A DNA stretch of 64,000 nucleotides. Origin: an uncultured Bdellovibrionales bacterium (GTDB lineage Bacteria > Patescibacteriota > Minisyncoccia > Moranbacterales > UBA1568). The DNA is taken from positions 34,262-98,261 of the forward strand of contig CAZQWS010000002.1 of assembly GCA_964597355.1 (NCBI GenBank), written 5' to 3'. The position numbers and the translations under genes are program-made. Shown here piece after piece: positions 1-64,000 of this stretch. The notes beneath the pieces are model-generated. The model was not told where the DNA came from. It did not search any database and saw only the letters and a list, made by a program, of their open reading frames with translations. How positions within the stretch are numbered: the first letter of the stretch is position 1; every line of letters starts with the position of its first letter.

Positions 1-2
1 GA

Positions 3-596
3 ATGTCTCCTCTTTTCAACCAGGGGATAGAAGAACTGGCTCTAGTCAAACTCATCACAGGTATCTCCGTCATGATCAGACGGCCCTTTATCGAGACGGC
101 CAAACTAAATTTCCCAAACCTTTCTCTGGGTCTACATCTTGAACTTGAAGAATTATCGAGTATTAAGGAAATAGAAAACCAAATCATTTCTTTCCGAGAC
201 AAATTTGGGATGTTGCCTGCCTACCTCGACGGCCACCAGCATAAACATCTCACTAGCGGAAACCTCGCCCTCATTATTGAAGCAGCTCGCAAGTTTCATC
301 TTCCTGTGCGTTCTCGTTTCCAGGAAGATCGACGGATTCTCCGCGAACAATTCATTGTCACTCCAGACAACTTCATCTCCTGGCACCCAACTCGTACCAC
401 TACCCTCGCCAAACGGTTACGGTCAACCCAGGCTTTTCCCATCTCCGAACTCGTCGTTCATCCTGGTTATTTCGACCCTACCTGTGACTACCCATACAAC
501 CAAGAGCGTGAGTCTGAACTTGTCTTCCTAAAAAGTCCCTCCTTCCAAGAACTCGTCACTCTTTTTGAACTTACTTCTTACTCCGCTATCGCTTAA
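3..596 (+). CDS. YdjC/ChbG-family carbohydrate deacetylase-like protein, 5'-truncated at window edge
   Basis: ORF track; motifs DGHQHKH and VVHPGY resemble YdjC family metal-binding His motifs; ORF runs from the window start. Confidence 0.45.
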   Translation: MSPLFNQGIEELALVKLITGISVMIRRPFIETAKLNFPNLSLGLHLELEELSSIKEIENQIISFRDKFGMLPAYLDGHQHKHLTSGNLALIIEAARKFHLPVRSRFQEDRRILREQFIVTPDNFISWHPTRTTTLAKRLRSTQAFPISELVVHPGYFDPTCDYPYNQERESELVFLKSPSFQELVTLFELTSYSAIA

Positions 597-649
597 AAGT
601 TTCTTTTAAGAACTCATTTTTTGTGCTATAACAAAGGCACTTAGTTTAT

Positions 650-3232
650 GTGCTTAACGTGCCTTTTATGCCTTATTGGAGCCCAAAAATGACCTTTTCG
701 CGTAAAAATTCTGTCCCAAAGCGAGAACTCCTCCTTCCTCCCCGCGCAGCCCGACTTAAAAGACTTTGGCCATGGAAAAAAATCCTTCGTTTTGGCGGCC
801 TAGCCTTTTTGGGTGTCGCTATCCTTGTTGGTGGTGCCTTCGCTTACTTCGCCAAAGATCTCCCCAGCCCAGGCAATTTCCGTGAGCGGATAGTAGCTGA
901 ATCAACCAAAATTTATGATCGCTCCGGTACCCATCTCCTCTACGAAGTGCATGGGGAGGAGAAACGCACCGTCATCCCTTTCGCTGACATGCCAGACGTG
1001 GTGAAATATGCGACTATCTCCCTTGAAGACCAAGATTTTTACCATCACTTTGGGGTGAAGTTCACTTCCATCTTGCGAGCCATCCTTAAAGACATCGTCA
1101 CTCTCGACAAGGCGCAAGGAGGTTCAACCATCACCCAGCAGCTCGTCAAAAATACCCTCCTCTCCAACGAAAAATCAATCGCTCGTAAGATCAAGGAAGT
1201 TATCCTCGCTTTTGAACTTGAGGCCAAATATTCCAAGGATGAAATTCTCGAGATGTATCTCAATGAAATCCCGTATGGCTCTAATGCGTATGGGATTGAA
1301 GCCGCTGCACAGACATTCTTTGGAAAGCCGGCTCGAGAGCTTGCTCTCGATGAAGCTGCTCTCCTCGCCGCTCTCCCTCAAGCTACAACCTACTACTCTC
1401 CTTATGGTTCACGTACCGAAGCGCTCGCTGGTCGCCAATCCTACACTCTCAAACAAATGGCAGACCTCGGCTATATCACTCCCGAACAGCGAGATGAAGC
1501 CACCATCATTGATACCCTGGAGAAAATTCAACCACAGAAGGATATCATCGCCGCCCCCCACTTTGTCATGTATATCAAAGAATACCTTCAGGAGCGCTTC
1601 GGTGACCGAGCAGTCGAGGAGGGCGGCTACAAAGTTATCACTACTCTTGATTGGGATAAACAACAAATAGCTGAAAAGGTGGTTCGCGAAGGAGCTGAAA
1701 AAAATAAAATTTGGAATGCTTCCAACGCCGCTCTCGTAGCAATCGACCCCAAGAATGGCCAGATTCTCTCTATGGTAGGATCCAAAGACTACTTTGACGT
1801 CACTGTCGATGGTCAGGTCAATGTGGCTACTCGCGAACGCCAGCCAGGTTCTTCATTTAAACCGTATGTGTATCTCACTGCCTTTACCAAAGGCTACACC
1901 CCTGAGACACTCCTCTACGATGTGGAAACGGAGTTTGAAACTGAAGAAGGTAAAAGCTACAAACCCCAAAACTACGATGGGAAATTCCGCGGCCCACTTC
2001 CCATAAAAGAAGCTTTGGCCCAATCCCTCAACGTCCCAGCTGTTAAAACTCTCTACCTCGTAGGTGTCACTGAAGCTATCGCTCTTGCCAAAAATCTCGG
2101 TATTGAAGGACTTAATGATCCCAAACGCCTCGGTCTCTCACTTGTTCTCGGAGGAGGTGAAATACGTCTCCTTGACCATGTTCACGCGTATGCCACTCTT
2201 GCTAATGGTGGAATCAAACAGCCTATGGCGGCTATCCTCCGTATTGAAGACGCTCGAGGAGAAACCATCGAAGCCTTTACCAACACCCCTGGGGAACGAG
2301 TTATCGAGGAAAAGTATGTCACCATGCTCGAACATGTCATGTCAACCAATAGCTACCGCGCGCCAGTGTTTGGCGACAAGAGCCCCCTCGCCTTTAGTGA
2401 TCGAGATGTGGCTGCAAAAACTGGTACCACTAATGAATTCCGTGACGGTTGGACACTTGGATTTACTCCATCACTCGCGGTAGGTGTTTGGGCTGGCAAT
2501 AATGATAACAGCTCTATGAAGGAAGGAGCAGATGGTGTCAATGTAGCTGCTCCCATCTGGCGTGCCTATCTCAATGAAACGCTCACGAATTCTAGTAAAG
2601 AACGTTTCCCTAAATACGAAGAGGAAAAAGGTCTTACCACCCCACTCCTGAATGGCAAGATGGAGGAGGAGAAAAACCTCGATGTGTGTAATATCCCTGG
2701 TGAAGACGACAAATACTGCCTGGCCAACAAATACTGCCCTGAAGACGAACGTAAAGAGCGGGATTTTGTTGAAGCCCACGATATCCTTCACTATGTTAAT
2801 CGACTCAACCCACGAGGAGAGAAACCCAAGGATCCAGAAAATGACCCACAGTACAAGAATTGGGAGAAAGCGGTGCGTGATTGGTATAAAAAGAAAAAAA
2901 ACAAAGATACTATTACCGAAGAAGCTCCTGAAAAAGAATGTAGTGAAGATGATTTTAAGAAATACCGGCCAAGTATCACTCTTACAACACCCAGTTCCAC
3001 TAATTCAAATACACTTACCATCGAAGCAGATGCTACCGCGCCCTACGGCGTAGAAAAAGTCACTTTTTCAGTGGACGGTGACACGGTTGGCGAACGAAGA
3101 GAGAAACCCTTCCAGGTTTCTTATGAGATCCCCCCTAGTAAAAACAATGGCACAATCGACATAGAAGTAGTCTTGGAAGATAAAAATGGAAATACGGTAG
3201 ATGTTCGACAAGAAGTCTCTGTGAGCTACTAA
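650..3232 (+). CDS. Class A penicillin-binding protein (PBP1A; GT51 transglycosylase + transpeptidase) with Cys-rich linker and C-terminal Ig-like extension
   Basis: GT51 motif EDQDFYHHFGV, transpeptidase SSFKP and KTGTT motifs, N-terminal TM helix; true start more likely the ATG at 689 (MTFSRK...) just before the TM segment. Confidence 0.9.
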   Translation: MLNVPFMPYWSPKMTFSRKNSVPKRELLLPPRAARLKRLWPWKKILRFGGLAFLGVAILVGGAFAYFAKDLPSPGNFRERIVAESTKIYDRSGTHLLYEVHGEEKRTVIPFADMPDVVKYATISLEDQDFYHHFGVKFTSILRAILKDIVTLDKAQGGSTITQQLVKNTLLSNEKSIARKIKEVILAFELEAKYSKDEILEMYLNEIPYGSNAYGIEAAAQTFFGKPARELALDEAALLAALPQATTYYSPYGSRTEALAGRQSYTLKQMADLGYITPEQRDEATIIDTLEKIQPQKDIIAAPHFVMYIKEYLQERFGDRAVEEGGYKVITTLDWDKQQIAEKVVREGAEKNKIWNASNAALVAIDPKNGQILSMVGSKDYFDVTVDGQVNVATRERQPGSSFKPYVYLTAFTKGYTPETLLYDVETEFETEEGKSYKPQNYDGKFRGPLPIKEALAQSLNVPAVKTLYLVGVTEAIALAKNLGIEGLNDPKRLGLSLVLGGGEIRLLDHVHAYATLANGGIKQPMAAILRIEDARGETIEAFTNTPGERVIEEKYVTMLEHVMSTNSYRAPVFGDKSPLAFSDRDVAAKTGTTNEFRDGWTLGFTPSLAVGVWAGNNDNSSMKEGADGVNVAAPIWRAYLNETLTNSSKERFPKYEEEKGLTTPLLNGKMEEEKNLDVCNIPGEDDKYCLANKYCPEDERKERDFVEAHDILHYVNRLNPRGEKPKDPENDPQYKNWEKAVRDWYKKKKNKDTITEEAPEKECSEDDFKKYRPSITLTTPSSTNSNTLTIEADATAPYGVEKVTFSVDGDTVGERREKPFQVSYEIPPSKNNGTIDIEVVLEDKNGNTVDVRQEVSVSY

Positions 3233-3237
3233 CGTGC

Positions 3238-3561
3238 CTACTCATCAGCGTGCAGGCCATGCAAAATACGTAGTTCAAGTACGGCGTCTGACCCGACTTC
3301 TTGATTGATACGCCTGCACAGTTCTTTTTCTTGGATCAAAAGCTCATTAGCCCAAAGAGGGCTAGCTACTTTTATGGAAAGTACTCTTTTTTCATACTGT
3401 GCAGGGTGGATCACTCCACCACCACGTTTCCCGTAAAATTCTCGTACAATCCGGCTAAAAAGGAAAAAAATTGTTTTAGCGTCTAGCAATTTTTCTCTCC
3501 CTGACTGTGTAGGGAGGGCTTGTTCTTGTTTTTGTTGAAACAAATGCCCAAGTGAACGCAT
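3238..3561 (-). CDS. DUF721 / DciA-like protein (putative replicative helicase loader) downstream of dnaN
   Basis: 107-aa ORF; conserved position immediately after dnaN; C-terminal ...LWANELLIQEKELCRRINQEVG... resembles the DUF721 signature. Confidence 0.45.
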   Translation of the reverse strand: MRSLGHLFQQKQEQALPTQSGREKLLDAKTIFFLFSRIVREFYGKRGGGVIHPAQYEKRVLSIKVASPLWANELLIQEKELCRRINQEVGSDAVLELRILHGLHADE

Positions 3562-3563
3562 AA

Positions 3564-4703
3564 CTATTTTCTAATCGGCATAACAAGGTAAAAGTGACTC
3601 TTAGGGACATCTCCAGTAATCAAAATTGGCGTATCCTTGCTGTTCATATGAAAAGTAACCAAGTCTCCTGAAAGCGTGTTCACCCCTTCAAGCACATGCC
3701 GCGCCTGAAACACCAACTCTATATCTTCAAGTAATGGATTTTCAAGTCGTACTCGCGTACGCTGTTCACCTACTCCAGAAGAAAATGTTGCCACCTCTAA
3801 AACCTCACCTTCAGTAAGAAAACGACATTTCACCTCACCTGAACCATATTGAGAAAAGGTAGTCGCCATTTTGAGCGCCCGGATAAGCTCTTGTTTATTC
3901 ACTTTTACCTCCAAACGAAACTCTTGAGGAAGAATTTGTTGATATTCTGGGTAGCGCCCTTGAATAACCCTCGATACAACCCGTGTACTCCCCACAGCAA
4001 AAAATATTTGATTTTCTTGGATTACCACCCCCACATTATCTTGTCCTTTTTGGAAAATACGCACAATCTCTTGTAAGGTATCAACTGGCAAAATAATATT
4101 CCCGCCTTGTTCTTCAAGAAACCGAGTTAACAACACTTGCTGTTCGCTCTCTAACCCCTCTAAAGTGTATTCAGCGAGACGAAAGCTATCAGTAGCAGCT
4201 ATATGTACCCCCCGAGGTGAAATAGACAAGCAGACCCCTGTAAGTTCTATTCGACTTTCATTATGAGAAACCGCAAAAGCTACCTTCTGAAGTGCTTCTT
4301 CTAAAACAGCCCCATTAATCTGCACTGTATATTCTCCGGTATATTCAGGAATAATAGGGAAGTCTTTACTTTCAACACTTTGAATGCGAATTTCATCCTT
4401 CCCATTCTCTACTACCATTTGATTACTTTCCTGGTGAATCTCAATTACCTGATCTGGATCAAGGTTTTGGATAAAATGAGTTAAAAGCTTAGCTGGCACC
4501 ACTATTTTCCCTTTTTCCTCAATCTTGGCTCCAAAAAAAGTCACCACACCAATCTCAAGATTGGTTGCTGAAAGCTTTAACTTTCCTTGTTCGGCCTCAA
4601 AAAGAATATTACTGAGTATTGGAAGATGACTTTGTTTACCTACAACCCACTCTAGGTAGGTAAGTACTGTGAGAAGGTTTTCATGAGTACAGGAGAATTT
4701 CAT
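3564..4703 (-). CDS. dnaN: DNA polymerase III beta sliding clamp
   Basis: 379 aa; N-terminus MKFSCTHENLLTVL...LPILSNILFEAEQGKLKLSATNLEIG typical of DnaN; follows dnaA. Confidence 0.9.
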   Translation of the reverse strand: MKFSCTHENLLTVLTYLEWVVGKQSHLPILSNILFEAEQGKLKLSATNLEIGVVTFFGAKIEEKGKIVVPAKLLTHFIQNLDPDQVIEIHQESNQMVVENGKDEIRIQSVESKDFPIIPEYTGEYTVQINGAVLEEALQKVAFAVSHNESRIELTGVCLSISPRGVHIAATDSFRLAEYTLEGLESEQQVLLTRFLEEQGGNIILPVDTLQEIVRIFQKGQDNVGVVIQENQIFFAVGSTRVVSRVIQGRYPEYQQILPQEFRLEVKVNKQELIRALKMATTFSQYGSGEVKCRFLTEGEVLEVATFSSGVGEQRTRVRLENPLLEDIELVFQARHVLEGVNTLSGDLVTFHMNSKDTPILITGDVPKSHFYLVMPIRK

Positions 4704-4948
4704 AAACGGTAATAGTGTATAAAGTAATTATATTAAATATTATTGCTATTATTACTTTTGTGGATTTCTGGATAAGTGTATTTGAGACTTTAGATAAAAC
4801 TTTTTCATACAGGAAGGGCGGTGTGGGTAAATATTAGAAACTTTGGGTAATTCTTGGTGTGTCTATTGGAAGAAAGAGTAATTAAGGGGTTATGCAGAGA
4901 TTATTCGATGGATATACCGAGTTATACAGACTTATCCACAAGGGATAA
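4704..4948. promoter_or_regulatory. AT-rich dnaA-dnaN intergenic region, candidate oriC segment / DNA unwinding element with DnaA-box-like 9-mers
   Basis: About 75% AT; TTGTGGATTTC (4757-4766) and CTGGATAAG resemble the DnaA box TTATCCACA/TGTGGATAA. Confidence 0.4.
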
Positions 4949-6370
4949 CTACCCGCGGAGGATGTTGATTCTCTCGAGGAGTGTGGAGAGTTCCTCCTTA
5001 ACACGAGTACGAGTTTCTTTTTCTTTGGCTATTTTTTCTACTGCATGGAGGACGGTAGTATGGTCTCTACCTCCGAAGTATTCTCCAATAGAAGAAAGTG
5101 GGGCTTCGAGTTCGGTTCTCATGAGGTACATAGCAACTTGCCTAGGATAAGCAATTTCTTTTTTACGGCCCTTTTTAACAAGGTCCTCTGGGGTGACATG
5201 ATAAAAATCCGTAATAAGGCTAGTGATATCTTCTGGAGTGAGCTTCTTTTTGTGTTGGAGGACACTGTCCCCAAGTACTTTTTGGACCAAAGAGAGACTG
5301 ATAGGTACGTGTTGGAGTTCGCTAAAAGCGGAAATCCGTGCCAGGGCACCTTCGAGCTCCCGCACGTTATTGGTAATATGTTCTGAGATGAAGTGGAGTG
5401 AGGCCGGATCAAGGGAGATTCCCTTCTCTTGAGCCTTAGCTTCGAGGATAGCCGCTCGAGTTTCAAGGTTGGGCCGACTAATATCAGCTATCATTCCTCC
5501 CTCAAAGCGAGAGCGAAGTCGTTCTTCGAGAGTGGGGATAGCTTTAGGAGGACGGTCACTGGAGATTACGATTTGCTTATTGATTTGGTAGAGAGCGTTA
5601 AAAATGTGGAAAAACTCATTTTGGGTTTTCTCACGACCGGAAAGAAATTGTACGTCATCGATAATAAGGAGGTCTATCTGTTCGTAAGCGGTCTTAAATT
5701 GATCAACTGACTGGTTTTTTATAGATTCGACTAATTCACTAGTGAAGCGTTCAGAAGTGATGTATTTTACACGCTTTTCAGGGGAATGTTTGAGAATCTC
5801 ATTCCCAAGGGACTGAATAAGATGGGTTTTCCCAAGTCCTACCCCGCCATAAATGAAAAGAGGGTTGTAGAGGTGCCCAAGGTTCTGGGATACAGCAAAA
5901 CAAGCAGCTCGAGCGAGTTCATTATTCTCAGCGACAATAAAATTCTCAAAAGTATAACGAGGGTTGAGGTTGTTTTTAAAAATGGAGGAAGAAGTAGTAG
6001 GAACATTGACAGAATCACCTATTTTCTTTCTAATAAAACTTGCTGATTGGTTAGGGTTGGTAAAAAATGGCTTAACCGCATCAATACTATTGACTACAAT
6101 ACCATTATGTGCCTTAGTCCTATTTTCTGGGACAATAGAACAACGAATCTCAGTGACTTCTGGGGTGAGGCTCTTGAGGGCCTTTAAGATGTAGAGGTTG
6201 TATTTATTCTCTAGCCATTCTTTCGCAAAACCATTAGGAACGGCGATAGTGGCCACTCCTTTTTCAAGTGAGAGGACAGTCGTGTTTTTGAACCAAGTAA
6301 CAAAATTAGCCCTAGAAAGAGAAAGTTCAATTTGGCCTAAGGCGGCTTCCCAAAGCTCTTCGTTGGTCAT
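4949..6370 (-). CDS. dnaA: Chromosomal replication initiator protein DnaA
   Basis: 473 aa; Walker A GGVGLGKTHL, AAA+ core and C-terminal DnaA-box-binding domain (ITNNVRELEGAL...). Confidence 0.95.
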   Translation of the reverse strand: MTNEELWEAALGQIELSLSRANFVTWFKNTTVLSLEKGVATIAVPNGFAKEWLENKYNLYILKALKSLTPEVTEIRCSIVPENRTKAHNGIVVNSIDAVKPFFTNPNQSASFIRKKIGDSVNVPTTSSSIFKNNLNPRYTFENFIVAENNELARAACFAVSQNLGHLYNPLFIYGGVGLGKTHLIQSLGNEILKHSPEKRVKYITSERFTSELVESIKNQSVDQFKTAYEQIDLLIIDDVQFLSGREKTQNEFFHIFNALYQINKQIVISSDRPPKAIPTLEERLRSRFEGGMIADISRPNLETRAAILEAKAQEKGISLDPASLHFISEHITNNVRELEGALARISAFSELQHVPISLSLVQKVLGDSVLQHKKKLTPEDITSLITDFYHVTPEDLVKKGRKKEIAYPRQVAMYLMRTELEAPLSSIGEYFGGRDHTTVLHAVEKIAKEKETRTRVKEELSTLLERINILRG

Positions 6371-6585
6371 ACCTTTTTAGAATAATGGCTTGAATAAAGG
6401 AATAACTTAGAAAATAGTGGATAAATCACAGTATATCATGGTGAGGGGAAACAATCACCTCTGAAAAGTTAATAATTTGTGGAGAAACTGTTCATAATGT
6501 GCGCAAAAATCAATAAGAGAAAAAGTACATTGACTTTTCTTGAGAGGTAAAATATACTGCTCTTGTTATTCGGTATCCATTCGTT
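6371..6585. promoter_or_regulatory. dnaA-rpmH divergent intergenic region: candidate oriC segment and divergent promoters
   Basis: DnaA-box-like 9-mers GTGGATAAA (6417-6425) and TGTGGAGAA (6478-6486); dnaA | rpmH-rnpA-yidC-jag synteny. Confidence 0.5.
6530..6558 (+). promoter_or_regulatory. Sigma-70-type promoter for the rpmH-rnpA-yidC-jag operon
   Basis: TTGACT (6530-6535), 17-nt spacer, TATACT (6553-6558), about 28 nt before the rpmH ATG. Confidence 0.5.
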
Positions 6586-6723
6586 ATGCCTAAAAGAACC
6601 TACCAACCAAAAACGCGCCGTCGAGCTCGCCGCCACGGTTTTTTGAAGCGCATGAGCACAAAAACCGGTCAGGTGGTTATCCAAAAACGTCGCCGCCAGG
6701 GCCGGAAGAAGCTTTCGGTCTAA
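6586..6723 (+). CDS. rpmH: 50S ribosomal protein L34
   Basis: 45 aa, absent from the ORF track because it is under 60 aa; translation [45 protein letters not shown] is canonical L34. Confidence 0.85.
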
Positions 6724-6739
6724 ATTCTTCATTCAACCT

Positions 6740-7072
6740 ATGCTTGGAAAGCCCAATCGATTACGAGGGAAAAGGCTTTTTCAAGAAGTTTTTGCTCGTG
6801 GGAAACGGGTTTTTGTTGATGGAGTGGGTTGTTTTTCACTCCCCCTGAAAGATGGTACTCTAGTAGTAGGAGTGACATTCACTCAAAAAACTTTCCCTCA
6901 CGCAGTCACCCGCCATCAATACAAACGGCGGTTACTCCACTTGGTACGAGAAGAAATCCCCTCAATACCGCAAGGGAGGGCCATAGTTTTCCATTTCCAG
7001 CGGCCACTCCCGAGACTTTCTCCCCTAGTATTACGGAGCATTGTCCAAAAACTTTTGTATCGTTCACTCTAA
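6740..7072 (+). CDS. rnpA: Ribonuclease P protein component
   Basis: 110 aa basic protein following rpmH; NRLRGKRLFQEVFARGKR motif. Confidence 0.85.
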   Translation: MLGKPNRLRGKRLFQEVFARGKRVFVDGVGCFSLPLKDGTLVVGVTFTQKTFPHAVTRHQYKRRLLHLVREEIPSIPQGRAIVFHFQRPLPRLSPLVLRSIVQKLLYRSL

Positions 7073-7086
7073 ACAGCATCTTTTCT

Positions 7087-7836
7087 ATGAGCACTTTGTA
7101 CCACGCTTTTATCTACGATCCTCTCTATAATGCTCTTGTTTTTTTCTATGATGTTTTCCCGTTTCAGGATTTCGGGGTCGCTATCATTCTTACGACCGTT
7201 TTAATCAAGGGAGTCTTCTACGGGCTTTCTCGAAAGCAGATAGAATCCCAGAAAAAGATGCAAGAGGTTCAGCCGAAGATCAAGGCACTTCAGGAACGAT
7301 ATAAAGATGACAAGGAAAAACAAACTCGGGCGATTATGGAGTGCTATAAAGAAAACAAAGTTAACCCTTTTGCTGGCTGTTTCCCGCTCATTGTTCAACT
7401 GGTGTTTTTCATTGCTTTTTATCAAGTGATTATTAGCTTCACAGGGAATGATTTCAAAATAGACGCGGCAAATCTCTATTCTTTTCTGCCCAATCCCGAA
7501 ACAGTGCATACGGAAGCCTTTGGATTCCTTGACCTTGTCAAAGCAGCTCCCTGGCTCGGGGCACTTGCGGCTTTGGCCCAGTATTTTCAGACCAAGATGC
7601 TGCTTCCCCACACTATGCCAGCTAAGAAAGAGGGGGGAAAGTCTGATATGGCTCAAGATATGGCTCAGATGATGGGGAAACAGATGCTCTATATTGGTCC
7701 AGCACTTATTTTCTTCTTTAGCTTCCAATTTCCGGCAGCTCTTTCGCTCTACTGGCTAGTCTCAACGCTCCTTTCATGGGGGCAGCAGAAGCTTATTTTT
7801 GATCGGCACCAACAAACTTCTTCTCATAGCGTATAA
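7087..7836 (+). CDS. yidC: Membrane protein insertase YidC (short form)
   Basis: The ORF-track frame 6829-7836 carries an unsupported 5' extension; the ATG at 7087 (MSTLYHAF...) gives about 249 aa with the conserved KALQERYKDDKEKQTRAIMECYKENKVNPFAGCFPLIVQ core; no yidD present. Confidence 0.85.
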   Translation: MSTLYHAFIYDPLYNALVFFYDVFPFQDFGVAIILTTVLIKGVFYGLSRKQIESQKKMQEVQPKIKALQERYKDDKEKQTRAIMECYKENKVNPFAGCFPLIVQLVFFIAFYQVIISFTGNDFKIDAANLYSFLPNPETVHTEAFGFLDLVKAAPWLGALAALAQYFQTKMLLPHTMPAKKEGGKSDMAQDMAQMMGKQMLYIGPALIFFFSFQFPAALSLYWLVSTLLSWGQQKLIFDRHQQTSSHSV

Positions 7837-7845
7837 ACCTCACCT

Positions 7846-8358
7846 ATGATTCCTCTCTCACCTCGAGAATCACTCTCTCTTCAAACCAAAGACTTGCTCC
7901 AACGGTTAGGTTTCATGGCCCAAGTTTCTGTAAGCGAAAAAGCTCTTCCAGAAGATCGGGTAGAATACCACTGTGATATTCAGGTAGCTGAAGGACAACA
8001 CCTTTTGATCGGACAACATGGAGCCAATCTTCAGGCTTTGCTCCACCTCTTACGGTTGCTTACGCGAACATCCCTTCCAGAACGAGCGGTGCTTAGTATT
8101 GATCTCAATCATTATTTTGCTGAAAAAAAGAGCTTCCTTGAACAAGAAACTATGCGGACAGTCAAAGAAGTAGTAGAAACGGGTCTCCCTATGGCCCTCC
8201 GACCGATGGTGGCCTATGAACGGAAATTGGTACACACCTTCCTTGCTTCCCATGACCGAGTCATGACAGAGAGCGTTGGGAGTGGCGAAGAACGTAAAGT
8301 CCTGATTCGTTTACGTGGAGAAAAGCCACTTGAAGAGTCCTCAGCTTCACACGAATAG
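7846..8358 (+). CDS. jag: Jag/KhpB-like RNA-binding protein (Jag_N, KH, R3H domains)
   Basis: 170 aa; R3H-like region RKLVHTFLASHDRVMTESVGSGEERKVLIRL; conserved position after yidC. Confidence 0.8.
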   Translation: MIPLSPRESLSLQTKDLLQRLGFMAQVSVSEKALPEDRVEYHCDIQVAEGQHLLIGQHGANLQALLHLLRLLTRTSLPERAVLSIDLNHYFAEKKSFLEQETMRTVKEVVETGLPMALRPMVAYERKLVHTFLASHDRVMTESVGSGEERKVLIRLRGEKPLEESSASHE

Positions 8359-8372
8359 AGTAGAATGGATTC

Positions 8373-9824
8373 ATGGCCCTGGCACGAAAAATTGCCTATA
8401 ATGTCGTTTTCAATTCGACCCTCAAGGTAGTCTCGACTGTTTTTATCGCGCTTCTCTCGATCCGGCTTATTACAGGGTACCTTGGGCAAGAAGGTTTTGG
8501 TGAGTATGCTACCGTACTGGCATTCTTTGCATTTTTTGGGGCGATTGGCGATCTTGGACTCGCTCATATAACTGCCAGAGAAATCGCGAAGCCCCAAGTT
8601 GATGAATCAACTATCCTTGGAAAGGTAGTGGCCCTGCGCCTCATAGCAAGTCTTGCACTTATTGTGGTGGCTCCACTGGCCCTATTCTTCCTGCACTATC
8701 GACACGAGGTAAAGGAAGGCATCATGATCGCTGTCGTTGCTTTACTGTTTGCCCAACTCTCCACCCTCCTCAACTCGTTGTATCAAAAACGATTAGCTAT
8801 GGATCGAGTGGCTCTCGTGGAGTTTGTAGGGAAAGGCCTCCAACTCGGGCTCATTTACACAGTTGTTCGCTTTGACCTTGGATTTACGGCGCTAGTTGGA
8901 GTGCTCTTGGCCAACATGTGTTTCAATGCGGCAGTCGTATTTTTGCTCTCGCGACCGCTCGTGAAGTTCTCACTTCATTTTGACATTCCTTTTTGGAAGA
9001 TTTTTCTCAAAGACACTCTTCCTCTAGGGGCTATGGCTTTTATCACTTTTCTTTATTTCAAAATGGATACTATCCTCCTCTCCATCCTGCAACCAGCTGC
9101 CGAGGTAGGCATTTACAACGTGGCCTACAAAATCATGGAGAACCTGATTTTCTTCCCAGCGATGTTGGTGGGACTCATTCTCCCACTACTCTCTCGGGCA
9201 TACCATAGTGAACGGGCCCGATTTGAAGAAATTGCTAACAAGACAGTCAAGGTGTTCTGTATCTTGGTTCTTCCGGTGGTTATTGGGACAGTGTTTCTTG
9301 CTCCGGATATTGTACGGATTGTGAGTGGGACAAGTTTTGAAGCTTCAGCGGGAGTTCTCCAGATCCTCGCCTTTTCTCTAGCGGGTATTTTCTTTGGGCA
9401 TTACTTCAATATGCTTATTCTGGTGGGGAACGCCCAAAAAAAACTGATGTATCTTTTACTTGGGATAGCGATAGTCAATATTAGTCTCAACATCTTTCTT
9501 ATCCAAATATTCTCTTACCGTGGAGCAGCTATCGCTTCAGCCGCAACCGAACTACTCGTCGTGTTGGTTTCTGCCGGGCTGGTTTGGAAGGCTTTACATT
9601 TCTTCCCGAAACCTGACCGCCTGCTCCCAATACTCTTTTCAGCCTTTGTGATGGTGGTTACACTCATGCTGCTTTCCTCAGCCACCTTTCTTATTGCGGG
9701 GGGTGGAGCAGTATTGATGTACGCACTTTCCCTCTGGGGATTTCGGGCCATTACCCCAGAAGAGCTAGCCAGTGTTTTTGCTGGTCGTTCAAACGAAGAG
9801 ACGCCTGATCCGGCGCTCTGGTGA
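8373..9824 (+). CDS. Polysaccharide biosynthesis protein / Wzx-like flippase (MOP superfamily)
   Basis: 483 aa, about 12-14 predicted TM helices, typical MOP flippase composition. Confidence 0.75.
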   Translation: MALARKIAYNVVFNSTLKVVSTVFIALLSIRLITGYLGQEGFGEYATVLAFFAFFGAIGDLGLAHITAREIAKPQVDESTILGKVVALRLIASLALIVVAPLALFFLHYRHEVKEGIMIAVVALLFAQLSTLLNSLYQKRLAMDRVALVEFVGKGLQLGLIYTVVRFDLGFTALVGVLLANMCFNAAVVFLLSRPLVKFSLHFDIPFWKIFLKDTLPLGAMAFITFLYFKMDTILLSILQPAAEVGIYNVAYKIMENLIFFPAMLVGLILPLLSRAYHSERARFEEIANKTVKVFCILVLPVVIGTVFLAPDIVRIVSGTSFEASAGVLQILAFSLAGIFFGHYFNMLILVGNAQKKLMYLLLGIAIVNISLNIFLIQIFSYRGAAIASAATELLVVLVSAGLVWKALHFFPKPDRLLPILFSAFVMVVTLMLLSSATFLIAGGGAVLMYALSLWGFRAITPEELASVFAGRSNEETPDPALW

Positions 9825-10684
9825 TTTTCTGTATGCCTAATCAATCCGTGCTTGTTATCGTCCTTAATTATCGAGGGAAAGATGTCCTCTTGCCTTGCCT
9901 TGCTTCGCTTCTTCCAACTCTTGGACCACAGGATGCTTGTCTGGTTGTAGACAATGGAGGAGAACCAGCCCTCATGGACTTAGTTAGGCAACAACTTCCT
10001 ACGGTGCGCATTCTCTCAACCGGAGTAAATCTTGGCTTCGCTCGGGGGATGAATGTTGGTTTACGGATTGCACATGAGGAAGGGTTTGAAGCTGCTTGGC
10101 TGCTCAATAATGATGTACGGGTGGAACCAGGAGCTTTGGCCGCTTTGAAGTGTGCCCAAAGAGATTATGTGGGGAGGAATATCTTCTCTCCAGTTATATT
10201 AAATAAAGATGGGCAGATATGGTTTGCCGGAGGGAGAATAAATTATTGGCGCATGCGGGTAGAACACAGAAGGGATGCCCCAAAAGAAATGGCCCCTTTC
10301 TCTACGCAGTTTTTGACGGGTTGTGCCCTGTTTATCCCACGCGAGACGTGGGAATCAATTGGTTTTCTGGATGAACGTTACTTTTTATATTATGAAGACG
10401 CAGAATATAGCGTACGAGCCAAAGTTCATGGAGGGAAACTGTGGGTGGTTCCAGAGGCCCGAGTAAAGCACGCAGAAGTCAGTGAAGCTCATCCAGAGAA
10501 AGTCTACTGGCTCGTCCGAAGTGGGGTGGAGTTTTTCTCTCGCCATACGGTCGGCTGGAGGCGGAGTTGGGTTAGGGTGTATCTTATCGCTCGGCGGAGC
10601 AAGAACTTTCTGGATCGATTCTTTTTTGGAACAGCGCTTGCCCACTCCATCAAACGGGCGTATACTGATGCCTCGATTAAGTAG
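9821..10684 (+). CDS. Family 2 glycosyltransferase
   Basis: N-terminal GT-A fold VLVIVLNYRGKDVLLPCLASL; D-x-D-like NND region. Confidence 0.8.
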   Translation: MIFCMPNQSVLVIVLNYRGKDVLLPCLASLLPTLGPQDACLVVDNGGEPALMDLVRQQLPTVRILSTGVNLGFARGMNVGLRIAHEEGFEAAWLLNNDVRVEPGALAALKCAQRDYVGRNIFSPVILNKDGQIWFAGGRINYWRMRVEHRRDAPKEMAPFSTQFLTGCALFIPRETWESIGFLDERYFLYYEDAEYSVRAKVHGGKLWVVPEARVKHAEVSEAHPEKVYWLVRSGVEFFSRHTVGWRRSWVRVYLIARRSKNFLDRFFFGTALAHSIKRAYTDASIK

Positions 10685-10686
10685 TT

Positions 10687-11475
10687 ATGTCCCAGCCATT
10701 CCTTTCACTCATTTTTGTTAACTACCAAAGCGCTGCCTTGCTCAAGCGGGCTATAGTTTCCTGGGAAAAGCCATTGGGAGGGCTCCCTTACGAGGTCATT
10801 GTGGTCAATAATGATCCAAATGAAAATGAGGCGATTGAGAGGCTTTGTGTCCCTGGCAAGGTGAGTGTAAGGAATCTCGGCAAGAATGTTGGCTTTGGAG
10901 CGGCTAATAATAGAGCCGCCGTTTTGGCTCAAGGCGAATGGTTATTTCTTCTTAATCCAGATACAGAATATGCGACTGGTTCTATAGAGGAGCTTTTGCC
11001 AGTGCTTCAGGCGTACCCTCATTCTTTGGGAGGAGTTTGTTTGATTGATGAACAGGACAAGAAGGAAGCGTGGAGTGGCGGGAGATTCCCTACTCTCTGG
11101 AAGCTTATTTGGCAGCACTTACAGAGAACTCCCGTTCGGGCACTCTGGACGCAGCCGATGTTTACTGAGACGGATTGGGTGAGTGGGGCAGCCCTCCTTA
11201 TTTCTCGAGAGAGTTTTAAACAGCTCAATGGGTTTGACGAGAACTTTTTCCTTTACTTTGAGGATGTTGATCTCGCCGAACGAGCCAAACAAAAAGGTTT
11301 GAGCGTGTGGCATTTTCCGAACCTAGTTGTGCGCCACAGAGGTGGAGCTAGCCACGGCGAACGTGCCAAGCAGAAACAAGCCTATTATGAAAGCGAGCGG
11401 CGTTATTTTTCAAAACATCGATCACCGCTTGAAGCTCGGTGTTTTGGCTGGTTGCAAAGAATATTTTTCTCCTAG
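10687..11475 (+). CDS. Family 2 glycosyltransferase
   Basis: LSLIFVNYQSAALLKRAIVSW...VIVVNNDPNE; FEDVDLAERAKQKG. Confidence 0.8.
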   Translation: MSQPFLSLIFVNYQSAALLKRAIVSWEKPLGGLPYEVIVVNNDPNENEAIERLCVPGKVSVRNLGKNVGFGAANNRAAVLAQGEWLFLLNPDTEYATGSIEELLPVLQAYPHSLGGVCLIDEQDKKEAWSGGRFPTLWKLIWQHLQRTPVRALWTQPMFTETDWVSGAALLISRESFKQLNGFDENFFLYFEDVDLAERAKQKGLSVWHFPNLVVRHRGGASHGERAKQKQAYYESERRYFSKHRSPLEARCFGWLQRIFFS

Positions 11476-11476
11476 T

Positions 11477-12736
11477 ATGCTTTTCCTGTTTGCTCAACTT
11501 TTTCTTTTGTTTCTCCCTTTCCAGTTCGCTGTGCCTCTAGGATCAGAGGACATTCCATTGCTTCGCTTGGTTGCTCTGGGATTCATCTTTCTTTGGGGGA
11601 TAAAAGTCTTGACGGAAAGAAAGTGTGTCTTCCCCCCGCTTTTTCCCCTTGCCCTCCTTTTGAGTTGGCTCTTTTCTTTGACGTTTAGTCTTTCCTTGGC
11701 CGAGGGTATCTCGCTTGGAATGCGCAAACTCATTTTTCTGTGGAATCTTCTTCCCCTTACTGTGGTGTGGTCTCTGTTTTTGGATGAGCAGAAAAAACTA
11801 ACTCATTTAATAAGAGCCCTTATTATAGGGGGGGCATTGAGCGCTCTGGTGGGAATTAGTATTTTTCTTGCTCAATTTGTGGTAGGCGTAGAAAAAACAT
11901 TTCACCTGCTCACAGAAACGGCACTTCCTTTTTTCCTTGGAGAACGTTTGGGGAATCTTGTCACTCTCTATCCGAGTCTTTTGGTAAATATTGGAGGCGA
12001 AACCTGGCTTCGGGCAACCGCTTTTTTCCCAGACCCCCATGTAGCCTCTTTCTTTTTCGGGATCATAGCCTGTCTCGCTTGGGGACTTTTTCTCGATACC
12101 AGGGATAAATTTTTTCTGTATTCGGGAAGCATCCTTCTTCTCGTAGACATTCTTACTTTTTCGCGGGGCGGTTACCTTGGCCTCTTGGCTGCTTTAGGTA
12201 CTTTTTTCTTTGTCCAGAAGAAGGAGTGGGGGGTAAAACCATGGGTAGGCTCCACGGCTCTTCTCCCCCTGCTTCTTTGGTTTGGAGTGCCGGTGTACCA
12301 ACGGTTTTTCTCAGTCTTTACCCTTGCCGATGCTTCTAGTTTGGATAGGCTTGCTCTTTGGGGAACAGCCTGGGAAACTATCCTCTACCATCCATGGGTT
12401 GGTCTAGGTTTAGGAAACTATGCTGAATGGATACATCCTGGCTTTGGAGCTAGTATTCCATATTATGCCCATAACCTATACCTTGATATTGCAACGGAGG
12501 GAGGCCTCATAAGCCTCTTCTTATTTCTTGGGCTCTGTAGTTGGAGTTTTGTTCGAGCGCTCCGGATGGCTTTGCAGGGAAGTGGACTAGCACTTGGAGT
12601 AACAGCTGCCTTTGCTCTTTATTTCACACACTCCTTCTTTGAGACAGCACTTTTCTCTCTTCACATCACTGTCCTCTTCTCTCTCCTCTTGGTACTTCCT
12701 TTCACCAGTAGCGCGAAGCAAACTCCTGTAGAATAA
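11477..12736 (+). CDS. O-antigen ligase / polymerase (Wzy_C family) membrane protein
   Basis: Start re-assigned to the ATG at 11477, one nt after the stop of the previous gene; multi-TM; Wzy_C-like ...GNYAEWIHPGFGASIPYYAHNLYLDIATEGGL. Confidence 0.7.
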   Translation: MLFLFAQLFLLFLPFQFAVPLGSEDIPLLRLVALGFIFLWGIKVLTERKCVFPPLFPLALLLSWLFSLTFSLSLAEGISLGMRKLIFLWNLLPLTVVWSLFLDEQKKLTHLIRALIIGGALSALVGISIFLAQFVVGVEKTFHLLTETALPFFLGERLGNLVTLYPSLLVNIGGETWLRATAFFPDPHVASFFFGIIACLAWGLFLDTRDKFFLYSGSILLLVDILTFSRGGYLGLLAALGTFFFVQKKEWGVKPWVGSTALLPLLLWFGVPVYQRFFSVFTLADASSLDRLALWGTAWETILYHPWVGLGLGNYAEWIHPGFGASIPYYAHNLYLDIATEGGLISLFLFLGLCSWSFVRALRMALQGSGLALGVTAAFALYFTHSFFETALFSLHITVLFSLLLVLPFTSSAKQTPVE

Positions 12737-12757
12737 GGGAGCAGATATGATGTATCT

Positions 12758-13969
12758 ATGGTAGCCTACCCTCTTTTTTTTCTTAGCCTGGTTTTTCTTC
12801 TTTTCCCTTTGGCCCACCTTCGATTCATTGAAGGTGTACCGGTTTACCTTTCTGAAATCCCACTTCTTTTTGTGCTGGTATGGTTTGCAACCTCACCAAC
12901 TTTCTTTCAGAATCTTAAGAAGTTTGTTTCTCAAGAGAAATGGATTATAGGAGGAGGAATTTTGTTTCTCGTAGGAGCTACCCTTCCCTTTTTTTTTCAA
13001 ACAGTTCCTGGCAGTTCCTTAGGATTACTTAAAAGTTTTATTGTCCTCCCACTGATGCTTATGACAACGGTAGGAGTTCTCGGACACGAGATAGCTTCCC
13101 AGAGAAGGATCCTTTCTGCTTGGTGGCTCGGTATTTTTGTAAGTGCTTTGGTGGGCACCATACTTCTTCTTGAGGACATACTCACCTATGATGGTCGTCT
13201 CGCTTCTTTGTACGCTTCGCCCAATCATTTTGCTATGCTACTTTCCCCAGGTGTTTTTATAGGACCCTTTCTTTTCAGGACGGCTGTATCAAAATGGCGA
13301 TGGTTCTATATTCTTGGGACCTGTCTGATACTCATAGCGCTCCTTGCTACCAGATCATATGCCTCAATAGTGGCAGTAACTTTCGTGAGTCTTTTCTGGG
13401 AGGGTCCTTGTAAAAGGAGCGGGGCATTTTCATGGAAACCTATTGCCCTCACTGTTTTTTTAGTGGTTGGCTGGCTCTTCCTTGAAGGAACAACTACAAA
13501 GTTTCAATCAATTCTTGATTTTGGTGGACGGTCATCTTCGGCTTCACGACTGATGATTTGGGAATCAGCTTGGAAAATGAGTCAGGATAGTTTTCCTGTG
13601 GGTATCGGCATCGGTCGCTTTCAAGAGGTTTACCTTGAGTACCAACGATACTTCCCACCCTATCTTGAATGGGCAGTGCCAGAGCCACACAATCTGTTGC
13701 TGAGCCTTTTCTTATCAACAGGACTGATGGGACTTCTTGGTTTTTTTATAGCCACTATAGGGGTAGGGAAAAAACTTTGGCAAGCTTGTTTTGGAGAAAG
13801 TAACTCTCTCTTTGGACGATTGTATTTCAGCCTCCTGAGTTGGATACTCTTAGTGGGATTAGTAGATACTCCCTATTTCAAGAACGATCTAAGCTTTCTT
13901 TTTTGGGGGGTTGTAGGTCTTTCGCTCGCTTTTTTGGCAAGCAGAGAAGAGAAACAAGCTACAGGTTGA
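12758..13969 (+). CDS. O-antigen ligase / polymerase-like (Wzy_C family) membrane protein
   Basis: 403 aa multi-TM; WESAWKMSQDSFPVGIGIGRFQEVY...PEPHNLLLSLFLSTGLMGLLGF matches the Wzy_C HN-Y-L...E-G motif. Confidence 0.65.
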   Translation: MVAYPLFFLSLVFLLFPLAHLRFIEGVPVYLSEIPLLFVLVWFATSPTFFQNLKKFVSQEKWIIGGGILFLVGATLPFFFQTVPGSSLGLLKSFIVLPLMLMTTVGVLGHEIASQRRILSAWWLGIFVSALVGTILLLEDILTYDGRLASLYASPNHFAMLLSPGVFIGPFLFRTAVSKWRWFYILGTCLILIALLATRSYASIVAVTFVSLFWEGPCKRSGAFSWKPIALTVFLVVGWLFLEGTTTKFQSILDFGGRSSSASRLMIWESAWKMSQDSFPVGIGIGRFQEVYLEYQRYFPPYLEWAVPEPHNLLLSLFLSTGLMGLLGFFIATIGVGKKLWQACFGESNSLFGRLYFSLLSWILLVGLVDTPYFKNDLSFLFWGVVGLSLAFLASREEKQATG

Positions 13970-15098
13970 CGCTGTAGAGTTTGTTGGTTGAACGATCAAT
14001 GAAGAAAAGTCTGGTTTCGTCTGGAGAAAGGAAGAGATTCGTCGCGTCAAATGCCTGAGCAATTTCATTAAGGGGGACGAGTCGTTCACGTTTCCCTGTT
14101 TTTAAATTCATTTTCCAAAAAGTATCTTTAGTATAGATTGGTTTTCCAAAGTAATCATTAGGGAGGATGGTACCGGAGACGAAGGCATTGGGGAGAGCGT
14201 AGTAGATAGTCTGATTATCTTTACTCCAAGCAACTTTGCCTATAAAGGTAGGAACCAAGAGGTCACGGTAGTTTCCCCCGTTTTCATCAACGATCCCGAG
14301 ACTTGGGGTACTTCCTCCACGAGTATCAACGCTGCTTATCAGAATGGAACGGCTATTGGGTGACCAGAGATAGTCACCTCCGTAGCGACCGGAAAGGAGG
14401 AGTTTCCTCCCTTCACCAGTGAAGCTTATGCTTTCGAGCCGACTTTCTTCCAATCCGTCAGGACGGGTCCAAAAGGCTACCTGGCTTGATTGGGGAATGG
14501 TGGAAACAAAGTAGTCGTTCGTATCAAGATCAGCAAGTTTCCTCCAATTTTCTCCCCGAGGAGAGGCGGTATTGATGGAGCGAGCGCCAGTGGTTGGGTC
14601 GGTGTAAACATAGTAAATTCCATCACCGATGGTATTCCAACTTAGGTGAGAGAGTTCTTTTCGGAGCGGGGTACTAGATTGGTTGCGGAAGTCGACGTAG
14701 TGCCAAAGGGGTGATTGATTTTCTTCAATCAGGACAAGGGCGCCAATAGCAACAGGTGACCAGAGTACCCGCTTTACCGTTCCAGGCAATGCCCCAAAGA
14801 GAGTGTCGGATTTATTAGTGTCGATAGCAGTGCGCTTGAGGGTCTTGTCTCGAAGTGAGTAGTAGAAGAGGTATTGCTCCTCTATTTTTGGGAACAAGAT
14901 TGACTCATTGAGAAACATTTCAAAAGCGAGGGAACTTGTAGGAATATCCGTCTCTTTTCCTGCTTGAGTGGTAGCGTATTTCTCTGGGTCAGCGATAGGA
15001 TTTGAGGTATTGTTTTTGAAGGCAAAGTTATACACCCCAAGGAAGATGAGGGTGAGGAGAAAAAATCCCAGTGATGCCCAAAAAACCTTTTTGATCAC
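13959..15098 (-). CDS. Hypothetical membrane-anchored beta-propeller-like (TolB/PD40-like) protein
   Basis: 379 aa; N-terminal TM anchor; repeated W-S-P/W-S-K-D blocks (WSPNSRSILISS, WSKDNQTIYY) suggest PD40-like repeats. Confidence 0.4.
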   Translation of the reverse strand: MIKKVFWASLGFFLLTLIFLGVYNFAFKNNTSNPIADPEKYATTQAGKETDIPTSSLAFEMFLNESILFPKIEEQYLFYYSLRDKTLKRTAIDTNKSDTLFGALPGTVKRVLWSPVAIGALVLIEENQSPLWHYVDFRNQSSTPLRKELSHLSWNTIGDGIYYVYTDPTTGARSINTASPRGENWRKLADLDTNDYFVSTIPQSSQVAFWTRPDGLEESRLESISFTGEGRKLLLSGRYGGDYLWSPNSRSILISSVDTRGGSTPSLGIVDENGGNYRDLLVPTFIGKVAWSKDNQTIYYALPNAFVSGTILPNDYFGKPIYTKDTFWKMNLKTGKRERLVPLNEIAQAFDATNLFLSPDETRLFFIDRSTNKLYSVNL

Positions 15099-15112
15099 AA
15101 GAGAAACATTAC

Positions 15113-16579
15113 TTAGTACACGTGAAATGAAGAGAGATTGGTCTGGGTCGAGTAGGATTTACAGTTAATACCGACTGCGGTGTAAGGTGCACAATCTTTT
15201 GAGTTTTCATAGAGCACGGTGAGGCCAGCTGCACGGAAAGCGTCATAGTAGGTCTTTATAGTTTCAGGATCAGTCCCTCCACCTGAATTGTTAAGATCGG
15301 CACATGTGCCGTTGGTATGACAGCCACTTAGGTGATTAACGGTCGGAGGCCATGATTCGGTTATACGCCAGCCATCGACATCACTGATAGCCTGGATTTT
15401 ACTGAGGAGACCAGAGTTGAGAAAACAAGTGCTGAGCCCGCAACCCTTGTTGGGAACACTTGCTGGAATGGCGACACAATTGCTGCAGGCCTGGCAAGAT
15501 ACGGAGCTTGATTGCGGACAGCAACTAGCTCCAGTGTTGGGTGTGCCGCAGTTAGCTCCCGGGGTGTTGGTGGTAGTTGTTGGTGTAGTGGTAGGAGTTG
15601 ATATCACACTCAACCCAGGTACCGCTAACCCCTCTACCAAATCAGGATTCAAGACATAGAGGAAAAGCCAAGCAAACAAAGCAATGATAATCCCGAGCAA
15701 GGCATCCACAATGATCGTCTTGGCTGTGCTCACCCGAGCCGTATTCCCCGCACTGGTCACATACATAAACCCGCCTACTGTAAGCATAAAGAGAGCGGCT
15801 ATCCCTACTGCCCAGAAAACAAACTTGTACAAACGTTCGAGATAGCTCCCTAAGTCTCCACTCGTTCCAGCCTGCCCAGGAATCTCTTCAAGGAGGGTGT
15901 AGTTGAGCTTGTTGAGGGAAGCTTCGGCAATAGCAGCCCCGCAGCAGGATTGGCCTGTGATGGTGCAACCGCCAGAAACAGAGACTCTCCCAAGGCTAGT
16001 GCACGTTTCCGTCAAGCTTCCCATACAATCTCCTCCCTGACTTTTACAACTCCCACCGCCACCAGCGATACAGCATTGACCAGAATTACACGTACCAGCA
16101 CCCGGTCCTTCACCAGTGCCACAAGCTGCTTTACATTGCCCGCCCACACTAGGATCAGTACACTGTTTGGCACTACAAGCCTGTGGCTTGGGCAGCGGAT
16201 TGGAAGCATTAAATTTCCCACTCGGGAGGCAACATTTACCTGAAGCGACACAATCAACTTTTAAATATGCGCCAGCATCAAAGCTGTTACTATCGCATGT
16301 GTCTCCAATAGCATTGTATCCCCCTAATTCTTTACACTGATCTGCCGGCCATTCGGAATATGAAGCAGGAGAACAGCAGACGGTACCGCCAGCACCTAAG
16401 CCCGTACATTTGTTGGTGGGATCGCTGATGGAGCCCTGACCATTGTTACAAGCAATCTGACAAGAACCGCTGTTGTCTGTGCCGCACATGGCAGCGGTGG
16501 CAGTTTTGGTGTTCCCTGCAAGAAGGATAGCTGAGGCCATCAAGAGAACGCCAGAAAAAATAAGTTTAAGGACGCGCAT
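15113..16579 (-). CDS. Cys-rich secreted protein with central VirB2/T4SS-pilin-like two-helix domain and Thr/Pro linker
   Basis: 488 aa; signal peptide; about 45 Cys in two ectodomain blocks; hydrophobic hairpin FVFWAVGIAALFMLTVGGFMYVTSAGN...AKTIIVDALLGIIIALFAWLFLYVL resembles a VirB2/TrbC-type pilin core; TPTTTPTTTTNTPG linker. Confidence 0.5.
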   Translation of the reverse strand: MRVLKLIFSGVLLMASAILLAGNTKTATAAMCGTDNSGSCQIACNNGQGSISDPTNKCTGLGAGGTVCCSPASYSEWPADQCKELGGYNAIGDTCDSNSFDAGAYLKVDCVASGKCCLPSGKFNASNPLPKPQACSAKQCTDPSVGGQCKAACGTGEGPGAGTCNSGQCCIAGGGGSCKSQGGDCMGSLTETCTSLGRVSVSGGCTITGQSCCGAAIAEASLNKLNYTLLEEIPGQAGTSGDLGSYLERLYKFVFWAVGIAALFMLTVGGFMYVTSAGNTARVSTAKTIIVDALLGIIIALFAWLFLYVLNPDLVEGLAVPGLSVISTPTTTPTTTTNTPGANCGTPNTGASCCPQSSSVSCQACSNCVAIPASVPNKGCGLSTCFLNSGLLSKIQAISDVDGWRITESWPPTVNHLSGCHTNGTCADLNNSGGGTDPETIKTYYDAFRAAGLTVLYENSKDCAPYTAVGINCKSYSTQTNLSSFHVY

Positions 16580-16726
16580 AATGTTTGGATAAAGTTTCTG
16601 TATTGCCTCTAGTATACCACTACACCAATGGCATGAATATTCCTTGCCTTGAGATGTTTATTTTTTACTGAAGTCACCTGGTGTGCTGGTACTTGATCTT
16701 TGGGGACTGATGATGGTATACGCTGA

Positions 16727-16775
16727 GTTGTTTCTTTTGAGGATAAAAAACACTCAAGCTGTTATACTTGAGTGT
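16727..16775. terminator. Bidirectional rho-independent terminator downstream of nrdB
   Basis: Hairpin ACACTCAAG-ctgttata-CTTGAGTGT flanked by A-run and T-run. Confidence 0.5.
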
Positions 16776-16799
16776 CTCCTTTTTCGTAGTGTCCAGTAT

Positions 16800-17843
16800 C
16801 TAGAACTCCCAGCTCCCGTTCATGCTCGAAGACTGAGTGTAGTTGACGACGGTGGTTTCAAAGAAATTACCCTTGTCACTATTCACATCTTGTAAACGAT
16901 CGAGATGTTTGTAGGGATTTTCAATCGCTTCTGGGTAGAGCGGAGCGATAGCAAGCATAGCGAGCCGTTGATTAGCGAGCCACCTCGTGTAGTCTTCGGT
17001 AGTTTTACCATTGATACCTGGAATACGGTCGCCAAGAATATGTGTAGACCACTCAATCTCTTGATTGACGGCTGTTTTCATCATGCTGAGAATAAGCTTT
17101 TCATCGTAGAGATCAGGAAATTCCCGTTTAATCTCACGGATGAGATTGGCAAAGATGGTGACATGAGTCAGTTCATCACGACGGATATAAGCGATCATTC
17201 GGCCAGTAGCGAGCATTTTCATCCGATCAGTGAGAGTGTCGAAGAAGGCGAACCCATTGTAGAAATAGATTGATTCGAGGAGGAAATTGGCGACGATACC
17301 GCGGAAAAATGTCTTATCCGACGGCGTGTCGATGAAATCCTGGTAGATTTGCCCGATGTACTTATTGCGTTCGAGAAGCACCTTGTCGGTACGCCAGAAG
17401 TAATAGATTTCATCACGTTCTTTGGAATCAACCACCGACTCGAGGATGGTAGCGTAGGACTGAGAATGGATGGCTTCCTGATAGGCTTGGATGGAGAGAA
17501 TGAGATTGACCTCAGGACTCGTCACATAGTCCGAGAAATGAGGTAAATTGACGGTCTGAATAGAGTCTAGGAAAGTCAGAAAGGAGATAATTCCTTTGTA
17601 GGCCCGCTGTTCTTCGGGAGAGAGTTCGCTATGAAACATACGGGCATCATCCTTGAGGCCAGAAACCTTTTCCGGTACCCAGAAATTACCTATCATAACC
17701 TGATAGAGCGACTTGGCCCAGGGGTATTTGACAGCATTGAGATTGAAGAGTCCTGTGGTAGCTCCTTTGATGATGGTACGGTGTTCGACGGTGTCATCTC
17801 CTGCTGGGTTAAAGAGGAGATTTGCCTTCATTTCAGTTATCAT
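16800..17843 (-). CDS. nrdB: Ribonucleotide reductase class I small (beta) subunit
   Basis: 347 aa ferritin-like diiron protein; downstream of nrdA on the same strand. Confidence 0.9.
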   Translation of the reverse strand: MITEMKANLLFNPAGDDTVEHRTIIKGATTGLFNLNAVKYPWAKSLYQVMIGNFWVPEKVSGLKDDARMFHSELSPEEQRAYKGIISFLTFLDSIQTVNLPHFSDYVTSPEVNLILSIQAYQEAIHSQSYATILESVVDSKERDEIYYFWRTDKVLLERNKYIGQIYQDFIDTPSDKTFFRGIVANFLLESIYFYNGFAFFDTLTDRMKMLATGRMIAYIRRDELTHVTIFANLIREIKREFPDLYDEKLILSMMKTAVNQEIEWSTHILGDRIPGINGKTTEDYTRWLANQRLAMLAIAPLYPEAIENPYKHLDRLQDVNSDKGNFFETTVVNYTQSSSMNGSWEF

Positions 17844-17892
17844 AAATGTAAAGTTGAGTTTCTTAGAGAATGAAAGAGATATGTTGGTGGAG

Positions 17893-20508
17893 TTAGCCAG
17901 AGCAGCTGACGCAGCTATCCTTGACTTCTCCAGAGAGACTTCTCACGTAGTAAACGGTCTTGATCTCTTTTTGCCAGGCCTGGAGGTAGTAGCCGTAGAG
18001 TTGAGCTGGGGAAACTCGTGATGGATCAATCATCCACTCAAAGCTGATTGACTGGTCTACCCATTTGTAGACAACGGCGATGAGACTGATGACATCAGCC
18101 ATATCCATGTGAATATATTCCTTGTAGAACCAGAAATTGTCCTTGGAAAGCTTGGGGGCGACACGGATGGTTGGAGCAGAGAGGTTGGTTTCGACGAAGT
18201 AGCGCTTGTAGATCGGGAGGAGAGCGGCGGTAGTTCCGACGACACCAGCCGTGGAAGTATTGGGAGCTGGTGCCGTGTGGTAGGCGAAGCGGACACCGTG
18301 TGTGGCCATATCAGCAAAGAGTGCTTTCCACTCGGCGGCATGGGGAGTATTTTGCTCGTACCAAGCCTGATCACGGCCAAGGAGCATGCCTTTGGAATAT
18401 TCACTGCCTGGATAGAGTTCATACGCACCTCGTTCTTTGGCGAGATCGACCGAAGCACGGTAGGTATTGTAGGCGTAGCGTTCGAACAGTTGATCTGTTT
18501 CTTTCCGAGCCTCTTCTGAATCATAGGATATCTTGCGCGTAGCGAGGTATTCGGCTAGTCCAAGGTATCCAACACCCACCGAACGGTAACGTTTAGAAGT
18601 TCGTTCAGACTCTTTGATGGGGTAATAATTGAGCGTAATAACGTTGTCGAGTACTCGCATGAGAACAGGGAAGACGTCTGCCATCATAGCTGGCTCATAG
18701 ACAGTAGCTACATTGACTGAAGCGAGATTGCAGACAACGAGATCTCCTGGATCATAGTGGAGAACTATTTTCCCATCCTCGATGGTTTCTTCAATAAATT
18801 TCGAAGCAGAAGTATTTTGGCAGATCTCTGTACAGAGCTGAGTAGAGTAGATGTTGCCAGCGTGTTTGTTGGGGTTGTAACGGTTGACGGTATCACGGAA
18901 GAAAACATAGGGCATGCCAGTCTCAACGGTTGTTTTGAGGAATTTCTTGAAGAGCTCTTTTGTGTCAATAGTTTTTTTCATTTCAAGACGTGTGTCACGT
19001 TCTAGCTCTTCGTAAAAACGATCAAACTCTTCGCCGAAATGATCTTGGAGCGACTTACCGTAGAGACTCTTTACCTCATTGGGATCAAACAAAGTCCACT
19101 CTTTCCCATCACGCAGGCGACGCATGAAAATATCGGGAATAGAAACGGCTGGAAAGATATCGAAGGCTTTGGAACGGATATCCCCTGTTTCTGTCTGAAG
19201 ATCGAGGAAATCATAAATATCGAGATGCCACATGTCGAGGGTGACTGAAATAGCACCGAGGCGGCTCCCTAGTTGATTCACAGCGACAGCAGTATCATTG
19301 ATCACTTTGATCCATGGGTTTACTCCCCCACTCATTCCTTTTACTCCACGAATAGCACTGCCGCGAGAGCGAATATTTCCCAAGTAGACACCGACACCCC
19401 CGCCAAATTTAGAAATTTGAGCCATGTTCTCAACGGCATGGTAAATACCTCGGAGATCATCATCCACATTGATCTTGAAACAGCTGGAGAGTTGGTGATA
19501 GTTAGTGCGAGCATTGAGGAGGGTTGGTGTGGGAAGGGAGATGCGCTGCTTGGAACAGTGCTCATAGATCTTGAGCGCGAGCGCCAGGCGATTCCCCTTC
19601 TCTTCAGGAATGGCCAAGAAGAGCGCTACCGACATATACATCTCCTGGGGCAATTCATGGACGATCTTGTTTGGATTCAAGAGGTAACGCTTGATGAAAG
19701 AGACGATAGTAGTGTATTCGTAGCTTTCATCGGTCCCTTTGGAAAGATATTTCCCTGCCTCAAGAATTTCGGCTTCAGTATAGTATTGATAAAAGTCTTT
19801 GTAGTAGAGGCCTCGCTTGATATACTCGTCAAAATGCTCCTTGTACGCTTTGGGCGAGTAAATATCTCGCTGATCAAGGCCGCGGTTTTTGATAGCTTTC
19901 TTATACAACCCACCTAAAAGGATTCGGGCAGCGACATTTTGCCAAGCAATGTTTTCTACGGTGACGAGGTCAACACACGTTTTGACGAGGAGAGTCTCAA
20001 TATCAGATGTCTTAATATCCTCAACGAGGTTTTTCTTAAATGACTCCATGAGATCGGTAAACTGGCATTCCTCTTCATATCCTTTTGAGGCGCGATCGAA
20101 GACAGTGCGAATCTTTCTGATATCAAAATATTCTTTGGAACCATCCGCCTTGGTTACTTTGAGGGTTTTCTCTTCAAATTCACGCACTAAGCGTTCATGT
20201 TTCTCCTCACGTTCTTTTTTGCGCTCTTCTCGATAGAGGATGTAGGCCTTAGCGAGCTCGAAATGATTAGCTTTGACGAGTTCACGTTCGACGATATCCT
20301 GGACATCCTCGACGGTTGGGACACGATTGACGAAGATTTCCCCGTAAACACGATCAAGGTCAACAATAACGGCATCCGTTACGTCTGGGATAAAACTTTT
20401 GTCAGTGATGGCGATGGCATCGCAAGCAAGTTCGATAGCGTGCTCAATACGCTTGCGGTCGAAAGGAATGATTTCTCCATCGCGACGGCGAATCTTTTCG
20501 AGGGTCAT
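17893..20508 (-). CDS. nrdA: Ribonucleotide reductase class I large (alpha) subunit with N-terminal ATP-cone
   Basis: 871 aa; ATP-cone MTLEKIRRRDGEIIPFDRKRIEHAI; catalytic Cys/Asn/Glu region. Confidence 0.9.
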   Translation of the reverse strand: MTLEKIRRRDGEIIPFDRKRIEHAIELACDAIAITDKSFIPDVTDAVIVDLDRVYGEIFVNRVPTVEDVQDIVERELVKANHFELAKAYILYREERKKEREEKHERLVREFEEKTLKVTKADGSKEYFDIRKIRTVFDRASKGYEEECQFTDLMESFKKNLVEDIKTSDIETLLVKTCVDLVTVENIAWQNVAARILLGGLYKKAIKNRGLDQRDIYSPKAYKEHFDEYIKRGLYYKDFYQYYTEAEILEAGKYLSKGTDESYEYTTIVSFIKRYLLNPNKIVHELPQEMYMSVALFLAIPEEKGNRLALALKIYEHCSKQRISLPTPTLLNARTNYHQLSSCFKINVDDDLRGIYHAVENMAQISKFGGGVGVYLGNIRSRGSAIRGVKGMSGGVNPWIKVINDTAVAVNQLGSRLGAISVTLDMWHLDIYDFLDLQTETGDIRSKAFDIFPAVSIPDIFMRRLRDGKEWTLFDPNEVKSLYGKSLQDHFGEEFDRFYEELERDTRLEMKKTIDTKELFKKFLKTTVETGMPYVFFRDTVNRYNPNKHAGNIYSTQLCTEICQNTSASKFIEETIEDGKIVLHYDPGDLVVCNLASVNVATVYEPAMMADVFPVLMRVLDNVITLNYYPIKESERTSKRYRSVGVGYLGLAEYLATRKISYDSEEARKETDQLFERYAYNTYRASVDLAKERGAYELYPGSEYSKGMLLGRDQAWYEQNTPHAAEWKALFADMATHGVRFAYHTAPAPNTSTAGVVGTTAALLPIYKRYFVETNLSAPTIRVAPKLSKDNFWFYKEYIHMDMADVISLIAVVYKWVDQSISFEWMIDPSRVSPAQLYGYYLQAWQKEIKTVYYVRSLSGEVKDSCVSCSG

Positions 20509-20575
20509 ATTTTTGTGTTGCGGGGTTAGTTAGTGGATAGACTGGAAACGGGATGAGGCATCTAGAGGACTGAGA

Positions 20576-21196
20576 CTAATGGTGTTCGAATCGTTTTTCT
20601 ACGGCAGTCCAGTCGATGACCTTCATGAAAGCACTCAGGTAATCAGCTCGTTTCAAACCATAATCAATCATGAATGCGTGCTCGAAAACATCCATCACAA
20701 GGAGTGGTGTTGTGCCGACGAGGTTTCCCATATCATGCTCATTCACCCAGACATTGTAGAGTTTGTCGGATTCACTATCATGAGCGAGGACTACCCAGCC
20801 AATACCACGCATGGCACCGGTGGCCAGAAAGTTCTTTTCCCAATTTTCGTAATCCCCATAGATCTCAGAAAGTTTTTCTTTAAGAAATGTATGCGTAAGG
20901 GTAGTCGTCTCTTTGGTCATGTTGCCGAAATAGAGTTCGTGCATGCGCATCCCATTCCATTCCCAACCAAAACGCCGTTTGAGTTCGACAAACTCTGGAG
21001 AGGCAGTCTCCCCGCTTTCCGTGAGGGCTTTAAGTTTGGTGACCAATAGGTTGGTGTTCTTTACGTACCCCTCGTAGAGCGTGAAGTGATTAGTGAGAAG
21101 CGTATCAGAGAATCCGGAGAGTCCTAGAAGGTGTTCGAACTTTTTTGCCGCGTACGCCATAAGAAATTGTGTTTTAGATTTTTCCAACGAGATCAA
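20576..21196 (-). CDS. sodA: Fe/Mn superoxide dismutase
   Basis: 206 aa; Fe/Mn SOD N- and C-domain signatures (LTNHFTLYEGYV..., ...AHDSESDKLYNVWVNEHD...). Confidence 0.9.
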   Translation of the reverse strand: MISLEKSKTQFLMAYAAKKFEHLLGLSGFSDTLLTNHFTLYEGYVKNTNLLVTKLKALTESGETASPEFVELKRRFGWEWNGMRMHELYFGNMTKETTTLTHTFLKEKLSEIYGDYENWEKNFLATGAMRGIGWVVLAHDSESDKLYNVWVNEHDMGNLVGTTPLLVMDVFEHAFMIDYGLKRADYLSAFMKVIDWTAVEKRFEHH

Positions 21197-21815
21197 TACT
21201 TGGCTTCAAGGTCTTACTGCCTTTTTTCCAGTTAGCAGGACAAACTTCGCCGTGGTGTTCACGAACGAAGATAGCTGCCTCGAGTTTGCGCAAGAGTTCA
21301 TCAGCTGAGCGGCCGACATTATTGGCGTGCACTTCATAGGCCTGGAGTATGCCGTCTGGATCAATCACGAAACTACCGCGGAGAGCGAGGCCGGCATCCT
21401 CCCCTTCGTCGATATAGACACCAAAAGTTTTAGAAATTTCTCCACTTGGATCAGCCACCATTGGGTAGGCAAGTGTTTTAATCGCTGGCGAATGGTCGTG
21501 CCAAGCTTTGTGGGTAAATTTGGTGTCAGTCGAAACCGAGAGGACCTCAGCGCCAAATGCTTGGAACTTTTTATAATTCTTTTGCATTTCTTCAAGTTCA
21601 GTAGGACATACAAACGTGAAGTCGGCTGGGTAGAAGAATACAACAATCCATGTGCCCTTGTAATCAGAAAAATGAGCGTGGCTAAATTTTTCTTGGTGGT
21701 AATAATCGAACTCAAGATTGGGCACGCGCTTTCCAATAACAGGAAAAAATCCGAGCTCGTTAGGCACAGTCTCGTCTTCGCAACAACCCCCACCACAACA
21801 ATTATCTTGGTACAT
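21174..21815 (-). CDS. Peroxiredoxin (AhpC/Prx family) with unusual Cys-rich N-terminal extension
   Basis: Peroxidatic-Cys motif FTFVCPTE; N-terminal MYQDNCCGGGCCEDE precedes the Prx fold; overlaps the sod start by 23 nt, suggesting an operon. Confidence 0.85.
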   Translation of the reverse strand: MYQDNCCGGGCCEDETVPNELGFFPVIGKRVPNLEFDYYHQEKFSHAHFSDYKGTWIVVFFYPADFTFVCPTELEEMQKNYKKFQAFGAEVLSVSTDTKFTHKAWHDHSPAIKTLAYPMVADPSGEISKTFGVYIDEGEDAGLALRGSFVIDPDGILQAYEVHANNVGRSADELLRKLEAAIFVREHHGEVCPANWKKGSKTLKPSIDLVGKI

Positions 21816-21970
21816 ATATTTGAAAAAGTTAAGAGTAAAATTTTAGCTTTTCGCCAGATTTTTTTCTCAAAAAATCATTGGTGTTTCATCATGATAGAGA
21901 GTGCCTTTTGACCTGTCAAATAGGTCTTCAGGATAAGCCTTTTCTGCGTCAAAAGTAACCGCAGAAACTA

Positions 21971-22012
21971 CATACATACTACTTGTAGTATGTATGCTGA
22001 TTATCAGCATAC
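21971..22012. promoter_or_regulatory. Two overlapping perfect palindromes, candidate operator between the divergent prx-sod and rluD genes
   Basis: CATACATACTAC-ttg-TAGTATGTATG (21971-21996) and GTATGCTGA-tta-TCAGCATAC (21992-22012). Confidence 0.4.
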
Positions 22013-22142
22013 TACCTTACTTTTGACTCCTCTTCCCAAAGTTACAGAAAGTACGTCGAGTATTGGGACAATCTGTGTATAAGACTTTTTGGCAATTTTC
22101 TCCTTAAAACGTGCTACAATCGGAGGACAATAAATCCTTGTT

Positions 22143-23183
22143 ATGACACAACGAAAAGGAAAAAAAGTAAATCAATCCGTAAGCCCGCTCACGCAGACGG
22201 AAGTACGGGTAGTCAAACTTCGCTTGGTTGGTAAGCGGCTGGATCAGTTTTTGACCTTAGAATTTCCAGAACTTTCTCGGGAAAAAATGAAACTTCTTAT
22301 TGCTGATGGGCAGATATGGGTAGATGGGAAAATAGTGACACGACCCAATATCCGATTAACGCTCGGTATGAAAGTGGCGTGGTCCAAGACGGCAAGGAAG
22401 ATTTTGGTAAGGGAAAGTATCAAAAACGAGTCACCGGAAATGACGACATCTCTAGTCGTGGTCATAGCTGAAACTGATGATTTTCTTGTTTTGAACAAAC
22501 CAGCTGGTCTTTCCATGCATCCAGTGAGAAAAGGACAGAGAAATACCCTCACAGACTGGTTATCTACGCGTTATCCACATATTGTTGGGGTAGGTGAAGT
22601 GCCAGAGCGGCCTGGTATGGTACATCGTCTTGATAAAGACACGTCCGGTATCGTGCTCATTGCCAAGCATCAGAAAGCATTTATGGCTTTAAAAAGCCTT
22701 TTTCAAGAGAGAAAAATAAGAAAAGAGTATTTAGCATTGGTGTATGGAACGGTTGCAAGCCCGAGTGGAGTAATAGATAAGCCCTTGGGACGAGTCAAAG
22801 GAAGTATTCGACGGGCTACACCTGATGGAAAACGAACTTTTGGTGGAGCACTACGGGAAGCAGAGACAGAATATGTCTTACACACACGTTATCCACAGTA
22901 CGATTTGCTCTCTATTAAGCCAAAAACAGGCAGAACCCATCAAATTCGGGTCCACCTCGCTTCTCTAGGGCATCCTATCGTTGGTGATAAATTGTATCGT
23001 TTCAAAGAACACCGGCAAGATCCGCTTGTCCCTCTTTTTCAACTCCTTCATGCTGAAAGCGTGCGATTTCGTCTCTCCGGAAAGAACTATCGCTTCGAAG
23101 CCCCCCTTCCCGCCTATTTTCAGGATACCCTCTCTATTTTGGCTCTCCAAAAAGCCGAAAATGATGCCTCTCACCCATCTTGA
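22143..23183 (+). CDS. rluD: RluA-family 23S rRNA pseudouridine synthase (RluD-like, S4 domain + catalytic domain)
   Basis: Catalytic motif HRLDKDTSGIVLIAK; N-terminal S4-like region. Confidence 0.85.
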   Translation: MTQRKGKKVNQSVSPLTQTEVRVVKLRLVGKRLDQFLTLEFPELSREKMKLLIADGQIWVDGKIVTRPNIRLTLGMKVAWSKTARKILVRESIKNESPEMTTSLVVVIAETDDFLVLNKPAGLSMHPVRKGQRNTLTDWLSTRYPHIVGVGEVPERPGMVHRLDKDTSGIVLIAKHQKAFMALKSLFQERKIRKEYLALVYGTVASPSGVIDKPLGRVKGSIRRATPDGKRTFGGALREAETEYVLHTRYPQYDLLSIKPKTGRTHQIRVHLASLGHPIVGDKLYRFKEHRQDPLVPLFQLLHAESVRFRLSGKNYRFEAPLPAYFQDTLSILALQKAENDASHPS

Positions 23184-23392
23184 ACCGTGGCTATTCTCTA
23201 GCTCGGTCTTTGGCCTTGAGGAAGATTGACACAAAGTGTTGACTGCATCTCTGGCCGAAGGTAAAAAATGGCTAGACCCGAGAGCAGGGTTGGGGTTGAC
23301 GGATTTTGGTTTGCCAGCTAGAATTGGAGCACTCAATACCCAAGCCCATAGAGACGGGGTATTTCTTTTTCCGGATCATTTTTTCTTACTTT

Positions 23393-23872
23393 ATGCGCCA
23401 AGAACTCATAAAATTCAATGCAACTCTTCGGGCTAAACGAACTGACCTTCCTGAGTTTCAAGCTGGAGACGTGGTCAAGATTTATCGTAATATCAAAGAA
23501 GGAGGCAAAGAACGCAAGCAAATGTTTCAGGGCATGGTGATTGCCATCAAGGGTGGCCAAAGCTCCTCCCCTGTTGTTACCGTACGGAAAGTCTCTTCGG
23601 GGGTAGGGGTAGAATTGGTGCTTCCTATCCTTTCTGCTCAAATCGACAAGATTGAGCTTGTGAAGCGCACCAAGGCTCGCCGTGGCAAGCTCTACTATGT
23701 CCGTACCAAGAGTGCCAAGGTGATCGGTAAGAAGCTCAAAGAAGTGGCTTTTGAAATTGGCAAGGCTGGTAAGGAAGTGAAAGACGTAGTGAAAGAAGTG
23801 AAAGAAGCGGCTCAGGCGGAAGCTTCAGCTGAAGCTGTAGCAGCCGGAGAAACTCCCAAGGCTGATCAATAA
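23393..23872 (+). CDS. rplS: 50S ribosomal protein L19 with Lys/Glu/Ala-rich C-terminal extension
   Basis: Start re-assigned to the ATG at 23393 (MRQELIKF...); core ...AGDVVKIYRNIKEGGKERKQMFQGMVIAIKGG...; the 188-aa track ORF has an unsupported 5' extension. Confidence 0.85.
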   Translation: MRQELIKFNATLRAKRTDLPEFQAGDVVKIYRNIKEGGKERKQMFQGMVIAIKGGQSSSPVVTVRKVSSGVGVELVLPILSAQIDKIELVKRTKARRGKLYYVRTKSAKVIGKKLKEVAFEIGKAGKEVKDVVKEVKEAAQAEASAEAVAAGETPKADQ

Positions 23873-23879
23873 GAAGACT

Positions 23880-23911
23880 GAGTGCTCGAAAAACGCACTC
23901 TTTTCTTTTTT
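23880..23911 (+). terminator. Rho-independent terminator after rplS
   Basis: GAGTGC-tcgaaaaac-GCACTC followed by TTTTCTTTTTT. Confidence 0.5.
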
Positions 23912-24042
23912 GTCATCACGCTTTAGAGTAGGTTTATGTCTAGATGTTCTCCTTCGCTAAAGCTATGAAGGAACCAAAGGTGAGAGATTTTAGCACAAGG
24001 AGTTTGGGTAAGTTAGCCCTACGAAGTTTTAACGTAGTACGG

Positions 24043-24126
24043 GCCCAGGTGGCGGAATTGGTATACGCGCTAGCTTGAGGTGCTAGTTCCCGCAAGGGAT
24101 TGGAGGTTCGAGTCCTCTCTTGGGCA
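24043..24126 (+). tRNA. tRNA-Leu (anticodon GAG)
   Basis: Manual fold: acceptor GCCCAGG/CTTGGGC, anticodon loop TTGAGGT, long variable arm, T-loop GGTTCGAGTCC. Confidence 0.7.
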
Positions 24127-24178
24127 CAGAAAAGGCAAAGGGCGGCAAGCCCTTTTTCTTTTGCTAGAATAGATATAC

Positions 24179-24215
24179 GCGTGCTTAGCTCAGTTGGTTA
24201 GAACATCTCGTTTAC
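24179..24215 (+). pseudogene. tRNA-Val-like 5'-half fragment, partial tandem duplicate of the downstream tRNA-Val
   Basis: TAGCTCAGTTGGTTAGAACATCTCGTTTAC is near-identical to the D-arm and anticodon stem of the tRNA-Val at 24264, but no T-arm or acceptor 3' strand follows; the 10-mer CACCGAGAGG is also duplicated. Confidence 0.4.
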
Positions 24216-24263
24216 CCACCAGAAACGCTCTGCGTATGCGGTGCGGGCGGGCACCGAGAGGTT

Positions 24264-24337
24264 GGGCAGTTAGCTCAGTTGGTTAGAGCATCTCGTTTAC
24301 ACCGAGAGGGTCAGAGGTTCGAGTCCTCTACTGCCCA
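24264..24337 (+). tRNA. tRNA-Val (anticodon TAC)
   Basis: Acceptor GGGCAGT/ACTGCCC, D-arm TAGCTCAGTTGGTTAGAGC, anticodon loop TTTACAC, T-loop GGTTCGAGTCC. Confidence 0.75.
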
Positions 24338-24386
24338 CACAGGACAAGTATTGATTTTTTTTCTCGTTCAGGGATAATGGGAAATG

Positions 24387-24469
24387 TTTCGTTATAGGCC
24401 GGGGTAGCTCAGTGGTAGAGCGAAAGACTGAAAATCTTTGCGTCGGCAGTTCAATTCTGCCCCCCGGCA
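24387..24469 (+). tRNA. tRNA-Phe (anticodon GAA)
   Basis: Acceptor GCCGGGG/CCCCGGC, anticodon stem AAAGA/TCTTT with loop CTGAAAA, T-loop GTTCAATTC. Confidence 0.75.
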
Positions 24470-24490
24470 CAGGTTCTTGTTTTATATCGA

Positions 24491-24563
24491 GGGTCCGTAG
24501 CTCAGCGGTTAGAGCGGGCGACTCATAATCGCTTGGTCGATGGTTCGATTCCATCCGGACCCA
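24491..24563 (+). tRNA. tRNA-Met (anticodon CAT), elongator or tRNA-Ile2 (lysidine) type; tilS is present in this window
   Basis: Acceptor GGGTCCG/CGGACCC, anticodon loop CTCATAA, T-loop GGTTCGATTCC; lacks the three G-C pairs typical of initiator tRNA. Confidence 0.7.
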
Positions 24564-24683
24564 CGGAAGAGTTGAAAAAGAAAGAAGAAAAATGTAAAAT
24601 TTGTGCCAGATCAAAGTTGAAGCGGGCCTGCCCGCCGAAAGCTTTGCAAAGGTCGCCGCCACCAAGGTTTTGGCGGACTATAA

Positions 24684-24755
24684 GCGGGTATCGTATAGCG
24701 GCTATTATGAGTCCTTGCCAAGGACTAGATAGGGGTTCGACTCCCCTTACCCGCT
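24684..24755 (+). tRNA. tRNA-Gly (anticodon GCC), CCA encoded
   Basis: Acceptor GCGGGTA/TACCCGC, anticodon stem AGTCC/GGACT with loop TTGCCAA, T-arm GGGGTTCGACTCCCC. Confidence 0.7.
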
Positions 24756-24763
24756 CCAAAATA

Positions 24764-24797
24764 AAACAAGCGCCCATAAGGACGCTTGTTTTATTTC
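24764..24797. terminator. Rho-independent terminator after the tRNA cluster
   Basis: AACAAGCG-cccataagga-CGCTTGTT followed by TTATTTC. Confidence 0.5.
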
Positions 24798-24951
24798 TTG
24801 GGTTGATAGGGAGTCGAACGGGTGGGAGCGAGACGAGTTTCCTTTCAACAGGAAGGAAGCGATGACGAGTGTCGACGGATGCGAATGAATGAGCATTCGG
24901 CGCCACCCAGGACAAGGAATGAGTGAGCGACGGCGAACGAGTGACGCGAAA

Positions 24952-24967
24952 CTCCCCTTACCCGCTC
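24952..24967 (+). repeat. 16-nt direct repeat of the tRNA-Gly 3' end (CTCCCCTTACCCGCTC; first copy 24741-24756)
   Basis: Exact 16-mer shared between the tRNA-Gly T-arm/acceptor and a site about 200 bp downstream; att-like scar; intervening DNA carries T-loop-like GGAGTCGAAC fragments. Confidence 0.5.
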
Positions 24968-25109
24968 ACCCAAGAAACAAGGCTTATCAAAGCCTTGTTT
25001 TTTTGCTACCCCTAAACGGAGTCGAACTGAGGGTGGACAAGATGAAAAAAGTATAGTATTCTACACTGTCCAATTTGGACAAATAGCAACTTAAGAAAGA
25101 GGTAATACC

Positions 25110-25592
25110 GTGGAAAACATAGTTCTGTCCGACCTCCCTAATGCCCTCGTTTACGCCGAGCGCATCATTTCGGTGGCGGTGGATCTTCTGCGTCGAAATG
25201 GCCAGTCAGATAAGGAGGGTGGCTACTTCGCTGTCTTCGAAATCGGTCGTGCCAATCTGGTGTTGCTTGCTTCGATCGGCTACAACCTGCAAAGCAAGAT
25301 CGAAGGTCGGCAACAGGTTTCTCAGGAGAAGTGCACCCGCATCTTGGCGAATGGTCACCCAACGAGCTACGAGAGCAGGGAGCCTGTAGCTGGTCGCTGG
25401 GGTGGTGCGGTGCGTGGAGAGGGGTACATCTTCAGCTTCTCTGGTCTGCCCGAACTCTGGGATGAAGCAGCGATGTTCGTGCTCGCCATCAAGCTCGGTC
25501 AACTGCACAAGAGCGAAGTCTTGAGGCAGATCAGCGAAGAACGCAATCCCCACCTCCGGCCGCTCCTCGAAGCGTGCCACTGGACAGAGTAA
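25110..25592 (+). CDS. Hypothetical protein, GC-rich relative to flanks
   Basis: 160-aa ORF; no recognisable family; clearly higher GC than the neighbouring genes. Confidence 0.4.
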   Translation: MENIVLSDLPNALVYAERIISVAVDLLRRNGQSDKEGGYFAVFEIGRANLVLLASIGYNLQSKIEGRQQVSQEKCTRILANGHPTSYESREPVAGRWGGAVRGEGYIFSFSGLPELWDEAAMFVLAIKLGQLHKSEVLRQISEERNPHLRPLLEACHWTE

Positions 25593-25883
25593 CGTCTCGG
25601 CCATCGGTCATAAAGCAAGGAGAGCCTGACCAGCTCTCTTTAAATTTTTATATACTACAAATTTTGAAAACTTCAGTCCTTATCATACCTATCATCTAGC
25701 TCCAATAAATAAGCCATGCTGAGGAAATGGTTTTGTTTTTGGTGGATAACCAAATTGACAAAAGATAGAAGAAGAATAGGATGAAAGTGTTTTAACGAGC
25801 AAGCAGTACGCTCGCTAGAACCTTCTGTAAAAGCAAGAAGAAAAATTGCCTAGAAACCAAAGAGAAGATGGCTGATTTTTCTT

Positions 25884-26567
25884 TTGGATTACTCAGTACC
25901 TTGGGAGATTGAGATGAATGTACTTGTACCGAGAATGAAAGTTTGGCTCAGAGCACAATTGCACTATCTCCGAATTCGAATTTTGGGAAAGAATGCGGAA
26001 GAGCGGTCCTTTGAAACTTTGGCCCCCCGACTTGCCGAAGCGGCTGGCATGTCAGTTGCGAGCTCGCCTCAGGAACTGGCGACTGGCTTTTTGTCCGCGT
26101 TAGATTTTCTTCGTGAGGAAGAACAAGGATGGCAACGATTTGCTTTTTTTGCTTGTACCATTACTGGTTTACCGGTCAACGTCTCTCCGCAGCAGCTAAT
26201 CCAAGCCTGCTTTGAGGAGTTGGACCGTCGGCTCTATCTACAGCCGCCGTCTCTCGAAACAAGAACAATACAAGTAGCACGGGCTTGGGAGGTGTTGAGA
26301 CCATACCTGGAAAGTTTGGCTCGCGGAGCTCATATATCGCCAGAAGCTCCTCCTGAAGAGCTCGCGACTGGCGCAGTGAGAACGCTGGGTCAGCTGGTTG
26401 AACACTACACACACTTGGATGAGAGGGACAAGTGTAATCGACGTTACCTCAGGCTACTTGTTAAAGCGGGCGTCATCAATCCCGAACATGCCCGCACAGA
26501 CCAAGGGGTCGCAGAACTACGCCAAGCCCTGGTACGCTTACAGGAGGCAGACCTAGTCAAAGAGTGA
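25884..26567 (+). CDS. Hypothetical protein, GC-rich relative to flanks
   Basis: 227-aa ORF; no recognisable family; terminator hairpin follows. Confidence 0.4.
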   Translation: MDYSVPWEIEMNVLVPRMKVWLRAQLHYLRIRILGKNAEERSFETLAPRLAEAAGMSVASSPQELATGFLSALDFLREEEQGWQRFAFFACTITGLPVNVSPQQLIQACFEELDRRLYLQPPSLETRTIQVARAWEVLRPYLESLARGAHISPEAPPEELATGAVRTLGQLVEHYTHLDERDKCNRRYLRLLVKAGVINPEHARTDQGVAELRQALVRLQEADLVKE

Positions 26568-26653
26568 GCCCTACTCATAATTTCTCAAACCTTGAGTCTG
26601 ACTACCTATCAGGGAGGAAATTTCCCCACTGATGGTCGGTAACTATGTATCAG

Positions 26654-26696
26654 AGCCTCCACAGGGTTATCACCCTAAGGAGGCTTTTGTTTTTTG
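26654..26696 (+). terminator. Rho-independent terminator after the hypothetical gene pair
   Basis: AGCCTCC-acagggttatcaccctaa-GGAGGCT followed by TTTGTTTTTT. Confidence 0.55.
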
Positions 26697-26793
26697 GATG
26701 GATTTACTGCGTGGAATAAACGCAGTGCTACACCTTCACCGAGCTAGCTGATAGATACTTTGGTTTTTGGGCCTATCAACTAATTATCGGTAG

Positions 26794-26802
26794 TGGTATA
26801 CT
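26794..26802 (+). promoter_or_regulatory. Extended -10 element (TGGTATACT) upstream of the response-regulator gene
   Basis: TGnTAnnnT-type extended -10 about 22 nt upstream of the ATG at 26824. Confidence 0.3.
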
Positions 26803-26823
26803 AAAGACACTTATCCATAACTT

Positions 26824-27207
26824 ATGGACAAAACTTTTCAAAGAAAACGTATATTACTTATTGATGATGAGGCCTATCTGCGGGAGATTTATGATATAGA
26901 GCTCACTCAGGAGGGTTTTGAAGTGCTTTTGGCGGTCAATGGTGAAGAAGGCCTAGCGTCTATTCGGAAAGAAAAACCGGATGCTATTCTCCTCGATCTC
27001 CAAATGCCTGGGAAGAATGGTTTTGATGTGCTTCGGGCTTTGGGGGAAGATCAAGAACTCAAGATGATTCCGGTGATTGTCCTCTCGAACGCGGATGAAG
27101 AAGAGACATTCAAGAAGGTAGGTGAATTTGAAACACGCTTTTATCTCGTCAAAGCCCTCACTACCCCGCCAAAGGTAGCCAAAATTCTCCGTGAGGTGAT
27201 TAAGTAA
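26824..27207 (+). CDS. Stand-alone response-regulator receiver domain protein (CheY-like)
   Basis: 127 aa; ILLIDDEAYLREIYD...DAILLDLQMPGKNGFDVLRAL receiver signature with phospho-acceptor Asp; no output domain or adjacent kinase. Confidence 0.8.
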   Translation: MDKTFQRKRILLIDDEAYLREIYDIELTQEGFEVLLAVNGEEGLASIRKEKPDAILLDLQMPGKNGFDVLRALGEDQELKMIPVIVLSNADEEETFKKVGEFETRFYLVKALTTPPKVAKILREVIK

Positions 27208-27557
27208 GGCTAAGAAGTAAGGATTCATGAGCTAGGAGCGAGAAAGAGAAAAATCCCTATTAAGGGATTTTTTGTTTAGGTTTTGAGGATGGATGGTAAT
27301 TTTTCGTCCATTGGAATAAAACGAACCGAGAGAGAATTCACATAGTGGCGGAAAATATAGGTGTCGTCTTCAAAAAAAACGGCCATATTCGCCCTGAAAT
27401 GGGGCTTCGGTGCCTTGTTTGAAGATTATGCAACCTTCTCTTTTTGGTTAAGGCGATTGTAGGACATAGCTTTCTATAATAGTATGGTATTTTGGCTTAT
27501 CTAAGCCGTATATTTGTACACCACCCTCTTTTTAAAGGGCGCAAGTATTAAAAGCAG

Positions 27558-27586
27558 CCATTTACTGTTGACAGAATTATAAAAAT
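27558..27586 (+). promoter_or_regulatory. Consensus sigma-70 promoter upstream of the 3D-domain gene
   Basis: TTGACA (27558-27563), 17-nt spacer, TACAAT (27581-27586). Confidence 0.5.
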
Positions 27587-27681
27587 ATGCTACAATGGTC
27601 GGTCGTGGTGAAAAACCAGACTCAGTTGGATCAAGAAGTTGTTTGTTTCTCTCCCAACTGGCTTATGTGTAAAGATACTCT

Positions 27682-28224
27682 ATGCGTCTTACCAAAGTGC
27701 TGGAAGTAGCAGCTATTATCGGTATCGCCCTTCTACCTGCTTTCGTAAAGGCCGAAGTGACTACAGAGCTTCCCCTTTCGTCCCAGTATGACTTCAAAAA
27801 TGACCCCTTCCTTGTAGACTGGATCTTTATTGAGTCAGTGAAGGAGAAGGAGATTCCTCAGGAGCTTACCAAGGAAGATAAGACGCTCTTGCGTTGGAAA
27901 GAAAAGCAAGCTAAGCTCTGGGACACCATCGAATTTGGAAAAGAGTTTACGGTGAATGCTTCGGCGTATACCGCGGCTGCCGATGAATGTGGGAAGTCTG
28001 ACGGTATCACCGCTTCTGGTTTGAAAGTTGCTGAAAAACGTACGCTTGCTTGTCCTCGTGAGTTTCCTTTCGGAACCAAGCTTAAGATCGAGGGATTGGG
28101 TGAGTACCGTTGTGAAGACCGCGGTGGCGCGATCAAGGGTAACAAGATCGATATCTACGTGGAGACCAAGAAGGAGGCGTTTGCCTTCGGTCGCCAGAAC
28201 CTCACCGCTGAGATTATTCAATAA
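27682..28224 (+). CDS. Secreted 3D-domain (MltA/RlpA-like double-psi beta-barrel) cell-wall protein
   Basis: Signal peptide; 3D-domain motifs ASGLKV...LACPREFPFGTKLKIEGLGEYRCEDRGGAIKGNKIDIYVE. Confidence 0.75.
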   Translation: MRLTKVLEVAAIIGIALLPAFVKAEVTTELPLSSQYDFKNDPFLVDWIFIESVKEKEIPQELTKEDKTLLRWKEKQAKLWDTIEFGKEFTVNASAYTAAADECGKSDGITASGLKVAEKRTLACPREFPFGTKLKIEGLGEYRCEDRGGAIKGNKIDIYVETKKEAFAFGRQNLTAEIIQ

Positions 28225-28315
28225 GGAAGAAGGTCCTCTCTCAAGAGGGCCTTTTCCTTTTATTGACGCTCCCCGCTCCCTTTGCTAGGCTTCACATGTT
28301 ATAGAATAGGAATAA

Positions 28316-28386
28316 GGTCGCGTGGCCGAGCGGTTAGGCACGGGTCTGCAAAACCCTTTACTCCGGTTCAACTCCGGACGCGACCT
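28316..28386 (+). tRNA. tRNA-Cys (anticodon GCA)
   Basis: Acceptor GGTCGCG/CGCGACC, D-arm TGGCCGAGCGGTTAGGC, anticodon loop CTGCAAA, T-arm TCCGGTTCAACTCCGGA. Confidence 0.7.
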
Positions 28387-28458
28387 CTAAGTTTATTAGA
28401 GTGACGGCCCGCCCCGTCTTCAACTCTGGCGGATAAAAATGGTACACATTAAAAATTC

Positions 28459-28540
28459 GGGCGAGTGGTGGAATGGTATACACGCGACACTTAAAATGTT
28501 GTGCCCAAAAGGCATGAGGGTTCGAGTCCCTCCTCGCCCA
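28459..28540 (+). tRNA. tRNA-Leu (anticodon TAA)
   Basis: Acceptor GGGCGAG/CTCGCCC, anticodon loop CTTAAAA, long variable arm TGCCCAAAAGGCA, T-loop GGTTCGAGTCC. Confidence 0.75.
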
Positions 28541-28573
28541 CCTTTGCTACAATAAAGAAAAAGAAATATACAT

Positions 28574-29680
28574 ATGGGCTTGGCTGCCTTTTTGATCATT
28601 ATCCAATCTTTGATTCTTTTGGTGCACTGGATCGTGTTTCGATCCATGGCACACTATTTTTCTTTTGACAGCGTAACCACCCAATTCTTTTGTGGGTTTT
28701 TTGTTCTACTCTCATTTTCATTCTTGTTTTCCAATATCTCTACCCGTTTCTTTCCAGGCACCTTTACCCGCTTCCTGTATTTTTTTTCTGCTATCTGGTT
28801 AGGCACTATCCATTTTCTTTTCCTTGGAGCGGTAGCCATAGCTCTTCTCCAACTGGCTTCCAGTTTTCTTCTTCTCCCCATGCCAGTTTGGGTAGTCTAT
28901 ACCCTCTATCTCGCAGCTTTTTTCTTGAGCTTGATTAGCCTCTCACAGTCTTATGATATTCACGTAACCAGAAAATCAGTTGCTCTCCCCAATCTTCCCA
29001 GTGCATGGCAAGGTAAGAAAACGGTATTCTTTGCGGATACGCATTATGGCAGTATCCATCGTGAGCGAGTGGCGATGGAGACTGTCAGATTGATTGAAAA
29101 AGAAAATCCATCACTCATCCTCATGGGAGGAGACTTCTTCGATGGTCCGCCAATTAATCCAGATCTGGTCACTCATCCCTATCGAGAACTGGCGAAAAAA
29201 GTAACCACCTTTTTTGTTTCGGGAAACCATGAAGAGTACGGTAAAAAAGCAGACTTTCTACGTTCGCTTGAAGAGCATGGTTTTCGAATTGTGAATGATA
29301 AAAAAGTAGTGGTGGATGGCCTGCAAATTGTTGGCCTCGATTTTATGACGACCCGTACTCATGCTGCGACCGAAATGACTTTGAAACACCTAGAGCTCGA
29401 TCGCAATCTGCCCACTATCGTGTTGAAACATATTCCTCGTCATATGGAAGCTATTGAAGCGGCTGGCGGACACCTCATGCTTTCCGGTCACACCCACCAG
29501 GGCCAAGTCTGGCCAGCGAGTCTCATCACCCGCTACATCTACCGTGGGTACGATTATGGTTTGAAGGCATATAAAAACTTGCAGGTCTATACCACGAGCG
29601 GTACTGGCAGTTGGGGACCACCACAGCGTTTTGGTACCCAAGCAGAAATCGTGGTGTTTACCCTTGAAGAAAAGAAGTAA
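28574..29680 (+). CDS. Membrane-anchored calcineurin-like metallophosphoesterase
   Basis: N-terminal TM helices; phosphoesterase motifs FFADTHYG, GGDFFDG, GNHE, SGHTHQG. Confidence 0.8.
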   Translation: MGLAAFLIIIQSLILLVHWIVFRSMAHYFSFDSVTTQFFCGFFVLLSFSFLFSNISTRFFPGTFTRFLYFFSAIWLGTIHFLFLGAVAIALLQLASSFLLLPMPVWVVYTLYLAAFFLSLISLSQSYDIHVTRKSVALPNLPSAWQGKKTVFFADTHYGSIHRERVAMETVRLIEKENPSLILMGGDFFDGPPINPDLVTHPYRELAKKVTTFFVSGNHEEYGKKADFLRSLEEHGFRIVNDKKVVVDGLQIVGLDFMTTRTHAATEMTLKHLELDRNLPTIVLKHIPRHMEAIEAAGGHLMLSGHTHQGQVWPASLITRYIYRGYDYGLKAYKNLQVYTTSGTGSWGPPQRFGTQAEIVVFTLEEKK

Positions 29681-29783
29681 AAGTTCTAGACGGGAAAACT
29701 TTTTCTTGATACACTTCCTTTTCTAGTCCAGCACTCCTCTCAGGAGAGCTTTTACCAACTCGCTGTTTTGAGAGGAGTGAAGC

Positions 29784-30359
29784 ATGAACATTTATAGATT
29801 AGCTCTCGATTTCGATGATGTTGTCACTGAAACCGGTGACCTGGTTCGGAGATTATTCTTTGAACGAGGGATCGAACTCCCGAAACATGTCTACCGTTTC
29901 TCGGATTGGCAAAATCCATCTTTTTCGGAAGATGAGTTTCTTGGTATTGTCCGTAGTGCGGTGACATCGCTCGAGTGGACAGAACATGTGCAAGCTGTTC
30001 CTGGTGCCGTTGAAGGAATTCTTGATCTCCGTTCTCTAGGAATAGAAGCTAACGTTTTGACGGCAAGAGGTAAGTGGACAGGAGACCTTATCTTTGTGGA
30101 CCGTGTTCTCGAGCGTTTGGATCTCGCACATCTTTCTGTGGTAGGTACGGGTGGCCAACCGAAGGGCAATTTCATTGATGGTCATACGCTCGCTCTTGAT
30201 GATCGTGAAAACGAACTCTTGAGTATGCCCAGCCATGTCCATCGGTTGCTTTTCCGGCGACCGCACAACGAAGCATTTTGGCAGCAGCCAACCCATGGCA
30301 TCATCCCTGTCCGGGATTGGCCGCATGTAGTTGAGGTGATCCGAAACCTTGTCCGCTGA
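29784..30359 (+). CDS. HAD-superfamily 5'(3')-deoxyribonucleotidase-like protein
   Basis: N-terminal DxDxV/T motif (LDFDDVVTE); size and layout as in the NT5C family. Confidence 0.5.
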   Translation: MNIYRLALDFDDVVTETGDLVRRLFFERGIELPKHVYRFSDWQNPSFSEDEFLGIVRSAVTSLEWTEHVQAVPGAVEGILDLRSLGIEANVLTARGKWTGDLIFVDRVLERLDLAHLSVVGTGGQPKGNFIDGHTLALDDRENELLSMPSHVHRLLFRRPHNEAFWQQPTHGIIPVRDWPHVVEVIRNLVR

Positions 30360-30447
30360 GAGATGTATCCGTGATGGAAGAAGAGACTGTTGACGCAAGC
30401 GTGTTGGCAGTCTCAATTTTTTTATCATAAGTTGCTACTCACCAAAA

Positions 30448-30906
30448 CTACGGCCGTGGTTTTGGTGAGTAAGTGTGGGAGACAGTTGGAGGAATTGAAG
30501 GCTCACTCCCTCTTTTGATCTGGTTGATGATCTTAGTGAGTTCTGAAAAGAAAAAAGCCCGGAGTTTCGGGCGGGAAAATAGGGTCGGACGTTGCGATTT
30601 CGGTGGTGGATTGGGTGGCTGGGGCTTTTCGTTGATTAGCGCTTCCAGCCAGCTGACGAATTGCTCATTTCGTTCTATCCAGGGATGTGCAGCGATATAC
30701 CTTTCATAGGCATTTAGGTGCTTTCGCACGAGAGCCTGGGCATAGGGCCATTCGCCAACGTAGTAATTGGGATTGGCGAGCCGCCAGTTTCGGAGCGCTT
30801 CGCCTGTGTCACAGTACTCGCACGTTGCTTGGTGTACCCATTCTTCGTGTTCCCTCACGTAGCGCATGAAGAGACAAAGGAGGAGAAGACCGAGAACCAT
30901 GTCCAT
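30448..30906 (-). CDS. Hypothetical protein
   Basis: 152-aa ORF co-oriented with the udg/nrnA/rbfA block; Pro-rich C-terminus; no family recognised. Confidence 0.35.
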   Translation of the reverse strand: MDMVLGLLLLCLFMRYVREHEEWVHQATCEYCDTGEALRNWRLANPNYYVGEWPYAQALVRKHLNAYERYIAAHPWIERNEQFVSWLEALINEKPQPPNPPPKSQRPTLFSRPKLRAFFFSELTKIINQIKRGSEPSIPPTVSHTYSPKPRP

Positions 30907-30935
30907 GATAAACCTCTTTTAAAAGGGCGATTGAC

Positions 30936-31556
30936 CTACTTGTTTGCCAACTGGTTGATAACCTTTGGAATTTTTTTGAAATCCTCGATGAGTGTAGCAC
31001 GCATGGAGCCGTTGTAAAGAGCGGCCGCCGGATGATAGAGGGCGAAGAAAACTTGCTCACCGATATCATCAAACTTTCGGCGAAAAGCCTGGCCGTGGAC
31101 TTCAGAAATTTTCTTACCAGGAATGAAATGTTCGAGGGCGTGACGGCCGAGGGTGACAATGATTTTTGGTTGGATAGTTTTGATCTGCTCATGGAGCCAC
31201 GGCATGCAAGCATCGATTTCTTCCGGTTCGGGATCACGATTATTAGGCGGCCGATACTTGACCACATTGGTAATATAAATGTCTTCGCGTTTGAGATTGA
31301 TCGTGGTGAGCATTTCAGCGAGAAACTTTCCAGCCGCTCCGACAAAGGGTTTCCCTTGCTCGTCTTCGTTTTTGCCAGGCGCTTCACCGACAAACATGAT
31401 CTCAGCGTTGGCACTACCATCCCCTGGTACAGCTTGGATCGCTGTCTCGCGTAATTTACAAGGACACTCGAGGATCATCCGAGTATTGAGGAGTTGGAGT
31501 TGTGTTTCTTTGTCCATAACTTTAGACAATACTCCATCCAAGTTCGTTTTCGACAA
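30936..31556 (-). CDS. Uracil-DNA glycosylase, family 4
   Basis: Family-4 motif MFVGEAPGKNEDEQGKPFVGAAGKFL; HPAAALY region. Confidence 0.8.
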   Translation of the reverse strand: MSKTNLDGVLSKVMDKETQLQLLNTRMILECPCKLRETAIQAVPGDGSANAEIMFVGEAPGKNEDEQGKPFVGAAGKFLAEMLTTINLKREDIYITNVVKYRPPNNRDPEPEEIDACMPWLHEQIKTIQPKIIVTLGRHALEHFIPGKKISEVHGQAFRRKFDDIGEQVFFALYHPAAALYNGSMRATLIEDFKKIPKVINQLANK

Positions 31557-32490
31557 TCTTTCCTTTTACTTCAAAGCCACTGGCCATCTTGTGTCCTCCC
31601 CCACCCATCTTGTGGGCGATCTCGGAGACATCGACACCGTAGTGTTCGGAAGCTCGCAAACTGCCGCGGACGGTTTCCTCATCTCGCTCGGAAAGAACCA
31701 GGGCGAACTTGGCTTCAGGAACGGTGGAAAGGATGGAGGCCACTTGATAAATATCATCCGGAGTAGCTTCACATTCAGTGATATCATACTGGGTCACAGC
31801 AGTTACGAGGAGGCCGCTCTCTGGCACAAAGCGAGCTTTTTCGAAGGCTTTGCCCCACAGTTTCATGGCAGAAATTTGTTTGTTGGTAAAAAGCGTGTTC
31901 GATATTTTGGCGAGGGGTGCGCCGAGTTTCATCAGGTGTGATGCGATGTCCATGACCTGAGGCGACACGCTTGAGTGCTGGAAGTTGCCAGTGTCAAAGA
32001 GAATGCCCGTAAGAAGGGCGGTAGCGATCGGTCGAGTAACTTTGGCCTGAATATGGTTCAAGAAAAGATAAACGATTTCACTCGACGAAGAATACTTCGG
32101 ATCAATCATTACCACGTCTCCTGTAAGAGAAATATCGGGGTGGTGATCAATGAGCGTTACGACTTGATTCTCGTTGACGCGATCAGTGAGAAGATGAAAC
32201 CCGCGATCGACTGAGTCTGCGGCGATGATAGCATCAAATTCATTCCAGTTAACTTGGTCTGGATGGTAGAATTCTGTTTTCTCAAAAAGCGAACGGAGTG
32301 GTTCTGGAAAAGGATCAAAGCAAACGATAGTTGCCTTTTTTCCGATAGATTCAAGGTAGCCCCGCATAGCCACATTGGCGCCAACCGTATCAGGATCGGG
32401 ACGTTTGTGAGCAACCAGGAGAAAATGCTCGCCATTTTCAATGACGTACTCTAATGTGCGAAATTCTTTACCAAAGTAGCGCATGTTCAT
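31522..32490 (-). CDS. nrnA: DHH/DHHA1 phosphoesterase (NrnA-like nanoRNase / pAp phosphatase)
   Basis: DHH motif region and DHHA1 GGGH motif (MGGGGHKMASGF). Confidence 0.8.
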   Translation of the reverse strand: MNMRYFGKEFRTLEYVIENGEHFLLVAHKRPDPDTVGANVAMRGYLESIGKKATIVCFDPFPEPLRSLFEKTEFYHPDQVNWNEFDAIIAADSVDRGFHLLTDRVNENQVVTLIDHHPDISLTGDVVMIDPKYSSSSEIVYLFLNHIQAKVTRPIATALLTGILFDTGNFQHSSVSPQVMDIASHLMKLGAPLAKISNTLFTNKQISAMKLWGKAFEKARFVPESGLLVTAVTQYDITECEATPDDIYQVASILSTVPEAKFALVLSERDEETVRGSLRASEHYGVDVSEIAHKMGGGGHKMASGFEVKGKIVENELGWSIV

Positions 32491-32500
32491 TGAGTCAGAG

Positions 32501-32839
32501 TTATTCGGTGTGAATTTGTTTCAAAATTTTTTCAATTTCGTCGAGCCCACGATTGGTAACGTCGAGAGCGAAGCTGAGTTTGGGTAGCGGCCGTGTACCC
32601 ATGCGGCTATGGAGGGCTCGTTCCAGGGTTCCCCGCTCGTGGGAAAGAGTTTTGAGTACATACTGAGTCTCGCTTTCAGGGAAAGTGCTAATGAATACTT
32701 TGGTCGAGCGGAGGTTGGGAGCGGTATCTACCCTGACAATAGTGGCCAACACTCCTTGCTTCAGGGAGACCTCGCGTTCCAGAAGTTCTCCCATAAGGGA
32801 GTGAATCAGCTCATTGATTTTGATAATGCGTTCAGACAT
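32501..32839 (-). CDS. rbfA: Ribosome-binding factor A
   Basis: 112 aa; MSERIIKINELIHSLMGELLERE... KH-like RbfA fold. Confidence 0.85.
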   Translation of the reverse strand: MSERIIKINELIHSLMGELLEREVSLKQGVLATIVRVDTAPNLRSTKVFISTFPESETQYVLKTLSHERGTLERALHSRMGTRPLPKLSFALDVTNRGLDEIEKILKQIHTE

Positions 32840-32881
32840 AGTGGTGGATAACCTTGTATAAGTGACTAAAATGGCTTATTA

Positions 32882-32953
32882 GTGCCCCCACCAGGAATCG
32901 AACCCAGATCGTTCCCTTAGGACGGGACAGCTCTATCCATTGAGCTACAGGGG
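32882..32953 (-). tRNA. tRNA-Arg (anticodon CCT)
   Basis: Reverse complement folds: acceptor GCCCCTG/TGGGGGC, D-arm TAGCTCAATGGATAGAGC, anticodon loop GTCCTAA, T-loop GGTTCGATTCC. Confidence 0.65.
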
Positions 32954-33130
32954 CAAATAATATGACGGATTCACTGAGAGAGAGGGTCAGTCTAGCAAGG
33001 ATTCTCGTTTCGATCAACACTCATTATTCTATCTTACGTTCTTTCTCCCAAAACAAAAAATCCAGATCGAAAGGATTTGGAAGTTTGTTTGGATTGAGTA
33101 GTCCGTTAGCTAGCAGAGAATCAAATTTGG

Positions 33131-33203
33131 TGGACCATGCCGGATTCGAACCGGCCACCCCTTCCATGCCATGGAAGTGCTCTACCAAATGAGCTAATGG
33201 CCC
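33131..33203 (-). tRNA. tRNA-Ala (anticodon GGC), CCA encoded
   Basis: Reverse complement: acceptor GGGCCAT/ATGGTCC with G3-U70, anticodon stem CTTCC/GGAAG with loop ATGGCAT, T-loop GGTTCGAATCC. Confidence 0.7.
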
Positions 33204-33313
33204 AAAAATTCTAGTACTCTCTTATCATAGAGACTTTTTTCTATTCGTCAACGGTAAAAAGATGAAGAAGATATAAAGTGGCTTAAGTAAGCATTTTTTA
33301 TAGAATTTACCCT

Positions 33314-34687
33314 GTGATTGCTCGGCGAATGATGGTATACTGTGAAACTATGTATACGCTGTTAAGAGAATTATTATGGGGAGAGAGAGCTTACCTTACT
33401 TATTGGTATGCTTTCTTGCTATCTTTCCCCTTCTCTTGGCGTAAAGTTATCTCCCCATCGGTTACAGGAGGGTCTTTTAACGAATACTTGGATCTTTCTC
33501 TTTATGTAGGAGACAGTCTCATTCTAGTAGCATTTATACTAATACTAAAACACGAAAATAGTAGAAAGTCAATATTAAGTAGTACTAAAATGTTCCACGT
33601 GGAACATTGGTTAGGAGTTATATTTGTTCTATACATCCTATGTTCATTTTTTTGGTCGGAAAATAAATGGCTCTGGATAGACGGAATTGTAAGCCTTATT
33701 CGTATTATTGCAATTCTCTCAATCTTTATTTTTACTTTTAAACTGGATAAAGAACAAGATGATTGTTCCACGTGGAACAATTTAAAGTATTTTACTTTTA
33801 TTATCGCACTCTCTCTTTTACTGCAGTCATTTGTAGGTATTTCACAATTTATACATAATCGATCGATTGGTCTTGGCGTCATTGGAGAGAGTAGTTTAAA
33901 TCAGTATACAGATGGGGTGGCAAAAATTGATTTTGATACATTTAAACAGATACGTGCTTACGGTACATTTCTGCATCCCAATGTGTTTTCTGGATATTTA
34001 GTTGTGAGTATACTGTTTGTTTTGACCTATTTACGTTTAAAAAGTGGAAAAATGTTCCACGTGGAACAATTTCTTCTCTACTTCAGTGTTTTATTGGCTA
34101 CATTAGGCCTAATTTTTACTTTTTCAAAGATTGCAATAGTTTCATTTTGTATAATGATAGGATGGTATTTGTTCCACGTGGAACAAATACATTTGAAAAA
34201 AATGTTCCACGTGGAACATTTATTTTTTTTAATGGCTTTAGTAGGGTTTTTGTTGGTCATGTTTATTTTAGGAAGAGATCAGATATTAAAGTCAATATAT
34301 GAAAGGCTTTTTATTTTTCATATACAACCAATACAGGGGGAAGAATTGCTTTTTGGTAAAGGAATGGGGCAGTCTGTCTATGCCTTGAGTGAAAATCACC
34401 CGAATTTAGAAAATTGGCAGTTGCAGCCAATCCATAATGTTTACCTTCTTATTATTTATGAAATTGGTTTATTCGGTTTTAGTATACTGTCTTATTTGAT
34501 ATTTGTGTATATACAAAATGTTCCACGTGGAACAAGTAGTCTTTTTTATGTTCCGATACTCATAATAGGAACTATCGCAATTTTTGATCACTACCTATGG
34601 GATATCTATGTTGGTCAGGTGTTGCTTGCTTTGGGATTTGGGTGGACTGTAGTAGGAGCATATATAGATATTGACAAAAATCAATAA
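33314..34687 (+). CDS. O-antigen ligase-like (Wzy_C family) membrane protein carrying six in-frame parS palindromes
   Basis: 457 aa, AT-rich, multi-TM; Wzy_C-like IRAYGTFLHPNVFSGYL and IHNVYLLIIYEIGLFGF; interrupted by short peptide insertions KMFHVEHW, DCSTWNN, KMFHVEQF, LFHVEQI, KMFHVEHL, NVPRGTS encoded by the repeated palindrome. Confidence 0.6.
   Translation: MIARRMMVYCETMYTLLRELLWGERAYLTYWYAFLLSFPFSWRKVISPSVTGGSFNEYLDLSLYVGDSLILVAFILILKHENSRKSILSSTKMFHVEHWLGVIFVLYILCSFFWSENKWLWIDGIVSLIRIIAILSIFIFTFKLDKEQDDCSTWNNLKYFTFIIALSLLLQSFVGISQFIHNRSIGLGVIGESSLNQYTDGVAKIDFDTFKQIRAYGTFLHPNVFSGYLVVSILFVLTYLRLKSGKMFHVEQFLLYFSVLLATLGLIFTFSKIAIVSFCIMIGWYLFHVEQIHLKKMFHVEHLFFLMALVGFLLVMFILGRDQILKSIYERLFIFHIQPIQGEELLFGKGMGQSVYALSENHPNLENWQLQPIHNVYLLIIYEIGLFGFSILSYLIFVYIQNVPRGTSSLFYVPILIIGTIAIFDHYLWDIYVGQVLLALGFGWTVVGAYIDIDKNQ
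33591..33606. repeat. parS-like 16-bp perfect palindrome TGTTCCACGTGGAACA, copy 1
   Basis: Exact palindrome; extended form AATGTTCCACGTGGAACATT; starts at codon position 2, giving MFHVEH. Confidence 0.7.
33764..33779. repeat. parS-like palindrome TGTTCCACGTGGAACA, copy 2
   Basis: Extended ATTGTTCCACGTGGAACAAT; codon position 1, giving CSTWN. Confidence 0.7.
34053..34068. repeat. parS-like palindrome TGTTCCACGTGGAACA, copy 3
   Basis: AAATGTTCCACGTGGAACAATTT; codon position 2, giving MFHVEQ. Confidence 0.7.
34170..34185. repeat. parS-like palindrome TGTTCCACGTGGAACA, copy 4
   Basis: 22-bp perfect palindrome ATTTGTTCCACGTGGAACAAAT; codon position 2, giving LFHVEQ. Confidence 0.7.
34203..34218. 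repeat. parS-like palindrome TGTTCCACGTGGAACA, copy 5
   Basis: 22-bp perfect palindrome AAATGTTCCACGTGGAACATTT, only 17 bp after copy 4; codon position 2, giving MFHVEH. Confidence 0.7.
34519..34534. repeat. parS-like palindrome TGTTCCACGTGGAACA, copy 6
   Basis: AAATGTTCCACGTGGAACAAGT; codon position 3, giving VPRGT. Confidence 0.7.
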
Positions 34688-34921
34688 ATATTGCATTGAA
34701 TTATTATTTTCCATTAGATTGTTAGTGGCGAGGTTTCAATGGAGTAATCTTGAAGAAAGAGGAGTTGTGTTAATAAAGATGTCTTTGTTGGTACAACGTT
34801 AGAGTGAGAAGTTCTTTGGAAATATATTTTTTTAAAAAAGCTTTTAGATAGAGCATATATGGTTGAGGATTATGTGTATTTAAAAAATAAATAGTAGCAG
34901 AGCTTCTGATTGTAGAGAGCT

Positions 34922-34930
34922 TGGTATAAT
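34922..34930 (+). promoter_or_regulatory. Extended -10 element TGGTATAAT upstream of the 35008 gene
   Basis: TGnTATAAT in the AT-rich spacer about 78 nt upstream of the ATG. Confidence 0.35.
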
Positions 34931-35007
34931 TAGCTAGAAAGAAAGAATCTATCTGAGCTATGGTACTCTGTTTAGTGTGATGATATACTGAATCTGTCCA
35001 AAACAAT

Positions 35008-35985
35008 ATGGGATTTTCGATCAAAACAAAAATTTGGAATGGAAGTTTTTTTGTTTTTCTTTTTATCACTCTTTTTTCGTTTGGTTTGGTGGTGATGGCT
35101 GATGAATCAGAAACTCTTACTGCGTACTTTGAGGATGCTGATCAGGATGGTCTCTCGGCTGAAGAGGAAAAAGCTTTTGGAACCGATCCAGCAAATAGCG
35201 ATACTGACGGAGATAGTTATTCGGATGGTGTAGAAATCGAAAGTGGTTATGATCCACTCAAGCCAGCTCCTGGAGATCGAATCACTCCTGAAGTGACTAC
35301 GGAATCTGAAACAGTCGGTCCTAACGTTGTTAATTTGACTGATATAGCTTCTGATGAGTTGGTTGCTTTGGTTGAGGAGAAACAAGCGTCCCAGGAAGAA
35401 CTGACCCCGGATGACTTGAATGCGGCAGTGGCGAAGGTACTGGAAAATGCCAATGAAGAGGTGGTGCTTCCAGAGGTGGGTGTTGATAAAATAAAAATAA
35501 AAGAGTTGTCTGATAAGCTCGAAGAAACAGAAAAGAAATTGAAACAGAAAGAAGATACGCTTGAGTATTTGACGACGATGAGTTATATACTCATGAGCAA
35601 TTCTCCGGTAACGATACGCTCCGAAGAAGATGTACCGGGACTTTTGACCAAAGGAGCGCAGGATCTTGTTGTTGCTTTGACAACAGGAAACTTTGCTATG
35701 TTTGAGGACATCAAAGCTAAAAGCGACAAAGTTTTGGAAGAGATTCAAGCCGTCGAAGTGCCGGAAAATATGATAGGGACGCATGTCAAAGCTATTCAAA
35801 TTGTCACTCTCGTCTTAACCCTTGGAGAGAAAATGAAAGCCGTAGATCCGACCAATGATCCTATTGGCCAGATGTTAGAGCTGTCTAAATTACAGGGGGC
35901 TTTATTTACGATGCAAAATTTCCTTGATGAATCAACTGAAAAAATGACAGAGATCGGTATTACTAATATCCCTCTCGACTTTTAG
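35008..35985 (+). CDS. Membrane-anchored acidic surface protein with N-terminal Asp-rich Ca-binding-like repeats, then coiled-coil
   Basis: TM anchor then DADQDGLSAEEEKAFGTDPANSDTDGDSYSDGVEIESGYDPLKP (DxDxDG repeats); KE-rich coiled-coil segment. Confidence 0.5.
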   Translation: MGFSIKTKIWNGSFFVFLFITLFSFGLVVMADESETLTAYFEDADQDGLSAEEEKAFGTDPANSDTDGDSYSDGVEIESGYDPLKPAPGDRITPEVTTESETVGPNVVNLTDIASDELVALVEEKQASQEELTPDDLNAAVAKVLENANEEVVLPEVGVDKIKIKELSDKLEETEKKLKQKEDTLEYLTTMSYILMSNSPVTIRSEEDVPGLLTKGAQDLVVALTTGNFAMFEDIKAKSDKVLEEIQAVEVPENMIGTHVKAIQIVTLVLTLGEKMKAVDPTNDPIGQMLELSKLQGALFTMQNFLDESTEKMTEIGITNIPLDF

Positions 35986-35991
35986 CGTACT

Positions 35992-37050
35992 ATGGCACGT
36001 TTTCTTCTCTCCCAATATTGGCGCAAAAAAATAGCAGTAGTTTTTTTAGTAGGATTTCTCTTCGTGTCAGCCCCTCAGCCAGTCTATGCTTGGGATGCAG
36101 TTGTCGCAGCTTCCTTCCATCGGATGATTGACACACTCTGGGAAGCTATTCAAGGGCTCCTCAAAGGTATCGCTAAACGCTTAGCGGTGGAACTCGCGGT
36201 GCGCAAGGCGAATGAAGTGACTGGAGATGGACACAAGAATAGTCCAACCTTTATTACGGACTATAAACAATATCTCCAACAAGCTGTCTATCAAGAAACC
36301 ATGATTGTGGCCAATGATTTTCTCACGGAAACACTGGGAGCCAAATATTCAGGACTCGTGTATACCGTCGCGAGTGGCAACCTTCAGTCTCTGGGAAGAA
36401 ATTATGTCAGTTATTTGGCAGCCGAAGCCCAGGAGGGACTCCGTAGCCAGACATGTAAGTATAATTTGGATCAATACACGGTTGATCCACTGACCTCACT
36501 GCGTAATGGCAATTGGCGCGTATTCAATGCGGTGGTGTCCAACCCTTGCAACAACGCGGCTGGGTATAGTGCTGAAGTACGAAAGTTTTTCCAAGAAGAT
36601 TTGAAAAAAAGAGCTGAACGCGCCAAGGTTAAGGCGATTGCCAACCAAGGGTTTATTGGGTCTGAAAAGAATGGAATCATCACAGCGCCGGGTGTACTGA
36701 TTAAAGATTTGACTGCCAAAGTTAACGCACTACCGTACGATTTGATTGCTCCGGCTAATGAATGGACGGAAATATTAGCCGCAGCCGCGGGAGCCTTTGC
36801 TAATACAGTGATGAGTAATCTCGTGCAACGAGGGTTTGAAAGTGTGGCAAAAAAGGTGGATCGAGAATTGGGCAATGTCGATAGGAAAGTGACGGAAGCT
36901 CGCCAAGATATAGAAAAAGAGTTGGGTCCAGGAGCGTACTTCCTCCGTGCCGCTGCTCAACAGGGCGCCTCCATAGGGAGCACAAATACTCAACAGGGAA
37001 CGGTTAACTTCCCTACCGATGGAGGGGTGTACTGTAATGGCGGTTGTTAA
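35992..37050 (+). CDS. Hypothetical secreted protein
   Basis: 352 aa; N-terminal signal/TM (KKIAVVFLVGFLFVSAPQPVYA); no family recognised; ends ...GGVYCNGGC. Confidence 0.45.
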   Translation: MARFLLSQYWRKKIAVVFLVGFLFVSAPQPVYAWDAVVAASFHRMIDTLWEAIQGLLKGIAKRLAVELAVRKANEVTGDGHKNSPTFITDYKQYLQQAVYQETMIVANDFLTETLGAKYSGLVYTVASGNLQSLGRNYVSYLAAEAQEGLRSQTCKYNLDQYTVDPLTSLRNGNWRVFNAVVSNPCNNAAGYSAEVRKFFQEDLKKRAERAKVKAIANQGFIGSEKNGIITAPGVLIKDLTAKVNALPYDLIAPANEWTEILAAAAGAFANTVMSNLVQRGFESVAKKVDRELGNVDRKVTEARQDIEKELGPGAYFLRAAAQQGASIGSTNTQQGTVNFPTDGGVYCNGGC

Positions 37051-37114
37051 GTTTGAGGAGACTATTTTAAAATAATATAAAAATACCTCACAAGAGCGAG
37101 GTATTTTTATATAG

Positions 37115-37150
37115 TGGACAATACTGGATTTGAACCAGCGACCTTCATTC
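37115..37150 (-). pseudogene. tRNA-like 3' half (T-arm + acceptor 3' strand) of an outer split tRNA-like gene
   Basis: Reverse complement GGTCGCTGGTTCAAATCCAGTATTGTCCA: T-arm CTGG-TTCAAAT-CCAG, acceptor ATTGTCC complementary to GGACAAT at 37307-37313. Confidence 0.45.
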
Positions 37151-37166
37151 AGCACCAAATGCCTTA
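37151..37166. repeat. Left arm of the perfect 16-bp inverted repeat (AGCACCAAATGCCTTA) flanking tRNA-Val(GAC); partner at 37259-37274
   Basis: Exact reverse-complement pair 108 bp apart. Confidence 0.7.
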
Positions 37167-37178
37167 ATTTCTTGAGTG

Positions 37179-37252
37179 TGGGTCTGTCCAGATTCGAACT
37201 GGAGACCTCTACAATGTCAATGTAGCGCTCTAACCAACTGAGCTACAGACCC
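37179..37252 (-). tRNA. tRNA-Val (anticodon GAC)
   Basis: Reverse complement: acceptor GGGTCTG/CAGACCC, D-arm TAGCTCAGTTGGTTAGAGC, anticodon stem CTACA/TGTAG with loop TTGACAT, T-loop AGTTCGAATCT. Confidence 0.75.
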
Positions 37253-37258
37253 AAGTTG

Positions 37259-37274
37259 TAAGGCATTTGGTGCT
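37259..37274. repeat. Right arm of the 16-bp inverted repeat (TAAGGCATTTGGTGCT)
   Basis: Exact reverse complement of 37151-37166. Confidence 0.7.
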
Positions 37275-37313
37275 GGATCAATGTGACGCTCTAACCAACT
37301 GAGCTAATTGTCC
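37275..37313 (-). pseudogene. tRNA-like 5' half (acceptor 5' strand, D-arm, anticodon-stem start) of the outer split tRNA-like gene
   Basis: Reverse complement GGACAATTAGCTCAGTTGGTTAGAGCGTCACATTGATCC, near-identical to the tRNA-Val 5' half up to the anticodon loop (TTGATCC vs TTGACAT). Confidence 0.45.
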
Positions 37314-37389
37314 TTTATGGGTGTAAGTGATAGGGCAAACTACCAGCCTTGGGCTGATCCGTTTTTGGCAAAAGCTACAAGCCCTATAT

Positions 37390-38301
37390 TTATACTGATG
37401 GTGCCCCACTAGTGTTTTTCTCTCCCTCAATGATTTTCTTGGTAGTCTCGACTATTTTGATATGAGGAGTTGCAGCGAGAGCATGGAAGAAAAGGAGACG
37501 AAGTGTTTCTGTAATGAGAGTGGCCAATCCAAAAACAATAATACCTCCCAGTGCATTGGCAGTCACTTCTAGCCAGAAGAATGGGATGAGGACACTGGTG
37601 ATAATAGCGAGGTTTAAGAAAAAAGTAAAGAGTAAGGAAAGGGCAATAAGAAAAAGTCCAAATAGTAGAGAGAAAAGGAGGTGTTTTTGAAAGAGTTTTA
37701 ACCCGAGTTCGAGAGCGAGTCGGGGTTTGATCCCTGTGAGGAGGGAATAGAGGAGGCCAAATTCTTTCATATAGAAAAAGGTGAGAGCAATCACGAGAAG
37801 AAAAATGGTTCCCATCTGAAACAAGGAAGGAATAACCATCGGATTTACTTTTGAAGCGATGAGGATGGGTGAAAAAATAATGAGCCCCAATAGGGTGAGA
37901 GCGGCCCAGTATAGTGTTTCAAAGAGAAAAGAAAGACCAGCGGCGCGGAGAAGATGTTTTTGATGCGGATGGATTTCTTTTGGTGAATCAGGGAGTGTAT
38001 TGAGGATGGTCCTTTCAATGAAAAGAAAGAGTGGGCCACGTAGAAGAACTCGGAGAATGCCGATACAAAGAAGAGCTAGTATAAGAACCATGAAAGTAGT
38101 TTGGTGTTCCAAAAAAAACGCGAAGAAGTTTTCTGGAGAGGAGAAATTGTCTTGGGGAAGGGGGGTGAGATGTTTGCTTAGCTGGAGAGAAAGGAAGCCG
38201 AGTACCCCAAAGGGAAGACCTAACCAGAGAAGCAGTTTTGACCGAAAGATAAGCCAAACTGCTTCTTCGAGGAGATTGAAGAAGGAGACGGTGGTCCGCA
38301 T
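37390..38301 (-). CDS. Hypothetical polytopic membrane protein
   Basis: 303 aa with about 7-8 hydrophobic helices; no family recognised. Confidence 0.45.
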   Translation of the reverse strand: MRTTVSFFNLLEEAVWLIFRSKLLLWLGLPFGVLGFLSLQLSKHLTPLPQDNFSSPENFFAFFLEHQTTFMVLILALLCIGILRVLLRGPLFLFIERTILNTLPDSPKEIHPHQKHLLRAAGLSFLFETLYWAALTLLGLIIFSPILIASKVNPMVIPSLFQMGTIFLLVIALTFFYMKEFGLLYSLLTGIKPRLALELGLKLFQKHLLFSLLFGLFLIALSLLFTFFLNLAIITSVLIPFFWLEVTANALGGIIVFGLATLITETLRLLFFHALAATPHIKIVETTKKIIEGEKNTSGAPSV

Positions 38302-38310
38302 AGGAGTGGA

Positions 38311-40152
38311 TTATACAGTTGTAGGAGCCGTAGGAGGTGTACCAGCCACTAGAGCGTCAAACTCTTCTTTTTCGAGTGTTTCTTTCGTAAGCAGAGTGTT
38401 GGCAATAGCGTCAAGGATTACTCGTTTTTCAGTCAAGATTTTGGTAGCTCGTTCGAAAGCCTCGCTGATAAGTTTCGAAACTTCGCTATCGATAGCTCGA
38501 GCGGTTTCTTCAGAGTAGTCGCGGTTTTCGTGCATTTCTCGACCGAGGAATACGAGCTCTTCTTTCTTCCCAAAGGTACGGGCACCAAGATTACTCATAC
38601 CATAACGAGTGACCATGCTTCTGGCCATTTGTGTGGCACGTTCTAGGTCACTTGAGGGGCCAGTGGTGAGGTCGCCAAAGACGAGTTTCTCACTGGCATA
38701 CCCGCCAAGAAATACCGCGAGTTCATCAAGGAAATAGTTCTTGGTGTGGAGAGTCTTGTCTTCGCTGGGAACGGCCAAGGTATAGCCACCGGCGTGACCA
38801 CGAGAGATGATCGAGACTTTTTGTACCGGATCAGCGTTCTCAAGACTGGCTCCGACCAAGGCATGGCCACCTTCGTGATAGGCCACCACTTTCTTCTCCT
38901 TTTCGCTAATGGCTCGGCTGCGCCGTTCTGGTCCGAGGATCACTTTTTCTATCGATTCAGCCAGTTCTTGCTGGCCAATCTTTTGTTTGTTACGGCGAGT
39001 GGCAAGAATAGCGCCTTCATTGACGAGATTGGCGAGGTCAGCTCCGGAAAAACCAGGGGTGCGTTCGGCCAAACGGCGGAGATTGACATCAGTGTCCAAG
39101 GGTTTCCCTTTGGTATGGATCTTGAGGATAGCTTCGCGTTCGTTGATATCAGGGAGGTCCATGGTAACGCGACGATCGAAGCGTCCTGGGCGAAGAAGAG
39201 CTGGATCAAGCACATCGGGCCGGTTGGTCGAAGCAATGACAATCACGCTTTGGTCGGTTTCGAAGCCGTCCATCTCGACGAGGATTTGGTTGAGTGTTTG
39301 TTCGCGCTCATCGTGTCCACCACCAAGGCCAGCACCACGATGTCGTCCGACAGCGTCGATTTCATCGATAAAGACAATTGCAGGGGCGTTTTTCTTGGCC
39401 TGTTTGAAGAGGTCGCGTACCCGACTAGCTCCGACACCAACAAACATCTCAACAAACTCTGAGCCGCTAATATTGAAAAAAGGCACGCCAGCTTCGCCAG
39501 CTACGGCCTTAGCCATAAGAGTCTTGCCGGTTCCGGGAGGTCCGAGGAGGAGTACTCCTTTGGGAATTTTGGCGCCCATAGCCAAGAACTTCTTCGGTTG
39601 ACGAAGGAACTCTACTACTTCCATGAGTTCTTGTTTGGTTTCGGCTGCTCCAGCCACATCTTTGAACGTAATACGTTTTTTCTTATCCTTGGGATCAAGC
39701 ATGCGAGCCCGACTTGAACCAAATGAAAGGGCTTGAGCATTACCACGCTGAGCCTGGCGCATCATAAACCAGATAAAAGCCGAGATGAGAATGAAGGGGA
39801 GAAGAAAAGGGAGAATAGCGGCCATCCAGAAACCAAAGCCAGATTCTTTTTTGACAGTTACTGCTACGCTACCGAGTTTGTCTTTCTCAACGCCGTAATT
39901 GGTGAGGGTTTCGGTTAGTGAACTCTCGGATTCTTTACTTGCTTTAGCCTTGCTCCCATCAGTCTTTTCGATATTGAGAGCGTTGCCTTCGACGGTAATG
40001 GTTTTAATTTTACCGGCGTGAATCTCACTGACGAGCTCAGAAAGAGAGATATCAGCTGGCTTTTTCTCAGGTGAAGAGTACAAGATCATGATGCCAGAGA
40101 GCATGAGGAACAAGAACACCACGAGCCCGATATTTTTCATGAATTTGTCCAT
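38311..40152 (-). CDS. ftsH: ATP-dependent zinc metalloprotease FtsH
   Basis: 613 aa; N-terminal TMs, AAA+ Walker [18 protein letters not shown] zinc motif. Confidence 0.95.
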
Positions 40153-40261
40153 AGTTTTATAGAGAATGAAGAATCAAAAGAGCGATTACTTTATTGAACT
40201 GAATGACAAAAGTAAGCTTTAGCCTACCATAAAATTGGGTCTGTATCAACTGTACCTGGCC

Positions 40262-41095
40262 CTACCGTTTTTTTGAAGAGCTGACCGTTTTCCGTCCGAG
40301 AAGAACGACTGTTTCCGAGAGGGTGGCAATAATGTTCGGGTTAAAGGTTTCGAGGAGGGGCAGGAGTTCGTGACGGATACGATTACGCGTAAATCGTTTT
40401 GAGAAGTTGCTTTTATCGATGCGAAAAGGAATATCTTCGTGTTGGATAAAAGCCTCGATTTCGGAACGAGTACAGTGAAGGATCGGTCGGACAATGTGTG
40501 AGTGCGTGCGTTGAAAGGGTGAGAGGCCGAGCGGGCCTGAACCTCGCATGAGATTAAGGAGGAACGTTTCTACTAGGTCATTCATGGTGTGACCGGTGAC
40601 GATCACATGAAATCGAAGTTCTTTGCGTACTTGCTCGAAAAGTTGGTAACGAATATCACGCAAGCTAGCTTCGATATTTTTCGTTGGTTTCTGTTTCGGA
40701 TAAAACACCGAAAGCGGTACGTCGTATGCTTCACATACTTTTTGGACGAGTAGTTCATCACGATCTGAATCGCGACCACGGAGTTCATAATTGATGTGGA
40801 CAACATGCAGAGTAAAAGCGTGTTTCTCTCGCAGTCGAGCGAGGAGTGTGAGGAGAGTCATGCTGTCTGGCCCACCTGAAACAGCCACGACGATTTTACT
40901 CCCCCGAGACAGGAGTTTCTCTTTGGCCAAAGCATTTTGAAACCGCCGAACAAAGGTAAGTCCAGCGTGAGTCTGGGCGAGCTTACGCGGCGAGATGCTT
41001 TTCGATGATTGCTTTAACTTGGGCGATTGCTTCATCGAGCTTGCCTTCTTCATTTTCGACTTGGTAGTCATAGATGCTTTTAGGGAGCCATTCAC
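40262..41095 (-). CDS. tilS: tRNA(Ile)-lysidine synthetase
   Basis: PP-loop VAVSGGPDSMTLL; conserved tilS-ftsH synteny; true start probably an internal Met (about 41035-41053), as the annotated 5' end overlaps gmk. Confidence 0.8.
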   Translation of the reverse strand: MNGSLKASMTTKSKMKKASSMKQSPKLKQSSKSISPRKLAQTHAGLTFVRRFQNALAKEKLLSRGSKIVVAVSGGPDSMTLLTLLARLREKHAFTLHVVHINYELRGRDSDRDELLVQKVCEAYDVPLSVFYPKQKPTKNIEASLRDIRYQLFEQVRKELRFHVIVTGHTMNDLVETFLLNLMRGSGPLGLSPFQRTHSHIVRPILHCTRSEIEAFIQHEDIPFRIDKSNFSKRFTRNRIRHELLPLLETFNPNIIATLSETVVLLGRKTVSSSKKR

Positions 41096-41540
41096 GGATA
41101 TGGGCTAGTCGCGCCTGCACTTCTGTTTCGGGGAGCGGCTCACGAGAACGGATACGCTTCTCGATTATCTCCAGTGGAGTGGTAATCATAATAACAACGA
41201 CTTCGGGGAAGCGCTGCTTAAGGGTGACTGCCCCCTCGAAATCAACTTTCCACACAGCGATTTTGTTTATTTTTTCGAAGCGTTCGAGTTCAGCTTTGGT
41301 TACCCCGTAATAAATTCCAGTGTACTTTTTTACATACTCTGCCAGCGCGTCGTTTTTGATCAACCCTTCAAACTCGGTCGGAGAGACGAAGTAGTACGGA
41401 TGTCCCTGACTTTCATGAGAACGCATCGGACGGCTCACGGTTGTAACGATGCGTTCAATAGGAAGAAGCTTTTGCAATCCTTCGATGACGGAATCCTGAC
41501 CAGAGCCGGATGGACCAAAAATAACAAAACAGTTTTTCAT
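40983..41540 (-). CDS. gmk: Guanylate kinase
   Basis: 185 aa; P-loop GPSGSGQ, TTVSRPMR and YYFVS motifs. Confidence 0.8.
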   Translation of the reverse strand: MKNCFVIFGPSGSGQDSVIEGLQKLLPIERIVTTVSRPMRSHESQGHPYYFVSPTEFEGLIKNDALAEYVKKYTGIYYGVTKAELERFEKINKIAVWKVDFEGAVTLKQRFPEVVVIMITTPLEIIEKRIRSREPLPETEVQARLAHIREWLPKSIYDYQVENEEGKLDEAIAQVKAIIEKHLAA

Positions 41541-41584
41541 ATTTGTTTATGAAAGTGCCCCACAAGAAGCGGAGCGTGGCACAA

Positions 41585-42712
41585 TTACTTCTTCACCGGA
41601 ATGAGGCCGAGGCGGTGTGAGCGGGGCTCGATGGAGAGAATTTTCCATTGATAGCTCTTGCCGATCTCGAATACCTCCTCCATTTTGCGAGCAGGATAAA
41701 TCTCAGAGAACTCAGAGACGTGGGCCAAGCCGTGGATGTCTTTATCGAGGTACACGAAGGCACCGAAATGGTTCATCTTGTCGACGAGACCGGATACCAG
41801 GTCGCCAACTTTGTAGCGGTCGCCGACTTTCTCCCACGGATCTTCCTTGAGGGCTTTCATCGAGAGAGAGATACGGGCTTCATCGATACCGATAATCTTG
41901 GCTTCGATCGTGTCGCCAGTCTTTACGATCTCACGTGGATCATCAATGAGTTGCCAGGCGAGCTCTGAAATGTGAACCAAACCTTCGAGCTGTTTGCCTT
42001 TGTTTTCTTCGCCGGTGAGAGCAAATTTGACGAAAGCACCGAAGTCCACTACGCCTGACACTTCACCCTTGATAACATCACCGACATGGAGAAGGTTGAC
42101 GAGAGCTTTTTCCTTTTCGCTCTGGGCGGCTTTTTCAGAAACAATGAGTTTCTCGTTTTCACGATCAGCGTCGAGGATACGAACATTGAGGTTTTCACCG
42201 ATGAGTTTCTTCAAAAGATCGAGGATTTTGTTTTTGTCGCCATCTTCGACACGAGGGTAGTGGTCACCTGAAAGCTGTGATACAGGGAGGAAACCAGAGA
42301 TACCGTTGACTTCAATGAGAAGACCGCCTTTGTTGGCATCCAAGACTTTGGTTGAAACGGGTTCCTTACTCTCGAGTTTGGCTTCGATATCTTCCCAGCT
42401 CTTGTCATGGGAGGCTTCACGGATTGAGAGCTCGATCATACCGTCTTCGTTCTCAAAGCTCATGAGGGTGGCCGTGACTTCGTCGCCGACTTTGAGTTTG
42501 CTCCCGCTACCGAGACCATCGCGCATTTCTTTGCCGAGAACAACACCGGTGCCGAGGGGTCCCAAGTCAACGAGGGCAGAGCTTGAACCGACATGGATTA
42601 CGGTACCGGGGATAACATCGCCGAGTTCTGGGATAGTCTCGAGATGACTCTCATAGAGCTTCTCGAGCTCGGTCATGTTGCTTTTGAGTTTAATTTCTGG
42701 AGTGGCTGACAT
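41585..42712 (-). CDS. rpsA: 30S ribosomal protein S1 (four S1 domains)
   Basis: 375 aa with four repeated S1 OB-fold units (GxV.G.V....FGAFV motifs). Confidence 0.85.
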   Translation of the reverse strand: MSATPEIKLKSNMTELEKLYESHLETIPELGDVIPGTVIHVGSSSALVDLGPLGTGVVLGKEMRDGLGSGSKLKVGDEVTATLMSFENEDGMIELSIREASHDKSWEDIEAKLESKEPVSTKVLDANKGGLLIEVNGISGFLPVSQLSGDHYPRVEDGDKNKILDLLKKLIGENLNVRILDADRENEKLIVSEKAAQSEKEKALVNLLHVGDVIKGEVSGVVDFGAFVKFALTGEENKGKQLEGLVHISELAWQLIDDPREIVKTGDTIEAKIIGIDEARISLSMKALKEDPWEKVGDRYKVGDLVSGLVDKMNHFGAFVYLDKDIHGLAHVSEFSEIYPARKMEEVFEIGKSYQWKILSIEPRSHRLGLIPVKK

Positions 42713-43181
42713 ATATATACATGATTGAAGTGGGGTGACTTCTGGTTAAAAAATTAAAACCCCGTACAAAATATGGGGTGCGAGAGATCAAAAGAGAAGC
42801 TTTTCAGCTTACCTACCGAGATTCAAGCATCCCGTATTCAATTGTCTTAATGAAATTTAAGGTGTTCCCAGTGTAACAGGAGAGAGGAGAAACGTCAATT
42901 CCTGCGGAAGTTCCGAGAAAAAAAACAAGCCCCGCGATGACATATCGTGCAGGGCGATCGATTCCTATAATTCCAGGCTGTCCTGGTATGGAGGACAAGA
43001 ACAAGACAGAGCGGGTCAGCTGGCATAGAGCCTCCAAAACGTCAGTAAAATCACTGACTAATTAAATTAGCATATTTTAGTATAAAGTCAATAGAAAAAT
43101 CTTAAAAATGAGCCTTGATATGAGGGGGAATCCTTGCTAAACTAGGTATATTCAACAGGTTGAGAAGATCGAATTTTTTCT

Positions 43182-43841
43182 ATGAATATCCAGTATTACG
43201 GCGATTATTGCTTTAAAATCACGACGAAGCCAAGTGGTCGGGCTACCGAAGATGTAGTGATCGTAACGGATGTACCTGAAAAAGAGACAGGATTACGTGC
43301 TCCCCAGGGGGAAGTGGACATTGTGCTGCTCTCTCACCAATCAGTAGATACCGAGAAACTCTCGGTGGTTAAGGGCGAACCAATAAAACTCTCAGTTCCT
43401 GGCGAATACTCTGCTAAAGGTATTGCGTTGCTTGGCTTTCCTAACACTCGTGATGGCAAGGATGGCGCCGAGCGTGGACTCAACACAATCTTTCTCTTTG
43501 AAACAGAAGAAATGACGCTTTGCTATCTGGGAGCGCTTGGGGTAGAGCCTGCCCCGAGTGTTATTGAGAAACTATCGGGCGTTGATATACTGTTTGTGCC
43601 GGCGAGTGGGGTAGATACGCTCTCAGTCAACAAAATGGATGAGTTGGTTCGGAAGATTGAACCAAAAGTAGTGATCCCGATGCACTATAAGATCAGTGGT
43701 ATGGCGATGAAACTGCCGGATGTGAAGGCGTTCTGTGATGCGGTGGGAAACTGCCCCAAAGAGGCTCTTTCTAAGTGGAATGTGAAAAAGAAAGATTTGG
43801 AAGGGAAAAATATGGAAGTAGTTTTGTTTGAAAAGAACTGA
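43182..43841 (+). CDS. MBL-fold (UPF0173-like) protein with degenerate metal-binding motif
   Basis: N-terminus MNIQYYGDYCFKI... resembles MBL-fold hydrolases, but the HxHxDH motif is replaced by LLSHQSVD. Confidence 0.4.
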   Translation: MNIQYYGDYCFKITTKPSGRATEDVVIVTDVPEKETGLRAPQGEVDIVLLSHQSVDTEKLSVVKGEPIKLSVPGEYSAKGIALLGFPNTRDGKDGAERGLNTIFLFETEEMTLCYLGALGVEPAPSVIEKLSGVDILFVPASGVDTLSVNKMDELVRKIEPKVVIPMHYKISGMAMKLPDVKAFCDAVGNCPKEALSKWNVKKKDLEGKNMEVVLFEKN

Positions 43842-43870
43842 TCTTTCGATATATAAAAGCCTTTATCATT

Positions 43871-44257
43871 ATGCGCTTTAATCTCGAACAATGGGTTGCC
43901 AAGGTCCAAGCTCAACCAGAGCCGATTCGTATGCGCTATCTCTTTGGTTGTGTAGCCTTTTCTATGCTCTTGGTGGTAGGAGTTTGGTCGCTTTCGGTTT
44001 CAGAAGGATTGCAGTCAATTTCTCAAGAAACGAAGAGCGCTGCCAAAGAAGTGCAGGGCTTGCTTCCTAAGACGGACGGTTTTTCTCTCGATAATCTACT
44101 CTCGGGTGACAAGAGTTTGGAAGAGCGGAAGAGAGAAGTGTCGGGAGAACTCTTTTTCCAAGAGGCGCTTGAGTCGCGAGAGACTCCAAATTTTGAAGAG
44201 GGCTTCTCACCAAAGGCAACCGGAGAAGACAGTACGACAACAGCCCCTACTCGTTAA
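43871..44257 (+). CDS. Hypothetical membrane-anchored protein
   Basis: 128 aa, single TM helix (LFGCVAFSMLLVVGVWSL); no homology recognised. Confidence 0.35.
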   Translation: MRFNLEQWVAKVQAQPEPIRMRYLFGCVAFSMLLVVGVWSLSVSEGLQSISQETKSAAKEVQGLLPKTDGFSLDNLLSGDKSLEERKREVSGELFFQEALESRETPNFEEGFSPKATGEDSTTTAPTR

Positions 44258-44269
44258 AGAAATATTTGT

Positions 44270-46720
44270 ATGGCGACCGAATCGACTTTTCATAGCGGCC
44301 GAATTGAAGCCCGCAATATAACGGATGAAGTCAAACAATCGTATCTTGATTACGCAATGTCAGTGATCGTCGGACGTGCGCTTCCGGACGTGCGCGACGG
44401 TTTGAAACCAGTACATCGGCGCATTCTATACTCTATGTGGACGAGTGGCTTGCGTTCAGGCGCCAAATTCCGTAAATCTGCGTCCGTGGTTGGAGATGTA
44501 CTTGCCAAATACCACCCTCATGGTGACACAGCCGTGTATGATACGATGGTGCGTATGGCTCAGGATTTTTCTTTGCGCTATCCTCTTATTTGGGGTCAAG
44601 GAAACTTTGGTTCGATGGACGGTGACAGTGCAGCCGCGTATCGCTATACCGAGGCCAAGCTTAAGGCGATCGCCGAAGAGATGCTCGTCGATATTGAAAA
44701 AAACACCGTAGATTTTATTCCAAACTTTGATGGTATGCACGATGAACCGATCGTCTTACCATCGAAACTTCCGAACTTGCTTTTGAACGGAACAGTCGGT
44801 ATTGCGGTTGGCATGGCTTCCAATATTCCGCCACATAACCTCAATGAAGTAGTCGATGCGATTTGCCACCAGATTGATAATCCAGAGTGTACTCTCGATG
44901 ACCTCCTTCAATGCATCAAAGGTCCAGACTTTCCAACGGGCGGGATTATTTACAATGCGCGTGATATCAAAGAAGCATATGCCACTGGTCGCGGACCAAT
45001 TGTGGCGCGCGCCAAAGCGGAGATCGTAGAAACCAAAGCTGGTACTTTCCAGATTGTCGTGTCGGAAATGACCTATGCTACCAACAAGGCAACGTTAATC
45101 GAGAAGATGGCGGACCTCGTCAAAGAAGATAAGATCCAAGGGATTCGCGATATTCGGGATGAGAGTGACAAGGATGGTGTGCGTCTGGTTATCGAACTCA
45201 AGAAAGACGCCTATCCACAAAAAGTTTTGAATAAACTGTATTCACTGACGGATCTTCAGAAGAACTTCAACGTAAACATGTTGGCGCTCGTTGACGGTGT
45301 TGATCCACAAATTCTCAACCTAAAAACGATTCTCGAACACTATATCACGCATCGCGAGAAAGTAGTGGTGCGGCGCAGTGAGTACGAACTCGAGAAAGCC
45401 AAAGATCGCGCCCATATTTTAGAGGGTTTGAAAATTGCTCTCGATCACATTGATGAGATTATCAAAACGATCAAACAGTCACCGACGAAGGAAGAGGCTC
45501 ACCACAACCTCATGAAGAAGTTCAAGCTCTCAGATCGGCAGGCGACGGCTATTCTCGAAATGCGTCTTCAGACATTGGCTGGATTGGAACGTAAGAAAAT
45601 CGAAGATGAGTTAGCTGAGAAGCTGAAGCTTATTGCCTATCTTGAAGATCTTTTGAAGCATCGCAAGAAGATTCTAACGCTTGTGAAAACAGAACTCCTG
45701 GAAGTGAAGGAAAAATTCGGTGATGAACGGAAGACTCGAGTGGTCAAGGGTGGTATCGGTGAATTTAGCCAAGAAGACCTTATTCCCAATGAAGAAGCGA
45801 TCATTACGCTCACTGATGATGGGTATATCAAACGTATGAATCCTAACACCTATCGGGTTCAAAAGCGCGGTGGGAAGGGGGTTATCGGCGCGACCACCAA
45901 AGAAGAAGACAAGATTGCCAAGATGGTAACGATTGAAACACATGATAGCCTCATGTTCTTTACTGATACTGGCAAAGTGTTTCAGGCACTCGGCTATGAT
46001 ATCCCAGAGTCGTCGCGCACGGCCAAGGGTCAAGCGATTGTAAATTTCTTGCAGCTCGCCCAAGGAGAAAAGATTACTGCGGTGATCGCTCTTGGAAAAA
46101 AGGATGAAGCCAAATTTCTCTTTATGGCGACCACTGATGGTACGGTGAAGAAAACCAAAATTGAGGATTTTGCCAATGTGCGACGCTCAGGACTTATCGC
46201 TATTACTCTTGAGAAGGGTGATACCTTGAACTGGGTACGACCAACTGTAGGCGACAGTGAAGTAATGATTACCACCGAGAAGGGTCAGGCCATTCGCTTC
46301 AAAGAAACCGATGTTCGGGCTATGGGTAGGAATGCCGCTGGTGTACGGGGGATCAAACTCGGGAGCGGGGACAAAGTAGTTGCCATGGATGTAGTGGAAA
46401 AGGGCGGAAAAGATCGTGAACTTCTTATTCTTTCGGAAAATGGTTATGGGAAGCGCAGCGACCTCAAACACTATAAACTTCAAAAGCGCAGTGGTTCAGG
46501 AATTAAAACGATGAATGTAACCCCAAAGACAGGGAAGCTCGTCGGAGCCTACATTACTCGACCCGAGGACAAAGAAGTAGATATGATTGTGACTTCAGAA
46601 AAGGGGATCATTATCCGCGTGCCATTCGCTTCGATTCCACTCCTCTCTCGTGTAACTCAGGGAGTACGGATGATGAAACCTCAATCAGGGGATCGCGTCA
46701 GCGCCTTCACGGTACTGTAA
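44270..46720 (+). CDS. gyrA: DNA gyrase subunit A
   Basis: 816 aa; [26 protein letters not shown] with active-site Tyr region; C-terminal beta-pinwheel repeats; no gyrB adjacent. Confidence 0.9.
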
Positions 46721-46817
46721 AAGGCTAAGAAAGCCGTCCTTCGATGGGCTGATTGACAATAGATAGTAAACTGATTAAAGTCGTTAGTATCTTCCACAAA
46801 CAGCCAAGGAGGCTGCC

Positions 46818-47057
46818 ATGAGTGTTTTCATTGAAGAACCCTGCTTCGTACTCAGTTTTCGCTCCAATGGGCAGTTACTACGGCCAGAAGAGATCTGCAC
46901 CTACGGGTTCGAGAAGAACAATGCCTGTGCTTGCATGGGTGGGCGAGTCCCGGAAGACCAGCAAGGGTGTCATGGGGCTACGTTCACTGCTCACAGCGCA
47001 GACATGGTCATTTCACACCCCATCGACCAATCCGAGCTCGGGCGTGAAGCAGTCTGA
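46818..47057 (+). CDS. Hypothetical small Cys-rich protein
   Basis: 79 aa; strong SD (AAGGAGG) 7 nt upstream of the ATG; five Cys; GC-rich; no homology recognised. Confidence 0.3.
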   Translation: MSVFIEEPCFVLSFRSNGQLLRPEEICTYGFEKNNACACMGGRVPEDQQGCHGATFTAHSADMVISHPIDQSELGREAV

Positions 47058-47098
47058 ATACTGGTGGCTGACTGGCTCATGACGGAATCTCGTCACCC

Positions 47099-47124
47099 TC
47101 GAGACATGCAACCGCATGTCTCGA
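47099..47124. promoter_or_regulatory. Perfect 11-bp-stem palindrome TCGAGACATGC-aacc-GCATGTCTCGA in the gyrA-rpsO spacer
   Basis: Exact inverted repeat with no T-run; possible operator or RNA hairpin after the small ORF and in the rpsO leader region. Confidence 0.35.
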
Positions 47125-47246
47125 ATCATTTCCAGTCTCTCTTGCAGAGAAACAGAAAGCGTGTTAGATTGCGATTACTAATTTTTTATACTTGTAGAGT
47201 GCTCTTTGGTTCACTTTGAACGAGGGAGTCGCTGACAAATAAGGCT

Positions 47247-47513
47247 ATGGCCCTCTCACACAAGCAGAAGGAAAAGGTAACTGGCGACGTGAAGCGACAC
47301 GACAAGGACACTGGTTCTCCCGAGTATCAGGTAGCACTTTTCACAGCTCAGATCAAGCGACTTACTGCCCACCTCAAGGAGAACAGCAAAGATTTTCATT
47401 CCCGCCGCGGGCTCCTCAAAATGGTATCGAAGCGCAAACACCTCCTCCAATACCTCCAGAAGGTTAATGAGAAAGCCTATAAGGCACTCGTGAAGAAACT
47501 TGGACTGAAATAG
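47247..47513 (+). CDS. rpsO: 30S ribosomal protein S15
   Basis: 88 aa; canonical S15 sequence (...GSPEYQVALFTAQIKRLTAHLKENSKDFHSRRGLLKMVSKRKHLLQYL...). Confidence 0.9.
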   Translation: MALSHKQKEKVTGDVKRHDKDTGSPEYQVALFTAQIKRLTAHLKENSKDFHSRRGLLKMVSKRKHLLQYLQKVNEKAYKALVKKLGLK

Positions 47514-47744
47514 CTAGTGAAGGTTATCGCCACCCCTAAAGTGGCGAAACTTTTTTGGACAGTGTATAACAAAGTTAGTTTGGACTATGGTTCCCCGCCA
47601 CAGTTCCGAAAAATATTTCAGTCAGCAGAGCATTATTTTCATGGTATCGCCTGCGGCTCGGTTTTGGGGAAGTTTAATTTTTTTAAGAACGAACTGAAGC
47701 GGGATGCTCATAAATGTAGCTACTCGTTTCACTCGTAGACATTT

Positions 47745-48242
47745 ATGGCACATTTTGCCGATCAACGCGTCGGGGTACTCGTCGACATTCAGAACTTGTA
47801 CTACAGCGCCCGTGTTTTGTACGGAAAGAAAGTAAATTTTAAGTCAGTGCTTGATGTAGCGGTAGGGGAACGGAAACTGATCCGCGCCTTGGCCTATGGC
47901 ATCAAGACGACGGAAGGCATGGAAGAGAAATTCTTTGAAGCTCTCGTCAAAAGTGGCTACGACGTAAAGACCAAAGATCTCCAAATCTTCCCAGATGGTT
48001 CACGGAAAGGCGATTGGGACGTAGGGATTGCGATTGACGCGATTAAAATGGGAACGAAATTGGATGTGATTGTACTCGTTTCGGGTGATGGTGATTACGT
48101 CCATCTCGTCGAGTATCTCCAGAATACGTTTGGGTGTCGCGTGGAAGTAGTGGCTTTTGCTGAATCTTCCTCAGCCAAGCTCATCGAGAAAGCTGATGAT
48201 TTTCTCAATCTTTCCGAGAACAAACGCCGTTTCCTAATCTAA
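47745..48242 (+). CDS. NYN-domain (LabA-like) protein
   Basis: 165 aa; VGVLVDIQNLYYSA...LVSGDGDYVHLVEYLQ PIN-like NYN acidic residues. Confidence 0.75.
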   Translation: MAHFADQRVGVLVDIQNLYYSARVLYGKKVNFKSVLDVAVGERKLIRALAYGIKTTEGMEEKFFEALVKSGYDVKTKDLQIFPDGSRKGDWDVGIAIDAIKMGTKLDVIVLVSGDGDYVHLVEYLQNTFGCRVEVVAFAESSSAKLIEKADDFLNLSENKRRFLI

Positions 48243-48265
48243 CGTTCGAATGTATTGAAATGAAG

Positions 48266-48289
48266 CCCGAGGATTACTCGGGTTTTATT
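48266..48289. terminator. Bidirectional rho-independent terminator between convergent genes
   Basis: CCCGAG-gatta-CTCGGG followed by TTTTATT. Confidence 0.5.
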
Positions 48290-48344
48290 GTGAGAAAAAG
48301 CAAAAACGCCTTGGGGAAGGCGTTTCGTAGGGGTGACGCGTTGG

Positions 48345-48800
48345 TCACTCGATGTCATCCGAGAAGCTTTTGACTCCTATGAGACGGTAGCCGTTCGGTT
48401 CGAGGACTCGTTCAATCTGGACTCCCGTGAGCACATGTTGTTCAAAAGTCTTGCGGAGTTTTGCGACCACACCCATTACTTTGGTGGTAGTGATGCTTCT
48501 TAACCCATAAGTATTCTGGGCAAGCGTCAGGATATCGACTACCTTTTCACGGTCTGCATGGAGCCGTCTCAAAATGGCTCGTTCCAAAGGTTGTAGGCTA
48601 ATCGCCGTGCCGTTGATGTGTACTTGGAGGGGATCAGGCCGAGCAGAAATCTGGAGGCCTTGCCTCGGACGACGTTTGGTCGGCGGCGAGGCAGGCGTAG
48701 CGCTTGGCCAAATGGGCTGTTGAGGGAGAATACCCGGTCGCTGCCCTTGGAGCGTAGGAGCGCGGATGACCTTGGGTACCTTGAGTTCTCTTGAAGACAT
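48345..48800 (-). CDS. Stand-alone OmpR/PhoB-type winged-helix DNA-binding protein with Pro-rich N-terminal region
   Basis: C-terminal trans_reg_C-like ...LQPLERAILRRL...VMGVVAKLRKTFEQ...IERVLEPNGYRLIGV; no receiver domain; GC-rich. Confidence 0.55.
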   Translation of the reverse strand: MSSRELKVPKVIRAPTLQGQRPGILPQQPIWPSATPASPPTKRRPRQGLQISARPDPLQVHINGTAISLQPLERAILRRLHADREKVVDILTLAQNTYGLRSITTTKVMGVVAKLRKTFEQHVLTGVQIERVLEPNGYRLIGVKSFSDDIE

Positions 48801-49011
48801 GGAGTGCCCCTTTCTGGAGTTTGGAGTGAGAATAAGACTTGGGAAAGAACGGTGTTGCTCAGTGGCTTAGAGCGTATCAGAAAAAAAGAAGTGAATCAAG
48901 TGTCATTTTGACAAAAACCATCACTGAGGAGTAGGCTCATGGCAACGCCTGAAAAGGCTTAGCTGTTTAAAATCAGAATATGGATCTTCTTTACTTTGTT
49001 AGGAGCATGCC

Positions 49012-49719
49012 ATGGGTAAGAAAAATGTTCCTGTTGCAGAGATGTCTGATGATGCGCTCTTGGCTTTCTATGCAGGCTTAGTGAAAAAGATTGCCAGAAA
49101 ATTGATGAGGAAACTACCAACAAACATCGAACTGGATGATCTCGTCCAAGAAGGGATGATCGCTCTCTGGGAGGCCCAGAAACGATTTGATCCTGACCAA
49201 GGAGTTATGTTTGAGACCTTCGCGAGCCGACGTATACAAGGAACCATGCTGGATTACTTGAGGAGAGAAAATCTCCTTTCAGGATGTAATTTCCGCAAGA
49301 TGAGAAAGCTTAACCGGACCATCAATGGGGCGGAGCATATTAATCGGGGGGAGTTGGCCCGTGCTCTTGGGCTTTCCTTTCCTGACTTGGAAGAGATCCT
49401 CATATTTAGAAATCTTCAAGTCATGAGTGGCGAAGAGACGTCGGAAGACAAAGATGAGGGCGCATTGTTTGACAAGCTACCGAGTCCATATGGAGATCCT
49501 GTTGAAGTGATCGAACTCCATGAATTGATAGAACGGATTGAGTTAGCCTTGAAACGTCATGCGCGGCTTGCTAAAAGCGAACGGATATACGCGATTTTCC
49601 AACACCACTTGGAGGGCGAGTCATGGAGTGAGATAGCTCATATCATTGGTGTGAGTAAAGCACGCATGTTCCAAATAGTGGCAGGGATTAGAAATGCTGC
49701 CATGGTGAGCCCTCGATAA
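49012..49719 (+). CDS. Sigma-70 family RNA polymerase sigma factor (group 3 / FliA-like)
   Basis: Region 2 DLVQEGMIALWEAQKRFDPDQGVMFETFASRRIQGTMLDYLRR; region 4 HTH SWSEIAHIIGVSKARMFQIVAG. Confidence 0.75.
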   Translation: MGKKNVPVAEMSDDALLAFYAGLVKKIARKLMRKLPTNIELDDLVQEGMIALWEAQKRFDPDQGVMFETFASRRIQGTMLDYLRRENLLSGCNFRKMRKLNRTINGAEHINRGELARALGLSFPDLEEILIFRNLQVMSGEETSEDKDEGALFDKLPSPYGDPVEVIELHELIERIELALKRHARLAKSERIYAIFQHHLEGESWSEIAHIIGVSKARMFQIVAGIRNAAMVSPR

Positions 49720-49989
49720 GAGAAGTCGATAAGTTTAAGGCATTGGTTTCCAAAGAGAGACCAATGCTGTTTTCTTTTGACAAAACACGAAAAATGGGAT
49801 AGAGTGCAGCCATAATTCTTTTACATTTAGCCCAGTTGCGGTTTATAGGTACACGGTTTTCACTAACCAATAACCTATAACTTAAAACCTATAACAACTC
49901 AAAATTGCTTTGTTATCGGTGATAGGTTATGGGTAGTAGGTTAATGGAAACCGCGTGTTTATGAGCCGTTAGTTGGGCTCATAACTCTT

Positions 49990-52128
49990 ATGCAAGGAGC
50001 CAAAAAATGGTCTCTTCAGCTCGGTGGACGGGAGCTTAGCATCTCAACCGGTCTTTTGGCAGCTCAGGCCAATGGAGCGGTCACCGTACAATATGGCGAC
50101 ACAGTCGTTCTCGCGACGGCCGTCATGAGCCAGTCAATGTCCAAAATCACAGGGTATTTCCCTTTGATGGTGGATTTTGAGGAACGTTATTATGCAGCCG
50201 GGAAAATCAAAGGTTCTCGGTTTATTAAACGTGAAGGAAAGCCCAGTGACGACGCTATTCTTTCAGGACGAGCCGTTGATCGCACTATTCGGCCGCTGTT
50301 TAATTCGCGCATGCGGAACGAAGTCCAGGTAGTGACAACTGTCCTCTCCTATGACGGGGAGAATGATCCAGATCTTGTAGCTATGATTGCAGCTTCCGCG
50401 GCGCTTACTCTTTCTGATATCCCTTGGGACGGGCCGATCGGAGCGGTGCGAGTGGGAATTCTCAGCGACGGAGGTTTCGTTCTGAATCCTTCGAGTGAAG
50501 AGCGACGTACGAGCGCGCTCGACCTCCTCGTAGCGGGTACCCAGGGGAAAATCAACATGATTGAGTGTGCAGCGAGTGAAATTCCCGAAGAGAAAATGAC
50601 TGAGGCATTCCGCTTTGGACATGAGGCCATTCAGAAAATAACGAGTTTTATTGAATCTATCTGTAAGGAAGCTGGGAAAGAGAAGCGAGCAGCCGCTCTC
50701 TTGGTTGGTTCGGAAGCGTTTGAAGCCAAAATGAAAGAATATCTCTCTACTTCTGGCTTGGCGGAAGCATTGTATCTCCGCCCCAAGGCAGCCATGGTTG
50801 CCAAAACAGCTGAAGTAGAGGCAGAGGTTGCCAAGTATGCAGCGGAACACTTCCCAGAGGAGCCAAACCAGAGTGAAGTACTCTCGCTCATTATGGAGGA
50901 ATTCTCGGACAATGTGCTGCATACCAATATTCTTGAGAAGGATACTCGTCCAGATGGCCGTGGTTTGACAGAGATCCGTCCTTTGTCGGCACAGATTGGC
51001 ATTTTGCCTCGGACCCATGGGACTGGGCTCTTTAAGCGTGGAGAAACCCAGGTCTTGACCGTGACGACTTTGGGAGCACCTGGGGACGAGATGGTAGTTG
51101 ATACCATGGAAACGGATGAGAAGAAACGCTACATGCACTTCTACAATTTTCCAGCCTATTCAGTAGGGGAAATTAAGCCAATGCGTGGTCCTGGACGACG
51201 CGAAGTTGGTCATGGAGCCTTGGCTGAGAAGGCGCTTTTGCCGGTACTGCCAACCAAAGAAGACTTCCCCTACACGATTCACCTTGTTTCAGAAGTACTT
51301 TCTTCGAATGGTTCTTCTTCGCAGGCCTCTGTTTGTGGTTCGACCCTTTCTCTTATGGATGCGGGCGTACCGATCAAGAAGCCGGTTTCAGGTATTGCTA
51401 TGGGAGTGATCACAGGGAAAGACGGTAGTTTCAAAGTGTTGACTGATATCCAGGGTCTCGAAGATCATTACGGGGACATGGACTTTAAGGTAGCTGGCAC
51501 GGTTGATGGAATTACTGCCATGCAGATGGATGTGAAAATCGATGGTTTGACGCCGGATATGCTCGGGATCGCTATCAAACAGGCAAAGGATGCCCGCTTA
51601 GAAATCATGCAGGTAATGCTTGAGGCTATCCCAGAGCCACGCAAAGTCATGTCGCCCTATGCGCCACGCATTATCACGCTTCATATCAACCCAGAGAAGA
51701 TTCGGGATGTGATCGGTCCTGGCGGCAAGATGATCAACCAGATTATCGATGAGACGGGAGTGTCTATCGATATCGAAGACGATGGCTCAGTCTTCATTAC
51801 TTCAGTTGATGAGACGAGCGCTGCGAAAGCGGTCGATTGGATTCGAAATATCACTCGAGAAGTGGCGCCTGGAGAGCTCTTTCAAGGCCGGATTACTCGG
51901 ATTATGAACTTCGGTGCCTTTGCTGAAGTATTGCCGAACCAAGAAGGGCTTATCCATATTTCGGAACTGGCTGACTATCGGGTGGAAAAGGTCGAGGATA
52001 TCGTCAAGGTAGGCGATATGGTGCCAGTCATTGTTAAAGAAATCGATGCCCAAGGCCGGATCAACCTTTCCCACAAAATGGCCAAAGCTAAGCTCGTACG
52101 AGAACAGCTTGGAGAAGATCAGGAGTAG
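49990..52128 (+). CDS. pnp: Polyribonucleotide nucleotidyltransferase (PNPase)
   Basis: 712 aa; two RNase PH domains, KH and C-terminal S1 domain; conserved rpsO...pnp synteny. Confidence 0.95.
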   Translation: MQGAKKWSLQLGGRELSISTGLLAAQANGAVTVQYGDTVVLATAVMSQSMSKITGYFPLMVDFEERYYAAGKIKGSRFIKREGKPSDDAILSGRAVDRTIRPLFNSRMRNEVQVVTTVLSYDGENDPDLVAMIAASAALTLSDIPWDGPIGAVRVGILSDGGFVLNPSSEERRTSALDLLVAGTQGKINMIECAASEIPEEKMTEAFRFGHEAIQKITSFIESICKEAGKEKRAAALLVGSEAFEAKMKEYLSTSGLAEALYLRPKAAMVAKTAEVEAEVAKYAAEHFPEEPNQSEVLSLIMEEFSDNVLHTNILEKDTRPDGRGLTEIRPLSAQIGILPRTHGTGLFKRGETQVLTVTTLGAPGDEMVVDTMETDEKKRYMHFYNFPAYSVGEIKPMRGPGRREVGHGALAEKALLPVLPTKEDFPYTIHLVSEVLSSNGSSSQASVCGSTLSLMDAGVPIKKPVSGIAMGVITGKDGSFKVLTDIQGLEDHYGDMDFKVAGTVDGITAMQMDVKIDGLTPDMLGIAIKQAKDARLEIMQVMLEAIPEPRKVMSPYAPRIITLHINPEKIRDVIGPGGKMINQIIDETGVSIDIEDDGSVFITSVDETSAAKAVDWIRNITREVAPGELFQGRITRIMNFGAFAEVLPNQEGLIHISELADYRVEKVEDIVKVGDMVPVIVKEIDAQGRINLSHKMAKAKLVREQLGEDQE

Positions 52129-52270
52129 GTTAGTATTGTTTGAGGTGGTCACTTAGCTTGTAGCGATATGCTAAGGCTTTTGGCCCTCTCAATCAAAGTG
52201 ATATACTAAGGAAGCAATTTCGTGCTTCCTTTTAGTTTTTCTTTCAATACAAAATGTTTTTCTACTGATT

Positions 52271-53443
52271 ATGTTTTCTTGGCTCAAGCACAACCCCCGT
52301 CTTGCTTCTCGCGGCCAGTATCCATCTGAGATTACCCGTGCCATTCACACTATGGCTGACGACATGGGTAAGCCAACTCAAGCAGAAGCTGTTGTTCAAG
52401 AACCACTTGTCGCCTTTCAGCCTGGCCAGGCTTCTGGAGCTGCGTTTTATGCTGCTCCAGAGATTCTTGAGTCCACAGATTCTTCTCCTCTAGCAACGAG
52501 CCCCTTTCTTAGTGATGCATCACCAGCAGTTTCGCCTCGTGTCTTGGAAGAAGAAAATCTATCGATTCCTCAGGGTGAAGAAGCTATGCTTTTGAATCAA
52601 ATGCGCGAACTGGAAACAGCTACTTCAGTTACGACGAGTTCTCCCTCTACGGGTGAAGTTTTTCCGTCCACGGCAGTATTTTCCTGGAGGGAGAAAATTC
52701 GCCAGTACAAGGTATGGATCCTAGGTATCAGCATACCCATTCTTCTCTTGATAGGGGCAGTTTTTTGGTATTGGTGGCAGTCACGAGCGCAAACCCCCCC
52801 GCCAGTTGTGAGTGAAGGGGTGGTTAAAGAGGTTCTACCAACTATTGAGATCAAAGTGGAAAAGGAAGAGGAACCAACCAGGACACATTACTCGATTGAC
52901 CAACCGAATCTTCTCTCTTTTGACATAGAGACGGTGACAGCCGAGAGTATTGTTATGGAATTTCTCAAGGTCGCACTTTCGATTAAGCAGGATAACCTGC
53001 GCCAGCCAGTAGAATTTTTGGCGAGAGACCAAAACTACAATCCATTGGCTTTTTCTCGTTTTGCGTATCTCCTCAATCTAGATCTTTCTCCAGAAATCCT
53101 GAGTACGCTGGACGAAAATTTCTCACTTTTCTTTTTCCTTGACCAAGAGTGGCCTCGGATGGGTCTCCTGCTTACCATTAAGGACAAAGCCGCCTTTACA
53201 GAGTCACTCAAGGCGGGAGAAATGACACTGCCAAAGACTTGGGAGCCTTTTTATCTCGACAAGACCACTGCCCCCAAGACAGGGCTTACTTTCCGTTCAG
53301 GAATATACCAAGATCGGCCACTCCGGTACGTCAATATTGATTCAACGATAAATCTGTCGGTTGATTATGTCGTACGGGAGAACCAATGGATTATTGGCAC
53401 GAGTCAAAATACGCTTCGAGCCCTGCTTGATCAAAAAAACTGA
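52271..53443 (+). CDS. Hypothetical single-pass membrane protein
   Basis: 390 aa; Ser/Pro-rich N-terminal region, one TM (VWILGISIPILLLIGAVFWYWW); no family recognised. Confidence 0.4.
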   Translation: MFSWLKHNPRLASRGQYPSEITRAIHTMADDMGKPTQAEAVVQEPLVAFQPGQASGAAFYAAPEILESTDSSPLATSPFLSDASPAVSPRVLEEENLSIPQGEEAMLLNQMRELETATSVTTSSPSTGEVFPSTAVFSWREKIRQYKVWILGISIPILLLIGAVFWYWWQSRAQTPPPVVSEGVVKEVLPTIEIKVEKEEEPTRTHYSIDQPNLLSFDIETVTAESIVMEFLKVALSIKQDNLRQPVEFLARDQNYNPLAFSRFAYLLNLDLSPEILSTLDENFSLFFFLDQEWPRMGLLLTIKDKAAFTESLKAGEMTLPKTWEPFYLDKTTAPKTGLTFRSGIYQDRPLRYVNIDSTINLSVDYVVRENQWIIGTSQNTLRALLDQKN

Positions 53444-54170
53444 AAAGATGTCGTAGCGGCCGATAGCTTTTAGATGTTGGGAGCAACAATCTTTGAATCT
53501 CAAAAGAAAGTCGAGAGACTTTTTCTCGAGGGAACAATGAATAGATCATGGAGAAAAGTATTTTAAAAAATACTTTTTACTTAGTAGTGTGCTAGGAACA
53601 GCGAGAGAAGTTGACTTCAGTGTTTTTTTCTGCTATACTAGATGTGTTGCAGTAAAAAATTCTTTGACAATTTGATCTTCTAACGTCTCCATAAGAGCAG
53701 AAGACCTCTCTTCTTGAATTTTTGTCTCAAGAGAAGATATCTTCTGCTGCTTAACCGCTGTGACAATGTTCATAGCTGCTCTCTTTTCTGGACACAGAGA
53801 GCCGGTCGCCAAAACAAACACACAAAATGTCGAGAAAATTAATATTGCTCGGCCTTTACACAAAAACAAAAAACAAAAACGTAGTTCCTTCACAAGTTTG
53901 CCAGGCTTAACGCCAAAAAGCGGTAGAAGATCGAGAAAGTAACCAGAACTTTCCACCCATTCGCGTCTGTCACAAAATACATACCTCTCCGCGTAGAAGC
54001 GACTTTGCCTCTCACCCGGGCTAGACTTCTCCAGAGATATGTTGGGCACACGCACGCTGGGCGCTTGCACAGCCAATTTTTTATAATATTGGGCGTCGTC
54101 AAGCGCCCGGCACCAACACCTTTTCCAAAAGTTGGGAGATGGGAGTGAGGAGATAGAGAAAAAGTCAGAT

Positions 54171-54193
54171 GGCCAAGAATGGCCGTTTTTTTG
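54171..54193 (+). terminator. Rho-independent terminator-like hairpin with no upstream plus-strand CDS (possible 3' end of an ncRNA)
   Basis: GGCCA-aga-TGGCC followed by GTTTTTTTG; the nearest upstream plus-strand CDS ends at 53443. Confidence 0.35.
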
Positions 54194-54454
54194 TTGTCTG
54201 TCGACGAGTATTCGAGCCGCTACAGACAACAAACCCCGTGGATGGTTCACCGAAAACTATTTGTAAGCTGGAATGTAAGACGCAGCCGGTGTTTCTAGAG
54301 AGAGTGTATATTATCTCATGTGATATAAGCCATTTTACGGGGTCATGGTTCCTTGTATTTTTCGAGTCGCTACAGACTAAACCCTGAGTGGAATCGAAGG
54401 GTTATCATTGCTGAATGAGCCTTTTAGCCTTAGAATAAGCACAATTTCAACATT

Positions 54455-54835
54455 ATGGCCGAACATATTGAAGTAGGGAAACAAGGAGAGGAACTGGCAG
54501 AAGCGTATCTTCGAGAGCAGGGTTACAAGATACTGGGCCGGAATATCGCTAATCCTCTGGGAAAACGCCTGGGGGAAATCGACATTGTGGCAGAAAAAAC
54601 CAAGGAAGTTATCTTTGTTGAAGTCAAAACTCTTGTGGCGAAACCGGGACGAGAAGTCTATCTCCCTGAGTGGCAGGTAACCCGTTCTAAACTCGTGAAA
54701 CTGGAACGGATTGCGGGTTATTACCTTCGAAACAATGGCTTGGCTGAGCGGAATTATCGTTTTGATGTGATAGCGGTGACTTTGCGGACTAATACCGATC
54801 CAGAAATCCGTCATATCGAGCACGCTTTCCTCTAG
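54455..54835 (+). CDS. yraN: YraN-family (UPF0102) endonuclease
   Basis: 126 aa; GEIDIVAEK...IFVEVKT motif of the UPF0102 PD-(D/E)xK fold. Confidence 0.75.
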   Translation: MAEHIEVGKQGEELAEAYLREQGYKILGRNIANPLGKRLGEIDIVAEKTKEVIFVEVKTLVAKPGREVYLPEWQVTRSKLVKLERIAGYYLRNNGLAERNYRFDVIAVTLRTNTDPEIRHIEHAFL

Positions 54836-54890
54836 ACGCTCTCCTTAAAAGCCTCTATACTGGAGGTACTTTTACTTTTCATACACCTTT

Positions 54891-55241
54891 ATGGCGCTCG
54901 ACCCGGCAATGCTCTCTCAACTCAAAGACAAGCTTCTGGCTGAAAAGACTCGCCTTGAAGCGGACCTTTCACGTATGGGCAATCCTACCGATGTCGCTGG
55001 GAATTATGAGATGAAATTCGATGATCTTGGGAATGACCCGGATGAAAATGCGAGTGAAGTCGAGGAATACGTCGATACGGTAGCAGTAGAAGGCAACTTG
55101 GAGGGCCAACTCAAGGACGTGAATGATGCTTTGGCCAAGATGGACGCTGGGGCATACGGTGTCTGTGAAAAAACAGGCGAAGAGATTCCAGTAGAGCGTC
55201 TCCAGGCTTTCCCAGCCGCTCGGAACAAGGTGGGAGCATAG
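54891..55241 (+). CDS. DksA/TraR-family protein with degenerate zinc finger
   Basis: 116 aa; coiled-coil N-terminus; C-terminal ...GVCEKTGEEIPVERLQAFPAARNKV resembles the DksA/TraR C-terminus but has a single Cys. Confidence 0.6.
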   Translation: MALDPAMLSQLKDKLLAEKTRLEADLSRMGNPTDVAGNYEMKFDDLGNDPDENASEVEEYVDTVAVEGNLEGQLKDVNDALAKMDAGAYGVCEKTGEEIPVERLQAFPAARNKVGA

Positions 55242-55248
55242 TTAGCGT

Positions 55249-55665
55249 ATGAAATTCCTGCAGAAAGAGGCGATTGGGCTGCCTCTTTTTGTTTTTTTAT
55301 CTGTCATCGATCTTCTACTCCGCTTTACATGGCTAGCAAGAGACACTTTGATATGTAATCGAGGAGTATTTTGGGGGATAGAACTGCCACCCTTTTGGCT
55401 CATGCTTATTATCGGAGGATTGCTGCTTTGCCTTGGGCATTTGTTTATTCAGGCACGTTTCTTTGAAGAGCAGTTCTTTCTCGGGCTTATGTTGCTTGGC
55501 GGGGGAGTGAACGCTCTCGATCGGCTGGCGCATGACTGCGTGCTTGATTATTTCTCCTGGCCACTTGGTCTTGCAAGTCTTTTGCCAAACTTCAACCTGG
55601 CTGATATGATGCTACTTCTAGGGCTTTTCGGGCTGGGAGGAATCTTTTTGAAACGGAAACACTAA
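55249..55665 (+). CDS. lspA: Lipoprotein signal peptidase (signal peptidase II)
   Basis: 138 aa; four TMs; conserved NRGVFWGI, GGVNALDRL, VLDYF, FNLADMML motifs. Confidence 0.8.
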   Translation: MKFLQKEAIGLPLFVFLSVIDLLLRFTWLARDTLICNRGVFWGIELPPFWLMLIIGGLLLCLGHLFIQARFFEEQFFLGLMLLGGGVNALDRLAHDCVLDYFSWPLGLASLLPNFNLADMMLLLGLFGLGGIFLKRKH

Positions 55666-55669
55666 TTTT

Positions 55670-57184
55670 ATGCCGGCCAAGGTATTTTCAGGAGCAACAT
55701 TTGGACTCGATGGAGTGTTGGTGGAAATTGAGGCGGATGTCCTAACCAAAGGGTTACACCAATTCAATGTCGTCGGTCTCCCTGATGCAGCAGTCAAAGA
55801 AGCTCGCGATCGGGTGAGTGCAGCGATCAAAAATACCGATTTCAAGCCACCACACATGAGCGGTCGAGTGACGATCAACCTAGCCCCGGCCGATCTCCCT
55901 AAGAGTTCATCAACTTACGATCTAGGAATGGCGCTTGCTTTTTTGGCAGCGACCAAACAAATCGGTTTCCATCCGGAAGGAAAGTTTTTTATCGGAGAAC
56001 TCGCGCTTGATGGCCGCTTGCGCCGGGTCAATGGCGTATTATCGCTGGTTTTGTTTGCTAAAGAAGCTGGTTTCAAGGAAGTATTTATACCCAAAGAAAA
56101 TGCGAAGGAAGCCGCTTTGGTACCAGGCATGACCATTTTTGCCGGAGAACGTCTACGCGATATCACCGAGCATCTCGAAGGCCGCAAGCTGCTCTCGTCT
56201 GAGGTGCCTACGGTGCCAGAATCCCAACTCAATCCTTTCGGGAATGACATGGCTCAAATCAAGGGCCAAGAACACGTGAAGCGAGCGCTCGAAATCGCGG
56301 CGGCAGGTGGGCATAATATTCTCATGATTGGGCCTCCGGGAAGTGGGAAGACCCTTCTTGCCAAGACTTTGCCTTCGATTCTCCCGAGTCTTTCCTTTGA
56401 AGAGTGTCTTGAAATTACCCAAATTTTCTCTATTGCTGGGCAACTCCACAGGAATGTAGCTCTTATTGCTGACCGGCCTTTTCGTTCGCCTCATCATAGT
56501 GCGAGCACGATTTCCCTCATTGGGGGAGGGAGTTTCCCTCGGCCAGGTGAAATCAGTCTGGCCCATCGTGGGGTGTTGTTTCTTGATGAATTTGCAGAGT
56601 TTCCCCGGATGGCTCTTGAAAGCCTCCGTCAGCCACTCGAAGATGGGACAGTGGTGGTTTCTCGGGCTAAGGGCACGCTTACCTTTCCGGCTCGCTTTAT
56701 GCTGGTTGCTGCCATGAATCCTTGTCCGTGCGGTCACTTTGGTGACCCTGAGCGAGTATGCGGCTGCAGTCCATATGCTAGAGAGAAATATCGCCAAAAA
56801 GTGTCAGGGCCAATCCTTGATCGTATCGATCTCCATATTGAAGTGCCGCGGCTCAAGTTTGACGCGCTCCGTGACCCACGCCCAGGAGAAAAGAGTGAAT
56901 CCATCCGTGAACGAGTGGAAAAAGCGAGACGTATCCAACGAGAGCGATTGAAGACAACCAAACGCTTCACCAATGCCGAGCTCGATACCAAACTGCTCGA
57001 GGTACATTGCGGACTCGATCAGGCCTGTCAGAATGTTTTGCGTGAAGCCGTATCCTTCTATAAACTATCACCACGGGCCTATACCCGTATCCTCAAAGTA
57101 GCTCGGACGATTGCTGACCTCGCTGGGTCGGAAAAACTGACCGAGGACCATATCACCGAGGCTCTTCATTATCGTTTGCGATAG
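55670..57184 (+). CDS. comM: YifB/ComM Mg-chelatase-like AAA+ ATPase
   Basis: 504 aa; Lon-protease-like N-domain, Walker A GPPGSGKT, ChlI domain, C-terminal HTH. Confidence 0.85.
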   Translation: MPAKVFSGATFGLDGVLVEIEADVLTKGLHQFNVVGLPDAAVKEARDRVSAAIKNTDFKPPHMSGRVTINLAPADLPKSSSTYDLGMALAFLAATKQIGFHPEGKFFIGELALDGRLRRVNGVLSLVLFAKEAGFKEVFIPKENAKEAALVPGMTIFAGERLRDITEHLEGRKLLSSEVPTVPESQLNPFGNDMAQIKGQEHVKRALEIAAAGGHNILMIGPPGSGKTLLAKTLPSILPSLSFEECLEITQIFSIAGQLHRNVALIADRPFRSPHHSASTISLIGGGSFPRPGEISLAHRGVLFLDEFAEFPRMALESLRQPLEDGTVVVSRAKGTLTFPARFMLVAAMNPCPCGHFGDPERVCGCSPYAREKYRQKVSGPILDRIDLHIEVPRLKFDALRDPRPGEKSESIRERVEKARRIQRERLKTTKRFTNAELDTKLLEVHCGLDQACQNVLREAVSFYKLSPRAYTRILKVARTIADLAGSEKLTEDHITEALHYRLR

Positions 57185-57342
57185 GACTCGTCTGTTTGTA
57201 CTCAAAATTCGTAAAGCGCGTGGTGAGAGGATGTTAGTTGAGCTGGGTCCTTATTCCTTAATGCCTGATGCTCATATTCACAGCGATTGGCTAGGTACGA
57301 ATTTCTCCGTCCAAACAGGCAAGTCCTATAACTTATTTCAGC

Positions 57343-58287
57343 ATGCGCACCTTTTTCTTAATCTTGTGTTTGGTTGGGGCTCTCGGACTCAGTTTTGTTG
57401 TTTTTACCGGGCCATGGGATACCCGCGAATCTCTGCACTCGAGCAATGAACGGACCGTAACCCTTATAGTTAATAACCAACTGATTGGAAATTTTACTAC
57501 TGAAGCTTCTACGGTGGCTGAGTTCTTGCGTTCAAAAAACTTCACTCCTACTGAGGCGGACAAAATATGGCCCAATCCTGGAGAAAAGTTGGTACTTGGA
57601 ACCTCGATCGTGCTCGAACAGGCCCGGGCTGTGGCCATCAAAGCCGATGGTAAAACAGAAACTGTACACACGACGGAAAATACAGCTCTCGATATTTTGA
57701 ATGAACGAAACATTGTTCTTGATGAGGATGATATGGTGGAACCGTCACGTGAAGAAGTGGTATCGGCTGATGGGACGATTGAAGTAACTCGTGTTGAGAT
57801 CCGAGAAGAACATAGGGATACCGCAATTGATTTTGCTACCAAGGTGAATGAAGACAGTGAATTATCGTGGCGAACGAAGAAGGTGACACAGAAAGGTGAA
57901 AAGGGGACGAAGCGGACCACCTATCGGGTGAGCTATCATAATGGCAAGGAGGTAAAGAGGAAGGTAATAAAGACGGAAACGGTCAAAGAACCGGTGATCG
58001 AAATCGTGACTCAGGGCACCTATGTGAAGCTTGGCAAAAAACATACGGGCGCAGCCTCGTGGTATGCTTGGACTGGAACCATGGCTGCAGCGAATCCCTG
58101 GCTTCCCAAGGGGAGCTATGTGAAGGTTACCAATGTCGATAATGGGAAAAGCGTGATCGTAGTGATTAACGACCGAGGACCTTTTGTACCAGGCCGTATC
58201 ATTGATCTTGACAAGGTGGCCTTTGAAAAAATTGCTTCGCTTGGAGCGGGCGTGATCAATGTGAAAATGGAGGAGATTACGAACTAA
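57343..58287 (+). CDS. Cell-wall protein with DUF348/G5-like region and C-terminal RlpA-like DPBB domain (YabE-like)
   Basis: Signal/TM; C-terminal GAASWYAWTG...SYVKVTNVDNGKSVIVVINDRGPFVPGRIIDL matches the RlpA-like double-psi beta-barrel. Confidence 0.7.
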   Translation: MRTFFLILCLVGALGLSFVVFTGPWDTRESLHSSNERTVTLIVNNQLIGNFTTEASTVAEFLRSKNFTPTEADKIWPNPGEKLVLGTSIVLEQARAVAIKADGKTETVHTTENTALDILNERNIVLDEDDMVEPSREEVVSADGTIEVTRVEIREEHRDTAIDFATKVNEDSELSWRTKKVTQKGEKGTKRTTYRVSYHNGKEVKRKVIKTETVKEPVIEIVTQGTYVKLGKKHTGAASWYAWTGTMAAANPWLPKGSYVKVTNVDNGKSVIVVINDRGPFVPGRIIDLDKVAFEKIASLGAGVINVKMEEITN

Positions 58288-58288
58288 T

Positions 58289-59098
58289 ATGAATGTAAAA
58301 GCCAAGAAATCTTTGGGGCAGAATTTTCTCAAGGACGAAGGTATTATTGAGCAGATTTTGACGACGGCTCTGGTTGGGCCGGAAGATCATGTGTTTGAAG
58401 TGGGTCCTGGGACTGGCGCCCTGACGCAGCGATTGGTGGAACGAGCGCGCCATGTGGTGGCCGTCGAGCTCGACCACGTACTCGTGGAGCGACTGCAACA
58501 ACATTTCGAAAAAAGCGATGGGGTATCTATCCTCGAGGGGAATGTACTCGACATGAATTTGAATGCCGTTTTGGAGCATGCCGGTTGTGAAGGAGGTAAA
58601 TACAAAGTAGTCGCCAATATCCCATACTACATTACAGCTCCGATTATTCGCACCCTCCTTTCACTCGAACTTCAACCCAAGAGTTTGACGTTGATGGTCC
58701 AAAAAGAAGTAGCGGAACGGATGACGGCGAAACCAGGCGACATGAGCTTGCTTTCGCTTATGGTCCAGTATTATAGTGATGCGCGGATTGTTTTTCTGGT
58801 GCCACGTGAAGCCTTTGATCCGGTGCCAGCTGTAGACAGCGCAGTGGTTCATCTCGTACCTAAAAGAATTTTTGATGCTGAAGGTGACCGATCTTTTTTT
58901 CGAGTGGCGCGTGCTGGTTTTGCAGCTCGTCGGAAAACCTTGGCCAACAATTTGAGTTCAAGTTTGGGTGTCGCCCGTGTAGAAATTGAGAAAGTACTTG
59001 CTCTACAAGGATTGCGGACAGATATTCGCGCACAGGCACTTTCAGTGAATGATTGGGAAAAAGTATCCCAGGCGCTCCTCTCTCTTTTGAAAGCATAG
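58289..59098 (+). CDS. rsmA: 16S rRNA (adenine1518/1519-N6)-dimethyltransferase
   Basis: KKSLGQNFL... and SAM motif VFEVGPGTGALT. Confidence 0.9.
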   Translation: MNVKAKKSLGQNFLKDEGIIEQILTTALVGPEDHVFEVGPGTGALTQRLVERARHVVAVELDHVLVERLQQHFEKSDGVSILEGNVLDMNLNAVLEHAGCEGGKYKVVANIPYYITAPIIRTLLSLELQPKSLTLMVQKEVAERMTAKPGDMSLLSLMVQYYSDARIVFLVPREAFDPVPAVDSAVVHLVPKRIFDAEGDRSFFRVARAGFAARRKTLANNLSSSLGVARVEIEKVLALQGLRTDIRAQALSVNDWEKVSQALLSLLKA

Positions 59099-59101
59099 AG
59101 A

Positions 59102-60742
59102 TTAGCGGGACAAAAATTGCCAGGCGACAAAAGCCACATAGCCACTCACGAGGGCGATATACCAATGGGTTAAGTGGCGGTAATTGAAATAACGGTGGTC
59201 TTTGGAGCTCATTTGGAGGAGCCAGTAGGCGATGGAACCAAAGAAAAAGGCTAAGAAAAAAAGGTGGGGCACGTCAAAAACGAAGACACTCATCATGAAC
59301 ATGATAAGGAGCATACCACCGATGAATTGTTTGGCTCTCGCTTCACCGAGAAGGACGGGGAGGGTGTGGACTCCATCAGCCTTGTCCCCCGGAATGTCTT
59401 TGAAATCCTTGATGGGGAGGAGGAATGTGTAGGCGATAAAAAGGAGAGTGGGAACCGACCAGGGAAGGGTAGTGATGCTCTTTTCGGTCGAGAAAACGGT
59501 ATAGCCACCGAGGAAAATGAGGAGGCTCGCTCCTGAAGCAAGAAGCGTGGCAAGAATGGGAAAGCGCTTGAGGCGGAGTGGCCAAGCAGAGTACACCCAG
59601 GCAATTGCTTGGTAGAGCGCGAGGAGTACGGCGAGTTGCGTAGAAATGAAACCGGCAAAAAAGAGGGAGAAGCTAAAGGCGAGCACTCCGATGGTGGCAT
59701 AGGTAGGCCGGTCGATAGCATGCGTAATGAGAGGGCGTTCTGGATTGGTGAGGGTATCAATCGATACGTCGTGGAGATCGTTTACAATGACCGAGGTAAG
59801 CCAGGCCAATACTACAGCAAAGATCATCATAAAGAGGCCAATCCAGTGCATCCAATCGTTTTCAAAGGTGATTTTCCCTTCATACACAAACACGAGTCCG
59901 GCACCAATGAGCAAAAGACCGGCGTGGTAGATTACTTGGGGAAGACGGAGATTATGCCAGAGGGCCGAGAGGGTAGTGCGAAAAAAGCAAGAAAGAATAC
60001 CGAGGACAAGGAGGGGGAGGAGGAGGGCGTACACGAGCCCCATCTTAATCGCTAAGACCACAGCTACATTGGGAGGACTGATGAAATACAGTGGTTCGGG
60101 GGAAAGCATGAAACCAGCCACATCTAGTTCCGTGAGTGTGAAAAATCCTTCGCTTGGTCCCATGAGGAAGAGCGTCACGAGGGAAGGAAGGGCACCAATG
60201 AGAAAGAGAACGGTGTAGAGGATGAGAGTACCAAAAAGGGTGCGAAGGAGGTTTCTTGTTTTGATCCATACGTACAAAGTCGTAGAGAAGAGTACGAGGG
60301 CTACCTCAGTCCGCACTCCGTATGTGATGCCGACATCAGGCCGATCACCAAAAAAGGTCAAATAACGTTCTCCAAGACCAGCCAGCCCGTCGAATGTATA
60401 GAAACTCCAGAAACCTGCTCCTCGTGAAATAATTTCATCAATAATAGGAGGAACCCAAATGATAAGGAAACCGAAGCATAGTATGGTGGCTGCCTGTCGG
60501 ATATTGACCCGAGCGAGCCAGGCTACTACTGGGAGAGCAGCGAGGTAAGTGAAGGAAAAAGTAAAGAAGAAATGGGAAAGTTTGTAGAAGTAATGGTCAG
60601 CGAAGTAAAACGGGTTGTGTTCAAAAAAAAGTTCGATCGCCACCCGAACGGCAATAATAGCAAAGAGAGTGATGAACCATGTCCCCAAGGTGAACGGTAT
60701 AGTTTCAATTTTTTCAAAAAGAAGTTGTAGGCGTTTTTCCAT
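59102..60742 (-). CDS. UbiA-family prenyltransferase fused to a large N-terminal polytopic membrane domain
   Basis: 546 aa; C-terminal half has the UbiA motifs NDLHDVSID (NDxxDxxxD) and DFKDIPGDKADGVHTLPVLLG; about 280-aa N-terminal multi-TM extension. Confidence 0.55.
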   Translation of the reverse strand: MEKRLQLLFEKIETIPFTLGTWFITLFAIIAVRVAIELFFEHNPFYFADHYFYKLSHFFFTFSFTYLAALPVVAWLARVNIRQAATILCFGFLIIWVPPIIDEIISRGAGFWSFYTFDGLAGLGERYLTFFGDRPDVGITYGVRTEVALVLFSTTLYVWIKTRNLLRTLFGTLILYTVLFLIGALPSLVTLFLMGPSEGFFTLTELDVAGFMLSPEPLYFISPPNVAVVLAIKMGLVYALLLPLLVLGILSCFFRTTLSALWHNLRLPQVIYHAGLLLIGAGLVFVYEGKITFENDWMHWIGLFMMIFAVVLAWLTSVIVNDLHDVSIDTLTNPERPLITHAIDRPTYATIGVLAFSFSLFFAGFISTQLAVLLALYQAIAWVYSAWPLRLKRFPILATLLASGASLLIFLGGYTVFSTEKSITTLPWSVPTLLFIAYTFLLPIKDFKDIPGDKADGVHTLPVLLGEARAKQFIGGMLLIMFMMSVFVFDVPHLFFLAFFFGSIAYWLLQMSSKDHRYFNYRHLTHWYIALVSGYVAFVAWQFLSR

Positions 60743-60962
60743 AGTGTTTTAGTATACCACCATACCAAGCGATGTCTATACTCTTGGCTTGTAGCTGGTA
60801 TCCAGTTAAGGAATTTCACGTTTTTTGATAGATGAGCTTCTCGGAATAGGTGTTGGGTATACGGCATCTCCCTTGGCGGAGCTATTTGACGGGAAGTTCC
60901 TTTTATGAGGTGCTTTTGTAAGACTACTTCGGAAGTAGGGACTTGTTTGCTATACTAAAGAA

Positions 60963-61541
60963 GTGCCAATTCATCCGTTTAACAGTTTCCTTATGATTGG
61001 ATTTATTTTTTTAGGTATTGTTGTTTTGGTATTGCTCATGGGGGTGGTGTATTACAACAAATTTGTCCGGCTCAATGCTCGGACAGATGAGGCCTGGAGT
61101 GATATCGATGTGCAACTCAAGCGTCGCTATGATCTTATCCCGAACCTTATTAATACGGTAAAGGGATATGCGACCCATGAGCGCGAACTCTTGGAACGAG
61201 TGACCGAGGCTCGTAGTAAGGCAATGCAAGCTGGCTCCGTCGAAGATCATGCCCAGGCGGAAAACATGCTGGCCGGGGCTCTCAAGAGCTTGTTTGCAGT
61301 ATCAGAGAACTATCCAGACCTCAAAGCCAATACCAATTTCCTTGAACTCCAACGTGAACTATCTGATACGGAGAACAAGATCCAAGCGGCTCGCCGTTTC
61401 TACAATGGCAATGTGATGGAACTTAACTCGGCGGTCGATATGTTCCCATCCAATATCGTCGCGAGCATGTTCAAATTTGTGAAGCGCGAATTCTTTGAAA
61501 TCAACGAAGCTGAAAAAGAGCCAGTAAAGGTAGGGTTCTAG
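60963..61541 (+). CDS. lemA: LemA-family protein
   Basis: 192 aa; N-terminal TM then NARTDEAWSDIDVQLKRRYDLIPNLINTVKGYATHE LemA signature. Confidence 0.85.
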   Translation: MPIHPFNSFLMIGFIFLGIVVLVLLMGVVYYNKFVRLNARTDEAWSDIDVQLKRRYDLIPNLINTVKGYATHERELLERVTEARSKAMQAGSVEDHAQAENMLAGALKSLFAVSENYPDLKANTNFLELQRELSDTENKIQAARRFYNGNVMELNSAVDMFPSNIVASMFKFVKREFFEINEAEKEPVKVGF

Positions 61542-61600
61542 CCCATCCTTCTCACCTGGTATACTGAGAGATAGACGATTTCTGTCTATCTTTTTGCTTT

Positions 61601-62068
61601 ATGAATACTGCTTCAAAAAAAGGTATTTGGATAGCGGTGGCTCTTATTGCTCTATGTGTTGCCACAGCTCTCGGCGCACTGTTTTTTGGAAGAAAAGTGT
61701 TTCCAGAAAATCTTTCTCCAGCCATGAAAAGTTTCCGTTCGTATGCCCAAACAAAGGGATTGGAAATTGATGGGGCGCTCGTGCGTCGAGATGGATCCAA
61801 CGCAAGGTATCGAGCTATTCTTCACATAGGAGAACAGGAAGACAATCATTTTTTCTTTATCGATGAATTTGCCAAGGAGAGTGACGCTCGGTTGAGGAAA
61901 GAGCAATTGAGAGCAAATGACATGGTGACTCCAGCCAGAGTCGTTCAGAACAGTACTTTTGTTTTGTACATTTCGAACGATTGGGATCCCAATGATCCAC
62001 TGGCCGAGAAATTGAAGGAGACCTTTCAGTCTTGGCGAGCGGTGCCTTCGCCGGCAACACAACTCTAG
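61601..62068 (+). CDS. Hypothetical membrane-anchored protein
   Basis: 155 aa, N-terminal TM (IWIAVALIALCVATALGALFF); no family recognised. Confidence 0.4.
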   Translation: MNTASKKGIWIAVALIALCVATALGALFFGRKVFPENLSPAMKSFRSYAQTKGLEIDGALVRRDGSNARYRAILHIGEQEDNHFFFIDEFAKESDARLRKEQLRANDMVTPARVVQNSTFVLYISNDWDPNDPLAEKLKETFQSWRAVPSPATQL

Positions 62069-62103
62069 ACAACGGGGAGAGAAAATCGTATACTGTAACC
62101 TCT

Positions 62104-62994
62104 ATGGCAACTGCATATACTCATTCCAGTAAGAATATCAGCCTCACTTGGCTGTACCTGTCCATCTTTTTGATAGTTGTGATCGGGATCGGCTATGTGT
62201 TTGCCCAGGCTTACGGCAGTAGCGTCATCCTGTATGTCGCGGTCGGTTTTTCTGTGATCACAAGCTTTGCTTCGTATTGGTGGAGTGACCGGATTGTACT
62301 TTCGATGTCACACGCCCAATTAGTTAAGCGTGAAAACCACCCAGAGCTTTACACGCTGGTTGAAAATCTGGCGATTACGGCCGGGCTGCCGACGCCCAAG
62401 ATTTATATTACCAATGACCCAGCCCTCAATGCTTTTGCCACGGGTCGCAATCCCGAGCATGGCGTGATTTGTTTCACGACCGGCATCCTCGCCCGCCTCA
62501 ATCGTGTGGAGCTCGAAGGCGTCGCAGCTCACGAGCTCTCCCATATCAAGAACCGTGACACGCTTGTTTCGACCGTCGTGGTAATTCTCGCTGGTTTTAT
62601 TTCGATTCTCGCGGATATGTTTCAGCATTCACTTATCTTCGGAGGTTCACGGGATAATGATAATCGCAACAATGGCATGATGATGATTGTGGGTATCGTA
62701 CTTTCGATTCTCGCTCCGATCGCAGCCCTCCTTATCCGTCTAGCGATTTCCAGGAAACGCGAGCTCCTCGCTGATGCCTCGGGAGCTCTTATGACTCGTT
62801 ATCCAGAAGGACTTGCTAGTGCCCTCCAAAAAATTTCTGGCGATCCGCAACCGGTAGCGACCGCGAGTGATGCTACAGCCCACCTCTATATCTCCAATCC
62901 TTTCAAAGGCCGGCACCTGACACGACTTTTTATGACTCATCCACCTGTAGAGGAGCGTATTGCCGCCCTTCGTGACATGAACTTGGGTCGCTAA
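62104..62994 (+). CDS. htpX: Zinc metalloprotease HtpX (M48 family)
   Basis: Start re-assigned to the ATG at 62104 (MATAYTHSS...); HEXXH motif HELSHIKNRD; TM helices; lemA-htpX pairing. Confidence 0.85.
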   Translation: MATAYTHSSKNISLTWLYLSIFLIVVIGIGYVFAQAYGSSVILYVAVGFSVITSFASYWWSDRIVLSMSHAQLVKRENHPELYTLVENLAITAGLPTPKIYITNDPALNAFATGRNPEHGVICFTTGILARLNRVELEGVAAHELSHIKNRDTLVSTVVVILAGFISILADMFQHSLIFGGSRDNDNRNNGMMMIVGIVLSILAPIAALLIRLAISRKRELLADASGALMTRYPEGLASALQKISGDPQPVATASDATAHLYISNPFKGRHLTRLFMTHPPVEERIAALRDMNLGR

Positions 62995-62997
62995 CCT

Positions 62998-63438
62998 ATG
63001 CTTCCCCGCTCATCCTTTGTTCGGGCCAAACCAAAAACGCTTTCAGCCGGCAAAATAGGCCGGTATTATTTTACGTTGCATTCAGAATACAAAATGCGTG
63101 AGTATTATTTGTCACGACAGCGCGTGATCCGGATTATTCGTAGTCCTAGACGAACTGAAGTCGGCATTGTCGAGAACACGATTGCCGTGATGCAGCCGGC
63201 TTCGACCAAAACAGTCGGTGGCAAAGAAACCTGGACTCAGGAATTGTGGGTGATGTATCGGGTACACTCACCGACGAAGCTTTCCAAATCCAAACTCGAG
63301 CAACTTTTGAATCAGGCTGAGCTCAAGATTATCAGTGCCTGGCGCTATCCCGGGGTAAGTCCGAAGAGGGATCCTATCCCCAGTGATATTCTACGGGAAA
63401 TTGAAAATAGAGGAGAGAATTCTGATGAAATGGCTTAA
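62998..63438 (+). CDS. Hypothetical protein
   Basis: 146-aa ORF immediately after htpX; no family recognised. Confidence 0.35.
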   Translation: MLPRSSFVRAKPKTLSAGKIGRYYFTLHSEYKMREYYLSRQRVIRIIRSPRRTEVGIVENTIAVMQPASTKTVGGKETWTQELWVMYRVHSPTKLSKSKLEQLLNQAELKIISAWRYPGVSPKRDPIPSDILREIENRGENSDEMA

Positions 63439-63634
63439 ATAAGCCAAATAAATAAGATTTCTTCAGAAAAGGCTTCAGTAAGCCTTTTCTTTTACTTTAT
63501 TTAAGCTTCAAAGATGCTATTTTAGCATTGACTCCAAGGCTATTTTGGAGTATAATGTCTTTTCAGTACCTTAACGAGCTTTTCGAAGCTCATACCGGCC
63601 ATTTCGGCCATCTCAACCGCTCAAGGAGAGCAAC

Positions 63635-63916
63635 ATGGCTTTTCAAGCAATCGTTATCCCGTCCGCTCCGTCAAAGCAAGCTCTCTGGGAGATCCAGATC
63701 TTGCCGGAGCATCGGACGCAAACGAATTTCAAGTGGGAGACGATCCGGCACTTTGTGCTGATCAACTTCGTCTCGAGTGACGAAGAACCTCCGACCACGA
63801 TCGAGGAAACCCCTGAGGGTGGAATTCGCATCCGGTTCCATCCCAGCCGGGAGAACGAGAGGCAATTGTGTCATGTTCTGGGCTGGTTGGCTGCACCACG
63901 CAGCTACATGTCCTAG
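63635..63916 (+). CDS. Hypothetical small protein
   Basis: 93-aa ORF; no homology; weak. Confidence 0.2.
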   Translation: MAFQAIVIPSAPSKQALWEIQILPEHRTQTNFKWETIRHFVLINFVSSDEEPPTTIEETPEGGIRIRFHPSRENERQLCHVLGWLAAPRSYMS

Positions 63917-64000
63917 GACAAGACTGAACAAGTTGGGAGATGTAATTAGAACTCTAACAAGCATCTCCCCTCGACTTGGATTACGAATAGCGATATTCGC

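What the first reader, a model, noticed from the sequence alone, without database searches (positions are those of the whole stretch)
15113..16579. Large cysteine-rich secreted protein with a central VirB2/T4SS-pilin-like two-helix core
The 488-aa protein has:
- a signal peptide;
- an N-terminal ectodomain of about 200 aa with roughly 30 Cys (CxxC, CC and CxC spacing);
- a two-helix hydrophobic hairpin (FVFWAVGIAALFMLTVGGFMYVTSAGN...AKTIIVDALLGIIIALFAWLFLYVL) that looks like the VirB2/TrbC conjugative-pilin core;
- a Thr/Pro linker (TPTTTPTTTTNTPG);
- a second Cys-rich C-terminal domain of about 150 aa.

No T4SS ATPase (VirB4/VirD4/VirB11) is present in the window, so the pilin-like module seems to be used in a different surface-display context. 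It sits next to a TolB-like beta-propeller gene. If the pilin-like membrane anchor presents large disulfide-rich ectodomains, this is a candidate cell-surface or episymbiont attachment structure.
Basis: partly seen in the sequence, partly recalled or inferred. Interest (0 to 1): 0.6.

Follow-up and report, generated by a model that had tools for sequence, protein, structure and literature searches.

The report
Secretion-system pilin fused to wall-cutting enzyme
This gene from an ultrasmall (CPR/Patescibacteria) bacterium encodes a type IV secretion pilin-like membrane hairpin that carries cysteine-rich modules on one end and a predicted zinc cell-wall peptidase (Hedgehog/DD-peptidase fold) on the other, a fusion found in hundreds of related proteins and not described in the papers I could search.

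Summary
The ORF is real (15113-16579, minus strand, 488 aa) and the described layout holds, with small corrections. There are 24 Cys in the N-domain, not about 30; CC occurs but CxC does not.

The two-helix core belongs to the CPR "T4SS_pilin" family PF18895. This protein scores 26.0 bits against a cutoff of 26.6, and 89 of 94 relatives match. Its profile finds 169 proteins, and the 120 best listed are stand-alone pilins of 94-174 aa.

It is a Hedgehog/DD-peptidase (LAS, M15-like) zinc-peptidase fold, with H-x6-D, a terminal His and two Glu kept in about 98% of 209 relatives. In all 118 relatives where the hairpin end could be located, the region after it looks like a peptidoglycan hydrolase: LAS-type, SLT/lysozyme-like or VanY.

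The window has no T4SS ATPase. However, the downstream 379-aa gene is homologous to the gene that follows pilins inside CPR T4SS clusters. In a Yonathbacteria contig the same pilin::Hh fusion sits directly after virB4.

Best reading: an elaborated VirB2-like pilin carrying a wall peptidase, working with a T4SS encoded elsewhere. This is a new variant of a known kind. All evidence is computational.

The parts
15113..16579 (-). Whole CDS, 488 aa: signal peptide, four Cys modules, pilin hairpin, T/P linker, Hh/DD-peptidase-like domain
   Evidence: ORF listing. An identical protein, P0001, is in public data, and 132 homologues have E<=1e-3. The full-length AF2 model has mean pLDDT 81.9.
16490..16579 (-). 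Sec-type signal peptide (res 1-~30; MRVLKLIFSGVLLMASAILLAGNTKTATAA)
   Evidence: Hydropathy peak at res 1-24. The A-x-A motif is read from the sequence. No dedicated signal-peptide predictor was available.
15929..16489 (-). N-terminal ectodomain (res 31-217): four tandem six-Cys modules, each ending in CC (24 Cys)
   Evidence: Cys positions and spacing. pLDDT is 70-95 across the modules. Module number varies from 0 to 4 among 120 relatives. No Pfam match, and none of the 50 listed Foldseek PDB matches (all E>1) was other than a helical hairpin.
15626..15907 (-). VirB2-like pilin core (res 225-318): LNYTLLEEIPG motif, TM helix 1, loop TSAGNTARVSTAK, TM helix 2, NPDLV motif
   Evidence: PF18895 at res 247-310, E 9.9e-6. 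Profile A2 gives E down to 1e-27 against stand-alone pilins. Shared conserved positions are G270, A286, K287, A293, G296. Modelled helices are 243-278 and 280-310.
15551..15625 (-). Flexible Thr/Pro-rich linker (res 319-343)
   Evidence: Read from the sequence. pLDDT is below 50 for res 323-341.
15116..15550 (-). C-terminal Hedgehog/DD-peptidase (LAS, M15-like) fold domain (res 344-488). Putative Zn ligands H421, D428, H486. Conserved E408, H416, E458. 12 Cys.
   Evidence: AF2 model pLDDT 90.1. The top 14 Foldseek PDB hits are Hedgehog N-domains, 13 of them with prob 0.82-0.99. The HMM search of the PDB returns Hedgehog proteins as the top 20 hits, E about 0.2. Residue conservation was measured over 209 domains. 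One relative matches Pfam HH_signal at E 8e-4.
13959..15098 (-). Co-directional downstream partner gene, 14 nt after the pilin stop: 379 aa, N-terminal TM helix plus probable PD40-like beta-propeller
   Evidence: It follows the pilin gene in every syntenic Moranbacteria locus examined. It is homologous to the gene downstream of pilins inside T4SS clusters: L018 77 bits, L019 65 bits, L020 36 bits. PD40 match is weak.
16750..16775 (-). Terminator-like hairpin followed by a T-run (read on the minus strand), between the RNR small-subunit gene and the pilin gene
   Evidence: It suggests that the pilin and partner genes form their own transcription unit (inference).

Best explanation
The gene encodes an elaborated VirB2-like (PF18895) type IV secretion pilin from a Moranbacteria-lineage CPR/Patescibacteria bacterium.

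Inferred biogenesis: Sec export and leader cleavage leave a two-helix hairpin in the membrane. The short basic loop faces the cytoplasm and both termini face outside. This puts four disulfide-knotted Cys modules (N-end) and a disulfide-stabilised zinc peptidase of the Hedgehog/DD-peptidase (LAS/M15-like) fold (C-end, on a flexible Thr/Pro tether) on the cell surface.

Inferred function: the conserved pilin core lets the protein dock to, or be polymerised by, a VirB4-type T4SS encoded elsewhere in the genome. It probably acts together with the co-transcribed TM/beta-propeller partner. The peptidase head cuts peptide stems or cross-links of peptidoglycan at the site of the machine. That would supply the VirB1-like wall-opening activity that most CPR T4SS loci lack, and/or attack the wall of the host cell the bacterium sits on.

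Shown by computation: the domain identities, conservation of the catalytic motif, the family-wide pairing of the pilin core with hydrolase heads, and the genomic link of the pilin+partner pair to T4SS clusters.

Inferred only: enzymatic activity, substrate, pilus incorporation, and the target wall (own or host).
For: 1. Pilin core.
- PF18895 hit, and 89 of 94 relatives match.
- The core profile finds 169 proteins; the 120 listed are stand-alone CPR pilins (median 133 aa) that share the N-flank Y-x-(L/P)-L-x-x-(I/L)-P-G motif, the loop A-K and the C-flank N-P-x-L-V motif.
- Several of those stand-alone pilins also match TrbC/VirB2 PF04956.

2. C-domain.
- Confident model (pLDDT 90).
- The best structural matches are Hedgehog N-domains, and the same family tops the sequence-profile search of the PDB in the same register.
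- Conservation over 209 domains: H421 207, D428 208, H416 204, E408 205, E458 203; H486 in 105 of 105 aligned.
- H-x6-D plus a terminal His matches the Hh/DD-peptidase zinc site described in PMC6027127.

3. Family logic.
- After the hairpin, 52 of 118 relatives carry this domain and 58 carry other heads with LAS-type HxH/Hx6D signatures.
- Seven carry SLT/lysozyme-like heads and one carries VanY.
- 121 of 135 further cluster representatives that contain the C-domain also contain the pilin core.
- The same syntenic slot holds different heads in different genomes: P0006 and P0095.

4. T4SS link.
- Stand-alone relatives lie in the order VirB6-like, PrgI, TraC-like, VirB4, X, pilin, partner, next to Jag-YidC-RnpA-DnaA.
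- The window's 379-aa neighbour is homologous to that partner.
- In L004 (Ca. Yonathbacteria) the order is VirB4, a 399-aa gene, a 289-aa pilin::Hh fusion, then the partner.
- 13 of 15 Moranbacteria genomes read in Table S1 of PMC12102498 have VirB4.
Against: - No T4SS gene other than the pilin and partner lies in the 64-kb window, or within +/-10 kb in eight syntenic Moranbacteria loci. T4SS presence in this particular genome is untested.
- The PF18895 score of this protein is just under the Pfam cutoff (26.0 vs 26.6).
- Neither the core profile nor hhalign detects solved or typed VirB2 sequences directly.
- Foldseek on the full model returns only generic helical hairpins.
- The Hedgehog-fold match is moderate (TM about 0.45, E about 0.02). 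hhalign of this head type against ShhN is weak (prob 4%).
- The classical H-x-H motif is S-F-H here.
- A pilin with about 185 aa plus about 145 aa of extra globular mass per subunit may not pack into a VirB2-type filament.
- No activity or localisation data exist.
Confidence: 0.6

Rival explanations
1. T4SS-independent housekeeping autolysin. The two-helix hairpin is only a membrane anchor for a peptidoglycan peptidase that remodels the bacterium's own wall during growth or division. It would work with the neighbouring envelope-polysaccharide genes and the beta-propeller protein.
For: The gene sits in a conserved oriC-proximal housekeeping and envelope block: YidC, Jag, Wzx, GT2, two Wzy_C, RNR, SOD, Prx. 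There is no T4SS gene within +/-10 kb in any syntenic Moranbacteria locus. The C-domain is more conserved than the core, as expected for an enzyme with a constant substrate.
Against: A mere anchor would not need the conserved extracellular flanking motifs and loop residues shared with stand-alone T4SS-cluster pilins. The partner gene is the one that follows pilins in T4SS clusters. The same fusion is the in-cluster pilin next to virB4 in L004. The C-domain is almost never found without the pilin core.
Confidence: 0.2
2. One reading: a non-enzymatic attachment structure. The pilin-like anchor displays disulfide-rich ectodomains that bind a host surface, and the Hedgehog-like domain acts as a ligand or binding module, as in animals, rather than as a peptidase.
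For: The number of Cys modules varies from 0 to 4, which suits adaptive surface binding. CPR bacteria are often episymbionts (PMC12102498). Animal Hedgehog N-domains act as ligands. The first His of H-x-H is missing in this protein.
Against: The residues equivalent to the zinc ligands and general base are kept in about 98% of 209 domains. Alternative heads at the same position are bona fide enzymes: SLT, SLT_3, VanY and canonical HxH/Hx6D LAS types. Binding and catalysis are not mutually exclusive, and the N-modules may well be the binding part.
Confidence: 0.12
3. Pro-protein or secretion carrier. The pilin core only delivers the protein to the membrane or T4SS. The N- and/or C-domains are then cleaved off (for example near NKL|NYT or in the T/P linker) and released as soluble factors, leaving a normal-sized pilin.
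For: In stand-alone pilins the Y-x-P-L-x-P-L-P-G motif is the mature N-terminus right after the leader. TrbC and VirB2 pilins are known to be trimmed at both ends (my own knowledge of RP4 TrbC and Ti VirB2 processing). The linkers are disordered.
Against: There is no evidence for a processing protease or cleavage motif. Nothing here tests processing.
Confidence: 0.08

Closest known systems
VirB2-like pilins of Patescibacteria T4SS (Pfam PF18895 T4SS_pilin; Wang et al. 2023 Cell, PMC10633639; Quinonero-Coronel et al. 2025, PMC12102498)
   Same: Signal peptide plus two-helix hairpin with a short basic loop. Shared flanking motifs and invariant Gly/Ala/Lys positions. CPR-restricted. OriC-proximal location next to YidC/Jag/DnaA. 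Followed by the same partner gene.
   Different: The described pilins are small (94-174 aa in the set found here). This protein has a 185-aa Cys-module array inserted after the leader and a 145-aa enzyme-like domain after the hairpin. It is separated from virB4 in this lineage. Neither paper's main text mentions pilin-hydrolase fusions.
T4SS cell-wall hydrolases: VirB1 of Agrobacterium, and PrgK/TcpG/CwlT-type enzymes of Gram-positive conjugation systems
   Same: The proposed role is a membrane-tethered peptidoglycan hydrolase working at a T4SS. Relatives of this protein carry SLT domains like VirB1 at the same position.
   Different: The catalytic domain differs: LAS/Hedgehog-type zinc peptidase instead of SLT, CHAP or NlpC/P60. 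The anchor is a pilin hairpin rather than a single TM helix or signal peptide. There is no sequence homology to VirB1.
Hh/DD-peptidase (LAS; MEROPS M15-like) zinc peptidases, including bacterial Hedgehog-like proteins (Roelink 2018, PMC6027127), VanX/VanY and phage M15 endolysins
   Same: Predicted fold. H-x6-D motif. Terminal zinc-ligand His. A conserved Glu at the position aligned with Shh E177. T-E-x-W aligned with Shh T-E-G-W. An extracytoplasmic, wall-directed context.
   Different: No Pfam M15 or HH_signal hit for this protein. It has S-F-H instead of H-x-H. About 27 residues are inserted between the Glu and the last His. There are six predicted disulfides, including a Cys pair bracketing the zinc His (C420, C426). 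It is almost always fused to a pilin core.
TolB/PD40-repeat beta-propeller proteins (for the partner gene)
   Same: Weak PD40-repeat similarity and SPD(G/E)-like repeat strings. Envelope location.
   Different: It is anchored by an N-terminal TM helix in a monoderm. It falls below every family threshold. Its conserved association is with T4SS pilin genes, not with Tol-Pal.

Membership tests
Pfam PF18895 T4SS_pilin (CPR VirB2-like pilins) | Match to the family HMM at or above the gathering score | tested here: inconclusive
   26.0 bits vs cutoff 26.6, E 9.9e-6, res 247-310 covering profile positions 9-71 of 71. 89 of 94 relatives match at E<=1e-3. The core profile reaches stand-alone PF18895 pilins at E 1e-27.
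Pfam PF18895 T4SS_pilin (CPR VirB2-like pilins) | Cleavable leader followed by a two-helix hydrophobic hairpin with a short polar/basic loop | tested here: met
   Hydropathy. AF2 helices 243-278 and 280-310 at pLDDT about 90. Loop TSAGNTARVSTAK with conserved A286 and K287.
Pfam PF18895 T4SS_pilin (CPR VirB2-like pilins) | Genomic association with virB4 and other T4SS genes | tested here: not met
   None in the window. It is met for the same fusion type in L004 and for the closest stand-alone pilins. The rest of this genome could not be searched.
TrbC/VirB2 pilins (Pfam PF04956) | Detectable sequence similarity to canonical VirB2/TrbC | tested here: not met
   No PF04956 hit at E<=1. Only 1 of 55 relatives matched, at E 0.0013. 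No solved VirB2/TraA chain was hit by the core profile at E<=10. The only link is transitive, through stand-alone CPR pilins that match both PF18895 and PF04956.
TrbC/VirB2 pilins (Pfam PF04956) | Assembly into an extracellular conjugative-type pilus | not testable with these tools
   Needs microscopy or biochemistry. No multimer prediction was available.
Hh/DD-peptidase (LAS, M15-like) zinc peptidases | Hedgehog/DD-peptidase fold | tested here: met
Hh/DD-peptidase (LAS, M15-like) zinc peptidases | H-x(6)-D zinc-binding motif | tested here: met
   H421-TNGTCA-D428. H is conserved in 207 of 209 domains and D in 208 of 209. It aligns to Shh H141/D148 (motif definition from PMC6027127).
Hh/DD-peptidase (LAS, M15-like) zinc peptidases | H-x-H motif | tested here: not met
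   This protein has S484-F485-H486. Only the second His is present, though it is found in 105 of 105 aligned relatives. 23 of 105 relatives have His at the first position. Stand-alone relatives P0252-P0256 have H-L-H.
Hh/DD-peptidase (LAS, M15-like) zinc peptidases | Catalytic Glu equivalent to Shh E177 | tested here: inconclusive
   E458 in L-Y-E aligns with Shh Y-Y-E177 in both HMMER and hhalign and is conserved in 203 of 209 domains. However, about 27 residues separate it from the last His, against 5 in Shh. Model coordinates could not be inspected.
Hh/DD-peptidase (LAS, M15-like) zinc peptidases | Match to a curated family HMM (Peptidase_M15*, VanY, HH_signal) | tested here: not met
   No Pfam hit for the isolated C-domain at E<=1. 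One relative hits HH_signal at E 8e-4.
VirB1-type T4SS lytic transglycosylases | SLT/lysozyme-like catalytic domain | tested here: not met
   Absent in this protein. It is present at the equivalent position in relatives P0058, P0096, P0120 and P0099. The resemblance is functional only.
TolB-like PD40 beta-propeller (partner gene 13959-15098) | PD40 repeats above threshold | tested here: inconclusive
   PD40 scores E 0.0075, 16.7 bits vs cutoff 20.9. An orthologue has a faint Tricorn_N hit. No NCBIfam or PDB sequence hit.

The most novel reading that the evidence does not exclude
CPR bacteria build a catalytically 'armed' conjugative-type pilus. VirB2-like subunits, all or a subset, carry tethered peptidoglycan hydrolase heads that are interchangeable between lineages, plus a variable number of Cys-knot modules. 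The T4SS filament or its base would then enzymatically drill through a cell wall, either the host's at the episymbiotic contact or the bacterium's own. This would replace the missing VirB1 and could explain why the CPR T4SS and its pilins are essential for epibiotic growth.
Probability: 0.25. Interest if true: 0.85.

Novelty: new variant of a known kind. Interest (0 to 1): 0.62.

Why it matters
The T4SS of Patescibacteria is widespread, sits near the replication origin, and is essential for epibiotic growth in the one species tested. Its function is unknown. It unusually combines Gram-positive-type machinery with VirB2-like pilins, while most genomes lack a recognisable VirB1 wall hydrolase (PMC12102498, PMC10633639, PMC12857230).

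A large CPR-restricted family was found here: at least 469 clusters at 50% identity for this head type alone. In it the pilin module is covalently joined to peptidoglycan-hydrolase heads. That gives a concrete, testable answer to how these machines get through a wall, and possibly how ultrasmall episymbionts breach their hosts.

It also defines a new, very conserved, disulfide-rich branch of the Hedgehog/DD-peptidase fold that no Pfam model recognises, and a new six-Cys module. Both are easy targets for expression and biochemistry. If the fusion turns out to be T4SS-independent, it is still a new type of membrane-anchored autolysin in organisms whose cell-wall biology is almost unexplored.

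Tried and rejected
- **Direct similarity to canonical VirB2.** The core profile against all PDB chains returned only unrelated membrane proteins at E>0.7. Foldseek of the full-length model against the PDB returned only generic helical hairpins at E>1. These tests are uninformative rather than negative for a two-helix module.
- **Viral structures.** BFVD search with the C-domain gave only weak hits (E>0.1), though these were enriched in Peptidase M15A, DD-carboxypeptidase and tail lysins.
- **Locus search with an alignment.** The search for related loci with alignment A1 failed because no stretch was conserved enough. It was repeated with a single C-domain sequence.
- **Extending beyond the window.** I tried to look for virB4 outside the window by looking up flanking window proteins. 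Neither product is on record, and P0001 is indexed only on a 2.3-kb Logan contig.
- **Phage holin-endolysin cassette.** Rejected: no PHROG hit for either gene, and the synteny is chromosomal and oriC-proximal across many MAGs.
- **Lipoprotein.** Rejected: there is no lipobox Cys in the leader.
- **First clustering of C-terminal heads.** The initial clustering over-merged two types. It was redone with an HMM plus stricter BLAST.
- **Sandbox hhalign between head types.** Results were only partly supportive: type C vs ShhN 67%, type B vs P0012-type 59%, type A vs ShhN 4%.
- **Partner protein.** NCBIfam and PDB sequence searches found nothing.
Full report
**1. Observation**

The window carries a single ORF at 15113..16579 on the minus strand, 488 aa. 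An identical protein (P0001) exists in public data.

- A hydrophobic leader at res 1-24, with an A-x-A-type site near A29.
- A Cys-rich region at res 32-213.
- Two hydrophobic helices at about 250-278 and 283-316, containing the quoted strings.
- A Thr/Pro linker at about 324-340.
- A second Cys-rich domain at 344-488.

Cysteine makes up 7.4% of the protein, against 0.65% in the other 49 window ORFs. There are 24 Cys in the N-domain and 12 in the C-domain. Both counts are even, which fits full disulfide pairing outside the cell.

- The N-domain has 24 Cys, not about 30.
- It consists of four tandem ~40-45-aa six-Cys modules, each ending in CC.
- CxxC is found only in the C-domain.
- CxC is absent.

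**2. Genomic setting**

The window is chromosomal and lies near the replication origin. Pfam identifies:
- dnaN, dnaA, YidC and Jag(R3H).
- A Wzx-like flippase, a GT2 and two Wzy_C proteins.
- Both subunits of class I ribonucleotide reductase, SOD and a peroxiredoxin.
- PBP1, GyrA, PNPase, FtsH and others.

No T4SS family turned up in the 50 ORFs of 146 aa or more that were scanned, which include every ORF of 300 aa or more. An HMM of the pilin core finds no second pilin in the window.

The pilin gene is preceded by a terminator-like hairpin after the RNR small-subunit gene. It is followed, 14 nt after its stop, by a co-directional 379-aa gene.

Named homologues and syntenic loci are from Candidatus Moranbacteria/Moraniibacteriota and other Paceibacteria MAGs. 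The source is therefore most likely a Moranbacteria-lineage CPR bacterium.

**3. The hairpin is a CPR T4SS-pilin module**

- Pfam PF18895 (T4SS_pilin) matches res 247-310 at E 9.9e-6. The score is 26.0 bits against a gathering score of 26.6.
- NCBIfam gives only a weak hit to a Mycoplasma ICE pilin-like family.
- 89 of 94 family members match PF18895.
- A profile of the core (A2) finds 169 proteins with E down to 1e-27. The 120 listed are stand-alone CPR pilins of 94-174 aa, and several also carry PF04956 TrbC/VirB2.
- These small pilins share the flanking Y-x-(L/P)-L-x-x-(I/L)-P-G and N-P-x-L-V motifs. They also share G270, A286, K287, A293 and G296.
- AlphaFold2 models two long helices, 243-278 and 280-310, at pLDDT about 90.

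Direct similarity to canonical VirB2 was not detectable. The link to VirB2/TrbC is therefore transitive and rests on family annotation. This is the state of the art in the literature for these pilins (PMC12102498; PMC12857230).

**4. The C-terminal domain is a Hedgehog/DD-peptidase-fold zinc peptidase candidate**

The domain is highly conserved: about 60-80% identity among the 50 relatives in alignment A1 that align over the whole domain, and 66-82% in the curated C-domain alignment A4. That is more conserved than the pilin core. Pfam does not recognise it.

Evidence for the fold:
- A profile search of all PDB sequences returns Sonic, Indian and Desert Hedgehog N-domains as the top 20 hits (E about 0.2). 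It aligns I-T-E-S-W...H...C-H-x-x-G-x-C-A-D to V-T-E-G-W...H...L-H-Y-E-G-R-A-V-D, and L-Y-E-S-K to Y-Y-E-S-K.
- The AlphaFold2 model of res 336-488 is confident (pLDDT 90.1, pTM 0.84).
- Foldseek against the PDB puts Hedgehog N-domains at ranks 1-14. Thirteen of these have prob 0.82-0.99 (rank 10 has 0.87), E is 0.02-0.14, and TM is up to 0.45.
- One relative matches Pfam HH_signal at E 8e-4.
- BFVD hits are weak but are mostly M15 peptidases and phage tail lysins.

Conservation over 209 domain instances:

| Residue | Conserved in |
|---|---|
| E408 | 205 of 209 |
| H416 | 204 of 209 |
| C420 | 205 of 209 |
| H421 | 207 of 209 |
| G424 | 207 of 209 |
| C426 | 206 of 209 |
| D428 | 208 of 209 |
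| E458 | 203 of 209 |
| H486 | 105 of 105 aligned |

H421-x6-D428 plus H486 reproduces the H141/D148/H183 zinc site of Shh, and E458 aligns with the general base E177 (PMC6027127).

The classical H-x-H is S-F-H in this protein. 23 of 105 relatives, and the ~175-aa single-TM stand-alone versions, do have H-x-H.

I conclude the domain is very probably an active LAS/M15-like metallopeptidase. Its substrate is inferred to be peptidoglycan, not shown.

**5. Family-level pattern**

In 118 of the 120 homologues I could locate the end of the hairpin. Their C-terminal heads are:

| Head type | Count |
|---|---|
| This Hedgehog-like type | 52 |
| TS-x-x-GG-x-H...S-x-H-Y-x-G-x-A-V-D...N-H-I-H-V type (H-x6-D in 29/30, terminal H-x-H in 30/30) | 30 |
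| Two or three further types with terminal H-x-H | 28 |
| SLT or SLT_3/lysozyme-like | 7 |
| VanY | 1 |

Every head is therefore of a peptidoglycan-hydrolase kind.

An exhaustive phmmer search with res 372-488 finds 469 clusters (50% identity) at E<=1e-3. The domain is almost always at the C-terminus of 280-430-aa proteins. 121 of 135 new representatives also contain the pilin core, and the rest are mostly fragments or short single-TM forms.

N-terminal Cys modules vary from 0 to 4 copies: 55, 22, 19, 13 and 11 proteins respectively.

In Moranbacteria the same syntenic slot holds proteins with different heads, namely P0006 and P0095. The architecture is therefore: leader, then 0-4 Cys modules, then a conserved pilin stalk, then a tether, then an exchangeable wall-hydrolase head.

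**6. Link to the T4SS**

Synteny around the gene is conserved in Moranbacteria MAGs. The order is:
- dnaA, YidC, Jag, Wzx, GT2 and Wzy_C x2 on one side.
- The ~380-aa partner, then the pilin fusion.
- RNR, SOD and Prx on the other side.

No virB4 lies within +/-10 kb in any of them.

The closest stand-alone pilins (P0140, P0133, P0123) lie in clusters ordered as follows: TrbL/VirB6-like, PrgI/VirB3, TraC-like, VirB4 (~605 aa), a 340-400-aa gene, the pilin, and a 400-470-aa gene. These clusters sit immediately next to Jag-YidC-RnpA and dnaA-dnaN.

The window's 379-aa neighbour is homologous to that 400-470-aa gene: 77, 65 and 36 bits against L018, L019 and L020. The Moranbacteria orthologues score 103-110 bits against the L018 partner.

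In L004 (Ca. Yonathbacteria UBA11698) the order is as follows:
- VirB4 at 6422-8257.
- A 399-aa gene.
- A 289-aa pilin that itself carries the Hedgehog-like head, at 9470-10339.
- The partner at 10329-11714.

So this fusion type can be the in-cluster T4SS pilin. The Moranbacteria pair looks like the terminal piece of the ancestral oriC-proximal T4SS cluster, left in place while the rest lies elsewhere.

Of the 15 Moranbacteria genomes in the part of Table S1 of PMC12102498 that I read, 13 are scored VirB4-positive.

**7. Mechanism (inferred)**

- Sec export and leader cleavage give a hairpin with both ends outside, which is the topology of VirB2-family pilins.
- The disulfide-rich N-modules and the tethered peptidase are extracellular.
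- The conserved core, with the partner protein, couples the protein to the T4SS, either as a (minor) pilus subunit or as a docked membrane component.
- The head cleaves peptidoglycan peptides locally.

[quoted passage not shown] A pilin-borne hydrolase would do so. Whether the target is the bacterium's own wall or the host's cannot be decided here. The high conservation of the head favours a constant substrate. The variable Cys modules could provide target binding.

**8. Rivals**

- A T4SS-independent autolysin that uses the hairpin only as an anchor (confidence about 0.2).
- A processed pro-protein that releases its domains (about 0.08).

A phage holin-endolysin origin was rejected (plus the synteny).

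**9. Novelty**

VirB2-like pilins of CPR are known. Full-text searches did not retrieve any description of pilin-hydrolase fusions, of this Hedgehog-like head, or of the Cys modules. The library is incomplete, so prior description elsewhere cannot be excluded.

I rate this a new variant of a known kind, with interest 0.62. The architecture is unexpected for T4SS pilins and bears directly on an open question: what the essential CPR T4SS does, and how it passes the wall. All evidence is computational.

Noticed in passing
window 8373-13969 (+): Wzx-like flippase 8373-9824, GT2 9821-10684, Wzy_C 11327-12736 and 12758-13969: An envelope-glycan gene set lies convergent (tail-to-tail) with the pilin/partner pair, and this arrangement is conserved across Moranbacteria loci. 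Wzy_C is also the family of the PglL/PilO O-oligosaccharyltransferases that glycosylate type IV pilins (my own knowledge). The Thr/Pro linker of the fusion could therefore be O-glycosylated. This is speculative.
   Followed up: no
L004 6422-11714 (Ca. Yonathbacteria UBA11698, DMXP01000001.1): A complete T4SS-type cluster in which the pilin gene directly after virB4 and a 399-aa gene is a 289-aa pilin::Hedgehog-like fusion. A second pilin-like hit lies at L004 3-269 on the other strand.
   Followed up: partly
L015 7238-9937: An 899-aa protein with weak PF18895 and faint TSP_1 hits lies directly upstream of the 293-aa fusion P0047 in a Parcubacteria contig. This is a giant pilin-domain protein in tandem with a pilin-hydrolase fusion.
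   Followed up: no
L013 8659-9423: An extra 254-aa ORF containing a second copy of the pilin core sits just upstream of the fusion gene P0010. This is a small pilin array at the Moranbacteria slot.
   Followed up: no
window 33314-37050: A low-GC stretch (GC 0.37 at 34-36 kb). It holds a third, sub-threshold Wzy_C-like ORF (33314-34687), a secreted protein with bacterial TSP3 repeats (35008-35985), and a 352-aa protein with an N-terminal hydrophobic segment, no family match, and a C-terminus ending CNGGC (35992-37050).
   Followed up: no
window 27682-28224 and 57343-58287: Two further wall-lytic-type proteins are in the window: a 3D-domain protein, and a G5 / G5-linked-ubiquitin-like / DPBB (RpfB-like) protein. 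The 3D-domain gene is also conserved near the locus in relatives (L016, L017).
   Followed up: no
window 24043-24758, 28316-28542, 32882-33203, 37178-37252: Ten tRNA genes, including a cluster of five (Leu, Val, Phe, Met, Gly) within about 720 bp. The ORF 24523-24915 in my greedy list overlaps tRNA-Met and tRNA-Gly and is probably not a gene.
   Followed up: no
L008 and L009 (CAZOKB010000005.1, CAYLPD010000029.1): MAGs titled 'uncultured Bdellovibrionales' carry the Moranbacteria-type pilin-fusion plus partner locus, with 38-50% identity in the partner protein. The taxonomic labels look wrong, or the bins are mixed.
   Followed up: no
window 1-10000: dnaN and dnaA at 3564-6370, with the minimum of cumulative GC skew at about 4-10 kb. 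The window spans the probable replication origin, the region where PMC12102498 reports T4SS genes in many Paceibacteria.
   Followed up: partly
window 53633-54250 (-): A 205-aa ORF with 7 Cys (3.4%, the second highest in the window) and no Pfam match.
   Followed up: no

Follow-up and report, generated by a model that had tools for sequence, protein, structure and literature searches.

A candidate chromosomal centromere of six parS sites within the loop codons of a WaaL-like membrane-protein gene in a Moranbacteria-like CPR bacterium

The stretch of DNA analyzed here (64,000 nucleotides, referred to below as the window) is ordinary chromosome of a CPR/Patescibacteria-type organism. Its genes encode ribonucleotide reductase, L19, RbfA, FtsH, TilS, Gmk, S1, GyrA, PNPase and KsgA, together with a T4SS-pilin-like protein and two Wzy_C paralogues of the gene studied here. 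The origin region is marked by dnaN and dnaA (Table 1), with yidC and jag diverging from position 6829 and a cumulative GC-skew minimum at ~4-5 kb. The position of oriC is based on dnaA synteny and GC skew only, and just one perfect DnaA box is found near this inferred origin. An array of six palindromes, all within one gene (the host gene), is located at 27-29 kb from dnaA and forms the sole cluster in the window, which agrees with the origin-proximal placement at ~27 kb proposed in a first-pass annotation of this DNA. The neighbours of the host gene are all housekeeping genes, and tRNA genes are present on both of its sides (32882-33203 and 37178-37252).

Table 1. Coordinates of the features discussed, in window positions (codon phase is given for the parS sites).
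Feature	Position	Strand	Codon phase	Description
dnaN-dnaA	3564-6370	-		Origin-region markers; dnaA 4949-6370
AT-rich tract	33200-35100			GC 0.24-0.41 per 100 bp; host gene and downstream intergenic region; lowest-GC 2 kb of the window
Host gene	33332-34687	+		WaaL/Wzy_C-like 12-helix membrane protein; 451 aa; purifying selection; AT-rich synonymous sites
parS site 1	33591-33606		1	20-bp palindrome; (K)MFHVEH; TM2-TM3 loop; identical in 7/7 orthologues
parS site 2	33764-33779		0	20-bp palindrome; CSTWN; TM4-TM5 loop; identical in 7/7 orthologues
parS site 3	34053-34068		1	16-bp palindrome; (K)MFHVEQ; TM6-TM7 loop; exact in 6/7 orthologues
parS site 4	34170-34185		1	26-bp palindrome; LFHVEQ; TM8-TM9 loop; identical in 7/7 orthologues
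parS site 5	34203-34218		1	22-bp palindrome; (KK)MFHVEH; TM8-TM9 loop; exact in 6/7 orthologues
parS site 6	34519-34534		2	16-bp palindrome; VPRGT; TM10-TM11 loop; exact in 6/7 orthologues

The open reading frame that holds all six palindromes extends from 33314 to 34687 on the forward strand and encodes 457 aa from a GTG start; the database gene call (P0001) starts at 33332 and gives 451 aa. The protein had been described as a member of the Wzy_C family. Its WaaL fold with 12 transmembrane helices was confirmed structurally, but the match to PF04932 (Wzy_C) reaches only 26 bits, below the Pfam gathering threshold of 31.7. PF04932 is listed for this protein and for most of its homologues in the precomputed annotation of the database. 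Six residues (R208, H215, R325, H368, D419 and H420) are invariant among 50 homologues of the host protein. When the parS codons are excluded, the dN/dS of the gene is 0.19-0.26, with dS often saturated.

The 16-mer TGTTCCACGTGGAACA occurs in six exact copies within 944 bp (33591-34534), for an expected count of 0 in shuffled sequences. No further match exists in the 64 kb, even when two mismatches are allowed, and half-sites are not enriched elsewhere in the window (5 observed vs 6.8 expected). The number and positions of the copies, their location in a single reading frame and their distribution over all three codon phases were thus correctly described in the first-pass annotation. The extended palindromes of 20-22 bp that it assigned to every copy hold in part: symmetric extension past the 16-mer is seen in four of the six copies only, two being limited to 16 bp and one reaching 26 bp. 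Site 5 is found 33 bp from site 4, in the same loop, and is followed by a run of T. The 16-mer fits the general chromosomal parS pattern TGTTNCACGTGNAACA, with six exact matches, and is the same as the published perfect parS of P. aeruginosa, Burkholderiales and Bdellovibrio (TGTTCCACGTGGAACA). Its recognition as a ParB-type parS in the Pseudomonas variant was therefore right.

The peptides encoded by the sites are located in five short K/R-rich loops between the helices (residues 71-95, 134-156, 232-250, 277-297 and 391-407). Loop 277-297 carries two parS sites, and the other four carry one each. These loops alternate with two large conserved loops in which invariant Arg and His residues are found. 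Because of the known topology of WaaL and the positive-inside rule, the five parS loops are probably cytoplasmic, which would mean that every cytoplasmic loop of the protein contains parS. The sites are flanked by A-rich DNA on the 5' side and T-rich DNA on the 3' side, giving Lys before the site and Phe, Leu or Ile after it, a pattern that suits a loop-to-helix boundary. Orthologues without parS possess K-rich loops of similar length, from which the FHVE, STWN and PRGT peptides are absent (L035 orthologue checked). This shows that the sites were accommodated in loops already present and did not arise as insertions. The earlier idea of lineage-specific insertions, each a multiple of 3 nt, had to be abandoned, as the sites are in pre-existing loops and their positions are conserved down to ~34% protein identity. 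The five loops probably tolerate almost any peptide.

Column conservation was analyzed in a codon alignment of seven orthologues. The six parS sites fall in the same alignment columns in all seven, and 39 of the 42 copies are exact. Within the sites, 31/31 first, 32/34 second and 30/31 third codon positions are invariant, as compared to 34%, 56% and 12% (49/402 for the third position) in the rest of the host gene. This invariance, together with the low dN/dS, indicates that conservation acts on the DNA in the case of the palindrome and on the protein in the case of the gene, and the third positions bear out the initial suggestion that the conserved element is the DNA and not the peptide. The parS DNA, which is used in three frames, is thus selected independently of its coding context. 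The host DNA carries two overlapping codes, one for the protein and one for a predicted array of binding sites.

The host protein has 346 homologues. In almost all of the best 120 of these 346, several motifs of the FHVE, STWN or PRGT type are found at homologous positions, and the longer proteins contain 20-27 motifs each. This search was seeded on shared words and was repeated with two parS-blind seeds (YGTF[LP]HPN[IV] and FNE[YF][LMT]DxS[LIF]Y), which gave 80 species-representative loci with flanks of ±10 kb. At least one site is present in the host gene in 39 of the 80 loci, at least three in 31 and at least ten in 11. In some relatives the array has expanded to 13-18 sites, the largest having 18 sites in 1.55 kb. 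The gene contains 1.83 parS per kb and the 1.19 Mb of flanks 0.0185 per kb, a ~100-fold difference. The genome-wide scattering that would have spoken for a generic repeat is thus not seen within ±10 kb of the 80 loci. The few parS sites in the flanks mostly belong to arrays adjoining an orthologue that has no internal sites. One locus (L035) has nine parS in noncoding DNA downstream of a site-free orthologue, and another (L046) is a similar case; the homologues with such flank arrays belong to the host orthogroup and not to the Wzy_C paralogues of the window. The common spacings of 34, 37, 40, 49 and 52 bp share no helical phase, and an arrangement of the sites by helical turns was therefore rejected. 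A 3n+1 spacing rule was given no weight as a separate line of evidence, since the expanded arrays are orthologues of each other. From the comparison of sequences, the in-gene array is ancient, with positions fixed over dozens of species.

Over 360 parS sites in 1.49 Mb of related DNA, variation is restricted to positions 5 (C or T) and 12 (G or A), which correspond to the known degenerate positions of the canonical parS. Asymmetric hybrids, with C at position 5 and A at position 12, are present among these sites, and their pairing is broken without compensation. The half-sites therefore evolve independently, and it is not the stem that is kept. Such independent half-sites would fit a dimeric binding protein and speak against a hairpin.

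A reciprocal scan of metagenomes for two exact parS sites 15-45 bp apart (starts 31-61 bp apart) gave at least 120 loci. The matches listed are mostly from high-GC organisms with 2-3 sites, and a ParB ORF is present within 1-2 kb in 34 of the 120 listed. Two of these ParB loci were confirmed as canonical (argS-parS-parA-parB-DUF4446 and gidA-gidB-parA-parB). The adjoining ParB ORFs indicate that the 16-mer is truly associated with ParB in nature. The contexts of the low-GC loci with ParB proved to be ordinary Firmicutes-like or gidAB-parAB ones. Four host-family loci are found among the 120 matches listed, and theirs are the largest arrays (7-11 sites). Two loci (L198 and L174) have gyrA immediately next to the host gene. 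In a further relative (L168), whose GyrA and DnaA are 69% and 54% identical to those of the window, the array is directly upstream of dnaA and consists of a noncoding tandem repeat among DnaA-box-like motifs. Since these arrays adjoin gyrA or dnaA, the 16-mer of the host clade tracks the origin region, whether coding or noncoding.

No ParB, ParA or SMC gene is present in the 64-kb window or within 10 kb of ~45 host-gene arrays. ParB was also not found in the window and 85 related loci taken together (1.49 Mb), either by tblastn (queries Spo0J and Soj) or by an HMM built from three ParBs; the same HMM readily finds ParB in the metagenome loci. Elsewhere among bacteria, parB frequently neighbours parS, as in the metagenome loci listed. 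A ParB profile search of a large database returned Bacillus and Caulobacter only, which validates the query and is uninformative for CPR. The literature searched contains nothing on parS or ParB in Moranbacteria. In the Saccharibacterium Southlakia, from another CPR class, a canonical parA-parB pair (K03496/K03497) is present and was scored as essential or growth-defective by Tn-seq.

The absence of ParB from the 1.49 Mb around the arrays leaves room for a different binder, be it a paralogue from the ParB/Noc family or some dimeric regulator unrelated to it, with the array acting as an operator or roadblock on the WaaL-like gene. The intragenic location of the sites would suit this role, as would the terminator-like hairpin scores of the sites with their flanks (8 found vs 1.2 expected). 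However, the 16-mer is identical to an experimentally validated parS and varies only at the positions that ParB tolerates. The core of the Noc site is a different one (ATTTCCCGGGAAAT). Moreover, the noncoding arrays next to dnaA and gyrA in relatives make no sense for the regulation of the host gene, and 13-18 operators on one gene would be without precedent. A binder other than ParB is thus considered unlikely.

It is very improbable that the repeats have no DNA-binding role at all, be it as a peptide motif of the enzyme, as a hairpin in mRNA or DNA, or as a selfish palindrome of the REP/MITE type. The protein does contain FHVE(H/Q) four times, and the window palindromes have hairpin energies of -10 to -15 kcal/mol. 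Yet FHVE, STWN and PRGT come from one DNA sequence translated in three frames, and none of these peptides is present in parS-free orthologues. The hybrid sites break the pairing on which a hairpin depends. The array region shows no overlap with any Rfam family or tandem repeat. A dispersed repeat of the REP/MITE type was rejected, as it should be found in many scattered, mostly intergenic copies, and the rest of the window has zero copies and the 1.19 Mb of flanks almost none (0.0185 per kb vs 1.83 per kb in the gene).

The composition of the locus is unusual. The GC content is 0.32-0.36 at 33-35 kb vs ~0.47 elsewhere in the window, and the GC3 of the host gene is 0.27 with parS masked, vs 0.37-0.55 in every other gene tested, among them the Wzy_C paralogues and other polytopic membrane proteins. 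Over the 80 loci, and without phylogenetic correction, the GC dip tracks the number of parS sites (Spearman 0.80), with a mean of 0.117 at three or more sites vs 0.017 at zero sites. Equally GC-rich genomes without parS sites show no GC dip. The strong AT-richness relative to the surroundings, as first reported, is thus real, but it is not a sign of foreign origin, being conserved and scaling with the number of sites. Five orthologous loci (L081-L085), with host proteins 81-53% identical to that of the window, have kept the order Metallophos, UDG, DHH, RbfA, host gene, three hypotheticals, FtsH, TilS, Gmk, S1, MBL and GyrA, with the tRNAs between RbfA and the host gene in conserved order as well. 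On the basis of this synteny and the saturated dS, a recent horizontal transfer was rejected as an explanation of the AT-richness. The reading of the locus as a tRNA-flanked island, in which a horizontally acquired plasmid or phage-like element, integrated or once extrachromosomal, would have its partition site, draws on the low regional GC and the tRNA genes on both sides and is effectively refuted by the gene order conserved in these five housekeeping neighbourhoods with saturated synonymous sites, by parS at identical codons in all orthologues, by an AT-richness confined to the gene and conserved over species, and by the absence of integrase, rep, parAB and other mobile genes from the window.

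The six palindromes are likely to be a functional chromosomal centromere of the ParB type in a Moranbacteria-like CPR organism, as judged from their sequence, conservation and location. Of the two readings offered in the first-pass annotation, a partition or SMC-loading site of the chromosome is thus the better one. The identity of the parS sequence, the selection at both the DNA and the protein level, the placement in loops, the fixed chromosomal position, the confinement to the host gene and the clade-wide distribution are established here. According to the proposed mechanism, ParB dimers would load at the six sites as CTP-dependent clamps and then spread. The resulting partition complex would serve the segregation of the origin, via ParA, and/or the loading of SMC. 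The whole array is packed in one WaaL-like gene, with one or two sites per short loop.

Such a ParB complex should come into conflict with the transcription and translation of the host gene. It is conceivable, although rather improbable, that the location of the centromere inside this gene is itself functional. In a first version, based on transertion, co-transcriptional translation and membrane insertion of the protein would tether parS and ParB, and hence the origin, to the membrane, providing minimal cells with an anchoring that is independent of ParA or assists it. In a second version, occupancy by ParB would control the expression of a surface-glycan enzyme and so couple envelope synthesis to the segregation cycle. 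In either case, the AT-rich synonymous composition, itself conserved, would belong to a selected “landing pad”.

Clusters of parS near the origin and a single parS within a gene are already known. The novelty lies in the packaging, with an entire array in loop codons, under dual selection, within an AT-rich gene body, at fixed positions and with expansion to 13-18 sites. In the literature searched, no multi-site centromere within the loop codons of one membrane-protein gene was found, nor its deep conservation or an expansion to 18 sites. The locus provides a clean example from nature of overlapping codes, in which a protein and a predicted protein-binding array are under simultaneous purifying selection. 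It offers a concrete and testable candidate centromere for CPR/Patescibacteria, whose cell biology is almost unknown, and raises the question of how transcription and translation coexist with a putative ParB-CTP clamp-loading platform. In practice, the array can serve as a sequence landmark of the origin region in fragmented CPR MAGs. The FHVE, STWN and PRGT “motifs” in proteins of the host family are driven by the DNA and should be read with caution.

In comparison, Myxococcus xanthus has 22-24 parS sites in ~3 kb, with the consensus TGTTCCACGTGGAACG, at ~35 kb from oriC and 4 kb from parAB, and binding of ParB was shown in vitro; most species have 1-4 parS (PMC3899335). The window array resembles this cluster in being dense, origin-proximal and built of essentially the same 16-mer. 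It differs in having no parAB within 10 kb, in its location inside one conserved ORF and in its AT-richness. The array had been called unusually dense. Its density is high, at 6.4 sites per kb and up to 11.6 in relatives, but remains inside the published range, as the M. xanthus cluster (22 sites in 3 kb) has ~7 per kb.

A parS inside a coding sequence is familiar from Bacillus subtilis, where the first parS described is located within spo0J. We checked the Spo0J protein sequence and found that it contains NVPRET. As in the window, this is an in-frame parS within a gene, and VPRET is read in the same frame as VPRGT of site 6. Unlike in B. subtilis, with one site per gene and the others scattered over hundreds of kb, 6-18 sites are found here per gene, at positions conserved in the clade. 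In P. aeruginosa, the sites parS1-4 are grouped close to oriC, and a single one suffices for function (PMC4368675, PMC7022226). The perfect 16-mer TGTTCCACGTGGAACA is identical in both organisms, with several sites near oriC. The four P. aeruginosa sites differ in occupying a stretch of several kb, where they lie in separate genes or between genes, with parAB nearby and with ChIP data.

With respect to the host protein, CPR bacteria lack LPS to our knowledge, and we know of no WaaL or Wzy gene that carries a cis-acting chromosome element. The family to be compared is the WaaL O-antigen ligase/Wzy_C family (PF04932; structure 7TPG/7TPJ), for which the window protein has the sub-threshold Pfam score given above. 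A precedent for a link between surface polysaccharides and ParB-parS exists in Streptococcus pneumoniae, in which crosstalk between ParB, CpsD and RocS connects capsule synthesis with chromosome segregation (PMC7022226). There, the link is made via protein-protein interaction; here, a putative link would be through parS sites located inside a polysaccharide-type gene.

The host gene, a WaaL/Wzy_C-like membrane-protein gene carrying six in-frame exact parS sites, departs clearly in base composition from its neighbors. Its third-codon-position GC content (33332-34687) is 0.27, whereas every other window gene tested has a value of 0.37-0.55. The composition of the window gene was compared with that of its orthologues in loci L001-L030, and the correlation with site number was calculated over 80 species. 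The GC dip grows with the parS count (rho 0.80, with kinship among the 80 species ignored), and parS-free orthologues from equally GC-rich genomes are without a dip. Recent horizontal transfer was rejected as its cause.

The arrangement of the sites was analyzed in the expanded arrays of relatives, using the host genes of L004, L005, L006, L011, L018, L029, L043 and L070 (~10.0-11.9 kb in each locus). Adjacent sites are spaced 16 bp plus whole codons apart, resulting in a reading frame that rotates from FHVE to PRGT to STWN at successive sites. Most of the short spacings (98 of 111) are of the form 3n+1, 37 and 49 bp being the most frequent, and +1 is favored over +2. Because these arrays are orthologous to one another, the spacings represent few independent events. 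Some spacers also recur inside one host gene, one of them four times in L070; this recurrence is a sign of intragenic duplication or gene conversion.

Together with the T-run that follows it, parS site 5 of the window looks like an intrinsic terminator within the host ORF. The RNA hairpin of this site has a predicted energy of about -10.5 kcal/mol. The T-run codes for LFFL and is not kept in the closest orthologue.

Counting of DnaA boxes in the window did not yield a clear oriC boundary. A surface-glycan cluster immediately adjoins the origin, and neither parS nor AT-richness was found in any of its genes. The three-protein set after the host gene is present in most orthologous loci examined, with only two called in L082. 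T4SS pilins, to which one window protein has a weak match, are a common feature of CPR genomes.

Features of the window and noncoding parS arrays of related loci
Feature	Record	Position	Strand	Remarks
DnaA box TTATCCACA, perfect	window	4932		sole perfect copy near dnaA
Surface-glycan cluster	window	7846-13969		jag, Polysacc_synt flippase, two GT2 glycosyltransferases, two more Wzy_C paralogues
T4SS_pilin weak match	window	15113-16579	-	488-aa protein, E 1e-5
DnaA boxes TTATCCACA, perfect, two	window	22571; 22889		within pseudouridine-synthase gene 22143-23183
Terminator-like element	window	34200-34231	+	site 5 and T-run, AAATGTTCCACGTGGAACATTT ATTTTTTTTA; inside ORF, sense strand
Three proteins without firm Pfam assignment	window	35008-38301		TSP3-repeat-like, predicted secreted; 352 aa, apparent signal peptide; 303 aa, polytopic membrane
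Tandem repeat	L168	13560-13872		unit ~186 bp, pairs of exact sites; locus stops within the repeat
Array	L035	11849-12320		just 3' of parS-free host-gene orthologue, then YraN-like gene
Array	L046	1346-2707		just 3' of parS-free host-gene orthologue, then YraN-like gene
Array	L160	2419-3184		directly after gyrA

Many third-party MAG records (L001, L002, L007, L008, L012, L015, L016, L018 and others) have loci that are clearly Moranbacteria-like by host-gene orthology and, for L001, by the identity of cluster P0126 with a syntenic contig. Their titles read 'uncultured Bdellovibrionales' or else 'Candidatus Saccharibacteria', and are probably taxonomic mislabels.

In some relatives, parS arrays are noncoding. 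Those of L035, L046 and L160 belong to other CPR or low-GC lineages, and several L035 half-sites are degenerate at position 6. The repeat of L168, a relative whose GyrA and DnaA are 69% and 54% identical to those of the window, lies directly upstream of dnaA, amid TTATCCACA-like DnaA boxes.

Follow-up and report, generated by a model that had tools for sequence, protein, structure and literature searches.

Transfer RNA genes are among the most stable genes of bacteria. As Williams is said to have set out in 2002, elements with tyrosine integrases target them at three sublocations: the anticodon loop, the T-loop and the 3′ end. MITEs duplicate their target sites and are scattered in many copies. 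In Archaea, mobile tRNA introns (with intron transposition in Thermoproteales) and tri-split tRNAs have been described (PMC10714607, PMC3218864, PMC4090602); in Patescibacteria, group I introns are known at position 35/36 in tRNA-Asn as well as tRNA-Asp (PMC13011429); and in the tRNA region of phage T4 the free-standing endonuclease SegB brings about intronless homing (PMC2330249). We found no published description of nested tRNA loci in CPR bacteria.

The window, i.e., the whole 64-kb stretch of DNA analysed, comes from a Moranbacterium (CPR/Patescibacteria). On its minus strand, an intact tRNA-Val(GAC) (37252–37179) is surrounded by a perfect 16-bp inverted repeat, with the halves of a second tRNA outside; an earlier note on this DNA had given this layout, and every element is present on the minus strand where it had been placed. 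We read the locus as tRNA-Val(GAC) genes nested at three levels through successive insertions, the resident gene having been repeatedly replaced by a non-autonomous cassette that is bounded by inverted repeats, carries its own rescue tRNA and is read via the resident promoter and terminator; the probability of this reading is, in our estimate, roughly 0.6. From 5′ to 3′ the features are:

37389–37394, minus strand: possible −10 box TATAAA, seen in the sequence, sharing bases with the stop codon of the 303-aa ORF upstream and lying 4 nt ahead of the first tRNA relic
37373–37384, minus strand: level-1 relic, the oldest, which keeps the first 12 nt (GGGCTTGTAGCT) of a tRNA-Val(GAC) of GGGCTTG type and is broken in the D-loop (12/12 by blastn-short)
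37314–37372, minus strand: decayed D-loop insert, with small hairpin relics (GCC..GG, CAGCCcaaGGCTG) and then the left arm, GTTTGCCCTATCACTTACACCC, of a cassette of a second kind
37278–37313, minus strand: 5′ part of the level-2 outer tRNA-Val(GAC), positions 1–35 (acceptor GGACAAT, D-arm, the anticodon stem's 5′ strand, loop to A35)
37259–37277, minus strand: left arm of the cassette, TCCAGCACCAAATGCCTTA, from repeat analysis
37253–37258, minus strand: 5′ spacer (leader) CAACTT in the sequence, from the left arm to G1 of the inner tRNA
37179–37252, minus strand: level-3 intact tRNA-Val(GAC), GGGTCTG allele (ARAGORN; Rfam, 73 bits)
37167–37178, minus strand: 3′ spacer (trailer) CACTCAAGAAAT in the sequence
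37148–37166, minus strand: right arm of the cassette, TAAGGCATTTGGTGCTGAA, from repeat analysis
37115–37147, minus strand: 3′ part of the level-2 outer tRNA-Val(GAC), positions 41–73 (3 nt at the end of the anticodon stem, then variable loop, T-arm, ATTGTCC acceptor and A as discriminator)
37075–37112, minus strand: intrinsic terminator belonging to the resident tRNA gene, with a hairpin of 17 pairs and a T-run, 2 nt past the outer 3′ end, also found as an inverted repeat

The inner gene is called tRNA-Val(GAC) by ARAGORN (37178–37252) and matches the Rfam tRNA family RF00005 with 73 bits at 37179–37252, against a gathering score of 29; both agree with the identification first made. No other tRNA-Val(GAC) gene in the window is intact, so it is presumably the functional copy; this GGGTCTG-type gene is 100% identical to the single tRNA-Val of three related loci (L004, L014, L024). 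The perfect repeat is equally as reported: AGCACCAAATGCCTTA occurs exactly twice in the 64-kb window, at 37259–37274 (minus strand) and 37151–37166 (plus strand), no further match with fewer than three mismatches exists there, and by our own arithmetic a perfect partner of a 16-mer is expected by chance about 3e-5 times per 64 kb. Pairing of the arms reaches 19 positions with one C.A mismatch (TCCAGCACC.../...GGTGCTGAA), and the repeat search returned 26-nt arms of 88% complementarity.

The outer halves are real tRNA sequence, except that the TCC counted earlier with the 5′ half and the GAA counted with the 3′ half are bases of the insert arms. The stretch 37313–37278 is identical (36/36) to positions 1–35 of the intact GGACAAT-type tRNA-Val of six relatives (L011, L012, L013, L018, L033, L045), while 37147–37115 agrees with positions 41–73 of this allele at 31 of 33 nt, the two changes being A49 to G, which turns an A-U pair into G.U, and G57 to A in the T-loop. 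The acceptor strands GGACAAT/ATTGTCC pair 7/7, as already noticed, and the outer acceptor, D and T stems are intact. Between the halves, tRNA positions 36–40 (CATTG) of the outer gene are swapped for a 130-nt insert composed of a 19-nt arm, the 6-nt leader, the complete GGGTCTG-type tRNA-Val(GAC), the 12-nt trailer and the complementary arm. A third relic, outermost and overlooked in the earlier note, lies at 37384–37314, just upstream of the level-2 5′ part.

Since the insert has taken the place of positions 36–40, cutting it out cannot give back a tRNA. Joined directly, the halves yield none, and they yield tRNA-Val(GAC) once CATTG is restored; ARAGORN in intron mode reports the inner gene and no second one. 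The outer halves are relics, not exons, and presumably only the innermost gene works. In Rfam searches for a group I intron core, no intron family reached its gathering score or E ≤ 10 at the window locus, nor in the inserts of L033 and L002, and a permissive search of the window locus and the larger L033 and L002 inserts gave tRNA as the only credible family, all other hits being weak and far below gathering scores. With positions 36–40 absent, a single gene found in intron mode and no Rfam intron family, the intron-like option that the earlier note had offered finds no support.

Two specific kinds of intron were also rejected on their junctions. For a group I intron, the 5′ junction follows A35 and not U, the insert ends in A and not G, and positions 36–40 are absent; for an archaeal-type bulge-helix-bulge intron or split tRNA, the junction here consists of a stem remnant of 3 bp and a one-sided 6-nt bulge (CAUUGA), followed by the long helix. 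More broadly, the locus could be a functional RNA arrangement, either a tRNA-encoding intron or outer halves held together by the helix as a split tRNA or tRNA-like RNA, and we consider this very improbable. The three intact outer stems of the window would suit it, as would L041, whose outer gene keeps all three stems despite three insertions. All insertion sites seen are in loops or at loop edges, which would fit selection for the cloverleaf; precise removal of the inserts of L078 (tRNA-Ile) and L087 would restore a perfect anticodon arm; and the known group I introns of Patescibacteria sit at the same edge, 35/36. However, no anticodon arm is possible without positions 36–40, a 5′ exon would end in A instead of U, the 130-nt insert has no Rfam intron match and bulge-helix-bulge geometry is absent. 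The outer halves are moreover decayed or chimeric in four loci: the outer T-arm is deleted in L010, the halves come from two different alleles in L014, and in L024 and L031 the arms are kept with the outer halves almost gone. One uninterrupted tRNA-Val copy is kept in every locus with enough sequence, which would be needless if interrupted copies worked.

The ancestral states are found among relatives. Related loci were compared (L numbers), among them relatives that share the gene order FtsH, a membrane ORF of about 300 aa and then the tRNA, and that have a single uninterrupted tRNA-Val(GAC) there. Outer-type alleles stand intact at the same syntenic site in L006 and L009 (GGACGAT allele, uninterrupted) and in L011–13, L018, L033 and L045 (GGACAAT allele, identical to the window's outer halves plus CATTG), and L004 has the inner allele alone at this site. 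The closest relatives (L002, L255, L256; FtsH 97% identical) carry the GGGCTTG allele intact, exactly as far from the stop codon of the ORF as in the window. The window's nest, with the window's junctions, is shared by L010 and L014 (CATTGA/TCC… …GGA/TGAAGGTC, the slash marking the junction). A comparison with related genomes, which the earlier note had proposed, thus yielded intact outer, inner-only and same-nest loci, and these together back the last of that note's three options, a tRNA gene broken by a small tRNA-bearing cassette.

Fragments of tRNA-Val of at least 14 nt surround one intact gene in 18 of 58 related loci, all on the same strand; an arrangement rightly called unusual for a bacterial tRNA locus in general is recurrent in the present lineage. 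The junctions …CATTGA/TCC…GGA/TGAAGG recur, those of the window being found also in L017, L021 and L041; the 3′ junction lies at position 41 whether the anticodon stem is of the /TGAAGG or the /TAGAGG type, and L124 has two successive nest levels. Homologous recombination that spread one old nest, and not repeated insertion, could account for part of this recurrence; L124 with its double nest and the two anticodon-stem contexts speak for repeated events. A metagenome scan with the loose pattern GAGCGYYACATTGATYC matched at least 120 loci, and among the matches listed only L124, L135, L203 and L205 are real. Nested tRNA-Ile and tRNA-Thr genes are also found in other CPR lineages. Alleles turn over between close relatives: loci with FtsH 97, 94 and 91% identical to the window's carry the GGGCTTG, GGGTCTG and GGACGAT alleles, respectively, and in L006 and L257 the live and dead alleles are reciprocal. 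It is chiefly in the anticodon and acceptor stems that live alleles differ from dead ones.

An assembly artefact, i.e., a chimeric path through two tRNA-Val alleles co-existing in a metagenome, is hardly credible in the face of these relatives. The source is indeed a metagenome-assembled genome in which a 20-nt D-arm is common to both alleles, and L001, a contig from short reads with this same sequence, breaks off 65 nt past the level-1 relic and does not reach the duplicated D-arm. No allele switch, however, could make the arms and spacers, whose sequence is unique, and many independent assemblies show the same architecture with diverged arms; the nests come from separate projects and include contigs of 652 and 826 kb.

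Arms homologous to the window's, with the same TCC start, are found in eight loci (L010, L014, L017, L024, L031, L041, L124, L205), leader-like spacers similar to CAACTT in three (L010, L014, L024) and the conserved trailer CACTCAAGAAAT in two (L010, L024). Homologues of the D-loop insert (tttCCGCCcgaGGCGGaCCAGCCttgGGCTGG and GCTTGCCCCGTCAC...) occur in L014, L017, L021, L029, L033 and L045; within the decayed insert of the window (37314–37372) a CAGCC..GGCTG hairpin was flagged. The second kind of cassette, with left arm GTTTGCCCTATCACTTACACCC, would have delivered the level-2 tRNA. The inner cassette is one of a family of small, non-autonomous elements, seen in CPR bacteria in the loops of tRNA genes only, whose termini are conserved (TCCC.CAC…GTG.GGGA and CCCCGTCAC…GTGACGGGG). 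Inverted-repeat pairs with these termini lie at tRNA loci only in 938 kb of CPR DNA; of 28 related GC-rich hairpins, 11 are inside tRNA-Val zones, which make up 2.7% of the bases. There is no second cassette copy within the window; no enzyme able to mobilize the cassette was found within or adjoining it, and no transposase in or beside any copy. Nor was a plasmid or phage donor form found: two scans of viral collections, for the 5′ junction and the D-loop junction, gave no match in tRNA context (47 chance matches for the junction pattern, 0 for the second pattern).

Several mechanisms were considered and discarded. Integrase-mediated integration does not fit a 130-nt insert with no ORF, flanked by complementary halves (1–35 and 41–73) instead of direct repeats. 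Junction sequences alone decided four further readings: a kink-turn or box C/D motif at the UGA…UGA junction fails in alleles with a UAG 3′ junction; a target duplication of 2–3 bp (AT or TGA) is inconsistent between alleles; an ISDra2-like TTGAT target with IS200/IS605-type ends does not agree with ends that pair mutually and have no separate subterminal hairpins; and tandem duplication with reciprocal decay cannot yield complementary break points at 35 and 41. For a MITE the findings are mixed: terminal inverted repeats are present (16 bp perfect, 19 with one mismatch) and their termini conserved, and neither a target-site duplication, nor dispersed copies (in the window and 938 kb of CPR DNA), nor an autonomous transposase relative was found.

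Pairing between the arms is strong and is maintained. Leader–trailer pairing around the inner tRNA reaches −37.9 kcal/mol, against a median of −13.5 for the 113 tRNAs examined, and the 221-nt transcript folds at −76.8 kcal/mol (shuffles −51.8 ± 4.4, z = −5.7) with both the long stem and the outer acceptor stem. When the arms were compared for covariation, 90.9% of cells pair, against 68.8% in shuffles (0/500 shuffles as high), 10 of 12 pairs have changes on both sides, and pairing has survived strong sequence divergence, matched indels in L024 among it. Such covariation is also expected from arms born as exact inverted duplicates, or from gene conversion homogenising them. The G.U pairs in the arms are 14 in the sense and 11 in the antisense strand and, because they have no strand bias, a role of the helix in RNA is unproven.

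These data bear on another possibility, that the inverted repeat is the donor's native leader–trailer processing helix, an RNase III-type stem such as the earlier note had listed among its options, rather than the end of a mobile element, and that foreign DNA was taken up and gave the nest by illegitimate recombination into the resident gene. The helix of 17–19 bp flanking the tRNA at 6 and 12 nt would suit such a stem, as would its survival through sequence change (including the matched indels), its retention in L024 and L031 though the outer halves have decayed, and the strong leader–trailer helices around other CPR tRNAs, e.g., tRNA-Ile in L083 and L087. We nevertheless hold it to be unlikely: single-copy GGGTCTG-type genes such as L004 lack such a helix, the sense-strand excess of G.U pairs is absent, the outermost 8–9 bp of the arms are conserved in sequence as well as in pairing, and random illegitimate recombination would not repeat the junctions at A35 and 41 across alleles and lineages, and twice in L124. 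Explanations at the DNA level yield the same arm-covariation signal as an RNase III-type helix, and the covarying arms and unbiased G.U pairs speak neither clearly for nor clearly against a processing stem as such.

A different route to allele replacement is suggested by L057, in which an ORF of 232 aa (ORF232) is preceded by a 5′ tRNA-Val relic that breaks off after the D-stem and followed by an intact tRNA-Val, whose own U8-A9-G10 serves as the stop codon of the ORF. A homing-type endonuclease might cut the resident tRNA-Val, with repair from a donor that has the nuclease gene and a resistant allele; the nuclease gene would later be lost, with tRNA and relics remaining, and the arms would be by-products. 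ORF232 has at least 928 homologues in Patescibacteria (58–89% identity), begins with a helix-turn-helix domain of transposase/resolvase type, and lies directly upstream of tRNA-Val(GAC) in 3/3 other contexts (0–40 nt away or overlapping; 4/4 with L057) amid differing surrounding genes. The differences between live and dead alleles, in anticodon and acceptor stems, are as expected for resistant and sensitive targets. Against this, ORF232 has no recognisable nuclease fold and occurs neither in the window nor in any other Moranbacteria locus examined, the break in L057 is at position 25/26 and not 35/41 as in the window, and homing leaves the inverted-repeat arms and the cargo-less hairpins unexplained; we judge this account improbable.

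Returning to replacement by a cassette with its own rescue tRNA, the nesting suggests the following order. A cassette delivering the GGACAAT-type gene would have broken the GGGCTTG-type gene in its D-loop; the GGACAAT gene would then have been broken in its anticodon loop, after A35 and before position 41, with loss of CATTG; and the 130-nt insert would have supplied the GGGTCTG-type tRNA-Val(GAC). Because the cassette has no recognisable promoter or terminator, it would be read from the resident promoter just upstream of the outermost relic, which may drive the whole nest as far as the terminator at 37112–37075. The sequence (A/G)GTATAA(A/T)T stands just ahead of the first tRNA or relic in L002, L006, L255 and L257; a sigma-70 consensus scan gave nothing upstream on the minus strand and did not flag the TATAAA box. 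Ordinary end-processing enzymes would free the inner tRNA from a precursor of about 270 nt, in which the arms, as a helix of 17–19 bp, may stop the outer 5′ half, which is nearly identical, from pairing wrongly with the inner tRNA. Since insertion kills the target gene, only insertions that bring a rescue would survive; nests of one isotype on one strand would be the survivors, in which the insertion supplied a functional gene for the same tRNA, oriented with transcription.

Comparison of filled with empty sites gives a 5-bp target loss and no target-site duplication, which to our knowledge fits no known transposase family. Tentatively, the cassettes may belong to an undescribed class of selfish elements in CPR bacteria that recognise structure and not sequence and insert into the loops of tRNA genes, in two kinds, a cargo-less GC-rich hairpin and a replacement-tRNA cassette. 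A cargo-less hairpin would then survive only in dead copies, while the tRNA cargo would let a cassette destroy a live gene. Together, the strict preference for loops and the recursion, with tRNA entering a hairpin loop and a hairpin entering a tRNA loop, would suggest that such elements insert into single-stranded DNA or RNA in its folded state, a mechanism for which, with tRNA cargo, we know of no bacterial precedent. Elements of this kind would keep tRNA alleles turning over continually, and could amount to addiction or drive at the tRNA level, or equally to an arms race with nucleases of the anticodon stem-loop.

In the present lineage, then, tRNA genes turn over between close relatives and leave layered relics, which record the order of allele replacement. 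Standard tRNA finders report the inner gene and overlook the relics, and short-read assemblies break at nested tRNA loci. Should the cassette reading hold, a new mode would join those in which mobile elements use tRNA genes as landing sites: an essential gene can be destroyed safely because the element carries a whole spare tRNA. The precursor of about 270 nt, the conserved junction and the candidate protein family give a handle on tRNA maturation in ultra-small bacteria with reduced RNA-processing machinery, and a further question is whether tRNA allele turnover reflects conflict with tRNA-targeting nucleases.

Set beside the known systems, the locus resembles SegB homing in that one allele of a tRNA region selfishly replaces another, and the module of ORF232 and tRNA-Val could work so; yet the window has no endonuclease gene, and homing leads to clean conversion tracts and not to nested halves with arms. 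With the group I tRNA introns of Patescibacteria it shares the phylum and a 5′ junction after position 35 of the anticodon loop. Those introns, however, are ribozymes of a few hundred nt that start after U, end in G and self-splice precisely, whereas the present insert has no ribozyme core (no Rfam match), starts after A and, if removed, gives no tRNA. Archaeal inserts are likewise short and helix-forming, occupy many loop positions (D-loop, anticodon loop, T-loop 56/57) and have relatives in several tRNAs, and in archaeal split tRNAs leader-type helices bring the halves together; they have bulge-helix-bulge junctions, are removed by the splicing endonuclease and leave a complete tRNA, while here the motif is absent, five nt are missing, interrupted copies decay and an uninterrupted copy is always present. 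The elements are like MITEs in being small and non-coding, with terminal inverted repeats whose outermost bases are conserved, but they delete target bases, are confined to the inside of tRNA genes and have a functional tRNA for their cargo. Integrase elements, finally, also hit a tRNA gene (often in the anticodon or T-loop), bring tRNA sequence by which a functional gene is maintained, leave fragments of the old gene and hit a locus repeatedly. They are kilobases long, encode the integrase, restore the 3′ part only, and leave direct repeats and a 3′ fragment alone; the present insert, by contrast, is 130 nt with no protein gene, brings a whole tRNA between inverted repeats and leaves both halves of the old gene in place.

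The nested arrangement at 37313-37115 on the minus strand, with a complete tRNA-Val(GAC) lying between inverted-repeat arms and these between the halves of a second tRNA gene, is present in every element as first described. ARAGORN calls a single tRNA at the locus, Val(GAC) at 37178-37252, scoring 73 bits with the Rfam tRNA model. The 64 kb contain exactly two copies of the arm 16-mer AGCACCAAATGCCTTA, one per strand, at 37259-37274 and at 37151-37166; the closest other site differs at three positions, and outward extension of the pairing covers 19 positions with a single C.A mismatch. The fold of the 221-nt stretch, in which both the long helix and the acceptor stem of the outer halves form, reaches −76.8 kcal/mol compared with −51.8 ± 4.4 for shuffled sequence, and leader and trailer pair with −37.9 kcal/mol, the median for the 113 tRNAs in all DNA examined being −13.5. 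The nested arrangement is real and far beyond chance. It is flanked by the following features:

37112-37075, minus strand: intrinsic terminator of 17 pairs with a T-run, beginning 2 bases past the outer 3' end
Just before the first tRNA piece, minus strand: TATAAA, sharing bases with the stop codon that closes the upstream ORF, with the same placement in relatives
37314-37384, minus strand: outermost tRNA relic and decayed D-loop insert, directly upstream of the outer 5' half

TATAAA is put forward only as a possible promoter element of the locus, because a consensus promoter scan made no call there. The best matches to the FtsH encoded 1 kb upstream, at 38311-40152 on the minus strand, come from the CPR/Patescibacteria lineage Candidatus Moranbacteria/Moraniibacteriota, and the gene order is conserved: FtsH, a ~300-aa membrane ORF, the tRNA locus and two convergent ORFs.

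Comparison with related genomes, which the earlier note had proposed, finds the outer allele intact in some relatives and the inner allele alone in another. Six related loci (L011, L012, L013, L018, L033 and L045) carry GGACAATTAGCTCAGTTGGTTAGAGCGTCACATTGACATTGTGAAGGTCACTGGTTCGAATCCAGTATTGTCCA at this site, a gene named GGACAAT after its acceptor 5' strand, as are the other alleles here; its first 36 bases are identical to the window's 5' half, and its last bases match the 3' part at 31/33 positions. The window locus is therefore a GGACAAT gene in which CATTG (positions 36-40) has been replaced by 130 nt. At the same place, L006 (FtsH identity to that of the window 91%) and L009 (89%) each carry one intact tRNA-Val(GAC), with acceptor GGACGAT. 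The inner gene, allele GGGTCTG, is 100% identical to the sole tRNA-Val at this site in L004 (FtsH 94%), and also to the tRNA-Val of L014 and L024. The resident gene has thus been broken by a small cassette with a complete gene for the same tRNA, which was one of the options raised from the sequence. Another, an intron-like arrangement, is rejected: the insert has no ribozyme core, the joined outer halves give no tRNA in ARAGORN, and its intron mode finds no second gene at the locus. ARAGORN finds Val(GAC) once CATTG is restored between the halves.

Outside this pair lies a third layer. The 12 bases GGGCTTGTAGCT at 37384-37373 (minus strand) are the start of a further tRNA-Val allele, GGGCTTG, which the closest relatives (L002, L255 and L256; FtsH 97%) carry unbroken at precisely the same site. 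Between this relic and the GGACAAT gene, 59 nt represent a D-loop insert, here decayed, of a type common in relatives: two small hairpins come first, then an arm (GCTTGCCCCGTCAC…), and the matching arm (…GTGACGGGGTGAAGT) stands before the D-stem; in L045, an insert of this type brackets an intact GGACAAT gene within a broken GGGTGTA gene. The nest in the window thus has three levels, and the order of events, read from outside to inside, is GGGCTTG, GGACAAT, GGGTCTG.

Extra tRNA-Val fragments (14 nt or longer, no more than 700 nt from the intact gene, all on its strand) occur in 18 of the 58 loci of the synteny group that have an intact tRNA-Val(GAC), an undercount, since shorter relics (L002, L006, L024, L031 and L257) would raise the true number. 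L010 and L014 have the window's architecture with the same junctions, marked here by ^ (…GTCACATTGA^TCC… and …GGA^TGAAGGTC), L017, L021 and L041 have it but with other arms and other inner alleles, and L124, which belongs to another CPR lineage, is nested twice in succession, with arms TCCCTCACC…GGTGAGGGA. The 3' junction falls at position 41 in both old anticodon-stem types, UCACA/UGUGA (^TGAAGG) and CUACA/UGUAG (^TAGAGG), which argues for a position-specific process and against shared descent of one junction.

The interrupted gene is beyond restoration and decays. The outer halves are not maintained: the outer T-arm is lost in L010, the halves of L014 are mixed (5' half of the GGACAAT type, 3' end ATACGCC), and L024 and L031 keep the arms with hardly any trace of the halves. 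Every locus with enough sequence has one uninterrupted tRNA-Val copy. Which allele survives varies: three different acceptor stems are found among genomes with FtsH 97, 94 and 91% identical to the window's, and in L006 (6760-6925) and L257 (5260-5410), each with FtsH 91% identical, the same two alleles have met opposite fates, GGGTCTG being a 5' relic beside an intact GGACGAT in the former, and intact beside a GGACGAT relic riddled with hairpins in the latter.

With 11 cassettes anchored at their junctions, 90.9% of arm cells are paired, compared with 68.8% in shuffles (0/500 shuffles attain the observed value), and 10 of the 12 pairs within the arms have changed on both sides. The outermost arm bases are conserved in sequence, TCC[C/A].CAC, and inverted-repeat pairs of the form CCC.(.)CAC…GTG.(.)GGG were found at tRNA loci only in 938 kb of CPR DNA. 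G.U pairs in the arms show no strand bias (14 vs 11), and the complementarity of the arms may serve an RNA helix or may stem from inverted repeats at the DNA level.

Related to the cassettes are cargo-less hairpins, perfect and GC-rich and 15-35 nt in length (such as CCCGCCCGAACGTACCGTTCGGTACGGGCGGG and CCTGCCTGCCGGCAGGCAGG), inserted precisely and without duplication into dead tRNA-Val copies at the D-loop (GGTTA^…^GAGC), the anticodon-loop edge, or the T-loop between C56 and G57 (GGTTC^…^GAATCC); their removal would restore the loop sequence exactly. TRNA-Val zones, 2.7% of bases, hold 11/28 such hairpins, a ~14-fold enrichment, and the ~9 distinct insertion positions observed are all at loops or loop edges. 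Same-isotype nests also occur in other CPR lineages, for tRNA-Ile(UAU) and tRNA-Thr(UGU). The loci with hairpins and those with nests of other isotypes are:

L041 7864-7895 and 8029-8060; L029 7957-8123; L045 7886-7950; L027, L026, L017, L002 (T-loop): hairpin-bearing loci
L083 7000-7165: tRNA-Ile(UAU) in the T-loop of tRNA-Ile(UAU), arms CCCCCACACTCAAA/TTTGAGTGTGGGGG
L078 8040-8290: tRNA-Ile(UAU) nested at 36/37, no bases lost
L261 1090-1340: tRNA-Thr(UGU) inside two outer tRNA-Thr relics, arms CCCGCC…GGCGGG

The order of the two-hairpin D-loop unit (CCGCC…GGCGG and CCAGCC…GGCTGG) in L002 (6845-6885) is inverted relative to the window (37345-37370) and L017; cargo-less units may therefore insert in either orientation, unlike tRNA cassettes.

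Elsewhere in the window, further tRNA relics and a repeat were seen:

24264-24338, plus strand: intact tRNA-Val(UAC)
24179-24263, plus strand: 5' relic of another tRNA-Val(UAC) allele with a 38-nt insert, running straight into the intact gene
24951-24967, plus strand: exact 17-nt copy of the tRNA-Gly(GCC) 3' end, ACTCCCCTTACCCGCTC, followed by its own terminator
~24812: inverted partial T-arm GGAGTCGAAC
33591, 33764, 34053, 34170, 34203 and 34519: perfect 16-bp palindrome TGTTCCACGTGGAACA, all within a 457-aa Wzy_C-like ORF (33314-34687)

In the tRNA-Val(UAC) relic, the acceptor GCGTGCT and a D-arm are followed by an anticodon arm broken after TTTAC by 38 nt ending …GGTGCGGGCGGGCA; the site is a second nest, with no clear inverted-repeat bracket. 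The tRNA-Gly(GCC) relic lies downstream of the intact gene at a distance of 190 nt (region 24800-24967). None of the six palindrome copies (33591-34534) is expected by chance; translated in frame they read FHVEQ/H, and the orthologous region of ~38 related genomes has 1-15 copies.

Since no promoter or terminator is recognisable within the cassette, it would be expressed from those of the resident gene. In the precursor, the arms would form a helix that keeps the outer 5' half, nearly identical in sequence, away from the inner cloverleaf; this helix may also guide processing, the remaining option raised from the sequence. Insertion would be tolerated only if the insert supplies the tRNA that it destroys, a rule from which would follow the same-isotype nests, the sense-only cargo (at least 16/16) and the cargo-less hairpins solely in dead copies.

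No protein gene lies in or beside the cassette, and no cassette donor was found in the viral collection searched. In L057, a 232-aa ORF (ORF232; 6561-7259) is flanked by a tRNA-Val 5' relic on one side and an intact tRNA-Val on the other, ending on that tRNA's own UAG (positions 8-10). Its family numbers at least 928 proteins in Patescibacteria (227-232 aa, 58-89% identity), with homologues in three further unrelated neighbourhoods (L258, L261 and L264, each 1501-2199), and in 4/4 neighbourhoods examined it sits directly upstream of tRNA-Val(GAC), at 0-40 nt or overlapping the 5' end. The protein model (pLDDT 92) has an N-terminal helix-turn-helix of transposase/resolvase type and then a long helix; its C-terminal domain is alpha/beta and matched nothing by structure or by sequence. 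ORF232, absent from the window and the other Moranbacteria loci, may be a mobility or homing protein, a putative nuclease, and the agent of a related kind of tRNA-Val replacement.

Our full-text literature search, with incomplete journal coverage, found no account of bacterial tRNA genes that contain a second, nested tRNA gene. We file the locus as a new variant of tRNA-targeting mobile DNA, outside any named family; the full set of defining features was found for none of the candidate families. Integrase-borne elements restore only the 3' part of a gene and leave direct repeats, and MITEs duplicate their target and are dispersed; the cassette insertion duplicated no target and lost five target bases. 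Homing of the T4 SegB type replaces alleles of a tRNA region (PMC2330249) and, unlike the window locus, leaves no nests. Group I introns sit at 35/36 within the tRNA-Asn and the tRNA-Asp of Patescibacteria (PMC13011429), whereas the window insert has no ribozyme core, follows A, and does not splice to a tRNA. With the mobile tRNA introns and split tRNAs of archaea, whose bulge-helix-bulge junctions yield complete tRNAs (PMC10714607, PMC3218864, PMC4090602), the insert has in common its loop positions and helices.
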